DNA from: an uncultured Acidobacteriota bacterium
GTDB taxonomy: Bacteria; Acidobacteriota; Thermoanaerobaculia; Multivoradales; SZUA-115
Direction of reading: 5' to 3'
NCBI GenBank assembly: GCA_963805975.1
Contig: CAWDVR010000001.1
Coordinates: 832,001-896,000, forward strand
DNA: 64,000 bases
In this document: piece after piece, positions 1-64,000 of the stretch
How positions within the stretch are numbered: the first letter of the stretch is position 1
Layout of the letters: each line of letters begins with the position of its first letter
The notes under the pieces: model-generated
What the model was told of the DNA's origin: nothing
What the model saw: only the letters and a program-made list of their open reading frames with translations
The model's database searches: none
Made by a program: the position numbers and the translations under genes

Positions 1-1825
1 CGATCCACCGGATGCGGTGGTTGAGCCGATCGGCGAAGTAGAGGCCGCCGGCCTGGTCGAAGGCGATCGAGGTCGGCCCCTGGAGGCGGGCGTCGCGCGC
101 GGGCCCGCCGTCGCCGCCGAACCCGGCCTCGCCAGTGCCGGCCACGGTCGAGAGGCGGCCCTGCGCATCCACCTTGCGGAGCGAGTGGTCCGCCTCGCAG
201 GAGATGTAGATCTCCCCGGTCCCCGGATGGCGGGCGGCGCGCAACGGCCCGGCCAGGCGCGTCGCGGTCGCCGCCCGGCCCTCCGCGAACACGGTCGCGC
301 CCAGGTCGCCGGCGAAGGTGGCGACCCGCAGGCCGTCGTTGGTCATGCTCACCCGGCGGACCAGGTTCGCCCACTGGTCGGTGATGTAGAAGTTCCAGTC
401 GCCGTCGAGCAGGATGTCGGTGGGCCGGGAGAGCTCGGCGAGATGCGGCGGCCCGCCGTCACCGCCGCTGCCCGGCGTGCCGGTCCCCATCAGGGTTTCC
501 ACCACGCGCTCCGCCATCAGGATGCGGCGCACGGCGTGATTGCCGGCATCGGCCAGGAAGACGTTGCCGAAAGCGTCGACGGCCACCGGTCCGAGCTCGG
601 AGAACTCGGCCTCCTTGAGCGGCACGCGGCTCGGCGCCGCGGCGCCCCCGGCGAAAGTGGTCGCCCGGCCCCCGGCGACCACCAGCACCCGGTGGTTGGC
701 TTCGTCGGCGAGGTAGATCACGTCGCCGCGGCCGATCGCGACGCTGCCCAGCCGAGCCTCCTCGCGACCGGCGGTGAAGATCACGCGGTCCTCGCCTCCC
801 CGATCGACCACGTGCAGCGAGCCGTCGAGGCGGTTGGAGTAGACGATCTCCTGCGTCGAGGTGATCCCCAGGCCGGCGATCGAGCCCCCAGCCGCCGGCC
901 GGCTGGCGGCCACGGTCCCGATCCGGCCGGTCAGCCGGTCGATCTTGCGGATGCGCCCGTTGCCGGAGTCGAGCACGTACACGTTGCCGGTGGCATCGAG
1001 GTCGAGCTCGGTGGGAAAGGAGAGCAGGGCCTCGCGGGCCTGCCCGCCGTCGCCCGCGAGCCCGGCGGCGCCGGTGCCGGCGACGGTGCGGATCTCGCCC
1101 GGCCGCACCTCCACGGCGCAGACCACCACCGGCGAGGTTCCGCGGTTGACCACGCGGACGCGGTGGTTGCCCGAGTCGGCTAGAAAGAGGATGCCGAGGC
1201 CGTCGACGGCGACCCCGGAGGGGTAGTTGAGCTCGGCGTCCACCGCCGCGCCGCCGTCGCCGCTGAAGTGGCCGCGGGCGATCGTCTCGGCGGTGGCCGG
1301 CTCGCTGGGGAGGCTCTCGGGGGCGACCCCGCGCACCCCCAGGCCGGCGACGGTACGCACCCGCTGGCCGTCCGCGGCGACCGCCCGGATGCGATGGTTC
1401 TGGGTGTCGGCGACGAAGATCTCGCCGGTCCGCGGGTCGAGGGCGAGGGCCGACGGCGCGTGGAACGAGGTCTCGAGGCCGGGCCTGCCGTCGCCGTTGA
1501 AGCCGGCGCTCTCGCGTCCGGCCCAGGGCGTCACTGTGGACTCGGTACCGGTACCTTCGGCACCGGTTCCTCCGGGCTCGATGCGGAACACCATCCCGCG
1601 GGAGGTGTCGAGCACGTAGAGGGCGCCGGAGAAGAGGTCGGCGGTCAGCCCGGTGGCACCGTAGAAAGCCAGACCGCCGGCCGCGAGGCTCGCCGGCAGG
1701 GCACGCCCCCCGGCCACGGTGGCGATGATGCCGGGGCGCAGGCTCCGCCACGGCGGGCTGGGCAACGCAGCCAGTTGCAGGAGGCAGAGGAGACAGGCTC
1801 CCAGGAGCAGGCAACGGCCGCGCAC
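1..1825 (-). CDS. Secreted NHL-repeat (teneurin-like) beta-propeller protein, 3' end runs off the window
   Basis: Not in the ORF track. Manual translation from GTG at 1825 (AAAGGAGG upstream) gives signal-like MRGRCLLLGACLLCLLQLAAL, then repeated NHL motifs (FVADTQNHRIR, GDGGAAVDAELNYPSGVAVD, FLADSGNHRVR, GDGGPARDARLQGPTSIAFD). Frame stays open to the window edge. Confidence 0.85.
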   Translation of the reverse strand, partial: MRGRCLLLGACLLCLLQLAALPSPPWRSLRPGIIATVAGGRALPASLAAGGLAFYGATGLTADLFSGALYVLDTSRGMVFRIEPGGTGAEGTGTESTVTPWAGRESAGFNGDGRPGLETSFHAPSALALDPRTGEIFVADTQNHRIRAVAADGQRVRTVAGLGVRGVAPESLPSEPATAETIARGHFSGDGGAAVDAELNYPSGVAVDGLGILFLADSGNHRVRVVNRGTSPVVVCAVEVRPGEIRTVAGTGAAGLAGDGGQAREALLSFPTELDLDATGNVYVLDSGNGRIRKIDRLTGRIGTVAASRPAAGGSIAGLGITSTQEIVYSNRLDGSLHVVDRGGEDRVIFTAGREEARLGSVAIGRGDVIYLADEANHRVLVVAGGRATTFAGGAAAPSRVPLKEAEFSELGPVAVDAFGNVFLADAGNHAVRRILMAERVVETLMGTGTPGSGGDGGPPHLAELSRPTDILLDGDWNFYITDQWANLVRRVSMTNDGLRVATFAGDLGATVFAEGRAATATRLAGPLRAARHPGTGEIYISCEADHSLRKVDAQGRLSTVAGTGEAGFGGDGGPARDARLQGPTSIAFDQAGGLYFADRLNHRIRWI

Positions 1826-2130
1826 CGGGCCTCCTTTCGCCAAGGCAGGTTTCGAGAAGGTAGCAGGGCCCAGGAGACATTCTCCGGGCGCGCCTTGCTC
1901 GAGGTCTTATCCGCCCTTGCGCGGGCTCCCCGGACCGTGCGATGCGGCGGTCGAAGCGGCGGCGCAATCCTGGAGGTGACAGTCATGGCCCTCCTTGCAT
2001 ACCTTGCTCACTCAGGACGAGTGCTCGAAAAACCGCCGGTGGTGCAGTCGAAGCGTCGGAGGCGACGCACTGTTCGCGAGCGTTGCGCGGAGTGGGCTCC
2101 GCGCGGCGCTGCGGAACGAGGAGGCAATCG

Positions 2131-2973
2131 ATGAGAACAGTCGGGTTCGGTAGCGCGCTCAAAGCCGTCCTCGTTCTCGGCCTGCTCCTGGCGCCGATGG
2201 CGATCGGCGACGAGGTGCCGGAGAAGGCTCTCTGGGATCAATGGACCAAGAAGCTGAACACCATCGACCAGCAGCTCAAGGCGGGCCAGTGGGACGCCGC
2301 CGGCCCGCTGGCCCGGGCACTTTCCGATCAGATGGCGAACGGCAGCGGCGGCACCCTCGGCTACAAGCGGATCTACGCCGACCAGCTCGACGGCGCCCGC
2401 ATCGGCCAGGGCTACCTCGCGGAGGCGATGGCGCTCGGGCGCGTGGGCGCCTATCTCGCGCTCTGCAATGCGGCCGAGGGCAAGGAGCAGGAGGCCCGCT
2501 GGTACTGGTACGCGGCGCAGAACCTCGACAACCGCTGGATCGCGACCGACCTGACGGCCTACGGCAAGCCCGGAGCCTTCCTCGCCAAGCACCGCATCAA
2601 GCCACGGGACGAGCAGCACCCCGAGGTGGACGTGCTCGATCCGATCGTGCCCGAGGGCGCCAAGAAGGCCCGCTTCCAGGAGCCGGAGCGCACGCACGTC
2701 GTCTATCCGCTCCGGCCGCACGACCTCGCTGGCCTCGACCGCTTCTCGGAGGCCCTGTTCGTCCAGGTGACGGTGGAGCAGGACGGAACCCTCACCCAGC
2801 CGGTGCTGGTCGACGGCTACGAGTATCCCAGCCTGATGTACAAGGTTTTCGAAGCGATGAGCGGCTGGCGGTATCGCCCGGCCACCTACGACGGCAAGGC
2901 GATCCCCTTCCGCTACGTGGTTCCCGTGGTGTTCAAGGACGACCGCCCCGAACAGTCAGCGGTCTTCTTCTGA
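2131..2973 (+). CDS. Secreted protein with C-terminal TonB-C-like domain
   Basis: ATG at 2131 after GAGGAGG; signal peptide; C-terminus VQVTVEQDGTL...WRYRPATYDGKAIP...VVFK resembles TonB_C. Confidence 0.7.
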   Translation: MRTVGFGSALKAVLVLGLLLAPMAIGDEVPEKALWDQWTKKLNTIDQQLKAGQWDAAGPLARALSDQMANGSGGTLGYKRIYADQLDGARIGQGYLAEAMALGRVGAYLALCNAAEGKEQEARWYWYAAQNLDNRWIATDLTAYGKPGAFLAKHRIKPRDEQHPEVDVLDPIVPEGAKKARFQEPERTHVVYPLRPHDLAGLDRFSEALFVQVTVEQDGTLTQPVLVDGYEYPSLMYKVFEAMSGWRYRPATYDGKAIPFRYVVPVVFKDDRPEQSAVFF

Positions 2974-3000
2974 AAGCTCTGAAAGGAAAAGGAGTCTGCG

Positions 3001-3579
3001 ATGAGAAAGCTCACTCTTCTCTGCCTCGTTGCGGTGGCCGTCGTTAGCCTGGTCACGGCCTCGGCCTACGCGCACAAATGCACCACCTGTCCCTCGTTCA
3101 AGAACACCAAGTCGCTAGCCGGCCAGAACCTGGCCAAGCTCCAGGGCTGCTGGCGGGGCACCAGCCGTGACGGCGTGCGCTCGGAGGTGTCCTTCGAGAT
3201 GGGCAGCGACGGCACGGCGCTGCTCGAGACGCAGTGGGTGGACGACTACCCGCCGGTCTACACCATGTACTACATGGACGGCAGCGGCATCTCGGCCCAT
3301 CACTTCTGCTCGATGGGCAACCAGGTCCGGATGAAGGGCAGCGCGGCCGCCGACGGCGGCATGCTGAGCTTCCGCTACCTGGACTCGACGAACATGCCGA
3401 GCGCCAACCAGCCGCACATGACGGGCGTGGTCATGAAGTTCGGGGACAGCAGCCACATCACGATGGAATGGGCCTCGTTCTGCGACGGCGGCGACGGCGA
3501 CGAGATCAACTCGTTCAGCTACGAGCGCGTCACCACCGGCTGCACGGTCGGTTCCGCCAAGAGCTGGTCTCAGAAGTAA
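3001..3579 (+). CDS. Secreted Cys/His-motif hypothetical protein, paralogue 1
   Basis: SD AAGGAG; signal peptide ending AYA; motifs CTTCPSF, LQGCWRG, AHHFCSMGNQVR, PHMTG. Confidence 0.8.
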   Translation: MRKLTLLCLVAVAVVSLVTASAYAHKCTTCPSFKNTKSLAGQNLAKLQGCWRGTSRDGVRSEVSFEMGSDGTALLETQWVDDYPPVYTMYYMDGSGISAHHFCSMGNQVRMKGSAAADGGMLSFRYLDSTNMPSANQPHMTGVVMKFGDSSHITMEWASFCDGGDGDEINSFSYERVTTGCTVGSAKSWSQK

Positions 3580-3710
3580 GCTCCGAGAGAGCCCGGCACG
3601 CGGCGGAGCGCGCCGGGCCTCGAAACCTGCCGCCGGGGCGAAGCCGGCACGGCGAGCCCCGGACCCAGCCGGTGCCGGTCGAGAGCTCTGAAGACGAAAA
3701 GGAGCCTGGG

Positions 3711-4295
3711 ATGAAGAAGCTCACTGTTCTCTGCCTCGTTGCGGTGGCCGTCGTCGGCCTGGTGACGGCCTCGGCTCACGCGCACAAATGCACCACCTGC
3801 CCCTCCTTCAAGAGCACCAAGTCGCTCGCCGCCCAGAACCTGGCGTCGCTTCAGGGCTGCTGGCGCGGCGCCAGCCGCGAGGGCGTGCGCTCGGAGGTCT
3901 CCTACGAGATGGGCAGTGACGGCACGGTGCTGCTCGAGACGCAGTGGGTGGACGGCTACCCACCGGTCCACACCGTCTACTACATGGATGGCACGGACCT
4001 CGCGGCCCACCACTTCTGCTCGATAGGCAACCAGGTGCGCCTGCGGGCGAAGTCCTCTCGCGAAGGCCGTCGGATCGATTTCCAGTTCCAGGATTCGACC
4101 AACGTGCAACGGCCTCGCCGCAAGCAGCCGCACATGACCGGCACCACGGTACAGTTCCAGGGCAAGGACCACATCACGGTCGACTGGGCTCTGTCCTGCG
4201 GCGACGGCACCGGCCTGATCACGAATACCTTCACCTACCAGCGGGTGGTCGAGGGCTGCAAGGTCGACACCCTCAAGCGCTGGTCGGAGAGGTAG
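3711..4295 (+). CDS. Secreted Cys/His-motif hypothetical protein, paralogue 2 (tandem duplicate)
   Basis: ATG at 3711 after AAGGAG; N-terminal half near-identical to 3001-3579 in both DNA and protein. Confidence 0.8.
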   Translation: MKKLTVLCLVAVAVVGLVTASAHAHKCTTCPSFKSTKSLAAQNLASLQGCWRGASREGVRSEVSYEMGSDGTVLLETQWVDGYPPVHTVYYMDGTDLAAHHFCSIGNQVRLRAKSSREGRRIDFQFQDSTNVQRPRRKQPHMTGTTVQFQGKDHITVDWALSCGDGTGLITNTFTYQRVVEGCKVDTLKRWSER

Positions 4296-4377
4296 GCCTG
4301 GAACTCGGCGCGCTCGCCGCCGCGCCTGACCGCCGGCGCGATGCGAGCAGAACGGCTGGCCCATCCTGGGCTGATCC

Positions 4378-6828
4378 ATGAAGGGGCTCGCCAAGGATCT
4401 CGCGCTCGCGCTCCGCGCGCTCCGCCGCCGGCCCGGTCTCACGCTCGCGGCGGTCCTCTCCCTGGCCTTGGGGCTCGGCTCGAGCATCGCGATCTTCCGC
4501 TTGGTGAGCGCCGCCTTCTTCCGGCCGCTCGGGGTGGGGGAGCCGGCCTCGGTGGTCGCGGTCTACGTCGCCCGCCAGCAGCGGCCGGACGACTACCTTT
4601 CGATCTCCTATCCCAACTTCCTGGATCTGGCCGAGGGCCAGCGCACGCTCTCGTCCTTCGCCGCCTACCAGTGGCTGCGGGTCACCCTGCTCGAAGGCGA
4701 GAGCACTAAGCGGAGCTACATCCAGATCGTGCGGCGTGAGTTCTTCGACGCCCTCGGCGTCCGGCCCGCCCTGGGCCGGCTGTGGGAGCCGGCCCAGGAT
4801 GCGCCGGCGGGCGGTTCGCCGATCGCCGTGCTGTCGCACGACTTCTGGCGGCGCGAGCTGGGCAGCGACCCGGCCGTGCTCGGCAAGACCGTCCGCGTCG
4901 CCGAGCGGGCACTGACCGTGGTGGCGGTGATGCCCCCGGGGTTCAAGGGCACCCGCACCTTCACCGGCGCCGAGCTCTGGGTGCCGATGGGCTACTACGC
5001 CGAGGTGTCGCCCTACGCCGCGGACTTCCACGAGCGCGGGGCGCAGATGTTCGAGATGGTCGGCCGCCTGCGCCCCGGCGTCTCCCTGCACGAGGCGGAG
5101 CTCGACCTCCAGGCCGGAGCCGCGCGGCTGGCCGGCCAGTACCCGGAGGTCAATCGGGAGCAGGGCATCCGGATCTTCCCGCTCTCCGAGACCGCCATCG
5201 AACCCTGGCAACGCCCGCTCTACGTGCGTGGCGCGATCATGATCGCGGGCGTGATGGGCCTCCTGCTGCTCATCGCCTGCGGCAACGTCGCGAGCCTGCT
5301 GCTGGCCCGCGGCCTCGAGCAGCGCCGCGAGGTCGCCATCCGCCTCTCGCTCGGCGCCGGCCGCGGCCCGCTGCTACGACAGCTCCTGGCGCAGAGCCTG
5401 CTGCTGTCCCTGGCCGGCGGCGCGCTCGGCCTGCTCCTGGGCCTGCGCGCCCCGGCACTCCTCTGGCGCTTCCGGCCGCCCGACTTCTTCACGGCGGACG
5501 CGTTGGACCTCAGCCTGGATGCCGAGGTTCTCTGGGTGACCCTGGCGCTGTCGCTCCTCACCGGCCTGGTGTTCGGCCTCGTGCCGGCGCTGCAGTCGAC
5601 CCGGCCACAGCTCGTGCAGGCGCTCAAGGAAGAGTCCGTGGCCGGCGCGGGGCGGCGCCGGATCGCGCTGCGCGATCTGCTGGTGGCCACCCAGGTGGCG
5701 CTCAGCTTCCTGGCGCTGGCCGGCGCCGGGCTGTTCGCCAAGAGCCTGGCGCGTGCGCACACGGTCGACCCCGGCTTCGAGGCGGACCGCATCCTGGTGC
5801 TCACCTACGGGCTCGCCGGCCAAGCCGGGAGCGCCGCCGAGCACGAGGGCCTGAACCAGCGGGTCCTCGACGGGTTGGCGAGCCTGCCCGGCGTCGAGCG
5901 CGCGGCTCTCTCCTCGTACCAACCGCTGACCGCGGGGCCTCCCGTCTACTGGCGCGTGGAGGCCGAGGGCGAGGCGCCCGCCGGGCAGCCCTCGCGCCGC
6001 ATGGTCATGACCACCGCGGTGACTCCCGGCTACTTCGCGACGCTCGGCATCCGCCTGCTCGCCGGCCGCGACCTCGGCGTGGCGGACCGACCCGGCACGC
6101 CGCTGGTCGCGGTGGTCAACGAGGTGCTGGCCCAGCGGCTGTGGCCGGAGGGCGACGCGGTGGGACGCCGGCTGCGGGTCGCCGAGAACGGCAGCGTGCT
6201 CGAGATCGTGGGGGTGGTGGCGGCCTCCAAGCACCACAGCGTCACCGAGGCGCCGCGCTCCGGCCTCTACCTGCCGCAGCAGCAGTGGCCGCGCCCGGAC
6301 GTGACCGTGCACCTGCGGACGGCGGGCGACCCGGCAGCGCTGATCCAGCCCGCGCGCCGGCGGCTGCAGGATCTCGCTCCGACCTTGACGCCCTACGCCG
6401 TGCAGCCGATGCGGTCCACGGTCAACGCCTCCCTGTGGGCGCAGCGCCTGGGGGCCGCCGTGCTCGGTCTCCTGGCGCTCCTGGCCCTGGTCCTGGCGGT
6501 GACGGGCGTCTACGCCGTGCTGTCCTACTCGGTCCGGCAGCGGTTCCGCGAGATGGCGATCCGCCTCGCCCTCGGCGCGCCGCCGGAGGCGGTGCTGAGG
6601 CTGGTGCTCCGGCGGGCGATGGTCGCCGTGGGAGTCGGGGTCCTCTGTGGCCTGGTCGTCGCCGTGGCCGCCGGGCGCTTCGTGGCGAGCCTGCTGTTCG
6701 GCATCCAGGCCAGCGATCCGCTGACTCTCGCCGAGATCGGCGTCCTGCTCGCCGCCGTGGCCCTCGCCGCCGGCTATGGCGCGGCGCGGCGGGCGACGCG
6801 CGTGGATCCGCGGGAGGCGCTGCGATGA
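4378..6828 (+). CDS. ABC transporter permease, MacB/FtsX duplicated (ADOP family)
   Basis: 816 aa; LSLALGLG N-terminus, LLLLIACGNVASLLLAR, RREVAIRLSLGA, REMAIRLALGA, C-terminal RVDPREALR. Confidence 0.92.
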   Translation: MKGLAKDLALALRALRRRPGLTLAAVLSLALGLGSSIAIFRLVSAAFFRPLGVGEPASVVAVYVARQQRPDDYLSISYPNFLDLAEGQRTLSSFAAYQWLRVTLLEGESTKRSYIQIVRREFFDALGVRPALGRLWEPAQDAPAGGSPIAVLSHDFWRRELGSDPAVLGKTVRVAERALTVVAVMPPGFKGTRTFTGAELWVPMGYYAEVSPYAADFHERGAQMFEMVGRLRPGVSLHEAELDLQAGAARLAGQYPEVNREQGIRIFPLSETAIEPWQRPLYVRGAIMIAGVMGLLLLIACGNVASLLLARGLEQRREVAIRLSLGAGRGPLLRQLLAQSLLLSLAGGALGLLLGLRAPALLWRFRPPDFFTADALDLSLDAEVLWVTLALSLLTGLVFGLVPALQSTRPQLVQALKEESVAGAGRRRIALRDLLVATQVALSFLALAGAGLFAKSLARAHTVDPGFEADRILVLTYGLAGQAGSAAEHEGLNQRVLDGLASLPGVERAALSSYQPLTAGPPVYWRVEAEGEAPAGQPSRRMVMTTAVTPGYFATLGIRLLAGRDLGVADRPGTPLVAVVNEVLAQRLWPEGDAVGRRLRVAENGSVLEIVGVVAASKHHSVTEAPRSGLYLPQQQWPRPDVTVHLRTAGDPAALIQPARRRLQDLAPTLTPYAVQPMRSTVNASLWAQRLGAAVLGLLALLALVLAVTGVYAVLSYSVRQRFREMAIRLALGAPPEAVLRLVLRRAMVAVGVGVLCGLVVAVAAGRFVASLLFGIQASDPLTLAEIGVLLAAVALAAGYGAARRATRVDPREALR

Positions 6829-8288
6829 CCGCGCGCCGGCGAATCGCACTTCTTTTCGCTCTTCTGGCCTGCCTCGCCGCGACGGGAGGCTGCCTCCACC
6901 AGCGGCCGTCGGCCCGCCCGGCGCCGGACCCCTCGGCCGCAGGCGGCGGCGAGGACTGGCCCCGCTTCCTGGGCCGCCGGGGGGACGGCAAGTCACTCGA
7001 GCGCGGCCTGCTCGCCGAGTGGCCGGCCGCAGGCCCTCCCGTGCTGTGGTCCAAGCCGGTCGGCCGCGGCTACAGCCAGGTGGCGGTGGCGCAGGGGCGC
7101 CTCTTCGTCTTCGAGCGGCGCGGGGACCAGGCGCGCCTGAGCTGCTGGCAGAGCGAGACCGGCGCCGAGCTGTGGCGCGCCGAGTACGCCACCGACTACA
7201 AGGGGCTGATCGAGGAGAAGGGCGGCCCGATGGCCAACCCGCTGGTGGACGGCGACCGCGTCTACACCTTCGGCGCCGAGGGCCGGCTGCGCTGCCACCG
7301 CGTGGAGGATGGGAACCTGCTCTGGGAGGTCGACACCGCCTCCCGCTTCGGCGTCGTCCAGAACCTCTACGGCGCCGGCTCGACGCCCTGGGTGGAAGGG
7401 GAGCTGCTGATCGCCATCATCGGTGGCAGCCCCCCCGGCAGCCCCGGCATCCACTCGGACAGGGTCGAGGGCAACGGCAGCGGCATCGTCGCCTTCGACA
7501 AGCGGACCGGCGAGGTGCGCTACCAGGTCTCGAACGAGCTGGCGAGCTACGCCAGCCCGCTGGTCGCCCCGGTCGGCGGCCGTCGTCTGGGCTTCGCCTT
7601 CACCCGCGGCGGGCTGCTGCTCTTCGAGCCACGGCTGGGAAAGGTACAGAGCTTTTTCCCCTGGCGCGACGTCGCCGGCAAGGGCGTCAACGCCGCGACG
7701 CCCGTGGTGGTGGACGACACGGTCTTCATCACCGAGGCCTACGGGCCCGGCGGCGCGCTGCTGCGCGTCGCGCCGGGCGGGTTGGAGCTGCTGTGGAAAG
7801 ATCCGCCGGGGCGCGGGCGCAGCCTGGCCGCGCACTGGTCCACGCCGCTCCATCACCGCGGGTATCTCTACGGGGTGAGCGGCCGCACCGCCGCCGAGGC
7901 CGAGCTCCGCGCGGTGGAGCTCCGCACGGGTCGGGTGGCGTGGCGGGAGAAGATCCGGAGCCTCGCGACGCTGCTCTACTTCGACGAGAAGCTCCTGGTG
8001 GTCACTGAGTACGGCCGCCTGATGCTCGTCGCGGCCCACCCCCGGCGCTTCGAGCTGCTGGCCGAGGCCGATCTGGGGGAGGAGAAGAAAGAGGCCGGCG
8101 CCGCCGAGGGCGAGCCGCCGGTGGCGCGGGCGCTGCTCAAGTACCCGGTGTGGAACGCGCCGGTGCTGGCGCACGGCCTGCTCTACGTGCGGGGGTGGGG
8201 GAGGCTGGTCTGTTTCGATCTGCGCGCCGGCGATCCTAGTGCCAGACGTCCGAATGGCGAACGTCACAGCCCTCGACCACCCGAGTGA
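6825..8288 (+). CDS. PQQ-binding-like beta-propeller lipoprotein
   Basis: ATGA overlap with the permease stop; lipobox-like signal (LAATGGC); DWPRFLG, GYSQVAV, ASYASP, NAATPVV, WNAPVLAHGLLYVRG. Confidence 0.85.
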   Translation: MTARRRIALLFALLACLAATGGCLHQRPSARPAPDPSAAGGGEDWPRFLGRRGDGKSLERGLLAEWPAAGPPVLWSKPVGRGYSQVAVAQGRLFVFERRGDQARLSCWQSETGAELWRAEYATDYKGLIEEKGGPMANPLVDGDRVYTFGAEGRLRCHRVEDGNLLWEVDTASRFGVVQNLYGAGSTPWVEGELLIAIIGGSPPGSPGIHSDRVEGNGSGIVAFDKRTGEVRYQVSNELASYASPLVAPVGGRRLGFAFTRGGLLLFEPRLGKVQSFFPWRDVAGKGVNAATPVVVDDTVFITEAYGPGGALLRVAPGGLELLWKDPPGRGRSLAAHWSTPLHHRGYLYGVSGRTAAEAELRAVELRTGRVAWREKIRSLATLLYFDEKLLVVTEYGRLMLVAAHPRRFELLAEADLGEEKKEAGAAEGEPPVARALLKYPVWNAPVLAHGLLYVRGWGRLVCFDLRAGDPSARRPNGERHSPRPPE

Positions 8289-8805
8289 AAGGAAAGAGCT
8301 GGCGCAGCTCTTTGTGGTTCTGGTGCAGGCCCCAGTCGATGTCCAGGTGGTCCGGGTCCCGGAAGGTGAAGTTGATGTAGGTCATGTGGTCGTCGTCTTC
8401 GCGGCTCTTGATGTTGGTGGCGTCGACGAAGGCGAAATGCAGAACCTTGGGGTCGGTCTGCGGCTGGGCCCGGAAACGGATCTGGCTGCCGTAGGAGCAG
8501 AAGTGGTGGATCATCGGCGTCTCGCCGTCGATATAGATGGCGGAGTACATGGGCACCTGGCCCTGCTGCTCCAGGTACTCGATGATCACCGTGCCGTCGC
8601 TCGACAGGTCGTAGGATACCCGCGAAGGCGCCCCCCAGGGGTTCTTACCCACCCAGCAGCCGTTGAGCGACGCGAGCAGCTTGATCGCCGGGGTGTTGGT
8701 GATCTTGAAGGAGGGGTTGCCGGGAAACTCCTGCGCCCGCGCCGCGGTGGAGGAGAGAGCGAGGGCGGCGGCGAAACCGAGCGCCGCGCAGGCGGTTTTT
8801 CTCAT
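8236..8805 (-). CDS. Secreted Cys/His-motif hypothetical protein, paralogue 3
   Basis: Signal ending ARA; PSFK, LNGCWVG, IHHFCSYGSQIR, DHMTY, RVVEGC align with paralogues 1 and 2. Confidence 0.8.
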   Translation of the reverse strand: MRKTACAALGFAAALALSSTAARAQEFPGNPSFKITNTPAIKLLASLNGCWVGKNPWGAPSRVSYDLSSDGTVIIEYLEQQGQVPMYSAIYIDGETPMIHHFCSYGSQIRFRAQPQTDPKVLHFAFVDATNIKSREDDDHMTYINFTFRDPDHLDIDWGLHQNHKELRQLFPFTRVVEGCDVRHSDVWH

Positions 8806-8912
8806 GCGTCACCTCTGGCCCCAACTATGCGGACCGGGGGCCTCCGAGTCTTATCCGAGGTTGCGGAGCTCCTGCCGCGAGGCCGACGGCAGGCCATCGC
8901 GCAAGCAGGGAG

Positions 8913-11900
8913 ATGACCCCGCACCGGCGAGGCTCCATACTGCGGCGAGCGGCACGCGTGAAGAGTCTGATGCGACGGCACCGAGAGCGGCAGTCCCCGG
9001 CCCTCCTTCTGGGCGCCATGGTTTCCCTGGTGGCCCTCCTCGGCGCGGGCGCGAGCGGCCGGGGCCCTGCCCCGGTGGGCCTGCCGCCGGTTCCCATCCC
9101 GGCCGAGAATCCCCTGACGCCGGCCAAGGTGGCGCTCGGCGAGCGGCTGTTCTTCGAGACCGGCTTTTCGATCGACCGGCGGGTCAGTTGTGCCGGCTGC
9201 CACCGGCCCGAGGGCTTCTTCGTCGACGAGGAACGGTTCTCCAAAGGCATTCTCGGGCTGGACGGGGCGCGCAACACGGGCTCGGTGCTCAACGCAGCGT
9301 ACTCGCCCTTCCTGATGTCGGACGGCCGCGCCACCAGCCTGGAGGACCAGGTCAAGTACCCGGTCACCAACCCGCTCGAGCTCAACACCACGCAGGAGAG
9401 GGTGGTGAGCTTCCTCGCCGGCGAGCCCGCCTATGCTCCGCTCTTTGCCGCGGCCTTCGGCGACGCGAGCGTCACCTGGAAGCGGGTCACCGAGGCGATT
9501 GCTTCCTTCGAGCGCACGCTGATCGCCGGCAACTCCGCCTTCGACCGCTTCATGGCCGGCGACGGAGCGGCGCTGTCGGCGCCGGCGCAGCGTGGCTGGG
9601 AGCTGTTCCGCGGCGAGGCGGGCTGTGTGCGCTGCCACGCCTACCGCCCCGATCAGCCCTTCTTCAGCGACTTCGAGTTCCACAACACCGGCGTCGCCTG
9701 GTACCCGGACGACCCCCAGCCGTCCGTCCGCCACACCCCCGACCTCGGCCGCTACTGGGTGACGCGGGACCGGCAGCACATCGGGGCGTTCCGCACTCCG
9801 GGCCTGCGCAACGTGGCGCGGACGGCGCCCTACATGCGCAACGGCGAGCTGGCGACGCTGGCGCAGGTGGTGGAGTTCTATTCCAAGGGGCCGCGCAAGA
9901 ACCCGTTCCTCGACGCCCGGCTAGAGCCGCTCGCGCTCACCGCCGGGCAGCAGGCGGACCTCGTCGCCTTTCTCGAGTCGCTGACCGGCGAGGTCGGCTA
10001 CCAGCGGCCGGCGTCGCCGGGCGAAGGGGCGCCGCCATCGCCGGCGGCGCCCGCCACGCCGGTCTCGGCCGCTTCGGCCTCGGACACGCCAACCTCGGCC
10101 GCGCCGGCCAAGCCGAGCCCCGGCTACGGCCGGATCGAGGTGGTCGCCGGCGGCGGGGACGACGGTGACGGCGGCAAGGCGATGGACGCCGTGTTCGTCA
10201 ACGTCGGCGGTCTGGCGGCGGACCCCAAGGGCAACCTCTACGTCGTCGACTCGGGCGCCAACCGGGTGCGCAGGATCGATGCCGAGACCGGCCTGATCCG
10301 CACTGTCGCCGGGACCGGCCTGATGGTCGGCGCGCTCGATTCCCAGATCGCCATCGACCGGCCCTTGCGCGGGCCGGTGCCGCTGGCGATCGACGGCCCC
10401 GGGCGCTCGCTCTTCGTGGGCGAGATCCTCTCGCGGCGCGTGCTGCGGGTGGACCTCGCGAGCGGTGCGATCGAGGATCTCGGGGGACCCGCGGGCGGCT
10501 TCGGCAGCCCGGACGGCCTGCTCTGGACCCCGGCGGGCCTGCTGGTCGCCGACGCCCCCCGGGGCCAGGTGTGGCGGCAAGGGGTGGGCGGCGCCTGGAC
10601 CGGTCTGCTCTCCGCCGGCAGCGAGCTGGGCGACAACATCCGCACCCTGGCGCAGGACTCGAGGGGCCGGGTCTACGTCAGCGAGTACTTTGCCCACCGG
10701 GTGCTGCGCTGGGACCCCGCCACGGGTGATCTGGAGGTCGTGGTGGGAACGGGCCAGTCGGGGCGCGGCGCCGACGGCCTGCCGGCGCCGCAGGCTGCGA
10801 TCCGCACCCCGGATGGCATCGCTCTCGACCGCAACGGCCACCTCCTCGTCGCCGACAAGGGCAACCACCGGATCTGTCGCGTCGACCTCGCGACCGGTGT
10901 GCTCGAGACCGTGGCCGAGTCCCGCGAGAAGAAGGGGAGCGAGAAGCGGTGGACCCCCGGTCCCATCGCCGCCGACGCCCAGGGGAACCTCTGGATCGGA
11001 GACCTGGAGAGCAACCGCCTGCTGCGCCTGGCGCCCGGCGCCTCCGAGCCGGTGGTGATGGCCGGCGCCGGCGGCATCGGCGACGGCGGTGCCGCCACCG
11101 CGGCGCGGCTGGCCCATCCGGGCAGTGTGGTGGCCGACGCCCGCGGCGATCTCTACGTCTCGGACACGCTCCACCATCGGGTGCGGGTGATCGAGGCGGC
11201 GACGGGCCGCATCCGCACCCTGGCCGGTACCGGCATGCACGGCTACAACGGCGACGGCATCCCGGCGACCCAGGCCTGGCTGAGCTACCCCGCCGAGCTG
11301 CAGATCGACGGCAAGGGGCGCATCTACTTCGGGGACTACTACAACAACCGGGTGCGCGTGGTCGATCCCGCCACCGGCCTGATCTCGACCCTCGCCGGCA
11401 GCGGCAAGGCCGGGGAGGATGGGGACGGCGGGCCGGCGACCGGCGCCAAGCTGTTCAACCCCCACGCCCTGCTGCTCGAAGGGGACCGCTCGCTGCTGAT
11501 CGCGAGCGCCGTCTCCTCCCGGGTGCGCCGAGTCGACCTCGAGAGCGGGACGATCTCCAGCGTGGCGATGGGGGACGGGGTGCCGGCGGACCTCGCCTTC
11601 TACGGGATGGCGCACTGGGCCGGCGGCGTGGTCATGGCGCGACCCCGCCCCGGCAGCATCGAAGTGCTCCGCGACGGCAAGCTCACGCCGCTCCTCGACC
11701 GTCCGGACGTCTTCTTCCCGCAGGACGTCACCGTCTCGCCCCGCGGTGAGCTCTTCGTCTGCGAGACCGGCCGCAACCGCGTCATGCGCTGGACCGGCAA
11801 GAACCTCGAGCCGGTGGTCGAGAACCTCGGCAGGCCGGGCTCGATCAGCTTCGATTCCCAGGGCAATTTGTTGATCTCGGACACCTTCCACAACCGTGTG

Positions 11901-11957
11901 CTGAAGGTCTGGCTGGCGCCCGAGGCCACGGCACCGCGGTCACCCGTTTCGCCCTAG
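8913..11957 (+). CDS. Diheme cytochrome c peroxidase/MauG-family domain fused to NHL-repeat propellers (true start may be 8958-9018)
   Basis: NPLTPAKVALGERLFF, CAGCH, CVRCH, FRTPGLRNVARTAPYM, DLVAFLESLT; Pro/Ala linker; about 600 aa of NHL repeats. Confidence 0.9.
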   Translation: MTPHRRGSILRRAARVKSLMRRHRERQSPALLLGAMVSLVALLGAGASGRGPAPVGLPPVPIPAENPLTPAKVALGERLFFETGFSIDRRVSCAGCHRPEGFFVDEERFSKGILGLDGARNTGSVLNAAYSPFLMSDGRATSLEDQVKYPVTNPLELNTTQERVVSFLAGEPAYAPLFAAAFGDASVTWKRVTEAIASFERTLIAGNSAFDRFMAGDGAALSAPAQRGWELFRGEAGCVRCHAYRPDQPFFSDFEFHNTGVAWYPDDPQPSVRHTPDLGRYWVTRDRQHIGAFRTPGLRNVARTAPYMRNGELATLAQVVEFYSKGPRKNPFLDARLEPLALTAGQQADLVAFLESLTGEVGYQRPASPGEGAPPSPAAPATPVSAASASDTPTSAAPAKPSPGYGRIEVVAGGGDDGDGGKAMDAVFVNVGGLAADPKGNLYVVDSGANRVRRIDAETGLIRTVAGTGLMVGALDSQIAIDRPLRGPVPLAIDGPGRSLFVGEILSRRVLRVDLASGAIEDLGGPAGGFGSPDGLLWTPAGLLVADAPRGQVWRQGVGGAWTGLLSAGSELGDNIRTLAQDSRGRVYVSEYFAHRVLRWDPATGDLEVVVGTGQSGRGADGLPAPQAAIRTPDGIALDRNGHLLVADKGNHRICRVDLATGVLETVAESREKKGSEKRWTPGPIAADAQGNLWIGDLESNRLLRLAPGASEPVVMAGAGGIGDGGAATAARLAHPGSVVADARGDLYVSDTLHHRVRVIEAATGRIRTLAGTGMHGYNGDGIPATQAWLSYPAELQIDGKGRIYFGDYYNNRVRVVDPATGLISTLAGSGKAGEDGDGGPATGAKLFNPHALLLEGDRSLLIASAVSSRVRRVDLESGTISSVAMGDGVPADLAFYGMAHWAGGVVMARPRPGSIEVLRDGKLTPLLDRPDVFFPQDVTVSPRGELFVCETGRNRVMRWTGKNLEPVVENLGRPGSISFDSQGNLLISDTFHNRVLKVWLAPEATAPRSPVSP

Positions 11958-13178
11958 GCCGGGCTCGACGGCTTCCACCCGCTCCTCGGGCGCGGGGCCG
12001 AAATAGCGCTTGAGGCGGAGGAACCGCACCTCGAAGGCGTGGTAGAGGATCGCCGCCAGGAGCCAGGAGCCGGCGATCCCCACGCCCAGCCAGAAGAGCC
12101 GCTCCAGGATGGTGAACCGAACCAGGCTCAGCACCTGGCGGTAGACCAGGGGGTAGACCACGACGAAGGCCAGCAGGTGGAAGAGGTAGATGCCGTAGGA
12201 GTACTTGCCCAGTGAGGCCATGGGCCGGGCCTCGAAGAGCTTGGCGAGCACCGGGCCCTGGTCGAGCACCTTCGCCAGCAGCCCGGCCCAGCCCAGGGCC
12301 AGGAGGGAGTACCCCACCACTTGGAAGGAGGGGGTCTCCCGCACCTGATCGCCGGCCAGGAGCAGCCAGGCGCCCGCTGCCGGCAGGCAGACGAAGAGAG
12401 CGGCGCCGGACAGCCGGCGCCAGAGGTCGGGCCGGAACCGAGGCGAGCGCAGGTAGGCCGCCATCAGCCCCCCTGCCGCCAGGGTGTCCAGCCGGCAGGG
12501 GGTGAGGAGGAAGATCGACAGCCAGTGCCCGCCGCTGAACGCCAGGGCCGCCCGCAAGCCGACGGCACCGAGGAACACCGCCGCGATCACGCCCAGGAGC
12601 TTCTTGGGCGGGCAGAGCAGGATCAGGAAGGGCCAGACCAGGTAGAACTGCTCTTCGATCGCCAGGCTCCAGGTCAGGCTGTTGGCATAGCCCGGCGAGA
12701 AGTCCTCGCGGTCCGCCATCCACAGGTTCGAGGTGTAGGTCACGTACCAGGGCCAGGCAGCGGCGTCGGCGGCGTACTGATAGCCGGGCACGCGCTCGAG
12801 ATGCATGCGTTGAGCGTAGATGGGCATCAGCAGCAGTGTGGTCGCCAGGAAGAGGTAGTAGAGCGGAAAGATCCGCAGCACCCGCCGGGCGAAGAAGTTG
12901 CGGATGGAACCCGGGCGGCGGCGGGAGTCGATCAGGATGCCGGTGATCAGGAAGCCGCTCAGGACGAAGAAGAGGTCCACCCCCGCCCAGCCGAGCCGCG
13001 ACAGGCGGCTCAGCGCCTGGCCCAGCAGAGTGCCGTGCTCCGGGCGCCACAGATGGAGCACCAGCACCAGCAGAATGGCAAGGCCGCGCAGGCCGTCCAG
13101 GCCGCGGACCCGCCCGCGAAAGCGGGGGATAGTTGAGCGCAGCGATTCGCCGGCCGCCGGCTTCGAGGTCGGCTCCAT
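11940..13178 (-). CDS. Acyltransferase 3 (OafA-like) membrane O-acyltransferase
   Basis: LDGLRGLAILLV, GVDLFFVLSGFLIT, RRVLRIFPLYY, WSLAIEEQFYLVWP, SYGIYLFH. Confidence 0.92.
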   Translation of the reverse strand: MEPTSKPAAGESLRSTIPRFRGRVRGLDGLRGLAILLVLVLHLWRPEHGTLLGQALSRLSRLGWAGVDLFFVLSGFLITGILIDSRRRPGSIRNFFARRVLRIFPLYYLFLATTLLLMPIYAQRMHLERVPGYQYAADAAAWPWYVTYTSNLWMADREDFSPGYANSLTWSLAIEEQFYLVWPFLILLCPPKKLLGVIAAVFLGAVGLRAALAFSGGHWLSIFLLTPCRLDTLAAGGLMAAYLRSPRFRPDLWRRLSGAALFVCLPAAGAWLLLAGDQVRETPSFQVVGYSLLALGWAGLLAKVLDQGPVLAKLFEARPMASLGKYSYGIYLFHLLAFVVVYPLVYRQVLSLVRFTILERLFWLGVGIAGSWLLAAILYHAFEVRFLRLKRYFGPAPEERVEAVEPGLGRNG

Positions 13179-13194
13179 CGCCCGCGGCCCGCGC

Positions 13195-13545
13195 TCAGCG
13201 GCGCTCGATGACGTCCGCCACCAGGCCGAACGGGTCGACGAAGTAGAGCGCCTTCTCCGCCGCGGACTCGCGGAGAATGCGGCACCCGGCGGCAACCAGG
13301 TGCGCCTTGGCGCGCTCGAAGTCGGCCACCGCGTAGGAGGGGACGTAGGACATCACCCGCTCGTCGAGGTTGACCCAGAGCGTGAATGCCCCGGTCTCGA
13401 AAGCCAGCTTGTCCGGCTCGTCGAGAATCAGCCGAAACCCGAGGACGCCACCATAGAAAGCTTTGGCTCGCCCGAGATCGGGCAGGTGGATCGCGACCTC
13501 GGGTTGAGACCGGAAGGCCGGGGTGGCAAGCGCCGCGTCGCTCAT
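13195..13545 (-). CDS. VOC/glyoxalase/bleomycin-resistance family protein
   Basis: DLGRAKAFYGGVLGF and YFVDPFG motifs; 116 aa. Confidence 0.85.
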   Translation of the reverse strand: MSDAALATPAFRSQPEVAIHLPDLGRAKAFYGGVLGFRLILDEPDKLAFETGAFTLWVNLDERVMSYVPSYAVADFERAKAHLVAAGCRILRESAAEKALYFVDPFGLVADVIERR

Positions 13546-13588
13546 CCTGCGCTCCCTTCGAAAGCTTGCGGTCGGCTCTCGGCACCGC

Positions 13589-14398
13589 TCAGAGGCTGGC
13601 GGCGGCCACCGCCTGAGAGATCAGCCACGGCAAGGTGAGCAGGATCGGGGGGTCGGTCACCTCGGCGGGCCGGAGCGCGAGCTCGGTCGGCCCCTCGACA
13701 AGCCCGTCCCGGATCTCGATCGGTTCCGAGGTCGATCCGCCGCGCAGAGCCGTGTCGCAGAGTAGCAGCTCCCGCGCTTCGACGTCCCGCGGAAAGGCCA
13801 GGCTCAGGAGGTAGTACTGGCCGTCCGGCACGGGCCGTATCCGGAAACTCCCGGGCCGGTCCAGGATGGCGCAGCCCACCGGCCGGGAGTGGGGCAGAGG
13901 CGAGGAGAAGAGGCCGACGAAGATCAGCCCGGAGAAGCCTTCGGGCGCCCGCACCACTCCTCGGGGGCCCGGCCCGGCCACCGAATCGTCGAGCTGCGTC
14001 ATCTTGAGGCGCGGCCAGTTGACGGCACCCAAGCCGCGCGCCAGCCGGCGAAGATGGTGCGGAGACAGGCCGACGAAGGCCCGAAAACGCCGCGAGAACG
14101 TGCCCGGGCTCGCGAAGCCGACATCCAGACAGACGTCGATCACTTTCTGTCGCGTGGTGATCAGCAGCCTCCTGGCTGCCTGGATGCGCAGGGCGCTCAG
14201 GAAGTGGCCCGGGGGCATGCCGACGATGCGGTGGAAGATGCGGATGAAATGGAAGGGGCTGATGTACGCCGCCGCCGCCAGATCCTTGAGGCTCAAGCGT
14301 TGGTCCAGCCCCTCGTGCATCGTGTGGATGGCTCGCTGAATGGCGAGCCGATGGCTCTGGTCAGCCGCCTCTGAGGTGCAGCGCTCCGCCCCTGCCAT
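13589..14398 (-). CDS. AraC-family regulator (N-terminal HTH, C-terminal beta-sandwich-like domain)
   Basis: LSLKDLAAAAYISPFHFIRIF, VIDVCLDVGFASPGTFSRRF; GGGGAGGTGA SD before ATG 14398. Confidence 0.88.
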   Translation of the reverse strand: MAGAERCTSEAADQSHRLAIQRAIHTMHEGLDQRLSLKDLAAAAYISPFHFIRIFHRIVGMPPGHFLSALRIQAARRLLITTRQKVIDVCLDVGFASPGTFSRRFRAFVGLSPHHLRRLARGLGAVNWPRLKMTQLDDSVAGPGPRGVVRAPEGFSGLIFVGLFSSPLPHSRPVGCAILDRPGSFRIRPVPDGQYYLLSLAFPRDVEARELLLCDTALRGGSTSEPIEIRDGLVEGPTELALRPAEVTDPPILLTLPWLISQAVAAASL

Positions 14399-14622
14399 GG
14401 TCACCTCCCCTTGGCCCGACCTGCTGGTGCTGGCTACTTCTCTGGAGATCTATCCTCTAGCTTCTGAAGGGTTAAGTGCCGGCAATGCTAGCTACGGGAC
14501 ATTTCGGGGAGCTAAGCCAGATGGCTGCATGCATGGTTTGATTGCAAGGATCCTGTGCGGCTTGCGCCGAGCAACTCCGATAGAGTCGTCTCGACAACTC
14601 ACCCGCGCAAGGAGACCCAGCG

Positions 14623-15150
14623 ATGCTAAAACCCAGCGACACGCTGACGCAGGCTTTCAGCCAACAGATCGGCAACGAGATGGGCGCCTCGATGCAGTAC
14701 GTGGCGATCGCCAACTACTTCACTTCGGAGACCCTCCCCGAGCTCGCCCAGTTCTTCTACCGGCAGGCCGACGAGGAGCGGATGCATGCCATGAAGTTCG
14801 TCCGCTTTCTGCTCGACGTGGGCGCCTATCCGGAGATCCCCTCGATCCAGGCACCCAAGAACCGCTTCGGGTCGGCGGAAGAGTGCGTGGCGCTTTCGGT
14901 CGAGTGGGAAGAGACGGTCACCGAGCAGATCTATGGTTTGGTGGACCTGGCGAAGAACGACAACCATTACGTGGCGCTGCGCTTCCTCGACTGGTTCGTG
15001 ACCGAGCAGCTCGAAGAAGTGTCGTCGATGAGCGACCTGCTCGCCGTGGTGCGCCGCGCCGGCGTGCCTGGCCTGCTGCACGTGGAGGAGTACCTGGCGC
15101 GGAGCGGCGGCCGCATCCCGGTGGTGCCGCAGGAGAAGGGCGGAGAGTAG
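14623..15150 (+). CDS. ftnA: Ferritin (non-heme)
   Basis: QIGNEMGASMQY, QADEERMHAMKF, FLDWFVTEQLEE ferroxidase motifs; AAGGAG SD. Confidence 0.9.
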   Translation: MLKPSDTLTQAFSQQIGNEMGASMQYVAIANYFTSETLPELAQFFYRQADEERMHAMKFVRFLLDVGAYPEIPSIQAPKNRFGSAEECVALSVEWEETVTEQIYGLVDLAKNDNHYVALRFLDWFVTEQLEEVSSMSDLLAVVRRAGVPGLLHVEEYLARSGGRIPVVPQEKGGE

Positions 15151-15166
15151 AGGCCGGGTCGTACGG

Positions 15167-16141
15167 TTACATCGTGGGCAGCCGCAGCACCGCTTCGGCG
15201 ATCTCGGCGGCGTTGACCGCGCCGCCCACCGTCAGGTTGTCGACCACCGCCCACAGCCAATAGCCTCCCGGCTCACCCGGCTGCGGCGTGACGGTCCCCA
15301 CCAGCACCTCGCGGCGCGAGGCGACATCGACCGGGCTCGGCTCGTCCTCGGAGGAAAGGTCGAGCCGTGGGCTCTTGCCCAGCGCCTGGCGCAGGGCGTC
15401 CTCCCCCGGGTCGCTCGCGAAGCGCACGTAGAGGCTCGCCGCCACCCCGTGGAAGACGCCGCCCTGTACCACTTGCACGGCGAGCGGCAGCTCACCACCC
15501 TGGCGGGCGCCGCGGAGGGCTTCGCGCACCTGCGCCGCGAGGTCGACGGGAGGAGCGGCCGGCGGGTAGAGGTTGAAGGCGAGCTGACGGCCGAACACCT
15601 CTTGCGGTCGCTCGGAGCCGAAGGCGAGGAGCGCACGAGTCTGCTCGTAGAGCTCGTCGAGCGCCTGCTTGCCGAACACCGAGGCGGGCTGCACCAGGGT
15701 CGCCACCGCCTGCTGCGGGCCGAGCGGCAGGAGCGGTGCGAGGAGCTCCGCCAGCAGCACGGCGCCGGCGTTGGGGCTCAGGAAGACTCCGCCGGCGTGC
15801 GCCGAGTCGAGGTTCACGCCGGCCACCACGGGCTTGCCGTCGGCGAGCGCCGCGTCCGACGACAGGACGATGACCGTGGTGCGGGAGGGCAGCTCGGCGA
15901 GGAGCGGGCGGTTGGCCGCCATCGCCCCGCAGAAGAAGGCCACGTCCACGTCCTCCAGCTCGTCCGGGGTCAGGCGCTGCACCACGGCGGCGGCGCCGCG
16001 CATCTCGGTCAGGTTGCCGATCTCGGCCTCGTCGGTCGACAGCAGCCGCACTGCGCCGTCGAGCGCCGGCCGGCGGCCGATCTCGTCCCTGAGCTCGTCA
16101 CCCAAGAGGTCCGAGGGATGGAGGATGGCGAAGGTGGTCAT
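15167..16141 (-). CDS. Aspartate-semialdehyde dehydrogenase-like protein (Usg-like, catalytically degenerate)
   Basis: DVAFFCG, QLAFNLYP, WLWAVVDNLTVGGAVNAAEIAE; ATGA overlap with pssA stop; catalytic Cys absent. Confidence 0.8.
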   Translation of the reverse strand: MTTFAILHPSDLLGDELRDEIGRRPALDGAVRLLSTDEAEIGNLTEMRGAAAVVQRLTPDELEDVDVAFFCGAMAANRPLLAELPSRTTVIVLSSDAALADGKPVVAGVNLDSAHAGGVFLSPNAGAVLLAELLAPLLPLGPQQAVATLVQPASVFGKQALDELYEQTRALLAFGSERPQEVFGRQLAFNLYPPAAPPVDLAAQVREALRGARQGGELPLAVQVVQGGVFHGVAASLYVRFASDPGEDALRQALGKSPRLDLSSEDEPSPVDVASRREVLVGTVTPQPGEPGGYWLWAVVDNLTVGGAVNAAEIAEAVLRLPTM

Positions 16142-16986
16142 AGCTTTTCGCGAGGCGTGCGCCCTTCGCTGGGAGAGACGATCTCCGCCGGGGTCGGGGG
16201 CACGCCGGCCTCGCGGTGCGTGAGCCGCCGCCACGCCCAGCCGAGCGGGCCGGACGCGGTGTAGATCGCGGCGATCGCCAGGAAGAACGCCGGCGGATGG
16301 TAGGCGACCACCAGGATCGCCGCCGCCAGCGGCAACAGCAGGCGGTAGCTCTGGCGGCGCCGGAGGTCGAGCTTCTTGAAGCTGTGGTAGCGGAAGGTGG
16401 AGACCATCAGCGCGCCGGCGGCGAGGAGCGAGCCCGCCACCAGCGCCTGGAGCCAGGGCTCCCCGGCATAGCCTTCGACGAAGAAGAGCAGCGAGCAGAT
16501 GAGGCCCGCCGCGGCCGGCGCCGGCAAGCCGACGAAGAAGCGCGAATCCACGATCTTGGTCTGCACGTTGAAACGGGCGAGGCGGAAGGCGGCGCCGAGC
16601 AGGAAGAAGAGCGGGATCAGCCAGCCGGCGCGGTCGAAGGTCTCCAGGCCCCAGTGGTAGCAGAGGAGTGCGGGGACGGCGCCGAAAGTGAACACGTCGG
16701 CCAGCGAGTCCAGTTGCTTGCCGAAATCGCTGTCGGTGCCGGTCATGCGGGCGATGCGGCCATCCAGAGTGTCGAGGATGCCGGCCACGAACACCAACAG
16801 AGCCGCGATCTGGAAGCGGCCGTGGATGCCCAGCACCACGGCGTAGAAACCGAGCAGCATGTTGCCGGTGGTGAAGAGGCTCGGCAGCAGGTAGGCGCCG
16901 CGACGCAGGCGCCGCCGCATGCGGCCGTTCGGCTCGTTCGGGCCGTTCAGCTCGTTCGGAAGGCTCTCGCTCGGCGGTGTCGTCAC
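16138..16986 (-). CDS. pssA: CDP-diacylglycerol--serine O-phosphatidyltransferase
   Basis: LPSLFTTGN, DTLDGRIAR...FGKQLDSLADVFTFG, RLARFN, FVGLPAP. Confidence 0.93.
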   Translation of the reverse strand: MTTPPSESLPNELNGPNEPNGRMRRRLRRGAYLLPSLFTTGNMLLGFYAVVLGIHGRFQIAALLVFVAGILDTLDGRIARMTGTDSDFGKQLDSLADVFTFGAVPALLCYHWGLETFDRAGWLIPLFFLLGAAFRLARFNVQTKIVDSRFFVGLPAPAAAGLICSLLFFVEGYAGEPWLQALVAGSLLAAGALMVSTFRYHSFKKLDLRRRQSYRLLLPLAAAILVVAYHPPAFFLAIAAIYTASGPLGWAWRRLTHREAGVPPTPAEIVSPSEGRTPREKL

Positions 16987-17696
16987 GGCACGGGCCTCAC
17001 GGTGTCCGGTCCCAGGGTATTCGCGGCGTCAGGCAGGCCGGGGAGCGCCACCACCGAGAGGCCGTTCTTCAGCCGGTCGCCTTTCTTCACCACCACGCGA
17101 TAGCCCGGCGGCAGCAGCAGATCGACCCGCGAGCCGAACTTGATGAGGCCCAGCCGCTCGCCGCGGGTCACGGTCTCGCCGGTCCGCAGGTAGCAGACCA
17201 CGCGCCTGGCGAGGAGGCCGGCGATCTGGCGCACACCGATGCGTCCGCCTCCGGGGTGCTCGGCCCCGGGGTGCTCAGAGGGGGGGGGCAGCTCGATCAC
17301 CGTCAGATGCTGCTCGTTGACTACCCCGGCGTCCGGCCGGAAGGCGGCCACCTTGCGCCCGCGGGAGAGCGCCGAGGCGATCACCTTGCCGCCGGCCGGC
17401 ACGCTCTGCACGTGGACGTCGAACACCGACAGGAAGGTCACCACCCGCTGGTAGCGCCCCGGCCCGACTGCCGGGTCCTCGACCTCGTCGACCAGGGTCA
17501 CCAAGCCGTCGGCCGGCGCCAGCACCGCCCCGGCCTCGCCCGTGAAGTGGCGGCGCGGGATGCGGAAGAAGAGCAGCACGGCGAAGGCGACCACCAGCGC
17601 GGCGAGCGCCCAGCGCGGATGGCCGGCTAGATAGAGCGCCAGGGCGATGGCGACGAAGGGCAGGACGAAGGGCCAGCTCTCGCGGGCAAAGGTCAT
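16983..17696 (-). CDS. psd: Phosphatidylserine decarboxylase proenzyme
   Basis: APADG, FLSVFDVH, QIAGLLARR, self-cleavage motif FGSRVD; adjacent to pssA. Confidence 0.93.
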   Translation of the reverse strand: MTFARESWPFVLPFVAIALALYLAGHPRWALAALVVAFAVLLFFRIPRRHFTGEAGAVLAPADGLVTLVDEVEDPAVGPGRYQRVVTFLSVFDVHVQSVPAGGKVIASALSRGRKVAAFRPDAGVVNEQHLTVIELPPPSEHPGAEHPGGGRIGVRQIAGLLARRVVCYLRTGETVTRGERLGLIKFGSRVDLLLPPGYRVVVKKGDRLKNGLSVVALPGLPDAANTLGPDTVRPVP

Positions 17697-17728
17697 GAGA
17701 GTCGTCTTTTCGGCGCTTGGGAGATGGC

Positions 17729-17753
17729 GGGAGGGGCGATGTTCGCCCCTCCC
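17729..17753. terminator. GC-rich hairpin between DUF465 gene and psd
   Basis: GGGAGGGGCGA-TGT-TCGCCCCTCCC perfect 11-bp stem; no clear U tract. Confidence 0.35.
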
Positions 17754-17781
17754 AGGTTGCCCGGATTCGAACCCGCCGGGT

Positions 17782-18015
17782 CTAGACGGCGACGTGCGCC
17801 AGCTCGTGCTCGCGCAGCATCTCCGCCATGCGGTCCTTGAGGCTCAGCTTGTGCAGTTTGAGCCTTTTCTCTTCGATCTCGTCTTGCTGCGACAGGAGGG
17901 ACTTTTGGACCAGCTCGTCCAGCCGTCGCTCACACTCCTGGTGCTCGGTGTGCAAACGGCGGAACTCTTCATCCGTGGCCAGCAGGTCCTCTTTCAACGC
18001 GTCGCGAGTCGACAT
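17782..18015 (-). CDS. DUF465/YdcH-family small coiled-coil protein
   Basis: MSTRDALKEDLLATDEEFRRLHTEHQ...EKRLKLHKLSLKDRM; AAGGAGG SD; 77 aa. Confidence 0.85.
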   Translation of the reverse strand: MSTRDALKEDLLATDEEFRRLHTEHQECERRLDELVQKSLLSQQDEIEEKRLKLHKLSLKDRMAEMLREHELAHVAV

Positions 18016-18241
18016 CGAATCGGCCTCCTTGTGGCGAGCGGTTCTGCCGCCGGTCGGTCGGCGGCGGAGGGACGAGGGAGGATGGGAGGGACCCGGCTCA
18101 CCAGCGCTCGAGCGTAGGGCGGGCACCGCGACGGGAGAACCTACGACCGTCGACGGGGGCTCGTCGGTTTGTGGAGGCGGGCCGCATAGGTTGGGACGAA
18201 GGCAGGCTACCACCCTCGGCAACGGCGAGCAACACCCGGAA

Positions 18242-18363
18242 CCCCTCACCCCGGCCCTCTCCCCGCTGTCTCGGGGCGAGGGTGCCACCGCCCGGCCCCG
18301 GAGGTCCGATCCGTTGGTCTGATCCCCTCTCCCCGCGTGCGGGGAGAGGGACAGGGTGAGGGG
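18242..18363. repeat. Inverted pair of REP-like palindromes (CCCTCACCC..CCCTCTCCC...GGGAGAGGG type)
   Basis: CCCCTCACCCCGGCCCTCTCCCCG..CGGGGCGAGGG and the inverted copy CCCCTCTCCCCGCGTGCGGGGAGAGGGACAGGGTGAGGGG. Confidence 0.7.
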
Positions 18364-18381
18364 CCTTAGAATCCAGGCATC

Positions 18382-19296
18382 ATGGGAGGAGCAAAGGTAC
18401 GACCTCTGCTTGCCTGCAGCCTGCTGTGGGCCGCCCTCGCCGGCTGCGGCCACCGGGAGCAGGCTCTGAGCAGCCCCCAGGCCCTTGGCCAGTACGCCGA
18501 GCTCCTGCTGCGCTTCCATCACCCGCGTGCCGGATGCAAGGCGCTGGCCGGCGGTGAGGCCCTGGAATGTGGCGAGATGACGCTCGGTCTCGGCAATTTG
18601 TACCGCCACCTGAAGGAAGCGGAGGCCGATCGCGCCGAGATCGACCGCCGGTTGCTCGCCGAGTACGAGGAGGCGCGACGCCGCGCCGCGGCGGAGAAGG
18701 GAATGGCGCCCGGCTCGACCCCGAGCTGGGACCAGGCGCGGGCGCGGCTGCGGCCCCAGCTCGTGCCGGCCGAGTATGGCGCGCAGAATCCGGGCCTGCT
18801 GCGCCGCGCTTTCCTGCCCGGCGTGGAACTCGCCTATGCCGTGGACCAGCCGGAGCGCTATACCCTCTTGCTCGTTCCCCAGGCCGCCTCGTGGGGCGTG
18901 GACGCCGGGGAGGTCCACGCCGTGGCGCTCGCCAACCTCGAGGCCTTGTCCGACCCGCGGGCGCTCGCGGTCACCCTGCCCACCGATCCCAACGCCCGGG
19001 GGCGATGGCTCTCGATCGACGCCTCGGACGGCTATGCCGCGGCCCGTCTGCTGGTGCCGGCACTGCGGCGGCGCATGGCCGAGCTACTGGGCGAGCCGTT
19101 CTTCGTCGGCGTGCCGAACCGCGACTTCCTGGTGGCGTGGTCCCGCGACCTCACCTTCCACGCCGCTTTCGTGGACCGCGTGCGGCAGGACTTCGCACGC
19201 AAGCACCACCCGCTCTCGCCCGAGGTGTTCGTGGCCACCGCGGCCGAGGTCCGGCCGGCGACCGCGGCCGACCTGCCGCCGGGACCGCCGTCATGA
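18382..19296 (+). CDS. Lipoprotein with DUF1444-like domain
   Basis: Lipobox LAGC; LRPQLVP, ALANL, DGYAAARLL, GVPNRDFL, LSPEVF. Confidence 0.6.
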   Translation: MGGAKVRPLLACSLLWAALAGCGHREQALSSPQALGQYAELLLRFHHPRAGCKALAGGEALECGEMTLGLGNLYRHLKEAEADRAEIDRRLLAEYEEARRRAAAEKGMAPGSTPSWDQARARLRPQLVPAEYGAQNPGLLRRAFLPGVELAYAVDQPERYTLLLVPQAASWGVDAGEVHAVALANLEALSDPRALAVTLPTDPNARGRWLSIDASDGYAAARLLVPALRRRMAELLGEPFFVGVPNRDFLVAWSRDLTFHAAFVDRVRQDFARKHHPLSPEVFVATAAEVRPATAADLPPGPPS

Positions 19297-19994
19297 GCCC
19301 CCCATCGGCGCCGCTCCTGCTCGCCCTCGACACCGGCTCGCCGCGGGTGAGCGTGGCGCTGGCGCGGGGCGGCCAGCTCCTCGCCGAGCGCTCGCTGGTC
19401 CAGGAGCGATCCTCGGCGGGGCTGCTGCCGGCGATCGAGGAGGTCCTCGCCGAGGCCGGCGCCACGCCGCGGGACCTGGGCGGCATCCTGGCGCTGCGCG
19501 GCCCCGGCAGCTTCACCGGCCTGCGGGTGGGTCTCGCGACCGCCTACGGCCTGCACCAGGCCTTGGGCGTGCCGGCCACCGGGCTCTCCACCCTGGCGGT
19601 GCTGGCCCACGCGGCCGGGGAGCAGCCGGGGAGGGTGGCGGGAGTGGTGGATGCGCTCCGCGGCGAGTGGTTCGTGCAGGAGCTGGCCGCTCTCGGGGCA
19701 GCGGGCGCTCCACCGGAGGCGCGCATTCTCCCCGCGTCCGCCCTCCTCGCGCTCGCCCCGGTCACGCTGGTGGGCTTCGGCATCGGTCGCGCCGTGGACG
19801 CCCTGGGGAGCGCCGCCCAGGGCCTGCGGACGCTCGAGCCGCCGCCGCTCGCCGCCGTGGCCCTCGCCTTCGCTGCGGCGGGCACGGTCGAGTGGGACGC
19901 GAGCCTGCTGACCCGGCCCCTCTACCTGCGGGCCCCGGCCGTGACGCCCCCGGCGAGCAGAGTCCCGGCGACCAGGGCCACGGCGGCAGGATGA
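19293..19994 (+). CDS. tsaB: tRNA threonylcarbamoyladenosine biosynthesis protein TsaB
   Basis: LLALDTG, GPGSFTGLRVGLA, DALRGE, PLYLR. Confidence 0.93.
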   Translation: MSPPSAPLLLALDTGSPRVSVALARGGQLLAERSLVQERSSAGLLPAIEEVLAEAGATPRDLGGILALRGPGSFTGLRVGLATAYGLHQALGVPATGLSTLAVLAHAAGEQPGRVAGVVDALRGEWFVQELAALGAAGAPPEARILPASALLALAPVTLVGFGIGRAVDALGSAAQGLRTLEPPPLAAVALAFAAAGTVEWDASLLTRPLYLRAPAVTPPASRVPATRATAAG

Positions 19995-20428
19995 GCGCCG
20001 GGTCCGGCGTTCGGCAGGCCGAGCTCGGAGACCTCGGGGCGATCGTCGAGATCGAGCGCCTCTCGCTCCCGGACCCGTGGGGCGAGGCGGCTTGGCGCGC
20101 CGAGGTCGAGCACGCGGGCTCCCTGGTCCTGGCCGCGGGAGAGCCTCTCCAGGGCTATGCCGGGTTCCGGCAGGGGCCCGGCGAGGCCGAGCTGCTGCGC
20201 ATTGCCGTCCACCCGCGGGCGCGCCGGGGAGGCGTCGCCACCGCCCTGCTCGAGCAGGGCCTCGCCGACCTGCGCGCCGCGGACGCCGCGACCTGCCATC
20301 TCGAAGTGCGCGCCGACAACGGCCCGGCCCTCGCCTTCTACCGCCGGCACGGCTTCGCCGAGGTGGGCAGGCGGCGGCGCTATTACGCAGGCGGTGCGGA
20401 CGCTCTGCTGCTCTCCCGGACCCTCTGA
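19991..20428 (+). CDS. rimI: Ribosomal-protein-alanine N-acetyltransferase (GNAT)
   Basis: ELLRIAVHP..RRGGVA, LEVRADNGPALAFY, GRRRRYY; ATGA overlap with tsaB. Confidence 0.88.
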   Translation: MSAGSGVRQAELGDLGAIVEIERLSLPDPWGEAAWRAEVEHAGSLVLAAGEPLQGYAGFRQGPGEAELLRIAVHPRARRGGVATALLEQGLADLRAADAATCHLEVRADNGPALAFYRRHGFAEVGRRRRYYAGGADALLLSRTL

Positions 20429-20453
20429 GCCCCGCGGCTATACTGCCGCCGCC

Positions 20454-23069
20454 ATGCCGGCCCCAGCCAGCCTCACGCCCATGCTCCGGCACTACCTGGA
20501 GGTCAAGGCGGAGCACCCGGACGCCATCCTGTTCTACCGCATGGGCGACTTCTTCGAGCTCTTCTTCGACGACGCCGTCCAGGCGGCGCCGATCCTCGAG
20601 GTGACGCTCACCGCCCGCCAGAAGGGCACCGAGAGCGAAGCGCCGATGTGCGGCGTGCCCTTCCACGCCGTCGAGAGCTACATCGCCAAGCTGCTCGACG
20701 CCGGCCTGCGCGTGGCGCTCTGCGACCAGGTGGAGGACGCGGCCCAGGCCAAGGGCCTGGTCAAGCGCGAGGTGACGCGCATCCTGACCCCCGGCACGGT
20801 CTCGGACCCGGCGCTCCTCGACGGCAAGGAGGAGAACCTCCTCGCCGCCCTCGCCTGGCAGGGCGAGGCGGGCGCCGGCGCGTTCCTCGACGTCTCGACG
20901 GCGAGCTTCTTCGGCCGGCGCTGGGCGTCGCCCGAGCAGGCGGTCGAGGACCTCGAGGTGCTGCGCCCGCGCGAGGTGCTCTACGCGCCCGGCACCCTGG
21001 CGCCGGCGATCGAGCGCTGGATCGAGCGCCGTGGCGTCTGCGCGACGCCGGTCGCGGGCGACCGGCTGCTCGACCCTCGCCGCGCCGCCGATCTGCTCTC
21101 CCGGCAGCTCGGCGCCGCGAGCCTGCGCGGCTTCGGCCTCGAGGACGGCGAGCCCGCCGTGCTCGCCGCCGCCACTGCTCTCGCCTACGCCCGCGAGACC
21201 CAGCTCCGCGAGCTCTCGCACCTCAAGACTTTCGCCATGCAGGCGCCGAAGGACGCCCTGGCGCTCGACCCCACGACCCTCGCCAACCTCGAAGTGTTCC
21301 GCTCGCTGCGCGAGGGCGGGCGCAAGGGCACGCTGCTCTCGGTGCTCGACCGCACGGCGACGCCCCCCGGCGGGCGGCTCCTCAAGGCCTGGTTGCGCCG
21401 GCCGCTCACCGAGCCGGCGGCGATCGGCGAGCGCCACGACGCGGTGGGGGAGCTGGCCGGCAACGGGCCGCGCCGCGAGCGCCTGCGCGAGCTGCTGGCC
21501 CGCATGGGCGACCCCGAGCGGCTGCTCGCCCGGGCGGTGCTCGGCACGCTGGCGCCGCGCGAGGCCGCGGCCCTGCGCGACACCCTGGCCCGGGTGCCGG
21601 AGCTCCTGGCCGAGCTCTCGCTGTCGACGGCGCCGCTCCTCGTCGACCTCGCCCGGACCGATCCCCTGGCGACGCTGGCCGCCGACCTCGCCCGCATGCT
21701 CGAGCCGGAGCCGGCGGCGAGCCTCAAGGACGGCGGCGTGATCGCCACCGGCGTCGACGAGGAGCTGGACCGCGTGCGCTCGCTCGGCAAGGACAGCAAG
21801 CGCCACATCCTCGCCCTCGAAGCGCGGGAGAAAGAACGCACCGGCATCCCCTCGCTCAAGATCCGCTACAACCGGGTCTTCGGCTACTACCTGGAGATCA
21901 CGCACGCGCACCAGCACCGGGTGCCGGCGGACTACATCCGCAAGCAGACCCTGGTCAACGCCGAGCGCTACGTGACGCCGGAGGTCAAAGAGCTCGAGGA
22001 GCAGATCCTCTCCGCCGAGGAGCGGCAGGTGGCGCTCGAGGAGACGCACTACGCCCGCCTCCAGCAGGCCATCGCCGCCGGGGGGGCCGGCCTCGCCGCG
22101 CTGGCGCGGGCGATCGCCACCGTGGACGTGCTCGCCGCCTTCGCGGAGGTCGCCGTCCGGCAGCGCTACGTGCGGCCGAAGCTGGGCGCGATGGGGGAGC
22201 CGATCGTGATCCGCGACGGCCGGCACCCGGTGGTCGAGCTGGCGAGCCAGGAGGCCTTCGTGCCCAACGACACCGAGCTCGACGCCGAGCGCGCGCAGGT
22301 GGTGCTCCTCACCGGGCCGAACATGGGCGGCAAGTCCACCTACCTGCGGCAGGTGGCGCTCCTGGTGCTGATGGCGCAGGCGGGGAGCTTCGTGCCGGCG
22401 GCGGAGGCGGCGATCGGCGTGGTGGACCGCATCTTCACCCGCGTGGGCGCGAGCGACGACCTGGCGCGCGGCGAGTCGACCTTCATGGTGGAGATGATCG
22501 AGACCGCCAACATCCTGCACCACGCGACGGACAAGAGCCTGGTGATCCTGGACGAGGTGGGCCGCGGCACGGCGACCTTCGACGGCCTTTCGATCGCCTG
22601 GGCGATCGTCGAGCACCTGCACGAGGAGCGGCGGCCGAAGACCCTCTTCGCCACCCACTACCACGAGCTGACCGAGCTCTCGACCATCCTGCCGCGGGTG
22701 GTGAATCGCAAGATGGCGGTCAAGGAGTGGGAGGAGCGCATCATCTTCCTGCGCCGCGTGGTGGCGGGCAGCGCCGACAAGTCCTATGGCCTGCACGTGG
22801 CGCGGCTGGCCGGCCTGCCGGCGCGGGTGATCGCCCGCGCCGGCGAGGTGCTCGCCAACCTCGAGGCCCAGGAGTACGACTTCACCGGCAAGCCGCGGTT
22901 GGCGCGCGGCTCGGTGCCGGCCAGCAGCATCGTCGCCGCGGACCAGCTCACGCTCTTCACGCCCCCCGACCAGGTGGTCGCCGAGATCCTGCGCAACACC
23001 CAGGTCGACGCGCTGACGCCGCTCGCCGCGCTCAACCTCCTCGCGAGCCTCAAGTCGAGGCTGGGGTGA
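20454..23069 (+). CDS. mutS: DNA mismatch repair protein MutS
   Basis: TPMLRHY, FYRMGDFFELFFDDA, TGPNMGGKSTYLRQ, STFMVEM, DEVGRGT, FATHYHEL. Confidence 0.97.
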   Translation: MPAPASLTPMLRHYLEVKAEHPDAILFYRMGDFFELFFDDAVQAAPILEVTLTARQKGTESEAPMCGVPFHAVESYIAKLLDAGLRVALCDQVEDAAQAKGLVKREVTRILTPGTVSDPALLDGKEENLLAALAWQGEAGAGAFLDVSTASFFGRRWASPEQAVEDLEVLRPREVLYAPGTLAPAIERWIERRGVCATPVAGDRLLDPRRAADLLSRQLGAASLRGFGLEDGEPAVLAAATALAYARETQLRELSHLKTFAMQAPKDALALDPTTLANLEVFRSLREGGRKGTLLSVLDRTATPPGGRLLKAWLRRPLTEPAAIGERHDAVGELAGNGPRRERLRELLARMGDPERLLARAVLGTLAPREAAALRDTLARVPELLAELSLSTAPLLVDLARTDPLATLAADLARMLEPEPAASLKDGGVIATGVDEELDRVRSLGKDSKRHILALEAREKERTGIPSLKIRYNRVFGYYLEITHAHQHRVPADYIRKQTLVNAERYVTPEVKELEEQILSAEERQVALEETHYARLQQAIAAGGAGLAALARAIATVDVLAAFAEVAVRQRYVRPKLGAMGEPIVIRDGRHPVVELASQEAFVPNDTELDAERAQVVLLTGPNMGGKSTYLRQVALLVLMAQAGSFVPAAEAAIGVVDRIFTRVGASDDLARGESTFMVEMIETANILHHATDKSLVILDEVGRGTATFDGLSIAWAIVEHLHEERRPKTLFATHYHELTELSTILPRVVNRKMAVKEWEERIIFLRRVVAGSADKSYGLHVARLAGLPARVIARAGEVLANLEAQEYDFTGKPRLARGSVPASSIVAADQLTLFTPPDQVVAEILRNTQVDALTPLAALNLLASLKSRLG

Positions 23070-24382
23070 AGGGCGGCGCCTTCCTCGCCGTCGGCCTGCC
23101 GGGCAAGGTGCTGGAACCGGAGAACGCTCGGCTCCTCACCCGGCTCGAGCCCGGCGGCGTCATCCTGCTGCCGCGCAACATCGAGGACGCCGGCCAGCTC
23201 GGGGAGCTCACGGCGTCGGTCCGCCGTGTGGTACCCGAAACGCTCCTCTACCTCGACGCCGAGGGGGGGAGGGTGGACCGCCTGCGCAACGTCCTGGGCC
23301 CGGCGCCCGGCGGCGACGTGCTGGCGAGGAACCCTCCTCGCCTGGCGGCGCGCGCCGGCCGTTGGGTGGGCGCCGGCCTGCGGTGCTTCGGCTTCGACGT
23401 GGATCTCGCCCCGGTGGTGGATCTCGATCACGGCCTGGAGAGCAATGCCCTGGACCGGCGATACCTGGGAAGGGCGCCGCGCGGCGTGACCGCGCGGGCG
23501 CGGTCTTTCCTCGCCGGCCTGCACGCCGCGGGAGTGAGCGGCTGCCTCAAGCACTTTCCCGGCCTGGGCCGGGCCGGCGAGGACACCCACGACCAAGGGA
23601 CGGTGATCGCGGCGAGCGAAGCGGCCCTGGCGCTGGACCTCGAGCCCTTCCGCCGGCTGGCGGGGGAGGCGGGAGCGGTGATGGTCAACCACGCCGCCTA
23701 CCCTGCGATCGACCCCTCCGGCCTGCCGGCCAGCCTGTCGCGGGAGATCGTCTGGCACCTTCTGCGGCGCCGCACCGGCTTCCGCGGCCTCGCGCTCTCG
23801 GACGACCTCGACATGCACGCCCTCGACCCCTGGGGGAACGCCGCCGAGCGCGCCGAGGCCAGCTTCGCGGCCGGCTGCGACGTGGTCTTCCTCTGCCAGT
23901 CCCCGGACGCCGCGCTGGAGGCGGCCCGCCGGCTCGGCCGTCCCGGGCTCGAGGCGCGCCGCGAGGAGGCGACGCGCCGGCTCGCGGCCTACCGGCGGCG
24001 GCTTGCGAGGTTGCGAAAGGCGGCCAGGCGGCGACGACCCGGAAGAAGTCATCCGCCGCCTGGCTTCCTTGCAGTAGCTCAGTGCCCCGAAGTCCTGGAC
24101 CCACTCGGTTCCGGCCCGTTGAAGTCCACCCAGGCGGTACCCACGTCGTACCCCCAGTCGAGCACCCCGGAGGTGTACGAAGGCCCGAAATCCGTACCCG
24201 CCGAGACCATGCACTCGAGGCGGCTCGACACGAAGTTCTCGTCCCCCACCCGCCGGCAGAAGTCCGCCCGGTGGTCGCCGTCGAAGTCCGTCCAGGCAAA
24301 CCCTTCAGGCCGCCCCCACTCGCGCACCTCACCCCTGGCGTTGGTCGTGCCCTCAGCGAAACCTCCGCCGGTTGACAAGTAG
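23066..24382 (+). CDS. nagZ: Beta-N-acetylhexosaminidase (GH3) with anomalous C-terminal extension
   Basis: GTGA overlap with mutS; DAEGGRVDRL, DLAPVVD, KHFPGLG..DTH, LSDDLDM; last ~100 codons overlap the opposite-strand gene. Confidence 0.88.
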   Translation: MKGGAFLAVGLPGKVLEPENARLLTRLEPGGVILLPRNIEDAGQLGELTASVRRVVPETLLYLDAEGGRVDRLRNVLGPAPGGDVLARNPPRLAARAGRWVGAGLRCFGFDVDLAPVVDLDHGLESNALDRRYLGRAPRGVTARARSFLAGLHAAGVSGCLKHFPGLGRAGEDTHDQGTVIAASEAALALDLEPFRRLAGEAGAVMVNHAAYPAIDPSGLPASLSREIVWHLLRRRTGFRGLALSDDLDMHALDPWGNAAERAEASFAAGCDVVFLCQSPDAALEAARRLGRPGLEARREEATRRLAAYRRRLARLRKAARRRRPGRSHPPPGFLAVAQCPEVLDPLGSGPLKSTQAVPTSYPQSSTPEVYEGPKSVPAETMHSRRLDTKFSSPTRRQKSARWSPSKSVQANPSGRPHSRTSPLALVVPSAKPPPVDK

Positions 24383-25395
24383 CAGACGACGAGCCGTACT
24401 CCTTGCCCAATCGGCGTGCAGTAGTCCGCCCGGCCATCGGCGTTCTGATCGGCCCATGCGCCCGGAAAGTACGTGGGATTGGGTTCGATCACCCCGGAGG
24501 TGAAGGTGAGTCCGAAACCCGTGCCGGTCGAGAGGGTGCACGTTGCCCACGTCAATTGATCGCTCGAGACACTGTCCCGCCGGCAGTAGTCCGCTCGGCC
24601 GTCGGCATTGAAGTCCACCCAGCCGAAACCGATGTCGTATCCCCAGTCGATCACGTCGGAGTAGTAGCTGGGTCCGAAGCCCGTGCCCGTCGAGACCGTG
24701 CACGCGACGTAGCTCGACACATAGTTCTCATCCCCCACGCGCCGGCAGTAGTCGGCTCGGCCGTCGGCATTGAAGTCCGCCCAGCCGACACCCACGTCGT
24801 ATCCCCACTCGATCACGTCGGAGTAGTAGGTAGGTCCGAAGCCCGTGCCCGTCGAGACCGTGCACGCGACATAGCTCGACACGAAGTTCTCGTCCCCCAC
24901 TCGGCGGCAGTAGTCCGCCCGCCCATCGACATTGAAGTCCACCCAGGCGACGCCCACGTCCAGTCCCCAGTCGATCACGTCGGAATAGTAGGTGGGCCCG
25001 AAGCCCGTGCCCTTCGAGACCGTGCATGCGACATAGCTCGACACGAAGTTCTCGTCCCCCACGCGCCGGCAGTAGTCCGCCCGGCGGTCGCCGTCGAAGT
25101 CCACCCAGGCGACGCCCACGTCTTGTCCCCAGTCGATCACGTCGGAGTAGTAGGTCAGTCCGAAGCCCGTGCCCTTCGAGACCGTGCACGCGATATGGCT
25201 CGACACGAAGTTCTCGTCCCCCACCCGCCGGCAGTAGTCCGCCCTGCTGACGAGGCCCGGCTGTGCATTGGCTGCTTGCGGCGGTGCAATACCGAAGGCG
25301 AGCAGCGCTCCGAAAGCCGCGGCAGCGGCGCGAAGGATGCGTTGGCGCAGGCTGCTCCCCAGCTCGTGCGCCCCATCATGGCTCTTGATCAACAT
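24079..25395 (-). CDS. Secreted FG-GAP/VCBS-like 7-repeat beta-propeller protein
   Basis: AAAGGAG SD before ATG 25395; signal peptide; seven ~54-aa repeats RADYC...C...WxDFxxDG. Confidence 0.85.
   Translation of the reverse strand: MLIKSHDGAHELGSSLRQRILRAAAAAFGALLAFGIAPPQAANAQPGLVSRADYCRRVGDENFVSSHIACTVSKGTGFGLTYYSDVIDWGQDVGVAWVDFDGDRRADYCRRVGDENFVSSYVACTVSKGTGFGPTYYSDVIDWGLDVGVAWVDFNVDGRADYCRRVGDENFVSSYVACTVSTGTGFGPTYYSDVIEWGYDVGVGWADFNADGRADYCRRVGDENYVSSYVACTVSTGTGFGPSYYSDVIDWGYDIGFGWVDFNADGRADYCRRDSVSSDQLTWATCTLSTGTGFGLTFTSGVIEPNPTYFPGAWADQNADGRADYCTPIGQGVRLVVCYLSTGGGFAEGTTNARGEVREWGRPEGFAWTDFDGDHRADFCRRVGDENFVSSRLECMVSAGTDFGPSYTSGVLDWGYDVGTAWVDFNGPEPSGSRTSGH
24115..25245 (-). repeat. Intragenic tandem repeat, unit about 162 bp, 7 copies (first four near-identical)
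   Basis: Recurring TCGACACGAAGTTCTCGTCCCCCAC and CCCCAGTCGATCACGTCGGA at 162-bp spacing. Confidence 0.9.
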
Positions 25396-25751
25396 GGGCT
25401 TCTCCTTTCCACAGCGTCGCAGTTGTTTGTTCTGCCCAGAGGGCACTCGTGCGGGCTCGGATCACTCTCGAGCCTTGATGAGCAACTGCCGGCAGCGGGC
25501 GCTCTATCTCACTTGGGAGCAGCCCCGGCGCTGCTCGGGGGACTCACCCTCAACACCGAGTGCACCGGATTGAGCGGCGCGCGGCGCGCTCTGTAACGAG
25601 CCGCCGCGGGTAGCGCCCAATTCGATCGTTCGACCAGCTCCCTCGAAAACGCACGGCAGAGGCCGGCGCTTTCCTGGGAGCGCGGCAACGCCAGTCTCAA
25701 ACCGGCCGCGCCCCGGCCCCGGGGCCAGCGGCGTCCGAAGGAGGTTCTTCT

Positions 25752-26318
25752 ATGTCTGGTCGAGGACAGGTTGCAGCGTCTCTCTTGGCCCTCGCCGCCC
25801 TTGCGCTGCCGGCGAGCGCTTCGACGTTCCTCGCTCTCTCCCACCAGGAGCTGGCCGCAGAGGCCGGTGCGGTGGTGGAGGCGCGGGTGATCGCCGTGCG
25901 GTCGTTCTGGAACGCGGAGCGCACTGTGATCGTGACCGAGGCGCGGCTGGCCGTGGACGACGTGGTGGCCGGCGACGCGGCGCGGGATCTGGTGGTGCGC
26001 ACCTTCGGCGGCACGGTGGCCGGCTACACCATCCAGGCGCACGGTTTCCCGACTTTCCGCACCGGCGAGCGCCAGCTTCTCTACCTGGTGCAGGAGCCGA
26101 AAGACGGCAGCGTCCGCGTGCTCGGCTACCAGCAGGGCCAGTACCGGATCGTGACCGGCGACGACGGCGTCGAGAAGGCGGTCCCGGCGGTGGGAGAGGG
26201 CGCCCGCTTCGTCACCCGCGACGGCCGGCCCGCTCCGGCCGCCGAGGTCGTGTCGCTCGCAGAGCTCAAACAACAGATCCGCGACGGCGCTCGAGGTGTC
26301 GAGCGCCCGGCGGCCTAA
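25752..26318 (+). CDS. Secreted hypothetical protein (propeptide-like partner of matrixin)
   Basis: GGAGG SD; signal ending ASA; STFLALSHQEL, FGGTVAGY, GFPTFRTGE. Confidence 0.75.
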   Translation: MSGRGQVAASLLALAALALPASASTFLALSHQELAAEAGAVVEARVIAVRSFWNAERTVIVTEARLAVDDVVAGDAARDLVVRTFGGTVAGYTIQAHGFPTFRTGERQLLYLVQEPKDGSVRVLGYQQGQYRIVTGDDGVEKAVPAVGEGARFVTRDGRPAPAAEVVSLAELKQQIRDGARGVERPAA

Positions 26319-26341
26319 GCCCCGCGGCAAGGAAGGAACCG

Positions 26342-27304
26342 ATGATGACTACGAACGCGCTCCTGCGCTCCTCCCTGGCGGCGGTGCTCGGCTTCGTCCT
26401 GGCAGCCGGCGCCTCGGCCTACGTGCTCCTGTCCCCGGCCCGCACCTGGAACGGCCCTCCCAACTACATCGTGGACAGCGGCGGCCTGGCATCCGTCCTC
26501 GACGGCAACGGTGGGCTGACTCGCACCCTCAACGCCATCACCAGCTCGGCAGCTTGGAACGGCGCCGGCTCGGCGACCGTGCTCACCGCCAGCTCCGGCT
26601 CGACCGCCGGCATCGCGCTCGGCGACGGCGTCCCCATGCTGCGCTTCAGCGACCCGTTCGCGGCCTGCACCGGCACCTGTCTCGCCGCCACCTTCACCGG
26701 CTACTACAGCCTGCGCGGCGGCACCTCCTACCAGATCGACGACGCGGACATCGTCACCAACTCGACGGGCTACAACTGGACCTCGCAGGGGGAGGACCCG
26801 GGCGGCGTGGGCTGCGCGAGCGAGATCTACGTCGAGGGTGTGATGGTGCACGAGGTCGGCCACGCGCTCGGCCTCGGCCACACCGGGGTCGCCGGCGCCA
26901 CCATGGCGTCCTCGGTGTCCTACTGCAACAACAACCCGGCGACCACCGAGGCCGACGACGAGAGCGGTCTCGTGGCCCTCTACGGCAGCGCGCCCTGCAC
27001 CGGCTGCGCGGTGTACACCAACTACCTCTCCGGTACCGGCGTGACCCACTACGAGCCGCTCAACACCTACTATTTCAGCGCCGCCGCGGGCACCCACCAG
27101 GGCTTCCTGGTCGGTCCCGCGGGCACCGACTTCGACCTCTATCTCTGGAAGTGGAACGGTTCGGCGTGGGCTGTGGTGGCGAGCGCCACCACAGCCTCGT
27201 CGACCGAGACCATCAGCTACGCCGGCACCTCGGGCTACTACCTGTTCGGCGCCTACTCCTACAGCGGCGCCGGCCAGTATCACTTCTGGCTCAAGAAGCC
27301 GTAG
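26342..27304 (+). CDS. Matrixin-family (metzincin) zinc metalloprotease with C-terminal PPC-like domain
   Basis: HEVGHALGLGH, Met-turn ATM, GTDFDLYLWKW. Confidence 0.9.
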   Translation: MMTTNALLRSSLAAVLGFVLAAGASAYVLLSPARTWNGPPNYIVDSGGLASVLDGNGGLTRTLNAITSSAAWNGAGSATVLTASSGSTAGIALGDGVPMLRFSDPFAACTGTCLAATFTGYYSLRGGTSYQIDDADIVTNSTGYNWTSQGEDPGGVGCASEIYVEGVMVHEVGHALGLGHTGVAGATMASSVSYCNNNPATTEADDESGLVALYGSAPCTGCAVYTNYLSGTGVTHYEPLNTYYFSAAAGTHQGFLVGPAGTDFDLYLWKWNGSAWAVVASATTASSTETISYAGTSGYYLFGAYSYSGAGQYHFWLKKP

Positions 27305-27311
27305 GCCGTCC

Positions 27312-27336
27312 GCGGCGGGTACGCGGTACCCGCCGC
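27312..27336. terminator. Hairpin between convergent genes
   Basis: GCGGCGGGTAC-GCG-GTACCCGCCGC 11-bp stem directly after the matrixin stop. Confidence 0.5.
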
Positions 27337-27342
27337 TCTCCT

Positions 27343-29742
27343 CTACTCCAGGTATCCCAGCGCCCGCAGGGTCTCGAGCTGATCGCTCTCGATCCCGCCG
27401 GCGGCGGCGCGCGGAAACTTCTTGGCCAGTGCCAGGTGCTCGAAGAGCTGCCTTTCGAGCCGTTGACGGAAGGTCTTGGCGAGGTCGGGCCGCTCGGCCT
27501 GGAGGCTCTTCAGACAGTAGGGATCGGAGGCGAGGTCGAAGAGCAGCAGATCCTCCTCGGGCCTGCCCTCGCCGCCCACGGCCAGCGAAGCACCCCAGCT
27601 CCCGTCGATCATCTCGATCACCCCGGAGAGGCGCCCGGTCTCGGGGTCGGCCGTGAACTCGTCGATCACCACCGGGCGCCGCTCCCAACCCGGCTTGCCG
27701 AGCAGCAGGGGAGCGAGGGACTGCCCCTGTAGGTACGCCGGCTTCGGCTGGCCCGCGAGGTCGAGCACCGTGGGCAGGAGGTCGAGGAGTGACACCGGCT
27801 CCTCGAACCGGGAGCCGGGGCGGATACGGCCCGGCCAAGTGAAGACCAGCGGTACCCGCGTAAGGTAGGCGTTGAGGTAGGGGACCCGCGCTTCCGGGTC
27901 GAGGCCCGAGAGCAGGCCGAGGCCCGGCCAGTCGCCGTGATCCGCGGTGACCACGAGCAGCGTGTTCTCCCACTCGCCGCGTGCCCCGAGCTCCGCCACC
28001 AGGCGGCCGAGCTGGTGGTCGTTATGAAGGAATGCCTCGTCGTAGGCGTCGCGCGCCGCTTCGAAGTACGCACGGCGGTCCACGCCGGCGCGGGTGAAGA
28101 GGCCCGCCGGCGCGCGCAGCGCCCACGAGCGGCCGATGCCGCCGCTCGCGCCGCCGAGCTTGCGCTCCATCTCCTGGAAGCGCTCGCGAGCGTCCGTGGA
28201 GAGGAAAGTTCCGGCGGTGGGCTCCACGGCTTCCCACGGCCAATGCACGTCCGTGGTCTGGAAATGGACCCAGTACGGCTGGCCGGGGTAGGCGTCCCGC
28301 CAGCGGAAGAACTCGGCCTGGAGCGCGGCCGAGGAGGCGGAGCTCGGACCGGCCACGGTCTCGCGCAGCTCGTCCACGCCGCGCTCGAGGCTGCTCATGG
28401 TGCCGCACCAGGTGTTCGAGGTGAAGACCGCCGTCTGGTAGCCGGCGCGGTGCAGGATCTCGGCCATGGTCCCGGCCGACTCGGGCAGTGGGTCCGAAGG
28501 AGTCGCGTAGCCGCCCAGCACGCTGTGCTGCAGCGAGGTCATGAACGAGGTGGTCGAGGGCTTCGACCAGCTCGAGTTGCTGCGTGCGTTCTCGAACAGC
28601 CCACCGCGGGCGGCGAGCTTCTCGAGGTTGGGCGTGGTGGGGCGCGGGTAGCCGTAGGCGCTCGCGTACTCGGCGCCGCCGGCGTCGATCACGTAGAGGA
28701 CGACGTTCGGCGGGCGCTCCGCCGCGCGGCCCGAAAGGGTAGGCGCCGCCCACAGCGCCACGGCACCGCGGCGCTCGGCCCGGCTCTCGAGCGCGAGAGT
28801 GACGGTCCTTCCCGCCCAGCGGGCGAGGTCCACCGAGCGCTGCGCCCAGCGCTCGGTGGTCGAACAGGCCTCCTCGAAGACGGTCTCGGGTGCGCTCCTG
28901 CCGGCGCCGACCTCGACCCGGAAGGTGACCGGTGCATCCGCGCGCAGCACGCCGAGGCCGAGATCGAGCCGGGCGCCCTCCGGCAGGCGCACGCGGTACT
29001 CGAGGCGCGAGGGAGCGTGAGTGAAGAGCGTTCGCCGGTGGAGCTGGTCGCGCGGCTCGGTGACCACGCCGGCCGGAGCGCCGGCAAAGCGGGCTTCCTT
29101 GGGGACGAGCTCCACGGAGAGCAGCTCGACGCTCGCCGGTGCCGGCGAGGTGAGCACCAGGGCGAGCTCCGTCCAGGGGTCTGAGCCCTCAACGGAGTCG
29201 GTCCAGTCGGCGCGCAGCAGGTAGCGGTGCGTTGCGCCGGCGGCCAGCAGGTCCACGGCCTCCCCGCGGAGCAGGAAGGGCTCGTGGTCGAACACCATCT
29301 CGCCGGCCTGCCGGCGGCGGTTGAACCATGCCGTCAGGCGCGCGTCTCGAGTGCTGGCCCGCGCCTCGACGACGATGGATGCCCAGTCCTCGCGGTTCCA
29401 GCCCGGCAGCTCGACGAAGGCGCCGCCGTAGAGGCCCCGGCGGGCGCGGTGAGCCTCGGTCAGCGAGATGCGGAGCGCGCCGTTCTGCTGCGACACCAGG
29501 GCCGGAGCGCGGCCCGGGTCCAGGGGCTGGGCGGCCTTCCAGGCTGGTTGCTCGACGTCGAAGGCCCAGATCTTGGGCGCCGGAAGGTCCGCCGGTACGG
29601 CTGAGCCCTCCAGCCGGGCGGAGCCCCAATGCTCTTCGAGATGCAGTGGAAGGTCCGCGGTGAGGGGCGCCGGACCCGGCTGCGGGCAGGCGGCGAGGAA
29701 AACCACCGCGACGGCGAGACCGAGGCGTCGTAGGGCTGGCAT
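27343..29742 (-). CDS. Sulfatase-like hydrolase/transferase lipoprotein
   Basis: Lipobox LAAC; PPNVVLYVID, TTPNLEKLA, SWSKPS, TADHG, RVPLV, VSLLDLLPTVLDL. Confidence 0.85.
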   Translation of the reverse strand: MPALRRLGLAVAVVFLAACPQPGPAPLTADLPLHLEEHWGSARLEGSAVPADLPAPKIWAFDVEQPAWKAAQPLDPGRAPALVSQQNGALRISLTEAHRARRGLYGGAFVELPGWNREDWASIVVEARASTRDARLTAWFNRRRQAGEMVFDHEPFLLRGEAVDLLAAGATHRYLLRADWTDSVEGSDPWTELALVLTSPAPASVELLSVELVPKEARFAGAPAGVVTEPRDQLHRRTLFTHAPSRLEYRVRLPEGARLDLGLGVLRADAPVTFRVEVGAGRSAPETVFEEACSTTERWAQRSVDLARWAGRTVTLALESRAERRGAVALWAAPTLSGRAAERPPNVVLYVIDAGGAEYASAYGYPRPTTPNLEKLAARGGLFENARSNSSWSKPSTTSFMTSLQHSVLGGYATPSDPLPESAGTMAEILHRAGYQTAVFTSNTWCGTMSSLERGVDELRETVAGPSSASSAALQAEFFRWRDAYPGQPYWVHFQTTDVHWPWEAVEPTAGTFLSTDARERFQEMERKLGGASGGIGRSWALRAPAGLFTRAGVDRRAYFEAARDAYDEAFLHNDHQLGRLVAELGARGEWENTLLVVTADHGDWPGLGLLSGLDPEARVPYLNAYLTRVPLVFTWPGRIRPGSRFEEPVSLLDLLPTVLDLAGQPKPAYLQGQSLAPLLLGKPGWERRPVVIDEFTADPETGRLSGVIEMIDGSWGASLAVGGEGRPEEDLLLFDLASDPYCLKSLQAERPDLAKTFRQRLERQLFEHLALAKKFPRAAAGGIESDQLETLRALGYLE

Positions 29743-29789
29743 GGGAAGCGAAGCCTATCCTTCGCACCCTCGAGCCGGTGAAGCAAGCA

Positions 29790-29930
29790 TCAGCCTCGAT
29801 ACGTGATGAGGCCCGTTGCCACTACCAAGAAGAAGCCGATGCTGTCTCGATAGCGCAGGTGTCCGAGCCACGCCAGCGCCATCAGGCAGCTCGCCAAGAA
29901 CATACACACAGGGACCACGACTGCCTTCAT
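29790..29930 (-). pseudogene. 46-codon ORF, probable internally deleted DMT-family (DUF486-like) membrane protein
   Basis: MKAVVVPVCMFLASCLMALAWLGHLRYRDSIGFFLVVATGLITYRG; begins 2 nt after the GT14 stop; MALAWLGHL resembles the MTFAWYGHL motif. Confidence 0.5.
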
Positions 29931-29932
29931 CT

Positions 29933-30856
29933 CTAAATTCTCCGGCCCGCCAGGTGAGCGTCGAGCCAGTCGAGCGCCGCTGCGTCGACGTCGAGATCGA
30001 ACTTGCGCGCGAAGTAGTAGCTGCTGGCGACGAGGGCGGGGCAGTCGGCGTAGGTGAGGATTCGCGGGTGGCCGTTGCGGTCGCCCTGGAAATCGACGAA
30101 GCGCAGGTTGTCGTTGAACAGGCGAAAGCTGCCGTCGTTGATCAGTACGGTTTGGGCGAAGGCCTCGTCAGGGCATACCGTGCGCTCGAAGTGGACCACC
30201 ATTTTGCCGCGGCTACGGGCCGTTGCGAGGAGCTGCTCGGCGCAGCTACGGCGGAGGGTCGTCCATTGCGATCCGACGAAAGGAGCCTGCCCTGCTGCCG
30301 CGCCGGGGAATCGCGCCCGGATTCCCAGCCGTGGCCCATAGGTGAGATGGACGTTGAAGCCGTTCTGGAGCTTGTTGAGCGGGCGCACGAAGCGCAGCGC
30401 CGCCTCCCACCCGGGCAGCTCGAAATAGCGGTACAGGTAGCGCACGCGCCCCTGCCGCCGGCGGCCATCGGGGCTCCGTGCGTCCATCGGCCTCCAGGTG
30501 AGGTAACCGTCGTAGTCGGTCGCGGCGAGCACCGTTTCGAGCTCGGCCAGCGGCCGAATCGGATAGTCCTGGCCGGACAGGTACACCAACCACTGGTAAT
30601 CGCCAAGCTGGTGAGAGAGTAGCTCTACGGCGTCGAAGTAGGGCTCGAGCAGCGACCAGTAACCGCGGTGACATTGTTGGCGATGGGAAAAATGCACCAC
30701 GCCGAGGGCGTCGAGCACGGCGGCGTTCAGAGGCTCGCCGGCCAGGCAGTGCCCAACCACCAGGAGCGCATCGGGGCTGCCGCGGCGGAGGGCGCCGAGG
30801 AGGCGCTCGACCTGACGCGGGCTGCGATGACTCTGCACGAAGTAGGCGACGCGCAC
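29933..30856 (-). CDS. Core-2/I-branching beta-1,6-N-acetylglucosaminyltransferase family (GT14)
   Basis: VAYFVQSH, LSGQDYPIR, GSQWTTL, PDEAFAQTV, NDNLRF, FARKFD. Confidence 0.88.
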   Translation of the reverse strand: MRVAYFVQSHRSPRQVERLLGALRRGSPDALLVVGHCLAGEPLNAAVLDALGVVHFSHRQQCHRGYWSLLEPYFDAVELLSHQLGDYQWLVYLSGQDYPIRPLAELETVLAATDYDGYLTWRPMDARSPDGRRRQGRVRYLYRYFELPGWEAALRFVRPLNKLQNGFNVHLTYGPRLGIRARFPGAAAGQAPFVGSQWTTLRRSCAEQLLATARSRGKMVVHFERTVCPDEAFAQTVLINDGSFRLFNDNLRFVDFQGDRNGHPRILTYADCPALVASSYYFARKFDLDVDAAALDWLDAHLAGRRI

Positions 30857-30883
30857 GATGGCATTTGCTCTGGGCTAAGGCTA

Positions 30884-31594
30884 TCAGCCGCCGGGAGCGG
30901 GTGTCGTGCTCGGAGGTGCAGCAGAGTCGGGCGCGCCTGCGCCACGGCTGTGCTCCGCGAGCCAGGCCTCCACCTCCTCGGGATGGAAGCCGAAGGGGCC
31001 CGGCTCGCCCTTGTAGGCGATCCGGCCGTCCGCGCCGATGATGTAGAAGCGCTCCGGCCAGCCCGCGTAGAGCTTCTCCACCTGATTGTCGATGTCGTCG
31101 ACGCCGAAGGGCAGGGTGTAGTCGAAGCGCTTCACGAAGTCGTTGGCGATGACCAGGCGGTCGGCCAGGGTCTTGGGTTGGCGGTAGCACACGTCCTCCT
31201 TCTCGTTGGAGGTCATCTGCCACTCGTCGAGCGGATGGGCTTCCTTGATGTAGACGGTGAGGAAGCTCGCCGTGTCCCGATACTTCGCTTGCATCTCTTC
31301 CAGGCGCTCGACCGAGCGCCGGAAGGGCGGTCAGGTGAAGCTGCCGAAGACCAGCACCAGCGGCTGAGTGCCGATCCGATCGGCCAGGCGCACGGTCGCT
31401 TCGCCGTCGAGGGCCCTGAGCACGCCGTCCGGCGCCAGGTCCCCGACCTTGAGGTCTCCCTCCCGGCGCTGGTCGTAGAGCAGCATGCCGATGACGTTGC
31501 GCGGGCCGATCTTCATCACCATGTAGCCGGCCGCGAGGAGCACCAGCCCCAGCACGGAGAGCAGGATCCGCTTGGCGAGAACGACTTTCCTCAT
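30884..31594 (-). CDS. Iodothyronine-deiodinase-like selenoprotein (UGA=Sec at 31331-31333), 236 aa
   Basis: The two track ORFs are in frame across a TGA: PLVLVFGSFT-U-PPF...YIKEAHPLDEW...WPERFYII...YKGEPGPFGF; N-terminal TM helix; GGAGG SD. Confidence 0.88.
31297..31325 (-). promoter_or_regulatory. Bacterial SECIS-like hairpin
   Basis: mRNA UGA-CCGCC-CUUCC-GGCGCUC-GGUC-GAGCGCC-U-GGAAG; apical loop starts 17 nt after the UGA. Confidence 0.72.
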
Positions 31595-31791
31595 GCCACC
31601 TCCCGGGTCGTCGGGCGAGCGTAGAGCCTCGCCGCCGCGGGTGCAAGATGCCGACCAGCGGCAGCATTGCCGGAGCGCCGGGATCTTGCCCTGCATCGGC
31701 CTTGCAGGAGGCCGTGTGATCCGCGAACGCTCATAGAACCCATGCATCGGCTGCGGTCGCCGCCACCGGCCGGGCGAGATAAAGTCTGCGC

Positions 31792-32271
31792 ATGCCCACT
31801 CCCGTCCGAGCTGTCGCCGTCCTGGGTTTCGCGCTGCTCCTCGCGCTGCTGACCGCTTGCGGCGGGGCCGAGAAGCCGGCCGCCAGCCCTCCCGCCTCCG
31901 AGCCGCCGCCGCCGCCGGCCGCCGAGGAACAGGAGGCCATCCCTCTCGACCCCGAGCGCGCCGTTTTTTCCCATGCCTGCCTGGACCTGAAGCCCGCCGA
32001 GGTCAAGGGCGGCATGAAGCCGCCGGCGGCCATGGTCCGGCAGCAGCCGGAGCTGCCCGGGGGCCAGCGGGTCACCGGTACGGTGGTGCTCGAGGTGATC
32101 GTGGACGAGAAAGGCGCGGTCTGCGACGCCCGCGTGATCACAGGCGTCAACCCGCGCCTGGACCGGTCCTGCATCGAAAGTGTCAAGACCTGGGTCTTCC
32201 GCCCCGCACGGCGCCGCGGCGATCCGGTGGCGGTCTTCAGCCGCGTGAAGATCGCCTTCGACACGACCTGA
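31792..32271 (+). CDS. TonB-C domain lipoprotein
   Basis: Lipobox LTAC; Pro-rich linker; GTVVLEVIVDEKGAV, WVFRPARRRGDPV. Confidence 0.8.
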   Translation: MPTPVRAVAVLGFALLLALLTACGGAEKPAASPPASEPPPPPAAEEQEAIPLDPERAVFSHACLDLKPAEVKGGMKPPAAMVRQQPELPGGQRVTGTVVLEVIVDEKGAVCDARVITGVNPRLDRSCIESVKTWVFRPARRRGDPVAVFSRVKIAFDTT

Positions 32272-32280
32272 GGGCCGGCC

Positions 32281-33114
32281 TCAGAACGGGTGCTCGAAGG
32301 ATAAATAGGCGAACACGCCGAGCGAGCTGTCGCCGCCGCTCCAGGTGATGGGTAGGGCCACCCCGGGAACGATCTGCAGGTCGCCGCGGTCGAAGGACCA
32401 GCGCGCGCCGGGCGCGACCACCGTAGTCCAGGCGTGGTCCAGGTTGCCGTCGGCATCGAGCTCGCCGTCGTAGCTCGACAGCCACTCCAGCATGGCGTTG
32501 AAGCCCATGCTCTCACCCGGGGGCCGGGCGAGCCAGATCAGGCTGGCACCGGTGAAGAACGAGGTCACCGAGCGCTCCCGGTCGGGCCGGCCCGGTGCCT
32601 CGACCCCCGAGAGCCAGGTGGCTCCCAGGTTAAAGTGGGCGATCCAGGGGTCCGAGAGGCGGTGGCTCACGGGCAGGTTGACCTGGAGGCCGGGGGAGCC
32701 GTCGCCCAGGCCGTCGTCCTCGTCGCCCGTCGGCAGCACCAGCGAGAGCCGCGGCGATACGGCCGTGGGCTCGCCGGCCCGCCACTGGTAGCGGTAGTTG
32801 AGCAGCACGTCCCCCAGGCCGTCACCGCCGGCGTCCAGGGAGAGGTACGGCACGGTGTAGCTCAACTGATGGGCTTGGCTGAGGAAGGGCCACTCCTGGG
32901 TGACGGAGAGGGCGAGGTCGTCCTCGTCTCCACCCGCGCGGAAGGCGGTGGCGATGTGCTGCACCACGCCGGGCTCCTGGTTGTAGGCCTCTTCGATGAA
33001 AAAGGAGTTGTCGGAGATCGCAGAGGAGAAGCCCTGAGCCGTGGCGGAGGACGTCCCGGCGGCCAACAGGGCAAGGAGGAAGAAGGAGGGAAGCCGAGAG
33101 TGCGATTTTGGCAT
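32281..33114 (-). CDS. Putative outer-membrane beta-barrel transporter
   Basis: Signal peptide; DNSFFIEEAYNQEPGVVQH, GDVLLNYRYQ, LVLPTGD; C-terminal YLSFEHPF. Confidence 0.72.
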   Translation of the reverse strand: MPKSHSRLPSFFLLALLAAGTSSATAQGFSSAISDNSFFIEEAYNQEPGVVQHIATAFRAGGDEDDLALSVTQEWPFLSQAHQLSYTVPYLSLDAGGDGLGDVLLNYRYQWRAGEPTAVSPRLSLVLPTGDEDDGLGDGSPGLQVNLPVSHRLSDPWIAHFNLGATWLSGVEAPGRPDRERSVTSFFTGASLIWLARPPGESMGFNAMLEWLSSYDGELDADGNLDHAWTTVVAPGARWSFDRGDLQIVPGVALPITWSGGDSSLGVFAYLSFEHPF

Positions 33115-33182
33115 ATCAAAATCGTACTCTCGGTCTGGCGAAAAATCAAGCTTGGAGACGCGGCTGCGCCTGCCCTACGTCT

Positions 33183-33650
33183 CTAGAATGGGATGTCGTC
33201 GTCTTCGGGCTCGTGGGAGGAGGGTCCGCCACCGTAGTCCTGGCTCTGACCTCGCCCGCCGCCGCCCCCGCCGTGCTGGGGGCCTTCCCCGGAGTCGAAG
33301 TCGCCGCCGCCGCCGCCGCCCTGGCGCCCGCCGAGCATCTGGAAGTTGTCGCAGATGACCTCGGTCTTGTAGCGCTTCTCGCCGCTGTTCTTGTCGTCCC
33401 AGGAGCGGGTCTGCAGCCGGCCCTCGATGAACACCTGCTTGCCCTTGGTGAGGTACTGTCCGGCGATCTCGGCCTGCTTGCCCCAGACCACCACGTTGTG
33501 CCACTCGGTCTGCTCCTGGCGGTTGCCGTCGCGGTCCTTCCAGCGCCGCGAAGTGGCGACGCTGAAGCTCGCCACCGGCTGCCCGGAGGGCGTCGAGCGG
33601 ACCTCGGGATCACGACCTAAGTTACCGACGAGAAAGACTTTGTTCACCAT
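33183..33650 (-). CDS. ssb: Single-stranded DNA-binding protein
   Basis: [25 protein letters not shown]-terminal DDDIPF. Confidence 0.97.
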
Positions 33651-33752
33651 GCGCGGGCGCTCCTTTTTGGACGGAGTAAGCTATCACAGGCTCCCGCATC
33701 GCCAGCCTCGGTGGCGGCTGCGGCGGGCCTCGAAAGGGGAAAGACGGAAACC

Positions 33753-34220
33753 GTGCGCCTGGTCTTACAGCGGGTGAGCTCGGCCACGGTGCGGGTGGCC
33801 GGCGAAGCCGTGGGCGCCATCGGCCGCGGGGTGCTGGCGCTGGTGGCGATCGAGCGCGGCGACGGCGCAGCCGAGGTCGAGGCCGCGGCGGCCAAGCTCG
33901 GCGGCCTGCGGCTCTTCGAGGACCAGGCCGGCCGCATGAACCTCGACAGCCGGGCCGCGGGCGGCGCCTTTCTCCTGGTCTCGCAGTTCACCCTTGCCGC
34001 CTCTCTCGCCCGCGGGCGCCGGCCGTCGTTCGATGCCGCGGCACCCCCGGCGGAGGCGGAGCCGCTGTTCGAAGCCTTGGTGGAAGCTCTACGAAGCCAG
34101 GGCTATCGCGTGGAGACCGGCCGCTTCCGGGCCCACATGGAGGTCGAGCTGGTCAACGATGGGCCGGTGACGTTCGTGCTGGAGCTGCCGCCGCGACCTG
34201 ACCGCCCGCCGGTCCTCTAG
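33753..34220 (+). CDS. dtd: D-aminoacyl-tRNA deacylase
   Basis: LVLQRV, VSQFTLAA, GRRPSF, NDGPVT. Confidence 0.95.
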   Translation: MRLVLQRVSSATVRVAGEAVGAIGRGVLALVAIERGDGAAEVEAAAAKLGGLRLFEDQAGRMNLDSRAAGGAFLLVSQFTLAASLARGRRPSFDAAAPPAEAEPLFEALVEALRSQGYRVETGRFRAHMEVELVNDGPVTFVLELPPRPDRPPVL

Positions 34221-35316
34221 GGACAGAGGGTCCGGCAGGAGCAGGGGGCGAGAGCACCGGCAGAGCGCGGGCATCGACCAGGCGCTCTTCGAGCGGCCGG
34301 GGGCTGAAGCAGAGGGCGAGGATCACCAGGGCGCCGGCGGCGAGCGCCTTGCGCTTACCGTCGAGCGGCTCGCGCTCGTCGCCCACGGGCGGGTGCGCGA
34401 GGCCCAGAAACAGCGTGATCGCGGCCCACAGCAGCCAGCTCGGCCAATAGAGGCTGAACATGGCCATCACCAGCCACAGCGGCAACGCCAGCCGGCGCTG
34501 GCGGGCCCCGACCACGGCGTAGAGGATGTGGCCGCCGTCGAGCTGCGACAGGGGCAGGAGGTTGAGGGCCGTGGCCAGCATGCCGAACCAGGCGGCGAGC
34601 GCGAAAGGGTGGAGATTGAGCACCTGGTCCGCCGCCAGCGGGCCATGGAGCAGAAGGCCCAGGATGGCGAAGCCGAGGTTGCCGCCGGGCAGGGTGAGCG
34701 GTGCCACGAGATCGCTCGCCGCGCTGGCGAGCGGCGCCGCGGCCGGCGGCGAGTGTGCCAGCCCGTAGACCAGGAACGGCAGCAGCACGACGAAGCCGGC
34801 GATCGGCCCGGCGATGCCGACGTCGAACAGCTCGCGCTTGTTGCGCAGCGGCGAGCGCAGGCGGATGAAGGCCCCGAAGGTGCCGAAGACGATCGGCGCC
34901 GGCAGGAAGTAGGGGAGGGTGCAGTCGATCCGGTAGTAGCGACAGGCGAGGTAGTGGCCGAGCTCGTGGGCGAGCAGGATGAGGAGGGTGGCGAGCGAGA
35001 ACTGGAGGCCCGCCGAGAGCAGCTCGGGGTTGCTCCACACCCGGCCGATCGCCGCCGGTGAGAGTAGCGGCACGCCGAGCTCTCCGAGATCGATCAGGAC
35101 ATCGGTGCGCACCCACCACGCCCATTGCGCGCCGAGGGTGGTGGTGGTGAAAAAGGTGAGGACGAAGAGAAGTGCCGCGCGCAGCCAGCGCGGCTTGGAG
35201 CGGGCCGGCGCGTGCACGCCCTCGGGCCCGGGAACGAGATCGATGACCAGCGGGGGGCGAGACGATCCGGCCTCGGCGGCGGAGGCCACGCCCTCCCTGG
35301 TGGTGAGGAAGATCAA
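34153..35316 (-). CDS. Site-2 protease (M50) family membrane zinc protease (start uncertain)
   Basis: AHELGH, FDVGIAGP, LNLLPLSQLDGGHI. Confidence 0.9.
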   Translation of the reverse strand: MIFLTTREGVASAAEAGSSRPPLVIDLVPGPEGVHAPARSKPRWLRAALLFVLTFFTTTTLGAQWAWWVRTDVLIDLGELGVPLLSPAAIGRVWSNPELLSAGLQFSLATLLILLAHELGHYLACRYYRIDCTLPYFLPAPIVFGTFGAFIRLRSPLRNKRELFDVGIAGPIAGFVVLLPFLVYGLAHSPPAAAPLASAASDLVAPLTLPGGNLGFAILGLLLHGPLAADQVLNLHPFALAAWFGMLATALNLLPLSQLDGGHILYAVVGARQRRLALPLWLVMAMFSLYWPSWLLWAAITLFLGLAHPPVGDEREPLDGKRKALAAGALVILALCFSPRPLEERLVDARALPVLSPPAPAGPSVPRGPAGGQVAAAAPARTSPAHR

Positions 35317-35579
35317 AGGGTCTTCAGCTCTTTGCCGGGCTTGAAGCGCACTGTCTTGCCGGGGGTGATCGCCACCTCGACGCCGGTCTTGGGGTTGCGC
35401 CCTACCCCCTTCTTGCGGTCCCGCACCTGGAAGACTCCGAAGCCGCGCAGCTCGATCCGCTTGCCCGTGGACAGGGCGTCCTTCATCGCGTCGATGATGG
35501 TGTCCACCGCCTGCGCCGCCTTGATGCGCGGCACGTCGGACTGCTCGGCGACGAGATCCACGATGTCGGCTTTGATCAT
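35313..35579 (-). CDS. HU/IHF family DNA-binding protein
   Basis: IELRGFGVF, GRNPKTG, RFKPGKELK. Confidence 0.95.
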   Translation of the reverse strand: MIKADIVDLVAEQSDVPRIKAAQAVDTIIDAMKDALSTGKRIELRGFGVFQVRDRKKGVGRNPKTGVEVAITPGKTVRFKPGKELKTL

Positions 35580-35589
35580 AACGGCGCCA

Positions 35590-35619
35590 AATCTAGCAAC
35601 GCGGGCTCCGGGGTGTCAA
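35590..35619 (-). promoter_or_regulatory. Sigma70-type promoter of the HU gene
   Basis: TTGACA-18 nt-TAGATT, 10 nt before ATG. Confidence 0.6.
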
Positions 35620-35636
35620 CGTAAGCTGAAGCGTGC

Positions 35637-36899
35637 CTACGTTTTACGAGTTTTCTTCTGCATCAGGTGAAGCTCCAGGGCGGCGGCGCAGGAGGCCGCG
35701 GCGACCTGTGCCTGCTTCCAGTCGAGCATCGCGCCGCCCTCGCCCCCTCTGGCCCCGTCACCATACAGCACCGCCACCAGCCGGCCGCGCACGTGGATCG
35801 GCGCCAGCACCGCGGTGGCCGGCAGCTTGCCGCCCCAGAGCTTCGCCATCTCGAGGTGGATGGGCATCGGCGCCAGCGGCCCGAGGTGCAGCCGGGCGCC
35901 CTGCCGCAGGTTGAGGAAGACCGAGGGGAGGTCGAAAGCGGCGCGAAACCGTGCCAGCCTGTCGGCCTGCACCCCTGCCCCCTGCCCCAGCCAGCCTGCC
36001 ACCCCTTCGGGCGTGACCTTGAACAGCAGCGCGCGCTGGAAGAGAGGAGCGACGTGCAGCAGCACGGCCCGCCCGATGTCGTCCAGGCTCGCCGCCGCCT
36101 CGAGCTGGGCTTCGAGCTCGGGTGGCGCGGGCGGAACTGGCTCCCGCACGGGAAGCGGCACCTCGGCGGGCTCCGCCGCCTGCTGCTGCGCCACTTCCGG
36201 GACCGGCTGGGTGGGGAGCTCCGGCGGCGGCAGGTCCGGCTCAGCGCTCTCCTCGAGGTCCGGCGCGGCCGCGGCGAGGCTCTCCAGGCCCTGGCTCTCC
36301 GGGCCCTGGCTTTCCGGGCCCTGGCTTTCCGGGGGAGCGCCGAGCTGTGCCTTCTCGTCCTCGGTCAGGGCGATGACCCGCGGCAGGCGCGAGCGCGCCT
36401 CGTCCCACAGCGAAGGCGGGCGGTTGAGCCGCGCCAGGAGGAGGGCGAAGCGGGGCGGGCACGCTTGGGCGTAGAAGGTGTTGAGCGCTTCGAGGATCCG
36501 TGGCTCGTTGGTCACGTGCGGCCGCAGTCGGCGCCGGGTGACCGCCGTGATCTCGGCCAAACCCTCTTCGTCGGCCGGGTTCTCGAGCGCCACCCAGAGC
36601 TCGCTGCCGACGATCCGGAACGGCACGGCCCGCCGGCGGCGGGCCAGCTCGACCGGAAGCTGGGCGATGGCGTTCGGGCGCACCTTGCGCAGGTCCGAGG
36701 CGCTCGCCGGCGGGCAGCCGTGCAGCTCGGAAAGGGTCTCGAGCAGCCGCTCCTCGGTGACGAAACCCAGCTCGAGCAGGCAGGTGCCGAAGCTGCCGCC
36801 GGACTCGGTCTGCACCTCGAAAGCGCGGCGCATGCGGTCCGCCGTCAGCCACCCGTGCCCGAGGAGCGAGGCCCCGAGCTCCTGCGCTCTGCGATCCAT
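35637..36899 (-). CDS. GspE/PilB N-terminal (MshEN-like) domain protein without ATPase
   Basis: LGASLLGHGWLT...Q....FGTCLLELGFVTEE, AVPFR, VALENP; Pro-rich middle; GAF-like C-terminus ending AVLYGD. Confidence 0.7.
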   Translation of the reverse strand: MDRRAQELGASLLGHGWLTADRMRRAFEVQTESGGSFGTCLLELGFVTEERLLETLSELHGCPPASASDLRKVRPNAIAQLPVELARRRRAVPFRIVGSELWVALENPADEEGLAEITAVTRRRLRPHVTNEPRILEALNTFYAQACPPRFALLLARLNRPPSLWDEARSRLPRVIALTEDEKAQLGAPPESQGPESQGPESQGLESLAAAAPDLEESAEPDLPPPELPTQPVPEVAQQQAAEPAEVPLPVREPVPPAPPELEAQLEAAASLDDIGRAVLLHVAPLFQRALLFKVTPEGVAGWLGQGAGVQADRLARFRAAFDLPSVFLNLRQGARLHLGPLAPMPIHLEMAKLWGGKLPATAVLAPIHVRGRLVAVLYGDGARGGEGGAMLDWKQAQVAAASCAAALELHLMQKKTRKT

Positions 36900-37013
36900 G
36901 GTGTAAGTTCTTTTTTCTCTTCAGGTTACCGCTGGCTCCCGGATTATAGGAGCGCTTCGTAAGCTTGTAAAGCACCCTTGTACAACGCGGCGAGCGGCTG
37001 CTATTCTGCCGCC

Positions 37014-39026
37014 GTGAAGGCCGCGCTGCCGCTCGTCTTCCTGCTCTTGGTCCCGCCGCCGGCTGCCGCGGCTGGCAAGTCTTCCTCCCGCGACCCGTCC
37101 GCGGCGCCGGGTACCGTGCAGCAACCCTCTACGACGGAGGCGGGCCAGGGTTCTGCCGCCGCCGAGCTCGCCTTCGCCCGCTCCCGCATGGCCGCCGCCA
37201 ACGGAGACTGGGAGGATGCGGAGGCGGAGCTCCAACGGGCGGTGGAGCTGGCGCCGGACGATCCCTACGTCCATCTGGAGTACGCGAAGCTCCTGCTGCG
37301 GCTGGGCCAGTTCGGCCGCGACGCCGGCCAGCGCGCCGAGCGCCTGCAGCAGGCCATGGCGCAGCTCGCCGCCGCCGAGCGTGCCGGCGCGGGGGAGCTC
37401 GACACGGTGCGCGAGATCGGTCTCGCCTACCTCGATCTGGCCCAGGAGAGCCGCGAGGCCATGGCCGCCGCGCAGCGCGCTCTCGAGACAGTGCGCGCGG
37501 CACGCCCCGACGATCCGGAGGTGCTGCTCCCCCTGGGCCAGATCTATCGCGTGCAGGGTGAGCTGCCGAAAGCCGTGGCGGCCTTCCGCGAGGCCGCCGC
37601 GGTGGTGCCGGGCAACGGCTGGGCGCAATCGCTCCTCGCCCGAGCCGTGGTCGAGATGGCCCAGCAGCAGGCCAAGGCCGGCAAGACGGACGAGGCGGAG
37701 CGCCTGCTGCGCGAGGGGGTCGCCGCCAACGACGCCGAGGCGCGGATCTCGCTCGCCGACCTGGTGAGCCGCCGCGGCGAGCATGCCGAGGCGGCCGAGC
37801 TGCTGCTGGCGGTGCCGGCCGAGGCCCTGCGTCCCGAGATCACCCAGCGCCTGGTGTGGGAGCTCTTCCTGGCCGGCCGGCTGGACGAAGCGGCGGCGCG
37901 CGCCCAGCAGATGCCGAGCGAGGGCAACGGCACGGTGCGCACGCTGCAGATCCTCCTGCTGGCAGCGCAGGGCCGCCACGACCAGGCCGCCGACGCGCTG
38001 GCGACGGTGATCCAGAAAGCCCCCTCCAACACCACTCTGATCGAGGCCGTCACCCGCGCCCTGGCGAGCGCCGGCCGGCGTGCCGAGGCCGAGCGCTTCC
38101 TGTCGAGCCTCGCGCAGCGCATCGAGGCGATCAGCGGCCAGCCGGGCCTGACCGCGGCGCGGCTCGAGCTCGCGGACCTCGCGTCCGAGCGCGGCGCCTG
38201 GACCGAGGTCGAGAGCCGGCTCGCGCCGCTGGCTCGCACCGGCACCACCGAGGACGGGGAAGGCTGGAAGCTGCTCTACGCCGACGCCCTGGTGCATCTC
38301 GAACGGGGCGCCGAGGCCCTGGCGTTCCTGCCGGAGCTGCCGGCGGACGCCGCAGTGGAGGCGAGCCGCGCGCCGCTGGTCGCCAAGCGCGCCGAGGTTC
38401 TGCTGCGCCTGGGCCGCGACGCCGAGGCCGCGCGAGCGCTCGCGGCGCTGACCTCGAAGAACGACCCGACGCTGCTCTTGCAGGCCGCTCGCGTCTACCA
38501 ACGGCTGACGCGCTACCCGGAGGCCATCCCGCTCCTGACGCGGCTGCTCGACCTCGATGGTTCCTCGGTCGAGGGCCGCTACTTCCTGGGGGTCGCGCTC
38601 GAGCGCACGGGTCAGCGCGAAGAGGCGGTGTCGGCGTTCCGGCACCTGATCTCGCTGACGCCGGACTTCGCGCCGGCGCTCAACTACCTCGGTTACATGT
38701 GGACCGAGCGCGGCGAGAACCTCGAGGAGGCGCTCCGTTTCGTCGAGCGTGCCGTGGCGCTGGACCCCAACAACGGCGCCTATCTCGACTCGCTCGGCTG
38801 GGCCTTTTTCCGTCTGGGCCGCTTCGAGAGTGCCCGCGGCCACCTGGAGCGCGCCGCCCTGCTGCTGCCCGAGGACGCCACCGTGTTCGAGCACCTGGGC
38901 GACCTGTACGTGGCGCTCGGCTCTCCGGAGCTGGCGCGCGGCGTGTACCAGAGGGCGCTCGAGCTGGGCAGCGACAATCCCGAGTCGGTGCGCGGCAAGC
39001 TCCAAGGCGTGAGCGGCGGCAGCTAG
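37014..39026 (+). CDS. Secreted tetratricopeptide-repeat protein
   Basis: Signal peptide; ALNYLGYMW, AVALDPNNGAYLDSLGW, EHLGDLY; TTGTAC-18-TATTCT upstream. Confidence 0.88.
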   Translation: MKAALPLVFLLLVPPPAAAAGKSSSRDPSAAPGTVQQPSTTEAGQGSAAAELAFARSRMAAANGDWEDAEAELQRAVELAPDDPYVHLEYAKLLLRLGQFGRDAGQRAERLQQAMAQLAAAERAGAGELDTVREIGLAYLDLAQESREAMAAAQRALETVRAARPDDPEVLLPLGQIYRVQGELPKAVAAFREAAAVVPGNGWAQSLLARAVVEMAQQQAKAGKTDEAERLLREGVAANDAEARISLADLVSRRGEHAEAAELLLAVPAEALRPEITQRLVWELFLAGRLDEAAARAQQMPSEGNGTVRTLQILLLAAQGRHDQAADALATVIQKAPSNTTLIEAVTRALASAGRRAEAERFLSSLAQRIEAISGQPGLTAARLELADLASERGAWTEVESRLAPLARTGTTEDGEGWKLLYADALVHLERGAEALAFLPELPADAAVEASRAPLVAKRAEVLLRLGRDAEAARALAALTSKNDPTLLLQAARVYQRLTRYPEAIPLLTRLLDLDGSSVEGRYFLGVALERTGQREEAVSAFRHLISLTPDFAPALNYLGYMWTERGENLEEALRFVERAVALDPNNGAYLDSLGWAFFRLGRFESARGHLERAALLLPEDATVFEHLGDLYVALGSPELARGVYQRALELGSDNPESVRGKLQGVSGGS

Positions 39027-39796
39027 TGAAGCCGGCTCCCCTGCCTGTCATCCTGAGCCTGGCCCTGGTTGCGAGCGCCGCTTGCGCGACGGCCACGGCA
39101 GAGGGTCCGGCGGTGGTCGTGGCGCCGGGCGCGCCGCCCGCGGCCGCTTCCGCGCCACCGCCGGCGAGCGCCGACCTCTGGGAGATCCCGGCCTCCGATC
39201 TCTTCCAGCAGCGCCTCTTTCGCATGCGCTACGGCGGCCCGGAAGGGGAGGGCAGCTTCCGGCTGACGTTGCGCCTCGCGGCCCCGGACCGCTACCGTGT
39301 GACCACGGTCGACGCCGTGGGGCGGGCGGTGTGGAGCCTTTCCCTGGACGGCGAAGACGGTTTGTGGATCGACCACCGCCAGAAACGGTTCTGCCGTTTC
39401 CACGGCGCCATGGAGCTCGCCGCGGTGCCGCTCAAGCCGTTTGCGCTCCCCGCGCTGCCCTCGGTGCTCCTGGGGCGCCTGCCGGTTGCGCCCCGGGAAG
39501 CGCCGTACGAGGACGGCGCCTACCTCGAGTTCAAGGACTCCGCGGGCCGGCGCTGGACGGCCACCCGCGAGGGCGACCAGTTGACCAAGTGGACCTTCTG
39601 GGAAGCCGGTGAGCCGTCGATCTGGTGGGGCCGGCAGGGCGAGGAGGCGGTGCTCTCCGAGCGCGCGCAGGGCATTCAGCTGCGCTGGCGGCAGGTGCTG
39701 GCGGAGCCGATCTCCGAGCTGCCCCCGGCGCCGCCGGTGCCGGAGGGCTACGTCGCGGGGTGCGAGGAAGCCTCCAACCCTGCCGCCATGCCCTGA
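39026..39796 (+). CDS. Hypothetical lipoprotein (possible LolB/LolA-like fold)
   Basis: GTG overlapping the TPR stop; lipobox-like SAAC; beta-rich sequence; gene position. Confidence 0.6.
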   Translation: MKPAPLPVILSLALVASAACATATAEGPAVVVAPGAPPAAASAPPPASADLWEIPASDLFQQRLFRMRYGGPEGEGSFRLTLRLAAPDRYRVTTVDAVGRAVWSLSLDGEDGLWIDHRQKRFCRFHGAMELAAVPLKPFALPALPSVLLGRLPVAPREAPYEDGAYLEFKDSAGRRWTATREGDQLTKWTFWEAGEPSIWWGRQGEEAVLSERAQGIQLRWRQVLAEPISELPPAPPVPEGYVAGCEEASNPAAMP

Positions 39797-39945
39797 GCCG
39801 GAACGGGGCTGGACCCCCGCTTCGGGCCTCTCCAGCTATAATGCCGCAGATTCGTCCGTTCCCTGGAGTATGTGTTATCGCGTGCGCCGGTTTCCCGGCG
39901 TCGATGTTTGATTACGGCGGCTCGGCTCTTGAGGGAGGAACTGGA

Positions 39946-40455
39946 ATGCAGATCACTGAGGTCAAGGTCTTCCCGATTCACGAGGAGAAGCTCAAGGCCT
40001 TCGTCTCGGTCGTGTTCGACGGGTGCTTCATGGTCAACGACATCAAGGTGATTCGCGGCCGTGAGGGCCTGTTCATCAGCATGCCCAGCCGCAAGAAGAA
40101 GAACGGCGAGTTCAAGGACGTGGCCCACCCCTTGAACAACGAGACCCGGCGGATGATCGAGACTCAGATCCTGGGCGAGTACGAGCGGGTGCTGGGCGAG
40201 AAGGGCGCCAGCGCGGTGGCCTCGCCGGAGCAGGCGCCGGCCTTCGACGGCCTGGAGACACCGCAGCCGGTGCCGATGGCGGCGATGACCATGGCGTCGG
40301 CGGTGATGGCCCCGGTGGCGATGGCGGCGGCCGAGGAGCCTTCCGCCGCGTCGGTCATGGCCCAGATGTCCCCTGGGCCGGCGGTCGACGAGCCGCAATC
40401 GATGGAGGAGGTCGAGGCCCTGCATCTCAGGGACTCGTTCTGGAGCGTAAGCTAG
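39946..40455 (+). CDS. spoVG: SpoVG family nucleic-acid-binding protein
   Basis: MQITEVKV, LKAFVSVVFD, GLFISMPSRK, FKDVAHP; GGAGG SD. Confidence 0.92.
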   Translation: MQITEVKVFPIHEEKLKAFVSVVFDGCFMVNDIKVIRGREGLFISMPSRKKKNGEFKDVAHPLNNETRRMIETQILGEYERVLGEKGASAVASPEQAPAFDGLETPQPVPMAAMTMASAVMAPVAMAAAEEPSAASVMAQMSPGPAVDEPQSMEEVEALHLRDSFWSVS

Positions 40456-40490
40456 GCAAGCTCGCCGCGGCTCCCGCGGCGAGAGAACTT

Positions 40491-40565
40491 TGGGGAGTGG
40501 CCAAGCGGTAAGGCAGCGGACTTTGGATCCGCCAACCGTAGGTTCGAATCCTACCTCCCCAGCCA
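40491..40565 (+). tRNA. tRNA-Gln(TTG)
   Basis: TGGGGAG acceptor, GCCAAGCGGTAAGGC D-arm, GCGGA-CTTTGGA-TCCGC anticodon arm, GGTTCGAATCC, 3' CCA; usual position before prs. Confidence 0.96.
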
Positions 40566-40675
40566 ACCGAGCCTCGACCAATCCTGCCGCCGCCGGCCAA
40601 GCCGTGGCGGCTTGGGGTAGGATGCGCCGTCCCGACGCGGCCAAACCACCACCAACACCCCCATTCCTCCAAAGC

Positions 40676-41635
40676 ATGCCTCTCAACGAGCGACTGTACG
40701 GCGAGCTCAAAGTCTTCGGCGGCCGGGCCCACCCGGAGCTGACCGAGGAGATCTGCTCCTATCTGAACGTTCCGGCCGGCAACGCCACGCTGTTCAACTT
40801 CTCGGACGGGGAGACCTTCGTCCAGATCGAGGAGAACGTGCGCGGCTCGGACGTGTTCATCGTCCAGCCCACCTGCGCACCCGCCAACCAGAACCTGATG
40901 GAACTGCTGATCATGCTCGACGCCTTCAAGCGCTCGTCGGCGTCGCGGGTCACGGCCGTGCTCCCGTACTACGGCTATGCCCGGCAGGATCGCAAGGACC
41001 GGCCACGGGTGCCGATCACCGCCAAGCTGGTCGCCGACCTGATCTCCCGCGCCGGCGCCGACCGGGTGCTGACGCTCGACCTCCACGCCGGCCAGATCCA
41101 GGGCTTTTTCGACGTGCCGGTGGACCACCTCTTCGCGGCCCCGGTGCTGCTCGAGGCGATCCGCTCGCTCGACATCCCGGACCTGGTGATCGTCTCGCCG
41201 GACGCCGGCGGCGTCGAGCGGGCGCGCGCCATCGCCAAGCGCCTGGAGACCGGCCTCGCGATCGTCGACAAGCGGCGCTTCGCGCCCAACGAGGCCGAAG
41301 TGATGAACATCATCGGCGACGTCGAAGGCTCGAGCGCCCTGATCCTGGACGACATCATCGACACCGCCGGCACACTGGTCAAGACGGTGGAGGCCCTGGC
41401 CGCCAAAGGCGCCCGCCGCATCCTCGCTGCGGCCGTGCACGGCGTGCTCTCCGGTCCCGCCCTCACCCGGCTCGAGGAATCCCCGCTCGAGCTGGTGCTG
41501 ATCACCAACACCACCCCGGTTGGCGACAAGGTCGCCGGCTGCAGCAAGCTCGAGCCGCTCTCCGTCGCCGGCCTGCTGGGGGAAGCGATCCGACGGATCC
41601 ACGAAAACAGCTCGGTGTCCTCGCTCTTCGTCTGA
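40676..41635 (+). CDS. prs: Ribose-phosphate pyrophosphokinase
   Basis: FSDGE, YYGYARQDRK, VSPDAGGVERA, DDIIDTAGT. Confidence 0.97.
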   Translation: MPLNERLYGELKVFGGRAHPELTEEICSYLNVPAGNATLFNFSDGETFVQIEENVRGSDVFIVQPTCAPANQNLMELLIMLDAFKRSSASRVTAVLPYYGYARQDRKDRPRVPITAKLVADLISRAGADRVLTLDLHAGQIQGFFDVPVDHLFAAPVLLEAIRSLDIPDLVIVSPDAGGVERARAIAKRLETGLAIVDKRRFAPNEAEVMNIIGDVEGSSALILDDIIDTAGTLVKTVEALAAKGARRILAAAVHGVLSGPALTRLEESPLELVLITNTTPVGDKVAGCSKLEPLSVAGLLGEAIRRIHENSSVSSLFV

Positions 41636-41667
41636 GGACGGCAGGGCTTCGAAAAAAGGAACGTTCC

Positions 41668-42327
41668 ATGAGTGAGCTCAACCTGGCAGTAGAGAAGCGC
41701 GACACCGGCGGCAAGAACGCCAATCGCAGGCTGCGCAAGAGCGGCCGCATCCCGGCCGTGGTCTACGGCGGCGGCAAGGACTCGGTCGCCATCGAGATCG
41801 ACCGCCGCTCCTTCCTCGACCTCACCCGCCAGCGGGCGGGCGAGAACTCGATCTTCGTGCTCGAGATGGCCGGCGGTGATCTCAAGCGGCACGCCGTGAT
41901 CCGCGACATCCAGATCGACGTGGTGAGCCGCCAGATCCTGCACATCGACTTTCAGCGCGTGCTGATGACCGAGAAGCTGCGGGTCACGGTAGCGATCGAG
42001 CTCGTCGGTACCGCCTACGGCGTCAAGAACGAGAACGCGGTGGTCGACTTCGTGACCCGCGAGGTCGAGGTGGAGTGCCTGCCGGGAGACATCCCGGGGC
42101 ACCTCACGCTCGACGTCACGCCGCTGCACGTCGGCCAGCACCTCGAGGCCGGGGCCATCGAGCTGCCCGCGGGGGTGAAGCTGGTGACCGATCCCGAGCG
42201 CGTCATCGCCTCGTGCAGCCATCCGCGCCTCGAGGTCGAAGCTCCCGCCGCCGGCGAGGGCCTGATCGAGGGCTCCGGCAAGGAGCCCGAGGTCGTGACG
42301 CGCGGCAAGCAGGCGGCCGAGGACTAG
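41668..42327 (+). CDS. rplY: 50S ribosomal protein L25/Ctc
   Basis: RRLRKSGRIPAVVYG, ILHIDF, VECLPGDIP. Confidence 0.95.
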   Translation: MSELNLAVEKRDTGGKNANRRLRKSGRIPAVVYGGGKDSVAIEIDRRSFLDLTRQRAGENSIFVLEMAGGDLKRHAVIRDIQIDVVSRQILHIDFQRVLMTEKLRVTVAIELVGTAYGVKNENAVVDFVTREVEVECLPGDIPGHLTLDVTPLHVGQHLEAGAIELPAGVKLVTDPERVIASCSHPRLEVEAPAAGEGLIEGSGKEPEVVTRGKQAAED

Positions 42328-42339
42328 GCCGGCTCCGCC

Positions 42340-42927
42340 GTGGACGCGCCGGAGCGTCGGGAGGCGCCGCGGCCGAAGCTCGTGGTGGGCCTCGGCAACC
42401 CGGGCGAGCGCTACGCGGCCACCCGCCACAACGTGGGCTTTCGGGTGGTCGGGGAGCTGGCCCGGCGGCGTGGCCTGCCGCTCACCGGGGTCGAGTGCAA
42501 CTCGCTGGCGGCGACGGGCGAGGGCTGCCTCCTCGCCCAGCCGCAGACCTACATGAACCGGAGCGGCTACGCGGTCCAGTGCCTGGTCGAGCGTTGGGGC
42601 TTCGCGCCGGCGGAGATCCTGGTGGTCTACGACGAGCTGCAACTGCCGCTCGGCCGGGTGCGGCTGCGGCCCGCCGGCAGCCCCGGCGGCCACCGGGGAA
42701 TGGAGTCGATCGCCGAGAGCCTGGCGACGGACCAGGTGCCCCGCCTGCGGCTGGGCATCGGGATCGAACCGCCGCCGGCGGCCGAGCGGCTGCCGGACTT
42801 CGTGCTGGCGCCCTTCGGCGCCGCGGAGCGGGAGGCGGTCGCGGCCATGATCGTTCGCGCCGCGGACGCCTGCGAGGCCTGGCTCGCCGAAGGCGCGGAG
42901 GCCGCGATGCGGCGGTTCAACGGCTAG
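42340..42927 (+). CDS. pth: Peptidyl-tRNA hydrolase
   Basis: GLGNPG..Y..TRHNVGF, PQTYMNRSG, GGHRG, RLRLGIG. Confidence 0.96.
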   Translation: MDAPERREAPRPKLVVGLGNPGERYAATRHNVGFRVVGELARRRGLPLTGVECNSLAATGEGCLLAQPQTYMNRSGYAVQCLVERWGFAPAEILVVYDELQLPLGRVRLRPAGSPGGHRGMESIAESLATDQVPRLRLGIGIEPPPAAERLPDFVLAPFGAAEREAVAAMIVRAADACEAWLAEGAEAAMRRFNG

Positions 42928-43016
42928 TCGAGAGCTGACAAGGCCTCGCCCGATCGTGTAGTATCCGCGTTTCCAAAACGGCCCGGGGACCTTCAGGTCC
43001 GACCGGGCACCATCCA

Positions 43017-43063
43017 AACCTCTCTGCCCCGCCACGAGCGGGGCCGAACAGGCCAGAGGGAGG
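43017..43063 (+). promoter_or_regulatory. Probable S6:S18 ribosomal-protein leader RNA
   Basis: CCTCTCTG pairs with CAGAGGG (covering SD GGGAGG); inner stem CCCCGC/GCGGGG followed by unpaired CCG; candidate promoter CTGACA-18-TAGTAT at 42935-42964. Confidence 0.5.
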
Positions 43064-43072
43064 CTCCCGCAA

Positions 43073-43432
43073 GTGCTACGCACGTACGAGATGATTTTCA
43101 TCGTCGATCCTCGTCTGCCGGACGAGGAAGTCACCACCATCGTGGACGACTACAAGCGCATGGCCACCACCGCCGGTGGCGACGTGGCGAGGGAGGAGAG
43201 CTGGGGCAAGCGCCGGCTCGCCTTCCCGATCGAGAAGCTGACCGAGGGCCGGTACTTCCTGCTCTACGTCACGGCCGAGGACAAGAACCCGCTGCGCGAC
43301 GTCCAGCACCGCATGGGGCAGAACGACAAGATCCTGCGCTACCTGACCGTGCGCACTGACCGGCCGGTTCCCTTGACGGAGCTCGTCCCCGTCGAGGCCG
43401 AAACCGCTCCCGTGGTCGAGGAGGAAGCCTAG
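43073..43432 (+). CDS. rpsF: 30S ribosomal protein S6
   Basis: YEMIFIVDP, WGKRRLAFPI, ILRYL. Confidence 0.95.
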   Translation: MLRTYEMIFIVDPRLPDEEVTTIVDDYKRMATTAGGDVAREESWGKRRLAFPIEKLTEGRYFLLYVTAEDKNPLRDVQHRMGQNDKILRYLTVRTDRPVPLTELVPVEAETAPVVEEEA

Positions 43433-43687
43433 ATGCCAATGCCACCCAAGGGCGCAAAGGGCGGTAAGAAGGTCTTCTTCCGCCGGCGCAAAGTGTGCAA
43501 GTTCTGCGTCGACAAGATCGACTACATCGACTACAAAGACATCAAGCTGCTGCAGCAGTTCATCCCCGAGCGGGCCAAGATCCTGCCGCGCCGGATCTCC
43601 GGCACCTGCGCCAGCCACCAGCGGATGTTGCAGCAGGCCATCAAGCGCGCGCGCCACCTGGCGCTGCTGCCGTTCACCACGGATTAG
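43433..43687 (+). CDS. rpsR: 30S ribosomal protein S18 (Zn-binding type)
   Basis: [33 protein letters not shown]. Confidence 0.97.
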
Positions 43688-43697
43688 GGGGCCCGAC

Positions 43698-44144
43698 GTG
43701 CAAGTCATACTCTTGAGTGACCAGCGCAACCTGGGCCGTCGCGGCGAGGTGGTGAAGGTGAAAGCCGGCTACGGCCGCAACTTCCTGCTGCCGCAGGGCT
43801 TCGCCCTGGAGGCCACACCGGCGAACATCAAGTACTTCGCCGAGCAGCGGAAGAAGATCGATCTCAAGCACGGCAAGGAGCGCGACGCGGCGGCGGAGAT
43901 CGCGGCGCAGCTCGCCGCCATCCAGCTCACCATCAAGAAGAAGGTGGGCGAGACGCAGACCCTGTACGGGTCGGTCACCGCCACCGAGATCGCCGACGCC
44001 CTGGCCGACCGAGGCGTCACCGTCGACAAGCGGCGCCTCGACCTCGGCGGCGGGATCAAGTCGCTGGGAGACCACAAGGTGACCCTCGACCTCCACCCCG
44101 AGGTGCTGGCCGAGATCACCGTTTCCGTGGTCCCCGAGGAGTAA
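43698..44144 (+). CDS. rplI: 50S ribosomal protein L9
   Basis: VKVKAGYGRNFLLPQG, LYGSVT, IKSLG. Confidence 0.96.
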   Translation: MQVILLSDQRNLGRRGEVVKVKAGYGRNFLLPQGFALEATPANIKYFAEQRKKIDLKHGKERDAAAEIAAQLAAIQLTIKKKVGETQTLYGSVTATEIADALADRGVTVDKRRLDLGGGIKSLGDHKVTLDLHPEVLAEITVSVVPEE

Positions 44145-44153
44145 GCTCCCGGC

Positions 44154-45392
44154 ATGCCCGAGGAGCGGGTCAGCTCGTCCGACCCCGAGCCGCTGCCGGC
44201 CGCGGCGGGCGGGCGACCCGCAACTCGAACCCCCCCCGGCATCGAAGACTTTCTGGCCGACCCTCCCCGCGACCTCGCCCGCTGGCGGTGGTTGTGGGAA
44301 GGGGACCGGCCGTTCCCCATCCGCAGCGATCGCGGCTGGCTCGGCCGCCTGCTGGTGGCCGGCAAGCGGCTGCTGCGGCCGTTGGTCAAGACCCCGCAGA
44401 ACGATCTCTGGGAGCGCCAGCGGGTCTTCAACCTGATCCTCCTCGAGTGGCTCGCGGCCCAGGAGGCGCTGCGCCTCGAGCCGCGGCTCGCGCAGCTCGA
44501 AGCGTCGCTGCCGGCGCGCCTCGACGAGCTGCTGCGGCACAACGACGCGCTGTTCGTGCGCCTGGACCAGAAGGTCGACCTCCACCGCCGCCAGGCGGCC
44601 GAGCTCACGAGCCGTCTGGGCGCGGCCCTGGCCGTGGCGGAGACGGCGGCGGAGGGGCCCACGGCCAGCGCGCGGCTGATCGCCACGCACGACGAGCAGG
44701 GCTACCTGGAGCTCGAGCGCCGCTTCCGGGGCACCGAGGCGGAGATCGCCACCCGTCTCGAGCCCTACCTGCCGCGCCTCGCGGGCCGGGGGGAGGTGCT
44801 GGACCTGGGCTGCGGCCGCGGCGAGGCCCTCGCCGTGCTCGGCGCGGCGGGCGTGCCGGCGCGCGGCGTCGACGGCAGCGCGAGCATGGTGGCGCACTGC
44901 CGGGAGCGCGGCCTCGCGGCGGAGGAGGGTGACCTCTTCGGGCATCTCGCGGGTCAGGCCGAGGGGCGGCTCGGGGGAGTGGTCTCCTTCCACGTCCTCG
45001 AGCACCTGCCGGCAACCGAGATCGACCGCCTGGTGCGTCTGGCCTTCCGCGCTCTGGCGCCGGGTGGCGTGCTGATCCTCGAGACCCCGAACCCGTTGTC
45101 GATCGTCGTCGCCGCGCGCAACTTCTGGCTCGACCCCACCCATCGTCGCCCCATCCATCCCGAGGCGCTCAAGCTCTCGTGCCGGCTGGCGGGCTTCGAC
45201 CCCGTCGAGCAGTGGAACCTGCGGCCCTTCCCGGCCGACGTGCGCCTGCCGGAGGTGGACCTCGGCGCCCTGCCGGAAGCGCAGGGCAGCCTCGCCCATC
45301 AGGTGAACACCCTCCGTGACCGGCTGGACGAGCTGCTGTTCGGCTATCAGGACTATGCGGTGGTGGCGGAGAAGCCGCGGGATCGGAGCTAG
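44154..45392 (+). CDS. Class I SAM-dependent methyltransferase with N-terminal coiled coil
   Basis: ERRFRG, VLDLGCGRGE, FHVLEHL, LETPNP, FWLDPTH, GYQDYA. Confidence 0.85.
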   Translation: MPEERVSSSDPEPLPAAAGGRPATRTPPGIEDFLADPPRDLARWRWLWEGDRPFPIRSDRGWLGRLLVAGKRLLRPLVKTPQNDLWERQRVFNLILLEWLAAQEALRLEPRLAQLEASLPARLDELLRHNDALFVRLDQKVDLHRRQAAELTSRLGAALAVAETAAEGPTASARLIATHDEQGYLELERRFRGTEAEIATRLEPYLPRLAGRGEVLDLGCGRGEALAVLGAAGVPARGVDGSASMVAHCRERGLAAEEGDLFGHLAGQAEGRLGGVVSFHVLEHLPATEIDRLVRLAFRALAPGGVLILETPNPLSIVVAARNFWLDPTHRRPIHPEALKLSCRLAGFDPVEQWNLRPFPADVRLPEVDLGALPEAQGSLAHQVNTLRDRLDELLFGYQDYAVVAEKPRDRS

Positions 45393-47875
45393 GTCCCCGT
45401 CCCGGCCCCGGCCTGGGTGCCGGCCGCGGTCTCCGGTGGGGTGCCTGCCTCCGGTGGGATGCCCGACTCCGACCCCGGCTCCGGGCCCACGTCGAGCGGC
45501 AGCGGGGCTTCGGGCGGCATGTCCTCGGGCATCTTCTCGCGCGGCCGGCCCTGGTAGAAGGGCCGCTGCTGATACCAGGGCAGCGAGAGGACGTTGGCCC
45601 ACTCGCCGGAGACCTCGCCGCCCGGCTGAGTGCCGGGCAGGAACACGGCCGGGATGCCGCCCTTGGTGCCCGCGGCCACCTTGAGGCCGGAGCCGCGGTC
45701 GATCCACGCCGTGACCATGCCCTCGGGGGCCGTGAAGCGCGACTTCTCGGCGAGCCAGCCGGTCTCCAGGCCATCCACGGCCATGTCCCGCCAGATCGGT
45801 ACCGCCACCTTGTCGCCGGCCATGCCCCGGCCCATCGAGCGCGGCCGGTCATAGCCCACCCAGATGAGCATGGTGTAGCGCGTGGTGAAGCCGATGAACC
45901 AGGCGTTGCTGTAGTCGTTGGTGGTGCCGGTCTTGCCGGCGATGTCGAGCGGCAGGTCGTTCAGCGCTGCGGCCGTGCCGCGGTCCACCACGCCTTCGAG
46001 CATGTGCGAGAGCACGTAGGCCAGCTCCGGCGTGGTGGCCACCCGCGACTTGCCGCGGTGCTCGGCCAGCACCTCGCCCTCGGGCAGGCGGATCCGCTCG
46101 ACGAGGTACGGCTCGGTGTACCTGCCCTGGTTGGCGATCACGGCGTAGGCGGCGGCCATCTCGAGCGGCGACACGTCGGCGCTCCCCAGGGCGAGGCTCG
46201 GATAGGGCGGCAGGTCAGAGCGCACGCCACAACGGCGGGCGAACTCGATCACCTTGTCGGCTCCCACCAGGTCCAGGAGCTTGACCGCCGAAACGTTGTA
46301 GGACTGCTCGAGCGCCCGCGACAGGGTGGTGATGCCGTAGTAGGTGGGGTAGTAGTTGCTCGGGCTGTAGCTCAGCCGTCCGTCGGCGCCCTTGAAGTAG
46401 GCGGGAGCATCGAAGATGGTGTCGGCCGGGGTGAAGCCGTTCTCGAGCGCCGTGCCGTAGACGAACATCTTGAACGCCGAGCCCACCTGCCGCCGCGCCT
46501 GGGTGGCGCGGTTGAACTGGTTGCGGCCGAAGTCCCAGCCGCCGACCATGGCGCGCACCGCGCCGGTCGAGGACTCGAGCACGATCGCCGCGCCCTGGAG
46601 CTGCGGCTCCTGCTCGAGGATGAGGATCGGCGCGGCGCCCTCCTTGAGCGCGCCCACGCGGAACCACGCCACGTCGCCGCGCTTGAGGATACGCCCCGGC
46701 GCTCCCTTGCCCGTCCACTTCATGCCCTCGGGCGTCAGGGTGAAGAAGCGGTCCCCGGCGCGCACCGTGGCGGAAGCGCCGTCGCTCGCCATCACCAGGC
46801 CTTCGAACCAGGCGTCGGCGGTGGCGCGGCTGGCGCTCCAGGATTCGAGCTCCACCTTCTCGAGCTCGGCCGAGGCGATGACCTGGTGCGGCCCCCGCCA
46901 GCCCTTGCGGTGGTCGAGGCGCAAGAGCCCGGCGCGGAGCGCCTTCTCCGCCGACGCCTCGATGGCCGAGTCCATCGTGGTCTCGACCTGCAAGCCCTTT
47001 TCGAGCAGCGTCGCCGTGCCGTACGTGGTCTCGATGTTGCGCCGCACCTCCTCGGCGAAGTACGAGCCCACCTCGTCGCGGGCCCCGTGCTCGATCACGG
47101 TCAGCGGCTGCGACCTGGCGGTGGCGTGCTCGGCACGGCGCACGAAGCGCTCCTCGAGCATGCGGTCCAGCACGTGGTTGCGGCGTGCCACCACCGCCTC
47201 CGGCGCGTTGTAGGGCGAGAGCCGGCTGGGCCGCTGGTAGATCCCGGCCAGGGTGGCGGCCTCGGCCAGGGTCAGATCGGAGACCGACTTGCCGAAGTAG
47301 AACCGTGAGGCGGCCTCGACGCCGTACTGGCCGTGGCCGAGGTAGATCACGTTGAGGTAGAGGGCGAGGAGCTGGTCCTTGGTGAAGCTCTTCTCGAGCT
47401 CCACGGCGATGAACGCTTCCTCGACCTTGCGCCGCCAGAGCTTGCCGGGGTTGAGGAAGAAGAGCTGCCGCGCGAGCTGCATGGTGAGGGTGGAGGCACC
47501 CTCCGTCCGCCGGCCGCTGCGCAGGTTGGAGACCGCCGCGCGCACCACTCCCACCGCGTCGAGGCCGCCGTGCTGGTAGAAGTTGCGGTCCTCGACCGCG
47601 ATCAGCGCGTTGCGCATCAAAGCCGGGATCTCCTCCGGCTTGAGCACGATGCGGCGCTGCCGGGCGTAGGAGGCGAAGGAGCGGCCCTGGCGGTCGTAGA
47701 GCTGGGTGATGCGCGCCGGCGAGAAGCTCGCCAGGGTGTCGACGCGCGGCATGTGGATCGCCGCCGCCACCCCGACGCCGGTCGCGGCCCCGAGCCCCAT
47801 GGTGATGGCGGCGGGGATCAGGAAGCGCGCCAGGCGCCGGTACTTGAGCCGCGGGTCCGTCCAGCGCATTTGCAT
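45389..47875 (-). CDS. mrcA: Penicillin-binding protein 1A family
   Basis: EDRNFYQHGG, GASTLTMQL, RKVEE; SxxK (SAFK), SYN, GKTGT. Confidence 0.92.
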   Translation of the reverse strand: MQMRWTDPRLKYRRLARFLIPAAITMGLGAATGVGVAAAIHMPRVDTLASFSPARITQLYDRQGRSFASYARQRRIVLKPEEIPALMRNALIAVEDRNFYQHGGLDAVGVVRAAVSNLRSGRRTEGASTLTMQLARQLFFLNPGKLWRRKVEEAFIAVELEKSFTKDQLLALYLNVIYLGHGQYGVEAASRFYFGKSVSDLTLAEAATLAGIYQRPSRLSPYNAPEAVVARRNHVLDRMLEERFVRRAEHATARSQPLTVIEHGARDEVGSYFAEEVRRNIETTYGTATLLEKGLQVETTMDSAIEASAEKALRAGLLRLDHRKGWRGPHQVIASAELEKVELESWSASRATADAWFEGLVMASDGASATVRAGDRFFTLTPEGMKWTGKGAPGRILKRGDVAWFRVGALKEGAAPILILEQEPQLQGAAIVLESSTGAVRAMVGGWDFGRNQFNRATQARRQVGSAFKMFVYGTALENGFTPADTIFDAPAYFKGADGRLSYSPSNYYPTYYGITTLSRALEQSYNVSAVKLLDLVGADKVIEFARRCGVRSDLPPYPSLALGSADVSPLEMAAAYAVIANQGRYTEPYLVERIRLPEGEVLAEHRGKSRVATTPELAYVLSHMLEGVVDRGTAAALNDLPLDIAGKTGTTNDYSNAWFIGFTTRYTMLIWVGYDRPRSMGRGMAGDKVAVPIWRDMAVDGLETGWLAEKSRFTAPEGMVTAWIDRGSGLKVAAGTKGGIPAVFLPGTQPGGEVSGEWANVLSLPWYQQRPFYQGRPREKMPEDMPPEAPLPLDVGPEPGSESGIPPEAGTPPETAAGTQAGAGTGT

Positions 47876-47931
47876 GGCCGGATTATAGCCACGCCGGCTG
47901 CACCGGCTGCGGCTGTGATAGAAGGCGCCGC

Positions 47932-48615
47932 ATGAGCGAGCCGCCCGCCGGAGACCCCATGCCGAAGCCGCCGCCGATCCAGGACCCGCTTCCCGGCACG
48001 CCCTCGGCGCCCGAGCCGCCGCGGCGCGATCCGCCGAGCGAGCGCCTGCCGGGGGGTGAGCCGCCGCGGCAGGATCCGCCCCCGCGAGAGCCACCACAGG
48101 AGGACCCGCCGCCCGGTGGCGAGACACCGCCGCCGCCGCCCCCTTCGCTCCGCTCTCCCTTCCGGCCCGAGCTGGTGGCGAGCCCGGTGCAGCCGGGCTG
48201 CGGCAAGCCGCTCGCCATCGGCTGTGGCCTGCTCCTGCTGCTGCTGGTCGCCGGCATCGCGGTGCTGATGACCAAGCGCTTCGCGCTGCTGCGCTGGACG
48301 ATCGAGGCGATGCGGCCCGAGGTGGCGCGCCGGCTGCCGGCGGACGCCACCGAGGAGGACAAGAAGCGCCTAGACGCCGCCTTCACCGCCGCCGCGGCGC
48401 GGGCCGGCAGCGGCGACCTCGATCTCCTGGCGCTCCAGGGACTGCAGCGCGAGTTCGCGAGCCTCGCCCGCAGCGAGAAGCTGACCCGCGACCAGCTCCT
48501 GGGCTTCATCGCCAAGCTGGAGGCCGTGGGCTCCGGCGCCACAGAGGAGAGCCCGGCGCGCGATAGTACGGAGATCGACATCGGCCTCTCGGTCGAGGCC
48601 GTAGGCACGGCCTAG
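47932..48615 (+). CDS. Pro-rich single-pass membrane hypothetical protein
   Basis: Pro-rich N-terminus, GC...GCG TM segment, helical C-terminus. Confidence 0.65.
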
Positions 48616-48680
48616 AGGGCGACCACGAGGGCCGCCCTGCCCGTAGGCCCCGCCGGCCGCCTCCGCTAGAATCGGTTTCT

Positions 48681-50672
<1,992 letters not shown>

Positions 50673-50676
50673 GGCG

Positions 50677-52497
50677 ATGCCGGCCGACCAGGTCACCTCC
50701 CGCATCCGCGAGCTGCCCGACCGGCCCGGCATCTACGTCTTCAAGGACGGCGCCGGCAAGGCGCTCTACGTCGGCAAGGCCAAGTCGCTCCGCAAGCGGG
50801 CGGCCAACTACCTGGCGCGCGAGCACGAGCCGCGGCTGGCCGCCATGCTCGAGGAGGCGGCCGATCTCGACTTCGTGCTCACCGACTCGGAGGCCGAGGC
50901 GCTGCTGCTCGAGAACAACTGGATCAAGCGCCGCCGGCCGCGCTACAACGTCCTGCTGCGCGACGACAAGACCTATCCTTACCTCAAGCTCACCGCCGAC
51001 CCCTGGCCGCGCCTCGGCTTCACCCGCCGCATTCGCGGCGACGGCGCCGAGTACTTCGGCCCCTACATCCCCGGCGGCGTCGCCCGCAAGGCGATCAAGG
51101 TGGTGCAGAAGCTGTTCGGCATCCGCGTCTGCCACCTGGAGATCGACGGCTCGCTGCCGCGGCCCTGCCTCTACCACGACATGCACCGCTGCCTCGGCCC
51201 CTGTGTCGCCGGCCTGACCTCGCGCGAGGAGTACGGCGAGGCCCTGGAGCAGGCGCGGCTCTTCCTCTCCGGGCGCAGCGAGCAGCTCACCCGCCGGCTG
51301 CGGCGCGAGATGACGGCGGCGGCCGAGGCCCTGGAGTTCGAGCGCGCCGCGCGCCTGCGCGACACGCTGGCCGAGGTCGAGGCCACCTCGCAGCGCCGCA
51401 AGCTCTCCTCGGTCGACGAGGAGGACGTGGACGTGTACGGCGTCCACGTGGCGGGCGGCCACGCCACGGTGATCGTGCTGGTGATGCGCGGCGGCCAGGT
51501 GCTCGACCGGCGCGAGCTGTTCTGGGAAGGCATGGGAGACGTGGCGGCCGACCGCCTGCTCTCCGAAGTGCTGCCGCAGATCTACGACCGCACCACGTTC
51601 ATTCCCAAGGAGATCCACCTGCCGCTGCCGATCGACGGCGAGGAGGCCCTGGTCGAGTGGCTGGGCGAGAAGAAGGGCGAGCGGGTCTACGTACGGCTGC
51701 CGGCCCGCGGCCTCAAGGCGGAGCGCATCGAGCTGGCGCGCCGCAACGCCGAGCTGGCGCACCGCCGCCGCTTCCGCGGCACGGCGGTCCACACTGCCGC
51801 GGTCGAGTCCCTGTGCCGTCACCTCGAGCTGGCGGAGCCGCCGCGGCGCATCGAGGGCTTCGACATCTCGAACTTCCAGGGCGCCCAGGTGGTGGCCTCG
51901 CTGGTGGTCTGGGAGGAGGGCAAGATGCGGCGCGGCGAGTACCGCAGCTTCAACATCACCGGCCTTCCCGGCCAGGACGACTTCGCCTCCATCCGCCAGG
52001 CCGTGCTGCGGCGCTACCGCCGGCGGCTGGAGGAGGTGGGCGCCATGCCGGACCTGGTGCTGATCGACGGCGGGCGCGGCCAGCTCAACGCGGCGCTCGC
52101 CGCGCTCGCCGAGCTGGGGGTGGAGGAGACGCCGATCGTCGGCCTGGCCAAGCGCGAGGAGGAGCTCCACCTGCCGGGGAGGCCGGAGCCGCTGGTCCTG
52201 CGGCGCAACGACCCCGGCCTCCAGGTGCTGCAGCAGGTCCGCGACGAGGCGCACCGCTTCGCCGTCTCCCACCACCGCCGCCGGCGCGACAAGGCGACGC
52301 TCACCAGCCGCCTCGACGAGCTCGCCGGCATCGGCCCCCGCCGGCGCCGTCTGCTGCTCACCCGCTTCGGCAGCCTCCAGGGCGTGGCCGAGGCGGACCT
52401 CGCGGCGCTCACGGCGGTGCTGGGTCCGCTGATGGGAGCGAAGGTCCACTCGCAGCTCCATCCCGCGGACATACCCGCGACCGATCCGCTAGGATAG
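50677..52497 (+). CDS. uvrC: Excinuclease ABC subunit C
   Basis: PGIY...YVGKAKSLRKR, DDKTYPYL, FDISN, IDGGRGQL, RDEAHRFA. Confidence 0.97.
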   Translation: MPADQVTSRIRELPDRPGIYVFKDGAGKALYVGKAKSLRKRAANYLAREHEPRLAAMLEEAADLDFVLTDSEAEALLLENNWIKRRRPRYNVLLRDDKTYPYLKLTADPWPRLGFTRRIRGDGAEYFGPYIPGGVARKAIKVVQKLFGIRVCHLEIDGSLPRPCLYHDMHRCLGPCVAGLTSREEYGEALEQARLFLSGRSEQLTRRLRREMTAAAEALEFERAARLRDTLAEVEATSQRRKLSSVDEEDVDVYGVHVAGGHATVIVLVMRGGQVLDRRELFWEGMGDVAADRLLSEVLPQIYDRTTFIPKEIHLPLPIDGEEALVEWLGEKKGERVYVRLPARGLKAERIELARRNAELAHRRRFRGTAVHTAAVESLCRHLELAEPPRRIEGFDISNFQGAQVVASLVVWEEGKMRRGEYRSFNITGLPGQDDFASIRQAVLRRYRRRLEEVGAMPDLVLIDGGRGQLNAALAALAELGVEETPIVGLAKREEELHLPGRPEPLVLRRNDPGLQVLQQVRDEAHRFAVSHHRRRRDKATLTSRLDELAGIGPRRRRLLLTRFGSLQGVAEADLAALTAVLGPLMGAKVHSQLHPADIPATDPLG

Positions 52498-52518
52498 AGG
52501 CACTTAAGCACTCCTGCC

Positions 52519-53985
52519 ATGGATCGCTTCTCCGGAGACCTCACCGATCAAGACGTCACGGGCGTCGTGCGCTCGCTGTTTCTCGAGCGGGCCACGGGCG
52601 TGCTCGAGGTGACGGTCGACAGCGGCAAGCGCCGCCTGTTCTTCGTCGACGGCGAGCTGCACCTGCCGCCCTCGAACCCCCTGGCCTTGCAGATCACGCA
52701 GCGCCTCCAGGCGGGCGCCAACCCCACCGAGATCGAAGAGCTGATGGGCCGCGTCGCCGCCGTGATCCTCGCCTGGCGCGAGGGTGCCTTCACCTTCGAT
52801 CCCGGCCGCGCCGCGGTACCTCCGGATGCCGTGGGCCCGCTGCCCACCGCGGCGCTGGTGATGTCGGCGGCGGTGCTCGCCCGCAGCGAGGAGGAGCTGG
52901 TGGAGCAGCTCGGTGGCGAGCGCGCCCGCTGGGCCGCACCGAGCTCGGGCGGCGACGGCACGGTCTCGCTGTCCGCGACCTGGGCGGCGAAAGTGCCCGC
53001 CTACCGCACGGCGCGGCTGTCGGCCGGCGAGCTGGTGCTGCGCGAGTCGCTCGCCGGCCCGGCGACCGTGGGCGACCTCCTGGGGGGCGCGAGCGACCGC
53101 CAGGGAATGCTCGTCAGCCTGGCGCGTCTGGCCGCGGTGGGCGCCATCGAGCGCAGCGAGCCGCGGGTGCGAGGCGAGACGCCGCTCGACTCCGAGGTGC
53201 TGCGCCACTTCGCCGAGCGGGTCGGCCGCGAGCTCCGGGAACGGCCGGTGGCGCTCGACGCGCCCTCCCATCGCGCGCGTCTGGCCGAGCTCCTGGGACG
53301 GCTCGGCGAGGTGAGCCACTACGAGCTCTTGGGCGTGACCGCGGACGCCACCACGGACCAGGTCCACGCCGCCTACGACGAGCTGGCACGGCTCGTTCAT
53401 CCCTCGCACGCCGCGCGGCTCGGGCACAAGGGCCGCGAGGAGGCGATCACCCTGCTGTTCGAGAAGGCCACCGAAGCCTATCTGGTGCTCTCCGACCCCG
53501 AGCGGCGGAATCGCTACAACCGCGAGAGCGGCATCTTCTGGACGCGGGCCGGCGTGGAGCCGACCGAGCTGCCGAAGCGCTCGCCCGAGGTGGCCGTCAA
53601 GCTCTTCACCCAGGCCCGCGACATGGTGCAGCGCGACGAGCTCCACTATGCCTACGAGCTGCTGCGCCAAGCGCTCCAGGTGGACCGCCGCCCCGAGTAC
53701 TACGCTCTCCTCGCCGAGGTGCAGCAGCGCAACCCGAACTGGCTGCAGCACGCCGTGGACAGCCTGCGCGAAGCGGTCAACCTGGCACCCGAGAACCTCG
53801 CCTACCGCCGCAGCCTGGGCGAGATCTACGAGCAGATGGGGGACCGCGGCCGGGCTCGCGCCGTCTACCGGAGCATCCTGATCCGCGCCCCCGGCGACGC
53901 CGAGGCCGTGGAGGCCATCGACCGGATCGACGGCAAGAAGAGCAAGCGCAAGGCGGGATTCTTCGGCCTGTTTGGCGGCGAGTGA
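52519..53985 (+). CDS. DUF4388-like + J-domain-like + TPR protein
   Basis: N-terminal TGVLEV..RLFFVDG; HYELLGV...LARLVHPS...EAYLVLSDPERR; C-terminal TPRs. HPD motif is HPS. Confidence 0.75.
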   Translation: MDRFSGDLTDQDVTGVVRSLFLERATGVLEVTVDSGKRRLFFVDGELHLPPSNPLALQITQRLQAGANPTEIEELMGRVAAVILAWREGAFTFDPGRAAVPPDAVGPLPTAALVMSAAVLARSEEELVEQLGGERARWAAPSSGGDGTVSLSATWAAKVPAYRTARLSAGELVLRESLAGPATVGDLLGGASDRQGMLVSLARLAAVGAIERSEPRVRGETPLDSEVLRHFAERVGRELRERPVALDAPSHRARLAELLGRLGEVSHYELLGVTADATTDQVHAAYDELARLVHPSHAARLGHKGREEAITLLFEKATEAYLVLSDPERRNRYNRESGIFWTRAGVEPTELPKRSPEVAVKLFTQARDMVQRDELHYAYELLRQALQVDRRPEYYALLAEVQQRNPNWLQHAVDSLREAVNLAPENLAYRRSLGEIYEQMGDRGRARAVYRSILIRAPGDAEAVEAIDRIDGKKSKRKAGFFGLFGGE

Positions 53986-54232
53986 GGAGGCCGCAGCCCA
54001 TGCTAGCCTGTCGTGGTACTCGAAGCACGGCATTCTTCCGCCGCGGTTTCGAAACGACATGCTGCACATCGCTCTCGCCACGGTGGCCAAAGTCGATGTG
54101 CTCGTCAGTTGGAACTTCAAGCACATCGTTCGCCTCGAGAAGATTCGGCTTTACAACACGGTGAACCTGGAGCTGGGCTATGCAGAGCTTCAGATCCGCT
54201 CTCCTCGGGAGGTGGCAACCGATGAAGAATGA
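53981..54232 (+). pseudogene. C-terminal remnant of PIN-domain (VapC-like) toxin
   Basis: DMLHIALAT...DVLVSWNFKHIV...IRSPREV; N-terminal DTS-containing half absent; lower GC. Confidence 0.7.
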
Positions 54233-54410
54233 AGCAGTGGCCGCCGTCGAGATGACGCGGAAGATTCGTGATGCAATGTACGAACAGACCAAGGGCCTGT
54301 CGGACAGCGAGCTGATCCAGTATTTTAGGGCTCGGGCGGCGCCGGCTAGGGAGTCGATCGAGCCGAAGGGCAGTGGAGAGAAGCGAAGTGACACTCTGCG
54401 CTCCATCTGA
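54222..54410 (+). CDS. Small putative antitoxin (62 aa)
   Basis: GGAGGT SD; MKNEAVAAVEMTRKIRDAMYEQTKGLS; overlaps the PIN remnant stop. Confidence 0.6.
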   Translation: MKNEAVAAVEMTRKIRDAMYEQTKGLSDSELIQYFRARAAPARESIEPKGSGEKRSDTLRSI

Positions 54411-54458
54411 ACTCGTCCCTGTCCAGCTTCCGATGGTTGGCACTCCGATTCTCGTGAG

Positions 54459-54486
54459 TTGCGTCTATCGCCCGACAGGCTACAAT
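54459..54486 (+). promoter_or_regulatory. rnpB promoter
   Basis: TTGCGT ... TACAAT, about 7 nt before the RNA 5' end. Confidence 0.55.
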
Positions 54487-54492
54487 CCTCCC

Positions 54493-54894
<402 letters not shown>

Positions 54895-54915
54895 GTTTTT
54901 CTTTTTCCCTGCCCC

Positions 54916-55818
54916 ATGCTCGCACCGGTCCCGCTCCCCCCTCCCGCTCGCCCCGGCGATCGGGTCGGCGTGGCGGCGCTCTCCGGGCCGGTGGACCCGG
55001 CGCGCCTGGCGGCGGGCCTCGAGGCTCTCGCGGCGCTCGGCTTCGAGCCCGTGCCGGCCGCGAACCTCGCTTCGCGCCGGGGCTATCTCGCCGGCGAGGA
55101 CGACGAGCGCCTGGCGGCCTTCCACGAGCTGGCGGCCGACCCGACCCTCAGCGCGATCTTCTTTGCCCGCGGCGGCTACGGGGTGCCGCGGCTCCTCGAT
55201 CGCATCGACTGGGAGCTGCTCGCTACTCGGCCGCGTGCCTACGTCGGCTACTCGGACCTGACACCGTTCCTGGGCGAGGTGGTGCGCCGGCTCGGCTGGG
55301 CGAGCTTCCACGGCCCGATGGTCGCCGCGGACCTGGCGCGGGGCCTCTCGCCCGCGGAGGAGAGCTCGCTGCTCGGCGCGCTGGCCGGAGAGCTGCCGGT
55401 GTCCTGTCCCATCGCCGGGGCGTTGGTTCCCGGGGCAGCGGAAGGGCCGCTCGCCGGCGGTTGCCTGAGCCTCCTCGCCGCCACGGCCGGCACCCGGTTC
55501 GCGCCCGACCTCGAAGGCGCCATCCTGCTGCTCGAGGACGTCAACGAGCGCCTCTACCGCATCGACCGCATGCTCACCCAGCTCCTCCAGGCCGGCCTGC
55601 TCGACGGCGTGGCCGGCGTGGCGCTCGGCCGCTTCGATCTGGCCCCGGGCGAAGACGCCGCCGCGCTTCCGGGACTCTTCTACGACCGGCTCGGCGTGCT
55701 CGGCGTGCCGGTGGTGCATGGCATTCCCTGCGGCCACTCGGCGCCGAACCGGACGTTTCCGCTCGGCCTCGCGGCCCGGCTCGACGCCGGCTCGGGCCTG
55801 ACGCTTGGTATAAGCTAA
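54916..55818 (+). CDS. LD-carboxypeptidase (S66)
   Basis: YLAG.D.ER, ARGGYG, GYSDLT, HGPM, LEDVNE, GH. Confidence 0.92.
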   Translation: MLAPVPLPPPARPGDRVGVAALSGPVDPARLAAGLEALAALGFEPVPAANLASRRGYLAGEDDERLAAFHELAADPTLSAIFFARGGYGVPRLLDRIDWELLATRPRAYVGYSDLTPFLGEVVRRLGWASFHGPMVAADLARGLSPAEESSLLGALAGELPVSCPIAGALVPGAAEGPLAGGCLSLLAATAGTRFAPDLEGAILLLEDVNERLYRIDRMLTQLLQAGLLDGVAGVALGRFDLAPGEDAAALPGLFYDRLGVLGVPVVHGIPCGHSAPNRTFPLGLAARLDAGSGLTLGIS

Positions 55819-55824
55819 CTCCTC

Positions 55825-56625
55825 GTGAACAAGCCCGTCTTCAAGAGCACGGCCAAGAAGCCGCTGGGGGAGTACTCCGTCGAGATCAAGGCGGGGGATC
55901 ACGTCTTCCGCGAGGGCGATCTCGGCACCGAGATGTACATCATCCACGACGGCCGGGTCGGTATTTTCCAGCACGTCTCCGGCGACGACCACGAGCTCGC
56001 GGTGTTCGAGAAGGGCGACTTCTTCGGCGAGATGTCGCTGCTCGAGGATCTGCCGCGGACCGCTTCCGCGCAGGCGCTGACCGACGTCAAGCTGCTGCAG
56101 ATCAACGGCGCCACCTTTTCGCAGATGCTCCGCGACCACCCGGAGATCGCCATCCGCATGATGCGCAAGCTGTCGCGCCGGCTGCGCGAGACCGACCGCC
56201 TGCTGCGCGAGGCCCTGGTCGAGTCCGGTGCCCAGCAGCCGCCCGCGAGCGACGTGCCCCTGCCGGACAGTAGCGGCCGGCCGGGGGAGCGCGAGAGCTT
56301 CGCGCCCGAGCGGCTGGTGCACATCAAGTCGGGCATGGAGTTCCACTTCTCGCAGGGCTCGGAGACCTCGATCGGCCGCAAGGACCCGGTGACCGGCATC
56401 TACCCCGACATCGACCTCACGCCGGTCGACAGCCAGCGCTCGATCAGCCGCCGCCACGCCAAGATCCATCGCCGCGGGTCCAAGTTCTTCCTCTCGGAAG
56501 AGATCGGCAGCATGAACGGCACCTATCGCAACGGGGAGAGGCTCGAGACCGGCGTGCCGGCCGAGATCAAGCCCGGCGACGAGGTGCGGCTGGGCATGGT
56601 GGTGACCACGTTCCAGCTCGCTTGA
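55825..56625 (+). CDS. Cyclic-nucleotide-binding + FHA domain protein
   Basis: FREGD, GDFFGEMSLL...PRTASA; IGR, ISRRHA, GSMNGT. Confidence 0.9.
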   Translation: MNKPVFKSTAKKPLGEYSVEIKAGDHVFREGDLGTEMYIIHDGRVGIFQHVSGDDHELAVFEKGDFFGEMSLLEDLPRTASAQALTDVKLLQINGATFSQMLRDHPEIAIRMMRKLSRRLRETDRLLREALVESGAQQPPASDVPLPDSSGRPGERESFAPERLVHIKSGMEFHFSQGSETSIGRKDPVTGIYPDIDLTPVDSQRSISRRHAKIHRRGSKFFLSEEIGSMNGTYRNGERLETGVPAEIKPGDEVRLGMVVTTFQLA

Positions 56626-58766
56626 GGGCCTCTCCCGCAGGTCCCGCCCGCCGCCCGGCGGCGCCCCCGCGTTCCGCCAAGTCTCTGCGCCTCGACACCC
56701 CGCTCGCCGGCGCCCCGGGTATCGGCCCGGTGCGGGCGCGCCAGCTCGCCGAGGCCGGCTTCGAGACGGTGGGCGACCTGCTGCTGCACCTTCCCTCCCG
56801 CTACGAGGACCGCCGTGCGATCACTGCCGTGGCCCGGGCGGCTCCCGGCGCCGCGACCTTCTGTGGACGCCTGGTGGGGCTCACCGCCGTGCGCATGCGC
56901 CGGCGGGGCTTCTCGCTGGTGCGCGGCTTCCTGGTCGACGAGAGCGGGCGCCTGCCGGTGCTGTGGTTCAACCGCCCCTACCTGGCACAGCAGGTCCGCG
57001 AGGGAGAGGACTACCTGCTGCACGGCGAGGTGAGAGCGAGCGAAGGGAAATCGGGCAAGACGGGCCGGCTCGAGCTGTCGAACCCGAGCTGCGAGCTGGC
57101 GGCCGACGCGCTGCACGGCGGGCGCGTGGTGCCGGTCTACCCGCAGGCGGGAGGGCTGGGGCCGGCGCTCTTCCGGCGCCTCGCGGCCGGGCTCTTCGCC
57201 GGCCGGCTGCCGCTCGATCTCTCTCCCGACCCGCTGGCACATGGCCTCGCCGCAGCCCACGGCCTGCCGCCGCTCCAGGGGGCCTTGCTCGACCTCCACC
57301 GCCCGGGCGAGGACAGCGACGTCGAGGCGCTCAACCGCCATGCGAGCCCGGCGCACGCGCGCCTGGTCTACGGTGAGCTCCTGGAGCTGCAGCTCGAGCT
57401 GGCGGCGCTCCGGGCCCGCCAGGTGGACGAGCCGAAGCGCCACGCCTACCGGATCGACGACCGGGTGCGGCAGGTGGCGCGCGAGGTGCTGCCGTTCCGC
57501 CTGACCGCGGCGCAGAAGAAGGTGCTCAAGGAGATCGTCGACGACCTCCGCAGCCCGCAGCCGATGCTGCGTCTGCTGCAGGGCGACGTCGGCAGCGGCA
57601 AGACCATCGTGGCGGCGATCGCGCTGGTGGTGGCGCTCGAGAGCGGGCTCCAGGGTGCGCTGATGGCGCCCACCGAGCTCCTCGCCGAGCAGCACTTCCG
57701 CACCCTCGAGCGCTGGCTCGGGGGCCGCTATCGGCTGGCGCTCCTCACCGGCAGCGCGGCCCGCGCGGGTCTGGCGCAGGCGGTGGCGAGCGGCGAGGTG
57801 CAGCTCGTGGTGGGCACGCAGGCGCTCATTCAGCACGGCCTGGAGTTCCACCGGCTGGGGCTGGCGGTGGTGGACGAGCAGCACCGCTTCGGCGTGGCGC
57901 AGCGCGGGCTCCTGCAGGCCAAGGGAGACCGGCCCGATCTGCTGGTGATGACCGCGACGCCGATCCCGCGCTCGCTGGCGCTCACCGCCTACGGTGACCT
58001 CGAGCTCTCGCTCCTCGACGAGCTGCCGCCGGGTCGCCTGCCGGTGGCGACGGAAGTGGTGCCGGCCGAGCGCCGTGCCGAGGTCTACGCGCGGCTGGCC
58101 GAGGAGCTGGGCCGCGGCGCTCAAGCCTACGTGGTGTTCCCGTTGATCGAGCACAGCGAGGCAGCCGGCGCGGCCTCGCTCGCGGCGCTCGGCGAGAGCG
58201 TGCGCGGCCTGCTGGCCGGTCACGCCTGCGCCGTGGTGCACGGGGCGCTCGCGGCCGGCGAGCGGGAGCGGGCGCTCGCCGCCTTTGCCGCCGGCGAGGT
58301 GCGGGTGCTGCTCGCCACCACGGTGATCGAGGTCGGGCTGGACGTGCCGGCGGCCACGGTGATGGTGATCGAGGGTGCCGAGCGCTTCGGGCTGGCGCAG
58401 CTCCACCAGTTGCGGGGCCGGGTGGGGCGGGGAGGGGCGGCTTCGCGCTGCGTGGCGGTGCACGGCGAGGCGAGCGACGAGGGGCGGCGGCGGCTGGAGG
58501 TGTTCGCCGCCACCACGGACGGTTTCGCCATCGCCGAGGCGGACCTCTCGATCCGCGGTCCGGGGGACCTCGCGGGCACGCGGCAGACCGGTACCTCCCC
58601 GCTCCTGGTGGCGGACCTGGTGCGCGACCGGGCCTGGCTCGAAAGGGCGCGGGACGACGCCCGGCGCCTGCTGCCGCGGCTGTCGGAGCCGGGCTTCGCC
58701 GCCCTGCGGGAGCGGCTGGAGCGCCGCCTGGCGCGGCGGGAGCGTCAGGATCTGGCGGGTGGGTGA
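56622..58766 (+). CDS. recG: ATP-dependent DNA helicase RecG
   Basis: LQGDVGSGKT, DEQHRFGV, MTATPIPRSL, QLHQLRGRVGRG. Confidence 0.97.
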   Translation: MRASPAGPARRPAAPPRSAKSLRLDTPLAGAPGIGPVRARQLAEAGFETVGDLLLHLPSRYEDRRAITAVARAAPGAATFCGRLVGLTAVRMRRRGFSLVRGFLVDESGRLPVLWFNRPYLAQQVREGEDYLLHGEVRASEGKSGKTGRLELSNPSCELAADALHGGRVVPVYPQAGGLGPALFRRLAAGLFAGRLPLDLSPDPLAHGLAAAHGLPPLQGALLDLHRPGEDSDVEALNRHASPAHARLVYGELLELQLELAALRARQVDEPKRHAYRIDDRVRQVAREVLPFRLTAAQKKVLKEIVDDLRSPQPMLRLLQGDVGSGKTIVAAIALVVALESGLQGALMAPTELLAEQHFRTLERWLGGRYRLALLTGSAARAGLAQAVASGEVQLVVGTQALIQHGLEFHRLGLAVVDEQHRFGVAQRGLLQAKGDRPDLLVMTATPIPRSLALTAYGDLELSLLDELPPGRLPVATEVVPAERRAEVYARLAEELGRGAQAYVVFPLIEHSEAAGAASLAALGESVRGLLAGHACAVVHGALAAGERERALAAFAAGEVRVLLATTVIEVGLDVPAATVMVIEGAERFGLAQLHQLRGRVGRGGAASRCVAVHGEASDEGRRRLEVFAATTDGFAIAEADLSIRGPGDLAGTRQTGTSPLLVADLVRDRAWLERARDDARRLLPRLSEPGFAALRERLERRLARRERQDLAGG

Positions 58767-58806
58767 GGGCTCGATGGCACCACCTCCTTCCGCTACACTT
58801 TCCGAG

Positions 58807-59283
58807 ATGACGCCGATGCTCGGACGATCCATGATCGTGGTCGGGGCGGTAGCTGCGGCCGGCCTCGCGGCGACGGGGCTGGCGGCCTACGCGGGGGCCC
58901 CGATGCAGGTGCACCTGCTGCTCGCGATGAGCTCGTTCTTTCTCCTCGTCCTGGCCCATTCCTGGACGGTCCTCTACCTCTACGGAACGGCGCGTGCCGT
59001 GCGTGCGGTGGTGGGAGCGGAGGGCCTGCCGCCGGACCTGGCGGAGCCCGGGGCCGGGGCCGCCCGGCGGGCCCTGCCGTGGGCGCTGGCGCTCCTCGTC
59101 CTGCTGGCGGTCAACACCTGGGTCGGTGGCAGGCTCTACATCCGGGTCACTCCCGCCTGGGTCCACGCGCTCCTCTCCTGGGGCATGTTCGCGGCCCAGG
59201 CGCTGGCGGTCGCGGCCGAGGCCAGGCTGCTGGCCGCCAACCAGCGCCGCATGGCGGCCGTCAACGCCCTGCTGCGCGCCTGA
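58807..59283 (+). CDS. Four-TM membrane hypothetical protein with His residues
   Basis: Hydrophobic helices carrying VHLLL, LAHS, WVHALL; TACACT 7 nt before ATG. Confidence 0.6.
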   Translation: MTPMLGRSMIVVGAVAAAGLAATGLAAYAGAPMQVHLLLAMSSFFLLVLAHSWTVLYLYGTARAVRAVVGAEGLPPDLAEPGAGAARRALPWALALLVLLAVNTWVGGRLYIRVTPAWVHALLSWGMFAAQALAVAAEARLLAANQRRMAAVNALLRA

Positions 59284-59374
59284 GCCTCGGCCCGGAAGCT
59301 CCAGGAGGGGCGCCTCTGGTGCTATCCTTTGGGGCTCGGTCCCGCCCGGCTCCTGATTCAAGAAACTACTCATC

Positions 59375-60433
59375 ATGACGGCGCCCGAAGCTACGACCCC
59401 CGCTCCCGCGTCCGCCGGCCAGATCGTGCTCTCCGGCATGCGGTCCACGGGGCCCATCCATCTCGGCAACTATTTCGGGGCGGTCAAGAACTGGGTGGAT
59501 CTCCAGGACCGCTACCGCTGCTACTACTTCGCGGCCGACTGGCACGCCCTGACCAGCGAGTATGCCGACCCTTCCAAGGTGGCGCGCCACACGCTCGAGG
59601 CGGTGGCGGACTGGCTGGCCGTCGGGCTCGACCCCGGGCGTTCGACGATCTTCGTGCAGTCCCTGGTGCCACAGCATGCCGAGCTGCACCTGATGTTCTC
59701 GATGATCACCCCGCTCGGCTGGCTGGAGCGCGTGCCCACCTACAAGGAGCAGATCGCCAACATCGAGAACCGCGATCTCTCGACCCACGGCTTCCTGGGC
59801 TACCCCGTGCTGCAGGCCGCGGACATCCTGATCTACCGCGCCGATTTCGTGCCGGTGGGCGAGGACCAGTCGAGCCACCTCGAGCTGACGCGCGAGATCG
59901 GCCGCCGCTTCAACGGCTTCTACGGCAACGTGTTCCCCGAGCCCAAGGCGCTCTTCACCCCGGCGCGCAAGGTGCCGGGGATCGACGGCCGCAAGATGTC
60001 GAAGTCCTACGGCAATGCGATCTACTTCGCGGACTCGCCCGAGGTGGTGCGCAAGAAGTGCATGGAGATGTTCACCGATCCGCAGCGCATCCGGCGCAGC
60101 GACCCCGGCCGGCCGGAGGTCTGCAACCTCTTCGGCTTCCACGGCCTGGTCTCGGCGCCGGGCATCGCGGAACGGGTGGAGCACGAGTGCCGCGCCGCGA
60201 TCATCGGCTGCGTGGACGACAAGAAGCTCCTGGCCGAGCAGATGAACGCCTTCCTGGCGCCCTTCCGCGACCGGCGCGAGGCGCTGCTCGCCGACCCGGA
60301 CACGCTCCTCGACATCATCTACACCGGCTCGCGGCGGGCGGCGGAGCGCGCTGAGGAGACCATGGACCTGGTGCGCGGCGCCATGAACCTCGACTACCGC
60401 CGGCTGGCCGCAGCCGCCAGGGAGGCTCGGTGA
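59375..60433 (+). CDS. trpS: Tryptophan--tRNA ligase
   Basis: HLGNY, ADWHALT, YPVLQAADI, VPVGEDQ, KMSKS. Confidence 0.97.
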   Translation: MTAPEATTPAPASAGQIVLSGMRSTGPIHLGNYFGAVKNWVDLQDRYRCYYFAADWHALTSEYADPSKVARHTLEAVADWLAVGLDPGRSTIFVQSLVPQHAELHLMFSMITPLGWLERVPTYKEQIANIENRDLSTHGFLGYPVLQAADILIYRADFVPVGEDQSSHLELTREIGRRFNGFYGNVFPEPKALFTPARKVPGIDGRKMSKSYGNAIYFADSPEVVRKKCMEMFTDPQRIRRSDPGRPEVCNLFGFHGLVSAPGIAERVEHECRAAIIGCVDDKKLLAEQMNAFLAPFRDRREALLADPDTLLDIIYTGSRRAAERAEETMDLVRGAMNLDYRRLAAAAREAR

Positions 60434-61257
60434 GCCTCATGGGCGAGAGCTCGGGGCCGCGGTCTCCGGGGTTGCCGGCTCCAGGGCTGCTGCCGGAGTC
60501 GTGGCGGGTCCACCTGCCGATCTTCGACGGCCCCCTGGACCTGCTGCTGCACCTGGTCAAGATCAACGAGGTGAAGATCGCGGACATCCCGGTGGCCCGG
60601 GTCTGCGACCAGTTCCACGAGTACCTGATGCTGATGGAGAACCTGAACCTCGACGTCGCCGGCGAGTACATCTACGAGGCGGCTCTCCTGATCCATCTGA
60701 AATCCAAGCTCCTCCTGCCGCGCCGCGAGAGCGAGAGCGACGAGGGCGCCCCCGACCCGCGCCAGGAGCTGGTCGACCGCCTCCTCGAGTACCAGCGCAT
60801 CAAGGAGGCGGCGCAGTCGCTCGCCGAGGTCGACCGCATGCGGCTCGGCATCTGGACGCGCACGCCTGCCGACGTCGCGCCGGCGCTCGAGGACCAGGAG
60901 CTGGACCTCTCCGAGGTCTCGCTCTTCGACCTGCTGGGCGCCTTCCGCCAGGCCTTGTCGCGTTACGACCGCGAGCACCCGCCGGCCATGGTGCTCGCCG
61001 CCGAGGTGTTCACCGTGCGCCAGCAGCTCGACCGCCTGCTCGCGGCGCTCGACGCCGGCGCCGGCCGTCCCTACGATCTGCTGGCCGACCTGCGCACGCT
61101 CTCTTGCCGGGCCGAAGCGGTGGCGGCGTTCCTGGCGGTGCTCGAGCTGGCCCGCCTCTCCCTGGTGCGCCTGCACCAGGCGGCGGCGGGAGAGATCGTG
61201 CTCTACCGCACCACGCGCCGGCTTTCCGACGAAGAGCTGGAGACCATCCAGGGATGA
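60430..61257 (+). CDS. scpA: Segregation/condensation protein A
   Basis: FDGPLDLLLHLV, KSKLLLP, FLAVLEL. Confidence 0.94.
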   Translation: MSLMGESSGPRSPGLPAPGLLPESWRVHLPIFDGPLDLLLHLVKINEVKIADIPVARVCDQFHEYLMLMENLNLDVAGEYIYEAALLIHLKSKLLLPRRESESDEGAPDPRQELVDRLLEYQRIKEAAQSLAEVDRMRLGIWTRTPADVAPALEDQELDLSEVSLFDLLGAFRQALSRYDREHPPAMVLAAEVFTVRQQLDRLLAALDAGAGRPYDLLADLRTLSCRAEAVAAFLAVLELARLSLVRLHQAAAGEIVLYRTTRRLSDEELETIQG

Positions 61258-62009
61258 GCGGCGAGAGCCCGACCCCCGGCAACCTGACGCCGAGGAGCGA
61301 GATGGAGGCGGCGCTCGAGGCCATCCTCTTCGCCTCCTCCGAGCCGGTGTCGCGCGACAAGCTCCTCGAGCTCTTCGCCGACGAAGAGCGACCGGAGGCG
61401 GCGGTGGCGCTCGAGACGGTGCTGGCGCGCTACGCCGCGGACGAGGGCCGCGGGGTGATGGTGGACGAGGTGGCCGGGGGCGTGCGGCTGGTGACCCGCC
61501 CGGAGCTCGGTGGCTGGCTGCGGCGGTTCTTCGACGTGCGGGGCGGCAACAAGCTGTCGATGGCGGCGCTCGAAACACTCGCCATCGTCGCCTACCGGCA
61601 GCCGGTCACCGGCCCGGAGATCCAGGAGCTGCGGAGCGTCAACCCCTCCGGGGTGCTCAAGACCCTGCTCGAGCGCCACCTGGTGAAGATCGCCGGCCGC
61701 AAGGCGGTGGTGGGCAACCCCTTCCTCTACCGCACCACGCGCGAGTTCCTGGTTCACTTCGGCCTCGGCTCGCTCAAGGAGCTGCCGCCGCTCGAAGAGT
61801 TCGAGGAGGCGTTCGGTGAGGGCGGGAGCGGCGCGGTGACGGGCTCCGGCTTCGCGGCCGGCGCCGAGGCGCTGGACGAGCTGGAGCAGGCCGCAACGGG
61901 CGGCCCCGAGGCGCCGGCAGGGGAGGACCGCGAGGAGGCGATCCTCCGCCAGGCAGCCGACCTCGAAGCGGAAGAAGAAGAGCTGGCCGTCGAGGTGGAG
62001 AGCCGATGA
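61254..62009 (+). CDS. scpB: Segregation/condensation protein B
   Basis: LEAILFAS, AALETLAIVAYRQPVT, LYRTTREFLVHFGL..L.ELP. Confidence 0.94.
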   Translation: MSGESPTPGNLTPRSEMEAALEAILFASSEPVSRDKLLELFADEERPEAAVALETVLARYAADEGRGVMVDEVAGGVRLVTRPELGGWLRRFFDVRGGNKLSMAALETLAIVAYRQPVTGPEIQELRSVNPSGVLKTLLERHLVKIAGRKAVVGNPFLYRTTREFLVHFGLGSLKELPPLEEFEEAFGEGGSGAVTGSGFAAGAEALDELEQAATGGPEAPAGEDREEAILRQAADLEAEEEELAVEVESR

Positions 62010-63067
62010 GCGACCGAACCTCGAGAGGCGCCCCGGCGGGGCGCGCCCCCGCGAAGGGCAGCCCCAAGAAGAACGCCCCCAAGAAGAATGCCCCCGGGAA
62101 GAGCCCCGCGAAGACCGGTCCCGTGAAGTCCGGCCCCGAGCAGGGCGAGCGGCTGCAGAAGATCCTGGCGCGGGCGGGCATCGCCGCGCGGCGCAAGATC
62201 GAGGAGCTGATCCGCGAAGGCCGGGTGACGGTGAACGGCGCCCTGGCCGAGCTCGGGACCAAAGCCGACCCCGCGCGCGACGCCATCAAGGTGGACGGCA
62301 AGCGCGTGCAGACGCAGGCCGCGGAGCAGGTCTACCTGCTGCTCAACAAGCCGCGGGGCGTGATGTCCACCGCCGCCGACCCCGAGGGCCGGCGCACCGT
62401 GCTCGACCTGGTGCCGGTGACCTTCCGCAAGGCGCTGGTGCCGGTGGGGCGGCTCGACTTCAACACCGAGGGCCTGCTGCTGCTGACCAACGACGGCGAG
62501 TTCGCGCACCACGTCTCTCATCCCCGCTACGGCTGCACGAAGACCTACGAGCTGAAGGTGGCCGGCGAGCCCGAGGAGCGCGACCTCGACCGGCTGCGGG
62601 CCGGCGTGGTGCTCGAAGGCAAGCGGACCGCGCCGGCGCGCATCGAGGCGCGCAAGGCGCCCGCCGCTCCGCGCGCCGGCAGCGGCGAGAACAGTTGGTG
62701 GACGGTGGTGCTCTCCGAGGGTCGCACGCGGCAGATCCGCGACATGTTCGCGCGCATCGGTCACCCGGTGCAGAAGCTGCGGCGGGTGGCGATCGGCCCG
62801 CTCTCCGACCGCGCCCTGCCGGTGGGTGCGCTCCGCGAGCTGACGGCCTCCGAGGTGGAGCGCCTGCGGCGCAGCACGCGCCACCCGAAAGCGCGACCGC
62901 CCCGCCCGCCTCGTGCCACGTCGTCCTCGCCGGCGCCGCCTCGCGAAAATCCGCCCCGAGAGAAGCCAGCTCGCGGGAAGGTTCTTCGCGAGAAGGCACC
63001 TCGTGAGCAGGCGCCTCGCGACAAGGCGAGAACTTCCACCGCTCCACGCGCTCGCAAGGCGCGCTGA
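62006..63067 (+). CDS. rluB: 23S rRNA pseudouridine synthase, RsuA/RluB family
   Basis: ERLQKILARAG, NKPRG, VGRLDFNTEGLLLLTNDG, EGRTRQIR; follows scpAB. Confidence 0.9.
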   Translation: MSDRTSRGAPAGRAPAKGSPKKNAPKKNAPGKSPAKTGPVKSGPEQGERLQKILARAGIAARRKIEELIREGRVTVNGALAELGTKADPARDAIKVDGKRVQTQAAEQVYLLLNKPRGVMSTAADPEGRRTVLDLVPVTFRKALVPVGRLDFNTEGLLLLTNDGEFAHHVSHPRYGCTKTYELKVAGEPEERDLDRLRAGVVLEGKRTAPARIEARKAPAAPRAGSGENSWWTVVLSEGRTRQIRDMFARIGHPVQKLRRVAIGPLSDRALPVGALRELTASEVERLRRSTRHPKARPPRPPRATSSSPAPPRENPPREKPARGKVLREKAPREQAPRDKARTSTAPRARKAR

Positions 63068-63081
63068 CCCGCTCCACGACC

Positions 63082-64000
63082 GTGCGCACCCAGTTCGAGG
63101 CACCGGAGCACGTCCGCCGCCTGCGGCCCTATCGGCCGGGGCTGCCGATGGACGTGCTCGCCCGCGAGCTGGGCGTCGCCTCGATCTGCCAGCTCGCCTC
63201 GAACGAGAACACGGCGGGGCCGTCGCCCAAGGTGGCGGCGGCGATCCTCGCGGCGAGCGGCTCGATCCACTTCTATCCGGACGCCGGCGGCCTCCACCTC
63301 AAGGAGCGGCTGGCGGCTCTCCACGGCGTGGGCCGCGACCAGATCGTGCTCGGCAACGGCTCGGGCGAGCTGGTGGACCTGGTCTGCCGCGCCCTGGTCG
63401 CACCCGGCGAGCGGGTGGTGATGTCGCGCCTCGGCTTCGTGCAGTATCGCCTCTCGGCCCTGGCCGCCAATGCCGAGCTGATCGAGGTCGATCCGCTGCC
63501 CGGGACGCGTGCCGACGACCCCGAGGCCCTGGCGCGCGCCAGCCACGGCGCCAAGGTGGTGTTCATCGCCAACCCCAACAACCCCACCGGCACCTACTGG
63601 ACGCGCGCCGAGCTCGATCGCTACTTCGAAGCGGTGAACCCGGCGGCGCTGACAGTGATCGACCAGGCCTACTTCGAGTATGTCGAGGCGCCGGGCTACC
63701 CGGACGGCCTGGACGATCTCGCGGCCGGCCGCGAGGTACTGGTGCTGCGCACCTTCTCCAAGATCCACGGCCTCGCCGGCCTGCGCATCGGCTACGGGCT
63801 CGGCACGGCGGAGCGCATCGAGGACCTGGAGCGGGTACGGGCGCCGTTCAATACCAACGCCATCGCCCAGGTCGCGGCCCTGGCGGCCCTCGATGACGAG
63901 GAGCAGGTGGCCGCCACCCGGCGGCGCAATACCGTGGAGCGCGAGCACCTGAGCAGAGAGCTCGCCCAGCGCGGCGCCGTGCTCACCCCCGCGGTTGCCA
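63082..64000 (+). CDS. hisC: Histidinol-phosphate aminotransferase (runs off the window)
   Basis: Not in the track; manual translation gives LASNEN, GNGSGE, ANPNNPTG, DQAYFEY, RTFSKIHGLAGLRIGY. Confidence 0.92.
   Translation, partial: MRTQFEAPEHVRRLRPYRPGLPMDVLARELGVASICQLASNENTAGPSPKVAAAILAASGSIHFYPDAGGLHLKERLAALHGVGRDQIVLGNGSGELVDLVCRALVAPGERVVMSRLGFVQYRLSALAANAELIEVDPLPGTRADDPEALARASHGAKVVFIANPNNPTGTYWTRAELDRYFEAVNPAALTVIDQAYFEYVEAPGYPDGLDDLAAGREVLVLRTFSKIHGLAGLRIGYGLGTAERIEDLERVRAPFNTNAIAQVAALAALDDEEQVAATRRRNTVEREHLSRELAQRGAVLTPAVA

Follow-up and report, generated by a model that had tools for sequence, protein, structure and literature searches.

The described systems closest to the locus analysed here are the enediyne gene clusters of actinomycetes, among them those for C-1027 (sgc), dynemicin (dyn) and tiancimycin (tnm), and the MauG-type diheme enzymes. 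Genes for enediyne-type polyketide synthases (PKSEs) are described as occurring in many phyla, and enediyne compounds as reported so far from Actinobacteria and ascidian extracts only (PMC10308959). The PKSE and a thioesterase make a linear heptaene, the early steps after the PKSE are mostly unknown, and Sgd15, the orthologue of DynF, is essential for sungeidine biosynthesis (PMC8725005). A ligand test of DynF yielded palmitate only. Gui et al. are said to have reported in 2024 that E3, E4 and E5 convert the heptaene into iodinated polyyne intermediates. Known enediyne resistance proteins have START and VOC folds, and the known self-resistance proteins are of the TnmS and CalC/CalU16 types. 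Among the diheme enzymes, MauG needs an interheme Trp for TTQ synthesis.

We suggest that the locus, in the genome of an uncultured Acidobacteriota bacterium (G000), serves a PKSE pathway as its periplasmic arm, which would tailor and export the reactive product and protect the producer, a reading to which we give a probability of about 0.6.

The gene block in the window and the wider cluster

The window is a stretch of 64,000 nucleotides of contig C1, whose position 1 corresponds to C1:832001. All of the reading frames that a preliminary description had listed in positions 1 to 13545 are present (Table 1). It was also right that nearly all of the products are exported or membrane proteins: by simple hydropathy, hydrophobic N-termini are found on all but the VOC and AraC proteins. 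The ADOP permease and the PQQ-like propeller are translationally coupled, as it had stated; the three HHFC proteins are indeed paralogues, H1 being 34% identical to H3, and all carry the sequence HHFCS; and the gap between H3 and the divergent diheme 2 gene, put at about 110 bp, measures 107 bp up to the first diheme ATG. Because that ATG falls within the weaker motif copy, translation may really begin at 8970 or 9018. The limits of the unit had been drawn too narrowly. It reaches about 13 kb further left (C1:819111-832000) and includes the AraC gene, giving a cluster of 27 kb of which the block forms the right half; the interpretation placed on the block is partly supported.

Table 1. Features of the right half of the cluster in window coordinates. 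Exported status is judged by simple hydropathy of N-termini; G430-G435 are GTDB genomes with DUF6004 loci and L numbers are metagenome loci.
Feature	Position	Strand	Remarks
NHLb, NHL beta-propeller, exported	1..1825 (whole gene C1:831648-833825, 725 aa)	-	352 bases lie left of the window
Promoter motif GCAA-N4-GGAKAAG	1906..1920	-	NHLb and TonB-C genes diverge on either side
TonB-C protein, exported	2131..2973	+	PF03544
HHFC barrel H1	3001..3579	+	extra N-terminal CxxC
HHFC barrel H2	3711..4295	+	65% identical to H1
ADOP duplicated permease	4378..6828	+	TIGR03434, 799 bits (cut-off 622)
PQQ_2/BamB-like propeller	6825..8288	+	start overlaps the ADOP stop (ATGA)
HHFC barrel H3	8236..8805	-	predicted 10-stranded nitrobindin/OlmO-like barrel, His-x-Cys
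Promoter motif	8850..8864	-	between H3 and diheme 2; weaker opposite copy near 8901
Diheme 2, CCP_MauG and NHL propeller fusion	8913..11957	+	two CxxCH
AT3 membrane acyltransferase (Acyl_transf_3)	11940..13178	-	orthologues 54% (G431 cluster) and 47% (G434 cluster)
VOC/glyoxalase-fold protein	13195..13545	-	orthologues 45-58% in G430, G431 and L035
AraC regulator, N-terminal HTH	13589..14404	-	full-length SgcR2 homologue; right of the limit first drawn

To the left of the window, C1:819111-831628 holds genes for DUF6004, an NHL-M16 fusion, M16, diheme 1, NHL, MMPL and LolA-like proteins. The DUF6004 protein is secreted, judging by its signal-like N-terminus. Further Acidobacteriota and metagenome contigs show this layout again. 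The exported oxidative system first proposed is thus supported as real and conserved, and the DUF6004 gene always stands directly before an NHL gene. VOC and START-fold proteins recur across loci, and AT3, carbamoyltransferase, GDSL and MBOAT genes lie in or adjoin the clusters. NHLb has orthologues of 41-53% identity in G430-G435 and in metagenome loci, and in L035-L038 it forms one fused protein with the TonB-C protein. The PQQ_2 propeller adjoins H3 in L026 and L027 too (53-66% identity), and a 29% copy is present in the G434 cluster. We did not retain the ADOP permease as a core part and take it as accessory, because it has many genomic paralogues (52 tblastn segments) and is only 28-34% identical between loci. 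We also left out of the cluster a third CCP_MauG gene (C1:683307), a distant one at 32%. Outside the phylum, the cultured Bradyrhizobium sp. SZCCHNRI1029 has DUF6004 and diheme-NHL genes with near-consecutive accessions. The preliminary description had recognised no characterised pathway with such a gene set, and we likewise found no description of a DUF6004-diheme cluster among the paper titles and abstract openings screened; the neighbourhood tables and supplements of Rudolf 2016 and Gui 2024 might list DUF6004-like or diheme families.

PKSE cassettes and the AraC regulator

A search for DUF6004 returned seven loci in six GTDB genomes (G430-G435). With G000 these make seven DUF6004-carrying genomes, of one phylum and not independent of each other, and all seven have PKSE and DUF1702 genes. 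Their PKSEs are 44-68% identical to the query PKSE, that of G430 being split over two contigs. In a sample of 400 genomes from the phylum, DUF1702 was found in 11 and DUF6004 in none. The accessory genes and the PKSE cassette are contiguous in G432 and G434 and unlinked in G000 and G431. In G432 the PKSE gene (C9:131078-136891) lies between two DUF6004 copies; in G434 the order UnbL-UnbV-UnbU-PKSE-AraC-TE is followed within 3 kb by LolA-MMPL-NHL-diheme-M16-M16-NHL-DUF6004; and in the metagenome locus L033 a partial cassette of UnbL, UnbU, UnbV and flavin reductase genes is found 4-8 kb from DUF6004. One public soil run contains copies about 95-97% identical to both halves of the G000 system at similar depth; no RNA data set was listed as containing the window. 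We consider it quite probable that the locus is linked to a PKSE pathway.

The cassette of G000 (C3:326310-336438) is on another contig than the window, has the five E3/E4/E5/E/E10 genes in order and is adjoined by an AhpD-like gene whose product is 33% identical to that of C-1027. Its PKSE (C3:330137-335980, 1947 aa) is 49.8% identical to the C-1027 PKS end to end, over residues 27-1949. UnbV/E4 has an apparent frameshift near C3:328865. The gene is in frame there in G001 and in contigs of two of three public runs, while the third run does not show this, so the frameshift may be either an error or a lesion. PDB sequence searches with two small PKSE-neighbour proteins gave nothing useful. PKSE genes also occur without the cluster, in G001, a member of the same genus with an 81% identical PKSE, and in G322, G072 and G352. 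No DUF6004 was found in these four with the Pfam model, a weak probe, and there was no orthologue-level match to the diheme-NHL protein in the three PKSE-only genomes tested. The DUF6004-linked PKSEs do not group as one clade in a tree that is largely without resolution.

Actinomycete enediyne clusters share with G000 the order UnbL-UnbV-UnbU-PKSE-TE, SgcE is about 50% identical to the G000 PKSE, and these clusters likewise include an SgcR2-like AraC, a DynF-like barrel, an AhpD-like gene and an MMPL gene. Unlike them, the system described here has a diderm host, its accessory genes are exported, its DynF-like protein is doubled and secreted, and in G000 its two halves lie on different contigs. 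Three 46-kb Streptomyces stretches used for comparison gave no match to the dihemes, the NHL propellers, the M16 pair or the LolA-like and TonB-C proteins, and DUF6004 had no tblastn match in a plasmid collection that included the C-1027 plasmid. Conversely, BLAST with a reference set detected no homologues of DUF5987, the GMC oxidoreductase or TIGR03084 among the neighbours of cluster or cassette. PDB sequence matches were limited to FosA for the VOC protein and to AHSA1-like proteins for the START protein, with no enediyne resistance proteins among them.

The AraC protein of the window is 38% identical to the C-1027 AraC over about 235 aa (E 5e-42); the C-1027 gene lies 25 bp from a StrR-like gene, which matches the published account of sgcR2. 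The window protein is the sole full-length SgcR2-type AraC in G000, and the five of 401 genomes that have such a protein at E<=1e-30 are the five with the strongest DUF1702 matches. The motif GCAA-N4-GGAKAAG, first noticed by eye among sequences to which those of G000 belonged, has three intergenic sites in the 27-kb locus where 0.02 are expected, and only with the 4-base spacer; the window has two (0.01 expected), and the genome-wide count of five is close to chance (3.8). It is found too near the PKSE cassettes of G432, G433, G434, G072 and S. clavuligerus pSCL4. The 2.6 kb upstream of the G000 cassette contain no site, and none scores 12 or more in the cassette stretches of G001, G430, G431 and G435. 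Judged from sequence, the motif is likely to be the site at which the AraC protein binds.

The diheme, DUF6004 and HHFC proteins

By alignment, dihemes 1 and 2 resemble MauG, MbnH and BthA in having two CxxCH motifs, an axial Tyr in the His/Tyr ligation of the second heme, and a distal Glu. The distal Glu, Gln and Pro and the His/Tyr ligation are kept in 22-23 of 23 homologues. Unlike those enzymes, the cluster dihemes are fused to, or encoded before, NHL propellers. The residue corresponding to the interheme Trp (MauG W93) is Trp in diheme 1, upstream, and Ser in diheme 2, in the window; the Trp is absent in five of the 23 fused homologues. The Ser-type dihemes group together with support of 96/100, and in these copies a conserved His has become Arg. 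BthA has Ser257 at the interheme site together with His/Tyr ligation, as in diheme 2, but its overall similarity is low (E 2e-16) and the Ser of diheme 2 is therefore likely to be convergent. Diheme 2 reaches neither the cut-off of the MauG model TIGR03791 (219 bits against 443.85) nor that of the MbnH model TIGR04039 (228 bits against 362.85), and Pfam and NCBIfam models identified no amine-dehydrogenase or MbnP family member among the neighbour proteins.

The predicted model of DUF6004 (pLDDT 88.7) has DynF (6UBL) as its top Foldseek match (E 2.9e-6); VIA aligned 159 residues, within DUF6004 residues 245-422, with Z 16.8 and rmsd 3.5, the next-best structure reaching 12.3. The two halves of DUF6004 are homologous (hhalign 96%), and the protein is predicted to consist of two tandem DynF-like barrels. 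The eight-stranded barrel of DynF/Sgd15 is seen in the model, although DUF6004 is 18-20% identical to DynF in structural alignment, has two barrels per chain and a signal-like N-terminus, and carries many invariant polar residues in its N-terminal barrel. HMMER gave no sequence match to 6UBL at E<=10 and a profile search of PDB sequences nothing useful. All 101 rows keep W239 and H245, 100 keep Y241 and 82 keep W85. A DynF-like fold in itself shows no function for DUF6004.

H1-H3 have no Pfam or NCBIfam match. The model of H3 is a 10-stranded antiparallel barrel for which the OlmO/OssO spirocyclases and the nitrobindins, themselves 10-stranded calycins, are tied as best matches (Z about 15). 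H3 differs from them in being exported and in its His-x-Cys and likely disulfide, and is 8-15% identical; the disulfide is likely to be subfamily-specific. A PDB sequence search with the HHFC profile gave nothing useful, and the ESM Atlas returned for H3 hypothetical clusters only, plus a weak DUF1579 lead (15% of members). The His-x-Cys and two invariant Trp residues are common to a large family (3114 cluster representatives; 22 of 40 relatives) that is not tied to the DUF6004-diheme cluster. The C-terminal W164 is specific to the HHFC subfamily (26/28 against 0/113), and this pattern of conservation means that an HHFC protein may be modified.

Explanations for the cluster

Our reading rests on gene content, conservation, co-occurrence, fold matches and the motif, from which we infer both the reactions and the product. 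The PKSE and thioesterase would make the linear heptaene and E3/E4/E5 would turn it into iodinated polyyne intermediates. The MMPL and LolA-like proteins (an ABC pair in other genomes) could then move a hydrophobic intermediate to the periplasm, where the secreted DUF6004 protein might hold it, as the lipid-filled barrel of DynF suggests. With H2O2 the His/Tyr dihemes may form a high-valent oxidant that oxidises the bound intermediate, a task that falls to P450 and flavin oxidases in the cytoplasm of actinomycetes. Scaffolding or processing of the carrier would be the part of the NHL propellers and M16 pair, the optional HHFC barrels may act as cyclase, carrier or thiol trap, and AT3 would acylate. 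The VOC protein is a candidate self-protection protein and may, like START/SRPBCC proteins in other genomes, protect the producer; the SgcR2-like AraC is likely to activate the arm by way of the GCAA-N4-GGAKAAG sites. Action of the dihemes on a small molecule is a tentative part of this scheme, to which we give somewhat less than an even chance, and the same holds for the product being a true enediyne. It is doubtful, though worth stating, that in the periplasm of Acidobacteriota, and of one or more cultured Bradyrhizobium, a structurally new class of enediyne or polyyne is made, with a tandem DynF barrel presenting the intermediate to the dihemes and the HHFC calycins serving as cyclases or chromoprotein-like carriers. 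If true, no earlier bis-Fe(IV) diheme enzyme would be known to work on a natural-product scaffold, and the exported, soluble enzyme set could be used to study enediyne ring closure.

The dihemes might instead modify a protein, as MauG and MbnH do, with DUF6004 or a propeller as target and the M16 pair trimming it, giving a new quinone- or kynurenine-type enzyme of the PKSE pathway. The retained diheme ligands, the conserved W239, H245, Y241 and W85 of DUF6004, and an HxxEH motif intact in six of six M16 proteins checked all fit such a role, as does the DUF6004-NHL gene order, for which the small and propeller subunits of amine dehydrogenases offer an analogy. We nevertheless think it unlikely: both dihemes, where tested, fall far below the MauG cut-off (219 against 444 bits for the window copy), DUF6004 folds like a ligand-binding barrel, and some of the fused homologues lack the interheme Trp on which TTQ synthesis by MauG depends. 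It is distinctly unlikely that the cluster builds nothing and is a module for sensing and detoxification, in which AraC detects polyenes or enediynes of the PKSE type, which are then bound and destroyed by exported barrels and peroxidases. A pure defence module would be expected in PKSE-free genomes too, yet none of the seven found is of that kind, and the AT3, carbamoyltransferase, GDSL and MBOAT genes look biosynthetic. Such a module would suit the many ligand-binding folds (DUF6004, HHFC, VOC and START proteins), the G000 cassette that is unlinked, without the motif and maybe broken, and the close relatives that run a PKSE without the cluster.

The PKSE product could also be a polyene or polyyne building block that is cross-linked or attached to the envelope as a pigment, radical shield or surface modification. 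Envelope-type functions are represented by the MMPL and LolA-like, TonB-C, AT3 and MBOAT proteins, and three core genes of actinomycete clusters were not seen; but the DynF-like barrel, SgcR2-like regulator and AhpD-like gene are common to true enediyne clusters, the resistance-type START and VOC folds recur, and we judge this very unlikely. Most unlikely is the version first proposed, in which the HHFC proteins are substrates of the diheme-NHL enzyme in a stand-alone cofactor or metal-handling system. The co-occurrence that it predicted is present in part: HHFC genes accompany the cluster's diheme family in L035, L036, G432 and G433, and the divergent H3-diheme layout of the window, with its Ser-type diheme, is repeated in L026. 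An H3-type protein and a Ser-type diheme are also listed on equal-sized contigs (P0023, P0298), and the Ser-type clade and the subfamily-specific W164 are in keeping with a partnership. However, the draft genome G431 yielded no member of the HHFC family and the draft genome G434 just a generic one, located on a different contig, and in most loci a single HHFC gene is divergent from DUF6004 instead of the diheme. The constant partners of the dihemes are DUF6004, NHL and the M16 pair. Being optional in the cluster and nitrobindin/OlmO-like, HHFC is unlikely to be an obligate diheme substrate, and that version leaves the PKSE, the DynF-like fold and the regulator unexplained.

Our preferred reading, a periplasmic arm of a PKSE pathway, identifies conserved genes that accompany PKSE in diderm bacteria and gives DUF6004 a predicted fold and a probable pathway. 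It puts forward a candidate site for the binding of SgcR2-type regulators, present too in a Streptomyces enediyne cluster, and it suggests a small-molecule role for MauG-type dihemes. Because the cultured Bradyrhizobium strain carries both DUF6004 and diheme-NHL genes, the idea is testable. The cluster would then represent a novel route by which soil bacteria make relatives of potent anticancer drugs.

Extent and spread of the cluster

ORF and domain searches recovered every gene named in the preliminary description at about the position and with the domains that it had given, but the limits drawn there for the unit, 1..13545 of the window, proved too narrow: the cluster extends 13 kb to the left of the window and its right end includes an AraC gene. 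The window itself spans C1:832001-896000. To the left of it, the gene for a secreted DUF6004 protein is followed by those for an NHL-M16 peptidase fusion, another M16 protein, another diheme of the CCP_MauG family, and NHL, MMPL and LolA-like proteins; beyond AraC come ferritin and housekeeping genes. The cluster encodes five propellers and a pair of M16 proteins, and the HxxEH motif was intact in all six M16 proteins checked.

Features of the cluster and of related loci (C1 to C3, contigs of the source genome G000 unless another genome is named)
Feature	Position	Remark
Secreted DUF6004 protein	C1:819111-820379	left of the window
AraC gene	window 13589-14404	right end of the cluster
Three motif sites in the locus		before DUF6004; between NHLb and TonB-C; between H3 and the diheme gene
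Polyketide synthase cassette	C3:326310-336438	
Possible cousin system	C1:664404-696273	locus L005 and leftwards
Four tandem paralogous secreted proteins	C1:664404-667716	in the same region
Exact motif site	C1:667878	in the same region
Protein with repeated VCBS-like segments	window 24079-25224 (-)	next to it, a pair of small genes for secreted proteins
Generic THYC member of the HHFC barrel family	C2:769922-770482	no cluster around it
Two DUF6004 copies in genome G432	C9:124438-125820 and 150420-151802	flank the cassette
Fused TonB-C and NHLb ORF	about 13272-15490 in loci L035/L036	
PKSE cassette with the genes after it in genome G072	L095:1689-6306	

The order DUF6004-NHL-M16-M16-diheme-NHL is repeated, wherever the contig is long enough, in the seven DUF6004 loci, which come from 6 GTDB genomes whose records are labelled Acidobacteriota of several classes. 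Cluster proteins share 30-74% identity across loci whose G+C ranges from 53 to 72%. LolA-like, NHLb, TonB-C, HHFC, AraC, VOC, AT3 and PQQ-like propeller genes recur as accessories, and an ABC ATPase/permease pair stands in place of MMPL in the loci of G432, G433 and the L033 type. The DUF6004-diheme cluster is rare in the phylum: an even sample of 400 further genomes, queried with a single protein, contained no copy; Bradyrhizobium sp. SZCCHNRI1029 carries both DUF6004 (WP_316193042) and a diheme-NHL protein (WP_316193038).

Some loci have features of their own. The two DUF6004 copies of G432 score equally and share the same upstream leader, and that cluster also has four START/SRPBCC didomain genes. 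TonB-C and NHLb form a single ORF in L035-L038, whereas in the window they are separate and divergent. Carbamoyltransferase and GDSL genes (L057, from G434) or an MBOAT gene (L054, from G431) beside the AT3 orthologue are likely to be lineage-specific decoration.

DUF6004, the HHFC barrels and the dihemes

The predicted DUF6004 model (pLDDT 88.7, from 101 alignment rows) had DynF as its best match in both searches made (Foldseek E 2.9e-6; VIA Z 16.8 over 159 residues, rmsd 3.5, the runner-up having Z 12.3). Since this match spans residues 245-422 and the two halves of the protein are homologous to each other, DUF6004 likely consists of two DynF-like barrels. According to PMC8725005, DynF is an eight-stranded barrel with bound palmitate for which no structural neighbour reached Z 10, its orthologue is essential for sungeidine biosynthesis, and an attempt to load DynF with heptaene failed.

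The three HHFC proteins (H1 to H3) are true paralogues without Pfam or NCBIfam matches, belonging to a subfamily of 29 matches nested in a wider family that has 3114 cluster representatives; that large family, which lacks a Pfam model, also includes the unlinked THYC protein of the Table. H3 is predicted to be a 10-stranded barrel (pLDDT 94.4), matched about equally by the OlmO/OssO spirocyclases and by nitrobindins. When 28 rows of the subfamily were set against 113 generic ones, with 6 intermediates excluded, His77, Cys79, Trp27 and Trp134 proved common to both, while Cys26, Cys156 and Trp164 are confined to the subfamily; Cys26 and Cys156 likely form a disulfide.

Distal Gln and Pro and a conserved His have functional roles in diheme enzymes. 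Both cluster dihemes have two CxxCH motifs and, judged by alignment, are of the MauG/MbnH/BthA type rather than the Met-ligated peroxidase type. Where tested, they reached the family cut-off of neither MauG nor MbnH. All 23 homologues of the fused diheme keep the distal Gln, Pro and Glu, and 22 of them keep the axial Tyr. In the window diheme, Ser replaces the interheme Trp and Arg replaces a conserved His, both changes being shared with homologue P0298; the Ser recurs in L026, and a supported clade unites these Ser-type dihemes with a partial gene from G430. According to PMC6405878, our source for the other diheme residue roles, BthA shows that bis-Fe(IV) can still form with Ser at this site, while MauG needs the Trp for TTQ synthesis. 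In other close homologues (P0299-P0308, P0326), the fusion partner is a carbon-nitrogen hydrolase domain (PF00795) and not NHL, and P0337 is an M16-diheme fusion whose contig is listed as equally long as that of the DUF6004 protein P0036.

The polyketide synthase cassette and a shared regulator

A cassette of UnbL, UnbV, UnbU, an enediyne-type polyketide synthase (PKSE) and a thioesterase adjoins the cluster in G432 and G434, and is also present in G430, G431, G433 and G435. In the source genome it lies on another contig; its PKS shares about 50% identity with that of C-1027, and its UnbV has an apparent frameshift. The UnbV region is in frame in G001 and in contigs from sequencing runs X1 and X3, and run X2 does not show the in-frame reading. 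X1 contains close copies of cluster and cassette at depth 9-13, which is consistent with a single organism without proving it.

The window AraC matches an AraC of the C-1027 cluster over its full length (38%); we name the latter sgcR2 on the basis of its distance of 25 bp from a StrR-like gene, which agrees with the position given for sgcR2 in PMC2657911. In a tree with long outgroup branches the window AraC falls with those of other clusters and PKSE cassettes, apart from other AraCs, and the genomes with an SgcR2-like AraC in a 401-genome sample (G000, G023, G072, G322 and G352) are the five best for DUF1702. An AraC is the positive regulator of the core genes in tiancimycin biosynthesis, according to PMC9464397.

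We infer that the cluster AraC binds GCAA-N4-GGA[GT]AAG, a motif spotted by eye in promoter regions. Its five exact sites in the source genome are near chance (3.8 expected); three lie inside the locus, all intergenic, against 0.02 expected. These three rank highest (26.3, 26.3 and 22.6; next, 17.5) under a matrix of 29 sites from other genomes that were chosen with the same pattern and so are not fully independent. Sites occur near the cassettes of G432, G433, G434, G072 and S. clavuligerus pSCL4 (28.1) and weakly in C-1027 (15.8); the matrix scan found none at those of G000, G001, G430, G431 and G435.

Related gene sets occur elsewhere. The region to the left on C1, possibly a PKS-less cousin system, encodes, right of its tandem secreted proteins, a 200-aa protein with weak similarity to the C-terminal half of DUF6004 (hhalign 22%), another CCP_MauG protein (the third in this genome), and homologues of UnbV and UnbU but no PKSE. 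In G072, the PKSE cassette is followed by a thioesterase, an AraC resembling SgcR2, a pair of small barrel-like proteins, of which one is a weak match to the DUF6004 C-terminal half (E 0.039), and a P450; a motif-like site precedes each, and the set is a cytoplasmic counterpart of the exported arm. UnbL/UnbV/UnbU genes are also present in L089-L090 (G023) and L097 (G215), where the stretches fetched held no canonical PKSE; those of G215 adjoin a different, PUFA-like PKS.

A proposed periplasmic arm and its alternatives

The preliminary description suggested that the HHFC proteins may be substrates or partners of the diheme enzyme. Other cluster genes did accompany HHFC at 13 of 15 metagenome loci, all fetched with the subfamily itself, while two distant members lacked them. 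No HHFC gene was found in G431, and G434 has a generic, unlinked member only; HHFC proteins are therefore accessories, expanded to three in the window locus and L026. A system in which they are the substrates of the diheme is very improbable. It is unlikely, though less so, that the diheme modifies DUF6004 or a propeller. We also consider it improbable that the module serves purely for detoxification, and marginally more so that the product is a polyene bound to the envelope.

We favour, with a probability of roughly 0.6, a reading in which the exported gene set is a periplasmic arm that processes a PKSE-derived intermediate under AraC control. The intermediate would reach the periplasm by MMPL/LolA-like transport and be held in DUF6004; the dihemes would oxidise it, and HHFC, AT3 and VOC proteins may shape, acylate, carry and guard it. 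Literature listings that took in few subscription journals, together with PMC10308959 and PMC12308405, yielded no account of this gene set or of DUF6004. All seven genomes with DUF6004 carry the cassette, whereas DUF1702 was detected in 11 of the 400 genomes sampled (four of the 11 with E below 1e-87). PKSE is also present in G001, G322, G072 and G352, where DUF6004 was not found, and DUF6004 carriers do not group together in the PKSE tree. Thus, the cluster has the look of a mobile arm that is optional for PKSE but dependent on it.

Follow-up and report, generated by a model that had tools for sequence, protein, structure and literature searches.

The gene on the minus strand of the window (the whole 64,000-nucleotide stretch of DNA analysed here) encodes a selenoprotein in which an in-frame UGA is very likely, indeed nearly certainly, read as selenocysteine 88 (Sec88). 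It adds a member to the bacterial deiodinase-like selenoprotein family (PF00837). This family was described in 2005 by Zhang, Fomenko and Gladyshev, who found both Sec and Cys forms and suggested a redox role (PMC1088965); Sec-containing genes of this kind had indeed been reported in bacteria, as an earlier note on this DNA had said. It is also listed in reviews of 2022 (PMC9312934) and 2026 (PMC13188914), the latter calling the functions of such proteins largely uncharacterised. The product is predicted to be a membrane-anchored deiodinase-fold enzyme, most likely stripping iodine or bromine from halogenated aromatics, a functional reading that is put forward tentatively and at somewhat less than even odds.

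The ORFs 31331-31747 and 30884-31294 lie in the same minus-strand frame, joined by a TGA and 12 sense codons as the earlier note had described; all of its coordinates check, and the strand is an addition. From 31594 to 30884 the frame reads through as a single protein of 236 aa with the TGA at the deiodinase catalytic position. On the forward strand this TGA appears as TCA at 31331-31333, and the ATG at 31294 follows it after 36 nt, the 12 sense codons. Translated through the TGA, the product is MRKVVLAKR-ILLSVLGLVLLAAGYMVM-...-QPLVLVFGSFT-U-PPFRRSVERLEEMQ...YIKEAHPLDEW...LYAGWPERFYII...YKGEPGPFGF. The start codon is likely ATG 31594 rather than ATG 31747; a start at 31747 was rejected, as it has no orthologue support and a Shine-Dalgarno-like site stands at 31598-31603. 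A promoter scan at the locus gave 0 sites and a single terminator-like match at chance level. This gene is the only PF00837 match in its genome. The features are as follows.

30884..31594, minus strand: full coding sequence of the deiodinase-like selenoprotein, 236 aa; ATG at 31594, stop TGA at 30886-30884
31598..31603, minus strand: Shine-Dalgarno-like GGAGGT, 3 nt upstream of the ATG; orthologue starts lie at a similar distance from the UGA
31514..31567, minus strand: predicted N-terminal membrane anchor, residues 10-27; uncharged 18-residue run, AF2 helix 2-29
31472..31507, minus strand: conserved linker helix GPRNVIGMLLYD, residues 30-41; motif in 84/84 orthologues, AF2 helix 31-40
31331..31333, minus strand: in-frame UGA, predicted Sec88 (Dio3 Sec170), from the frame, the Dio3 alignment and orthologue conservation
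31303..31320, minus strand: predicted bacterial SECIS core GGCGCUC-GGUC-GAGCGCC; loop start 17 nt after the UGA, fold reaching about 31297-31325
31175..31252, minus strand: deiodinase insertion or omega loop, Y115-P140 (YIKEAHPLDEW...VCYRQP), from the alignment; residue roles in PMC7506546 and PMC11592359
31187..31189, minus strand: Cys136, invariant loop cysteine (84/84 orthologues), putative resolving Cys
31049..31060, minus strand: W-P-E-R 179-182; Pro180 at the Dio3 Phe258 column, Glu181/Arg182 equivalent to Dio3 Glu259/Arg260

In the genome (G000, 96% complete), selA (E 3e-160), selB (E 3e-106) and selD (E 2e-75) each score above their TIGRFAM cut-off, and a tRNA-Sec carries the anticodon UCA (71 bits against a cut-off of 47); selA, selB, selC and selD, which the earlier note had named as the genes to look for, are all four present. 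A scan of GTDB gave 566 relatives among 582 pattern matches, and the best 80 of these 566 were used together with seven further loci. TGA stands at the catalytic column in 87/87 of the resulting orthologue loci, of which 84 are distinct, this gene among them; one locus is identical to that of the same-genus relative G001. Most of the best 80 are from Thermoanaerobaculia or Acidobacteriota; a few are Planctomycetota and one is from Pseudomonadota. SelB is over its cut-off in 5/5 orthologue-bearing genomes checked, and selA, present in 39/40 relatives, is uninformative as a test of co-occurrence. A sister lineage has four distinct TGC/TGT forms (L107, L108, L110 and L111) and one TGG form at the same column, which supplies the Cys/UGA pairing that had been sought at this position. 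Contigs from three other public runs (X1, X2 and X6), representing related strains and not reads of this genome, span the codon, and among the differences listed, only three rows, no other letter is given at 31331-31333; the TGC or TGT that a misread codon would have concealed does not appear there.

It is highly improbable that the locus is a pseudogene, two separate genes, or a gene whose UGA is read as Trp or Cys under an altered code. Gene callers do give two ORFs, and a genuine TGG (Trp) variant, L116, occurs in the sister lineage, but the same stop codon occupies the catalytic column in 84/84 distinct orthologues, both halves of the gene are conserved among them at 55-72% identity, and the SECIS element covaries (see below). 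RF2 is present and TGA terminates 3/8 neighbouring genes checked, and therefore the code is standard; the tRNA-Sec is the sole tRNA with a UCA anticodon. Sequencing error or a pseudogene was rejected on the orthologues and the contigs of the other runs, and an altered code on RF2, the TGA-ended neighbours and the single UCA-anticodon tRNA.

Downstream of the UGA a 7-bp stem is capped by GGUC, with the loop starting 17 nt after the UGA (-12.9 kcal/mol; z -2.26 over 100 nt), and agrees with the published description of a bSECIS (PMC13188914). The hairpin on its own is weak evidence in a genome of 70% GC, where 428 of 3000 random TGAs (14%) are also accepted by a simple bSECIS rule; a stricter rule (GG loop, at most -13 kcal/mol) is passed by 6/3000 and narrowly missed by this gene at -12.9. 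In an alignment of 82 distinct rows, which include non-independent kin and from which the structure was itself derived, 86.8% of cells pair against 77.6% in shuffled alignments, both-sided changes in the stem number 34 cells against 7.9, and covariation is 0.216 against 0.059 (slid controls at most 0.045). Two of the five pair measures, both counts of pairs, failed to exceed the shuffles (216 and 52 of 500). Two of the compensations in the stem carry over into the amino acid sequence: RSVER to RAVAR (SVE to AVA) replaces U-A by G-C, and RSVER to RSVDR (VE to VD) replaces C-G by G-C. The Cys-codon (TGC/TGT) homologues have lost the hairpin, with a GG loop in 0/4. For a bias towards the serine codon TCG (76/77 against 2%), the background comes mostly from a single AGC column. 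The selenoprotein reading is made because the Sec machinery, the UGA conservation (84/84), the Cys-codon homologues at the same column and the covarying SECIS agree, and the earlier claim of a true selenoprotein is to that extent upheld by the sequences.

The sister clade does not share the same hairpin register, 5/5 pairs being found in 1/65. By eye, the post-UGA hairpin of its metagenomic members L112-L185 seems shifted by 3-4 nt (for example GAGGUA-GGC-UACCUC), an apparent second SECIS register within the deiodinase-like family. L116, with TGG at the catalytic codon, has lost both Cys136 and the hairpin and is likely an inactive or repurposed copy; it illustrates that a database W at the catalytic column can be genuine instead of a misread UGA. 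Two further selenoprotein genes were noted in this genome. One, of the SelW/Rdx family (L287:305-535 minus; G000:C3, TGA near 622798), carries a C-V-V-U motif, scores 57.9 bits against 34.2 for TIGR02174 and has a GG-loop hairpin 21 nt downstream. The other is AhpD-like (L288:255-812 minus; G000:C3, TGA near 209341, about 14 kb from selA), with a C-Q-Y-U motif and 107.9 bits against 81.8 for TIGR01926. SelD itself (L004; G000:C5:432085-433011 minus) is a Cys form (CGGCAAK) that terminates a 797-aa open frame and is probably fused to an N-terminal domain.

The predicted fold is that of the deiodinases. The protein matches Pfam T4_deiodinase (PF00837) at 123 bits against a cut-off of 27, and mouse Dio3 (E 2e-22) and Dio2 (E 6e-20) at 31-33% identity, with U88 on the catalytic Cys/Sec column. 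In an AF2 model built from 103 sequences (pLDDT 89.9, pTM 0.81), helices at residues 2-29 (N-terminal) and 31-40 accompany a Trx/Prx core; confidence is lowest in the omega loop (pLDDT 63 at residues 121-130). Among known structures the model is closest to Dio3 (Z 22.3, with an rmsd of 3.2 A for 175 aligned residues), followed by a thiol-disulfide reductase (Z 16.8), with peroxiredoxins also at 16.8 or below; Foldseek likewise places Dio3 and Dio2 as the top two.

Dio3 residues are numbered here by counting along the alignment from Sec170, which reproduces the published loop-D 201-217 (PMC7506546). All 84 distinct orthologues keep, as Dio3/this protein, Ser167/S85, Thr169/T87, Tyr197/Y115, Glu200/E118, His202/H120, Trp207/W125, Glu259/E181 and Arg260/R182; residues termed essential in the Dio papers are invariant in 84/84. 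The protein resembles vertebrate DIO1-3 (mouse Dio3 4TR3/4TR4, Dio2 9H48) in its anchor-linker-core layout, its S-x-T-U-P-P-F motif, the Y..EAH..D.W insertion, the ER and GP motifs and the Trx/Prx fold. Unlike DIO1-3, it has Pro140 at the His219 column (in 84/84 orthologues), Pro180 at the Phe258 column and mostly Pro or Thr among orthologues at the Arg275 clamp; the proximal and distal cysteines are missing and Cys136 is added. The Cys168 column holds Phe or Tyr, and no equivalent of the distal Cys239 was found at 159-162 in the 84 orthologues. That Phe replaces the proximal Cys here, and that Dio2 also lacks this Cys, had been said before and is right both by the Dio alignment and by PMC11592359. 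A further difference from DIO1-3 is that the SECIS lies within the coding region.

The His219 equivalent and the distal Cys are described as conserved in all three DIO isoenzymes (PMC9141512), and the gene is not classed as DIO1-3 because both are missing and its activity is a prediction from sequence. Loss of the His219 equivalent is not disqualifying, because in human DIO1 the H174A variant retains activity, although H174Q is inactive (PMC9141512). The family model NCBIfam NF038285 (deiodinase_rel) matches the C-terminal domain with E 1e-60, but the score of 206 bits falls below the cut-off of 250 and covers positions 177-339 of 347, the N-terminal half of the model being missing here. Pro180 aligns with the proline of G-V-P-E-T in the thioredoxin-like protein 3kcm, which we take to be the canonical cis-Pro. 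Proline occurs at this column also in amphioxus and coral Dio-like proteins; the amphioxus protein P0216 (G-S-Y-T-C-P-P-F, F-P-D-R) shares in addition the aromatic residue at -2. The amphioxus and coral homologues differ in retaining the His219 equivalent (QH) and in having no Cys136.

With the bacterial deiodinase-like selenoproteins the gene shares Sec at the deiodinase catalytic column, a bacterial SECIS and Cys homologues. Unlike the UxxC label in the review tables (PMC9312934, PMC13188914), this clade has U-P-P-F as in animals, in 84/84 orthologues. The UxxC forms (L026, L225, L279 and L280) are distant from this clade. UxxF was found in 46/49 bacterial TGA forms of one set, so the UxxC label seems not to define the family. 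Compared with the family as given in the text of the 2005 paper, the extras of this clade are the N-terminal anchor, the conserved linker helix and Cys136.

Cys136 is the only other cysteine of the protein and occupies the position of Dio3 Val215, where the omega loop has its neck. All 84 orthologues have it, as do 65/65 distinct TGA forms of the sister clade, and it is present in 0/5 non-TGA forms there (76 of 80 sister loci were parsed, and the remaining four have TGA with Cys136). The five non-TGA forms group as a single clade (support 100/100 where four of them, with P0004, entered the tree), and as these sequences are placed the joint loss of Cys136 and Sec is one event. Cys136 is kept in some catalytic-Cys database proteins (P0002, P0014 and P0104). 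Among 89 other bacterial Sec forms the second cysteine lies at +57 to +66 in 58, at +48 (the Cys136 position) in 13 and elsewhere in 12, with none in six. A role for Cys136 as a substitute resolving residue for the missing Dio cysteines is plausible. A separate bacterial Sec clade (L258-L270, from the phylum of G431) keeps the His219 equivalent (QH) and has its second Cys at +65.

The N-terminal transmembrane helix proposed in the earlier note corresponds to the uncharged run at residues 10-27, and a run of at least 14 residues occurs in 82/84 orthologues. The hydrophobic run is preceded by four K/R and followed by two, and it is likely that the N-terminus lies inside with the catalytic domain in the periplasm, in contrast to the vertebrate Dios, which face the cytoplasm (PMC8143656). 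The periplasm-facing orientation suggested earlier has moderate support: the four-to-two count agrees with it, but K/R flank counts across the orthologues split 34/24/24, which leaves the topology ambiguous. A DsbD-type gene elsewhere in the genome is under the NF001419 cut-off and over that of PF02683.

Animal Dios abstract iodine as I+ with their selenolate, which then returns to the reduced state by way of a selenenylsulfide (PMC11592359), and animal Dios are reported to debrominate PBDEs (PMC7144113). By homology the following steps are proposed. SelB would bind the GGUC-capped hairpin and insert Sec88, and the N-terminal helix would hold the protein in the membrane, its N-terminus likely inside and its catalytic domain periplasmic. 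A halophenol-type substrate would then be bound by His120 and Trp125 of the omega loop and lose its halogen as X+ to the Sec88 selenolate, with a proton coming from the Thr87-Glu118 network or from pocket water. Cys136 might resolve the selenenyl halide to a selenenylsulfide, the proximal and distal Dio cysteines being absent, and a DsbD-fed thiol partner could re-reduce it. No bacterial member with an activity assay was found in the mostly open-access literature.

The wide spread of the family, its multiple copies per genome and its EF-hand and TPR fusions fit a general redox role and so speak against the dehalogenase reading. One such role would be that of a peroxiredoxin-like envelope peroxidase, in which Sec88 of the same selenoprotein would act as the reductant of hydroperoxides or hypohalous oxidants and the selenenic acid would be resolved by Cys136. 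This is possible though rather doubtful. In atypical 2-Cys Prx subfamilies the position of the second Cys varies, and the clade-specific second Cys found here at varying positions is similar; BCP, AhpE and Tpx are structural matches at Z 15-16.6, and the distribution is wide with no pathway context. The Dio core is a Prx-like Trx fold (PMC11592359), and a redox role was what the 2005 paper proposed (PMC1088965). Set against this, AhpC-TSA (23.6 against 26 bits) and Redoxin (23.7 against 26.6) both stay under their Pfam cut-offs, the Dio-specific insertion and pocket residues are all retained, and Dio3 stands 5.5 Z above the next structural row. Dehalogenation of halo-aromatics is, on this comparison, slightly favoured over a peroxidase-like role.

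It is unlikely that the product is a membrane-anchored thiol-disulfide oxidoreductase of the TlpA/ResA type with envelope proteins as its substrates. The N-terminal anchor and GDLAPD start are as in ResA-type proteins, SdbA, DsbE and ResA are structural matches at Z 16-17, and Pro180 aligns with the 3kcm proline, but the match to PRK03147 is weak (24.5 against 170 bits), no CxxC or UxxC is present where U-P-P-F is universal among the orthologues, and the same proline is found in the amphioxus and coral Dio-like proteins. In Dio3 a large omega loop borders the active site (PMC7506546), which also argues against a TlpA/ResA-type enzyme.

The relationship of the deiodinase-fold dehalogenase proposed here to animal deiodinases was examined in unrooted trees (IQ-TREE, LG+C20) of about 175 core columns, with two named animal rows, amphioxus P0216 and coral P0247, and with no vertebrate DIO. 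In four IQ-TREE trees the two animal rows and several unnamed long-branch proteins fall inside one clade with the Cys136 group. Support for this nesting is SH 97 in a quick run on 74 rows and 98/94 in a careful run on the same 74; with the top PF00837 matches from two further phyla included (99 rows) it is SH 91, and in a hand-chosen subset of 53 of these 99 it is 100/97. The groups were named after the trees were seen, the bacterial sampling began from the query gene, and the trees contain long branches and some rows of odd composition. AU tests reject a grouping of the animal-like rows with the QH bacteria, the clade that keeps the His (p 0.0095), and, marginally, a grouping of the Cys136 bacteria with their nearest bacterial neighbours that excludes the eukaryote-like rows (p 0.034). 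FastTree places the two animal rows just outside the Cys136 clade with negligible support (0.17). The Cys136 clade may be the nearest bacterial relative of animal deiodinases; the trees have no root and therefore no donor can be named.

A search for further eukaryotic relatives gave only seven proteins, none with an organism name. The proteins P0163, P0208, P0218, P0222, P0229 and P0248 have long branches and W at the Sec column, and derive mostly from contigs of about 1 kb; most have no N-terminal anchor and several have Cys136. They fall between the Cys136 clade and the animals and may be protist selenoproteins. No study of deiodinase origin was found in the mostly open-access literature; the tree in the 2005 paper (PMC1088965) may bear on the subject. 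Dictyostelium has a Sec deiodinase homologue and no thyroid hormone (PMC2375036), and an amphioxus Cys enzyme, either P0216 or another, is reported to deiodinate TRIAC (PMC8143656); on the amphioxus primary paper and on Dictyostelium Dio3 function, nothing directly relevant was found in the mostly open-access literature.

As a gene it is an ordinary case of mis-annotation: the family has hundreds of members split at the UGA, as the relatives in the GTDB scan indicate. A profile search gave 7788 representatives at E up to 0.001, redoxins included, and 110 of the best 120 database hits have no G-S-x-T-x-P-P motif and are C-terminal halves, so the expectation that standard annotation splits such genes was correct. 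PF00837 occurs in 50/401 genomes of Acidobacteriota, where 42/48 matches over the cut-off have one TGA (a tally that includes G063), in 108/301 genomes of the phylum of G430 and in 38/301 of that of G431, and the bacterial deiodinase-like family is often present in several copies per genome. Among the top rows of the ESM Atlas, the Cys homologue P0002 as query retrieved PF00837 clusters only. The fused forms P0122-P0128 and P0138 include EF-hand + deiodinase and TPR + deiodinase arrangements, and also tandem double deiodinase-like domains whose active sites are degenerate.

What the clade makes testable is a well-supported SECIS, the resolving-Cys hypothesis and a phylogenetic hint towards animal deiodinases, and the natural Cys variants P0002 and P0004 could be expressed without Sec machinery. 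If the enzyme does dehalogenate, the chemistry of deiodinases is older than thyroid hormones and soil organohalogens may be among its targets. A bolder proposal, which taken as a whole is improbable, would make the Cys136 clade, with members in Acidobacteriota and other bacteria, the lineage from or beside which eukaryotic deiodinases arose, and its members real Se-dependent aromatic dehalogenases recycling via a loop Cys that was later replaced in animals by the proximal and distal Cys; their soluble domain would then serve as a model of how thyroid-hormone deiodination began, and they would represent an unrecognised soil organohalogen sink.

The gene looks like a stand-alone unit. It is flanked by a divergent upstream gene for a TonB C-terminal domain protein and, downstream, by genes for a branching-type glycosyltransferase and a sulfatase-like protein. 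Neighbouring ORFs were called by a composition score with shadow ORFs retained; in two analyses the flanking genes cluster with none of 150 other loci, the sole shared item being an antisense shadow ORF. Lineage-level neighbours are an M20 peptidase, a two-component pair, an Nramp-like protein, an APC permease, alpha-2-macroglobulin, aconitase and a cold-shock protein, in clusters of at most 18 loci each, none conserved family-wide. No dehalogenation gene was found among the neighbour representatives scanned, which stand for 20 of the 45 clusters listed. Elsewhere in the window, 24079-25446 (minus strand) encodes a probably secreted protein with about six near-identical FG-GAP-like repeats (RADYCRRVGDENFVSS), 25752-27304 (plus strand) encodes a probable secreted protein with no Pfam hit and is followed by an M10 metallopeptidase, and a tRNA-Gln(UUG) lies at 40491-40565 (G000:C1:872491-872565).
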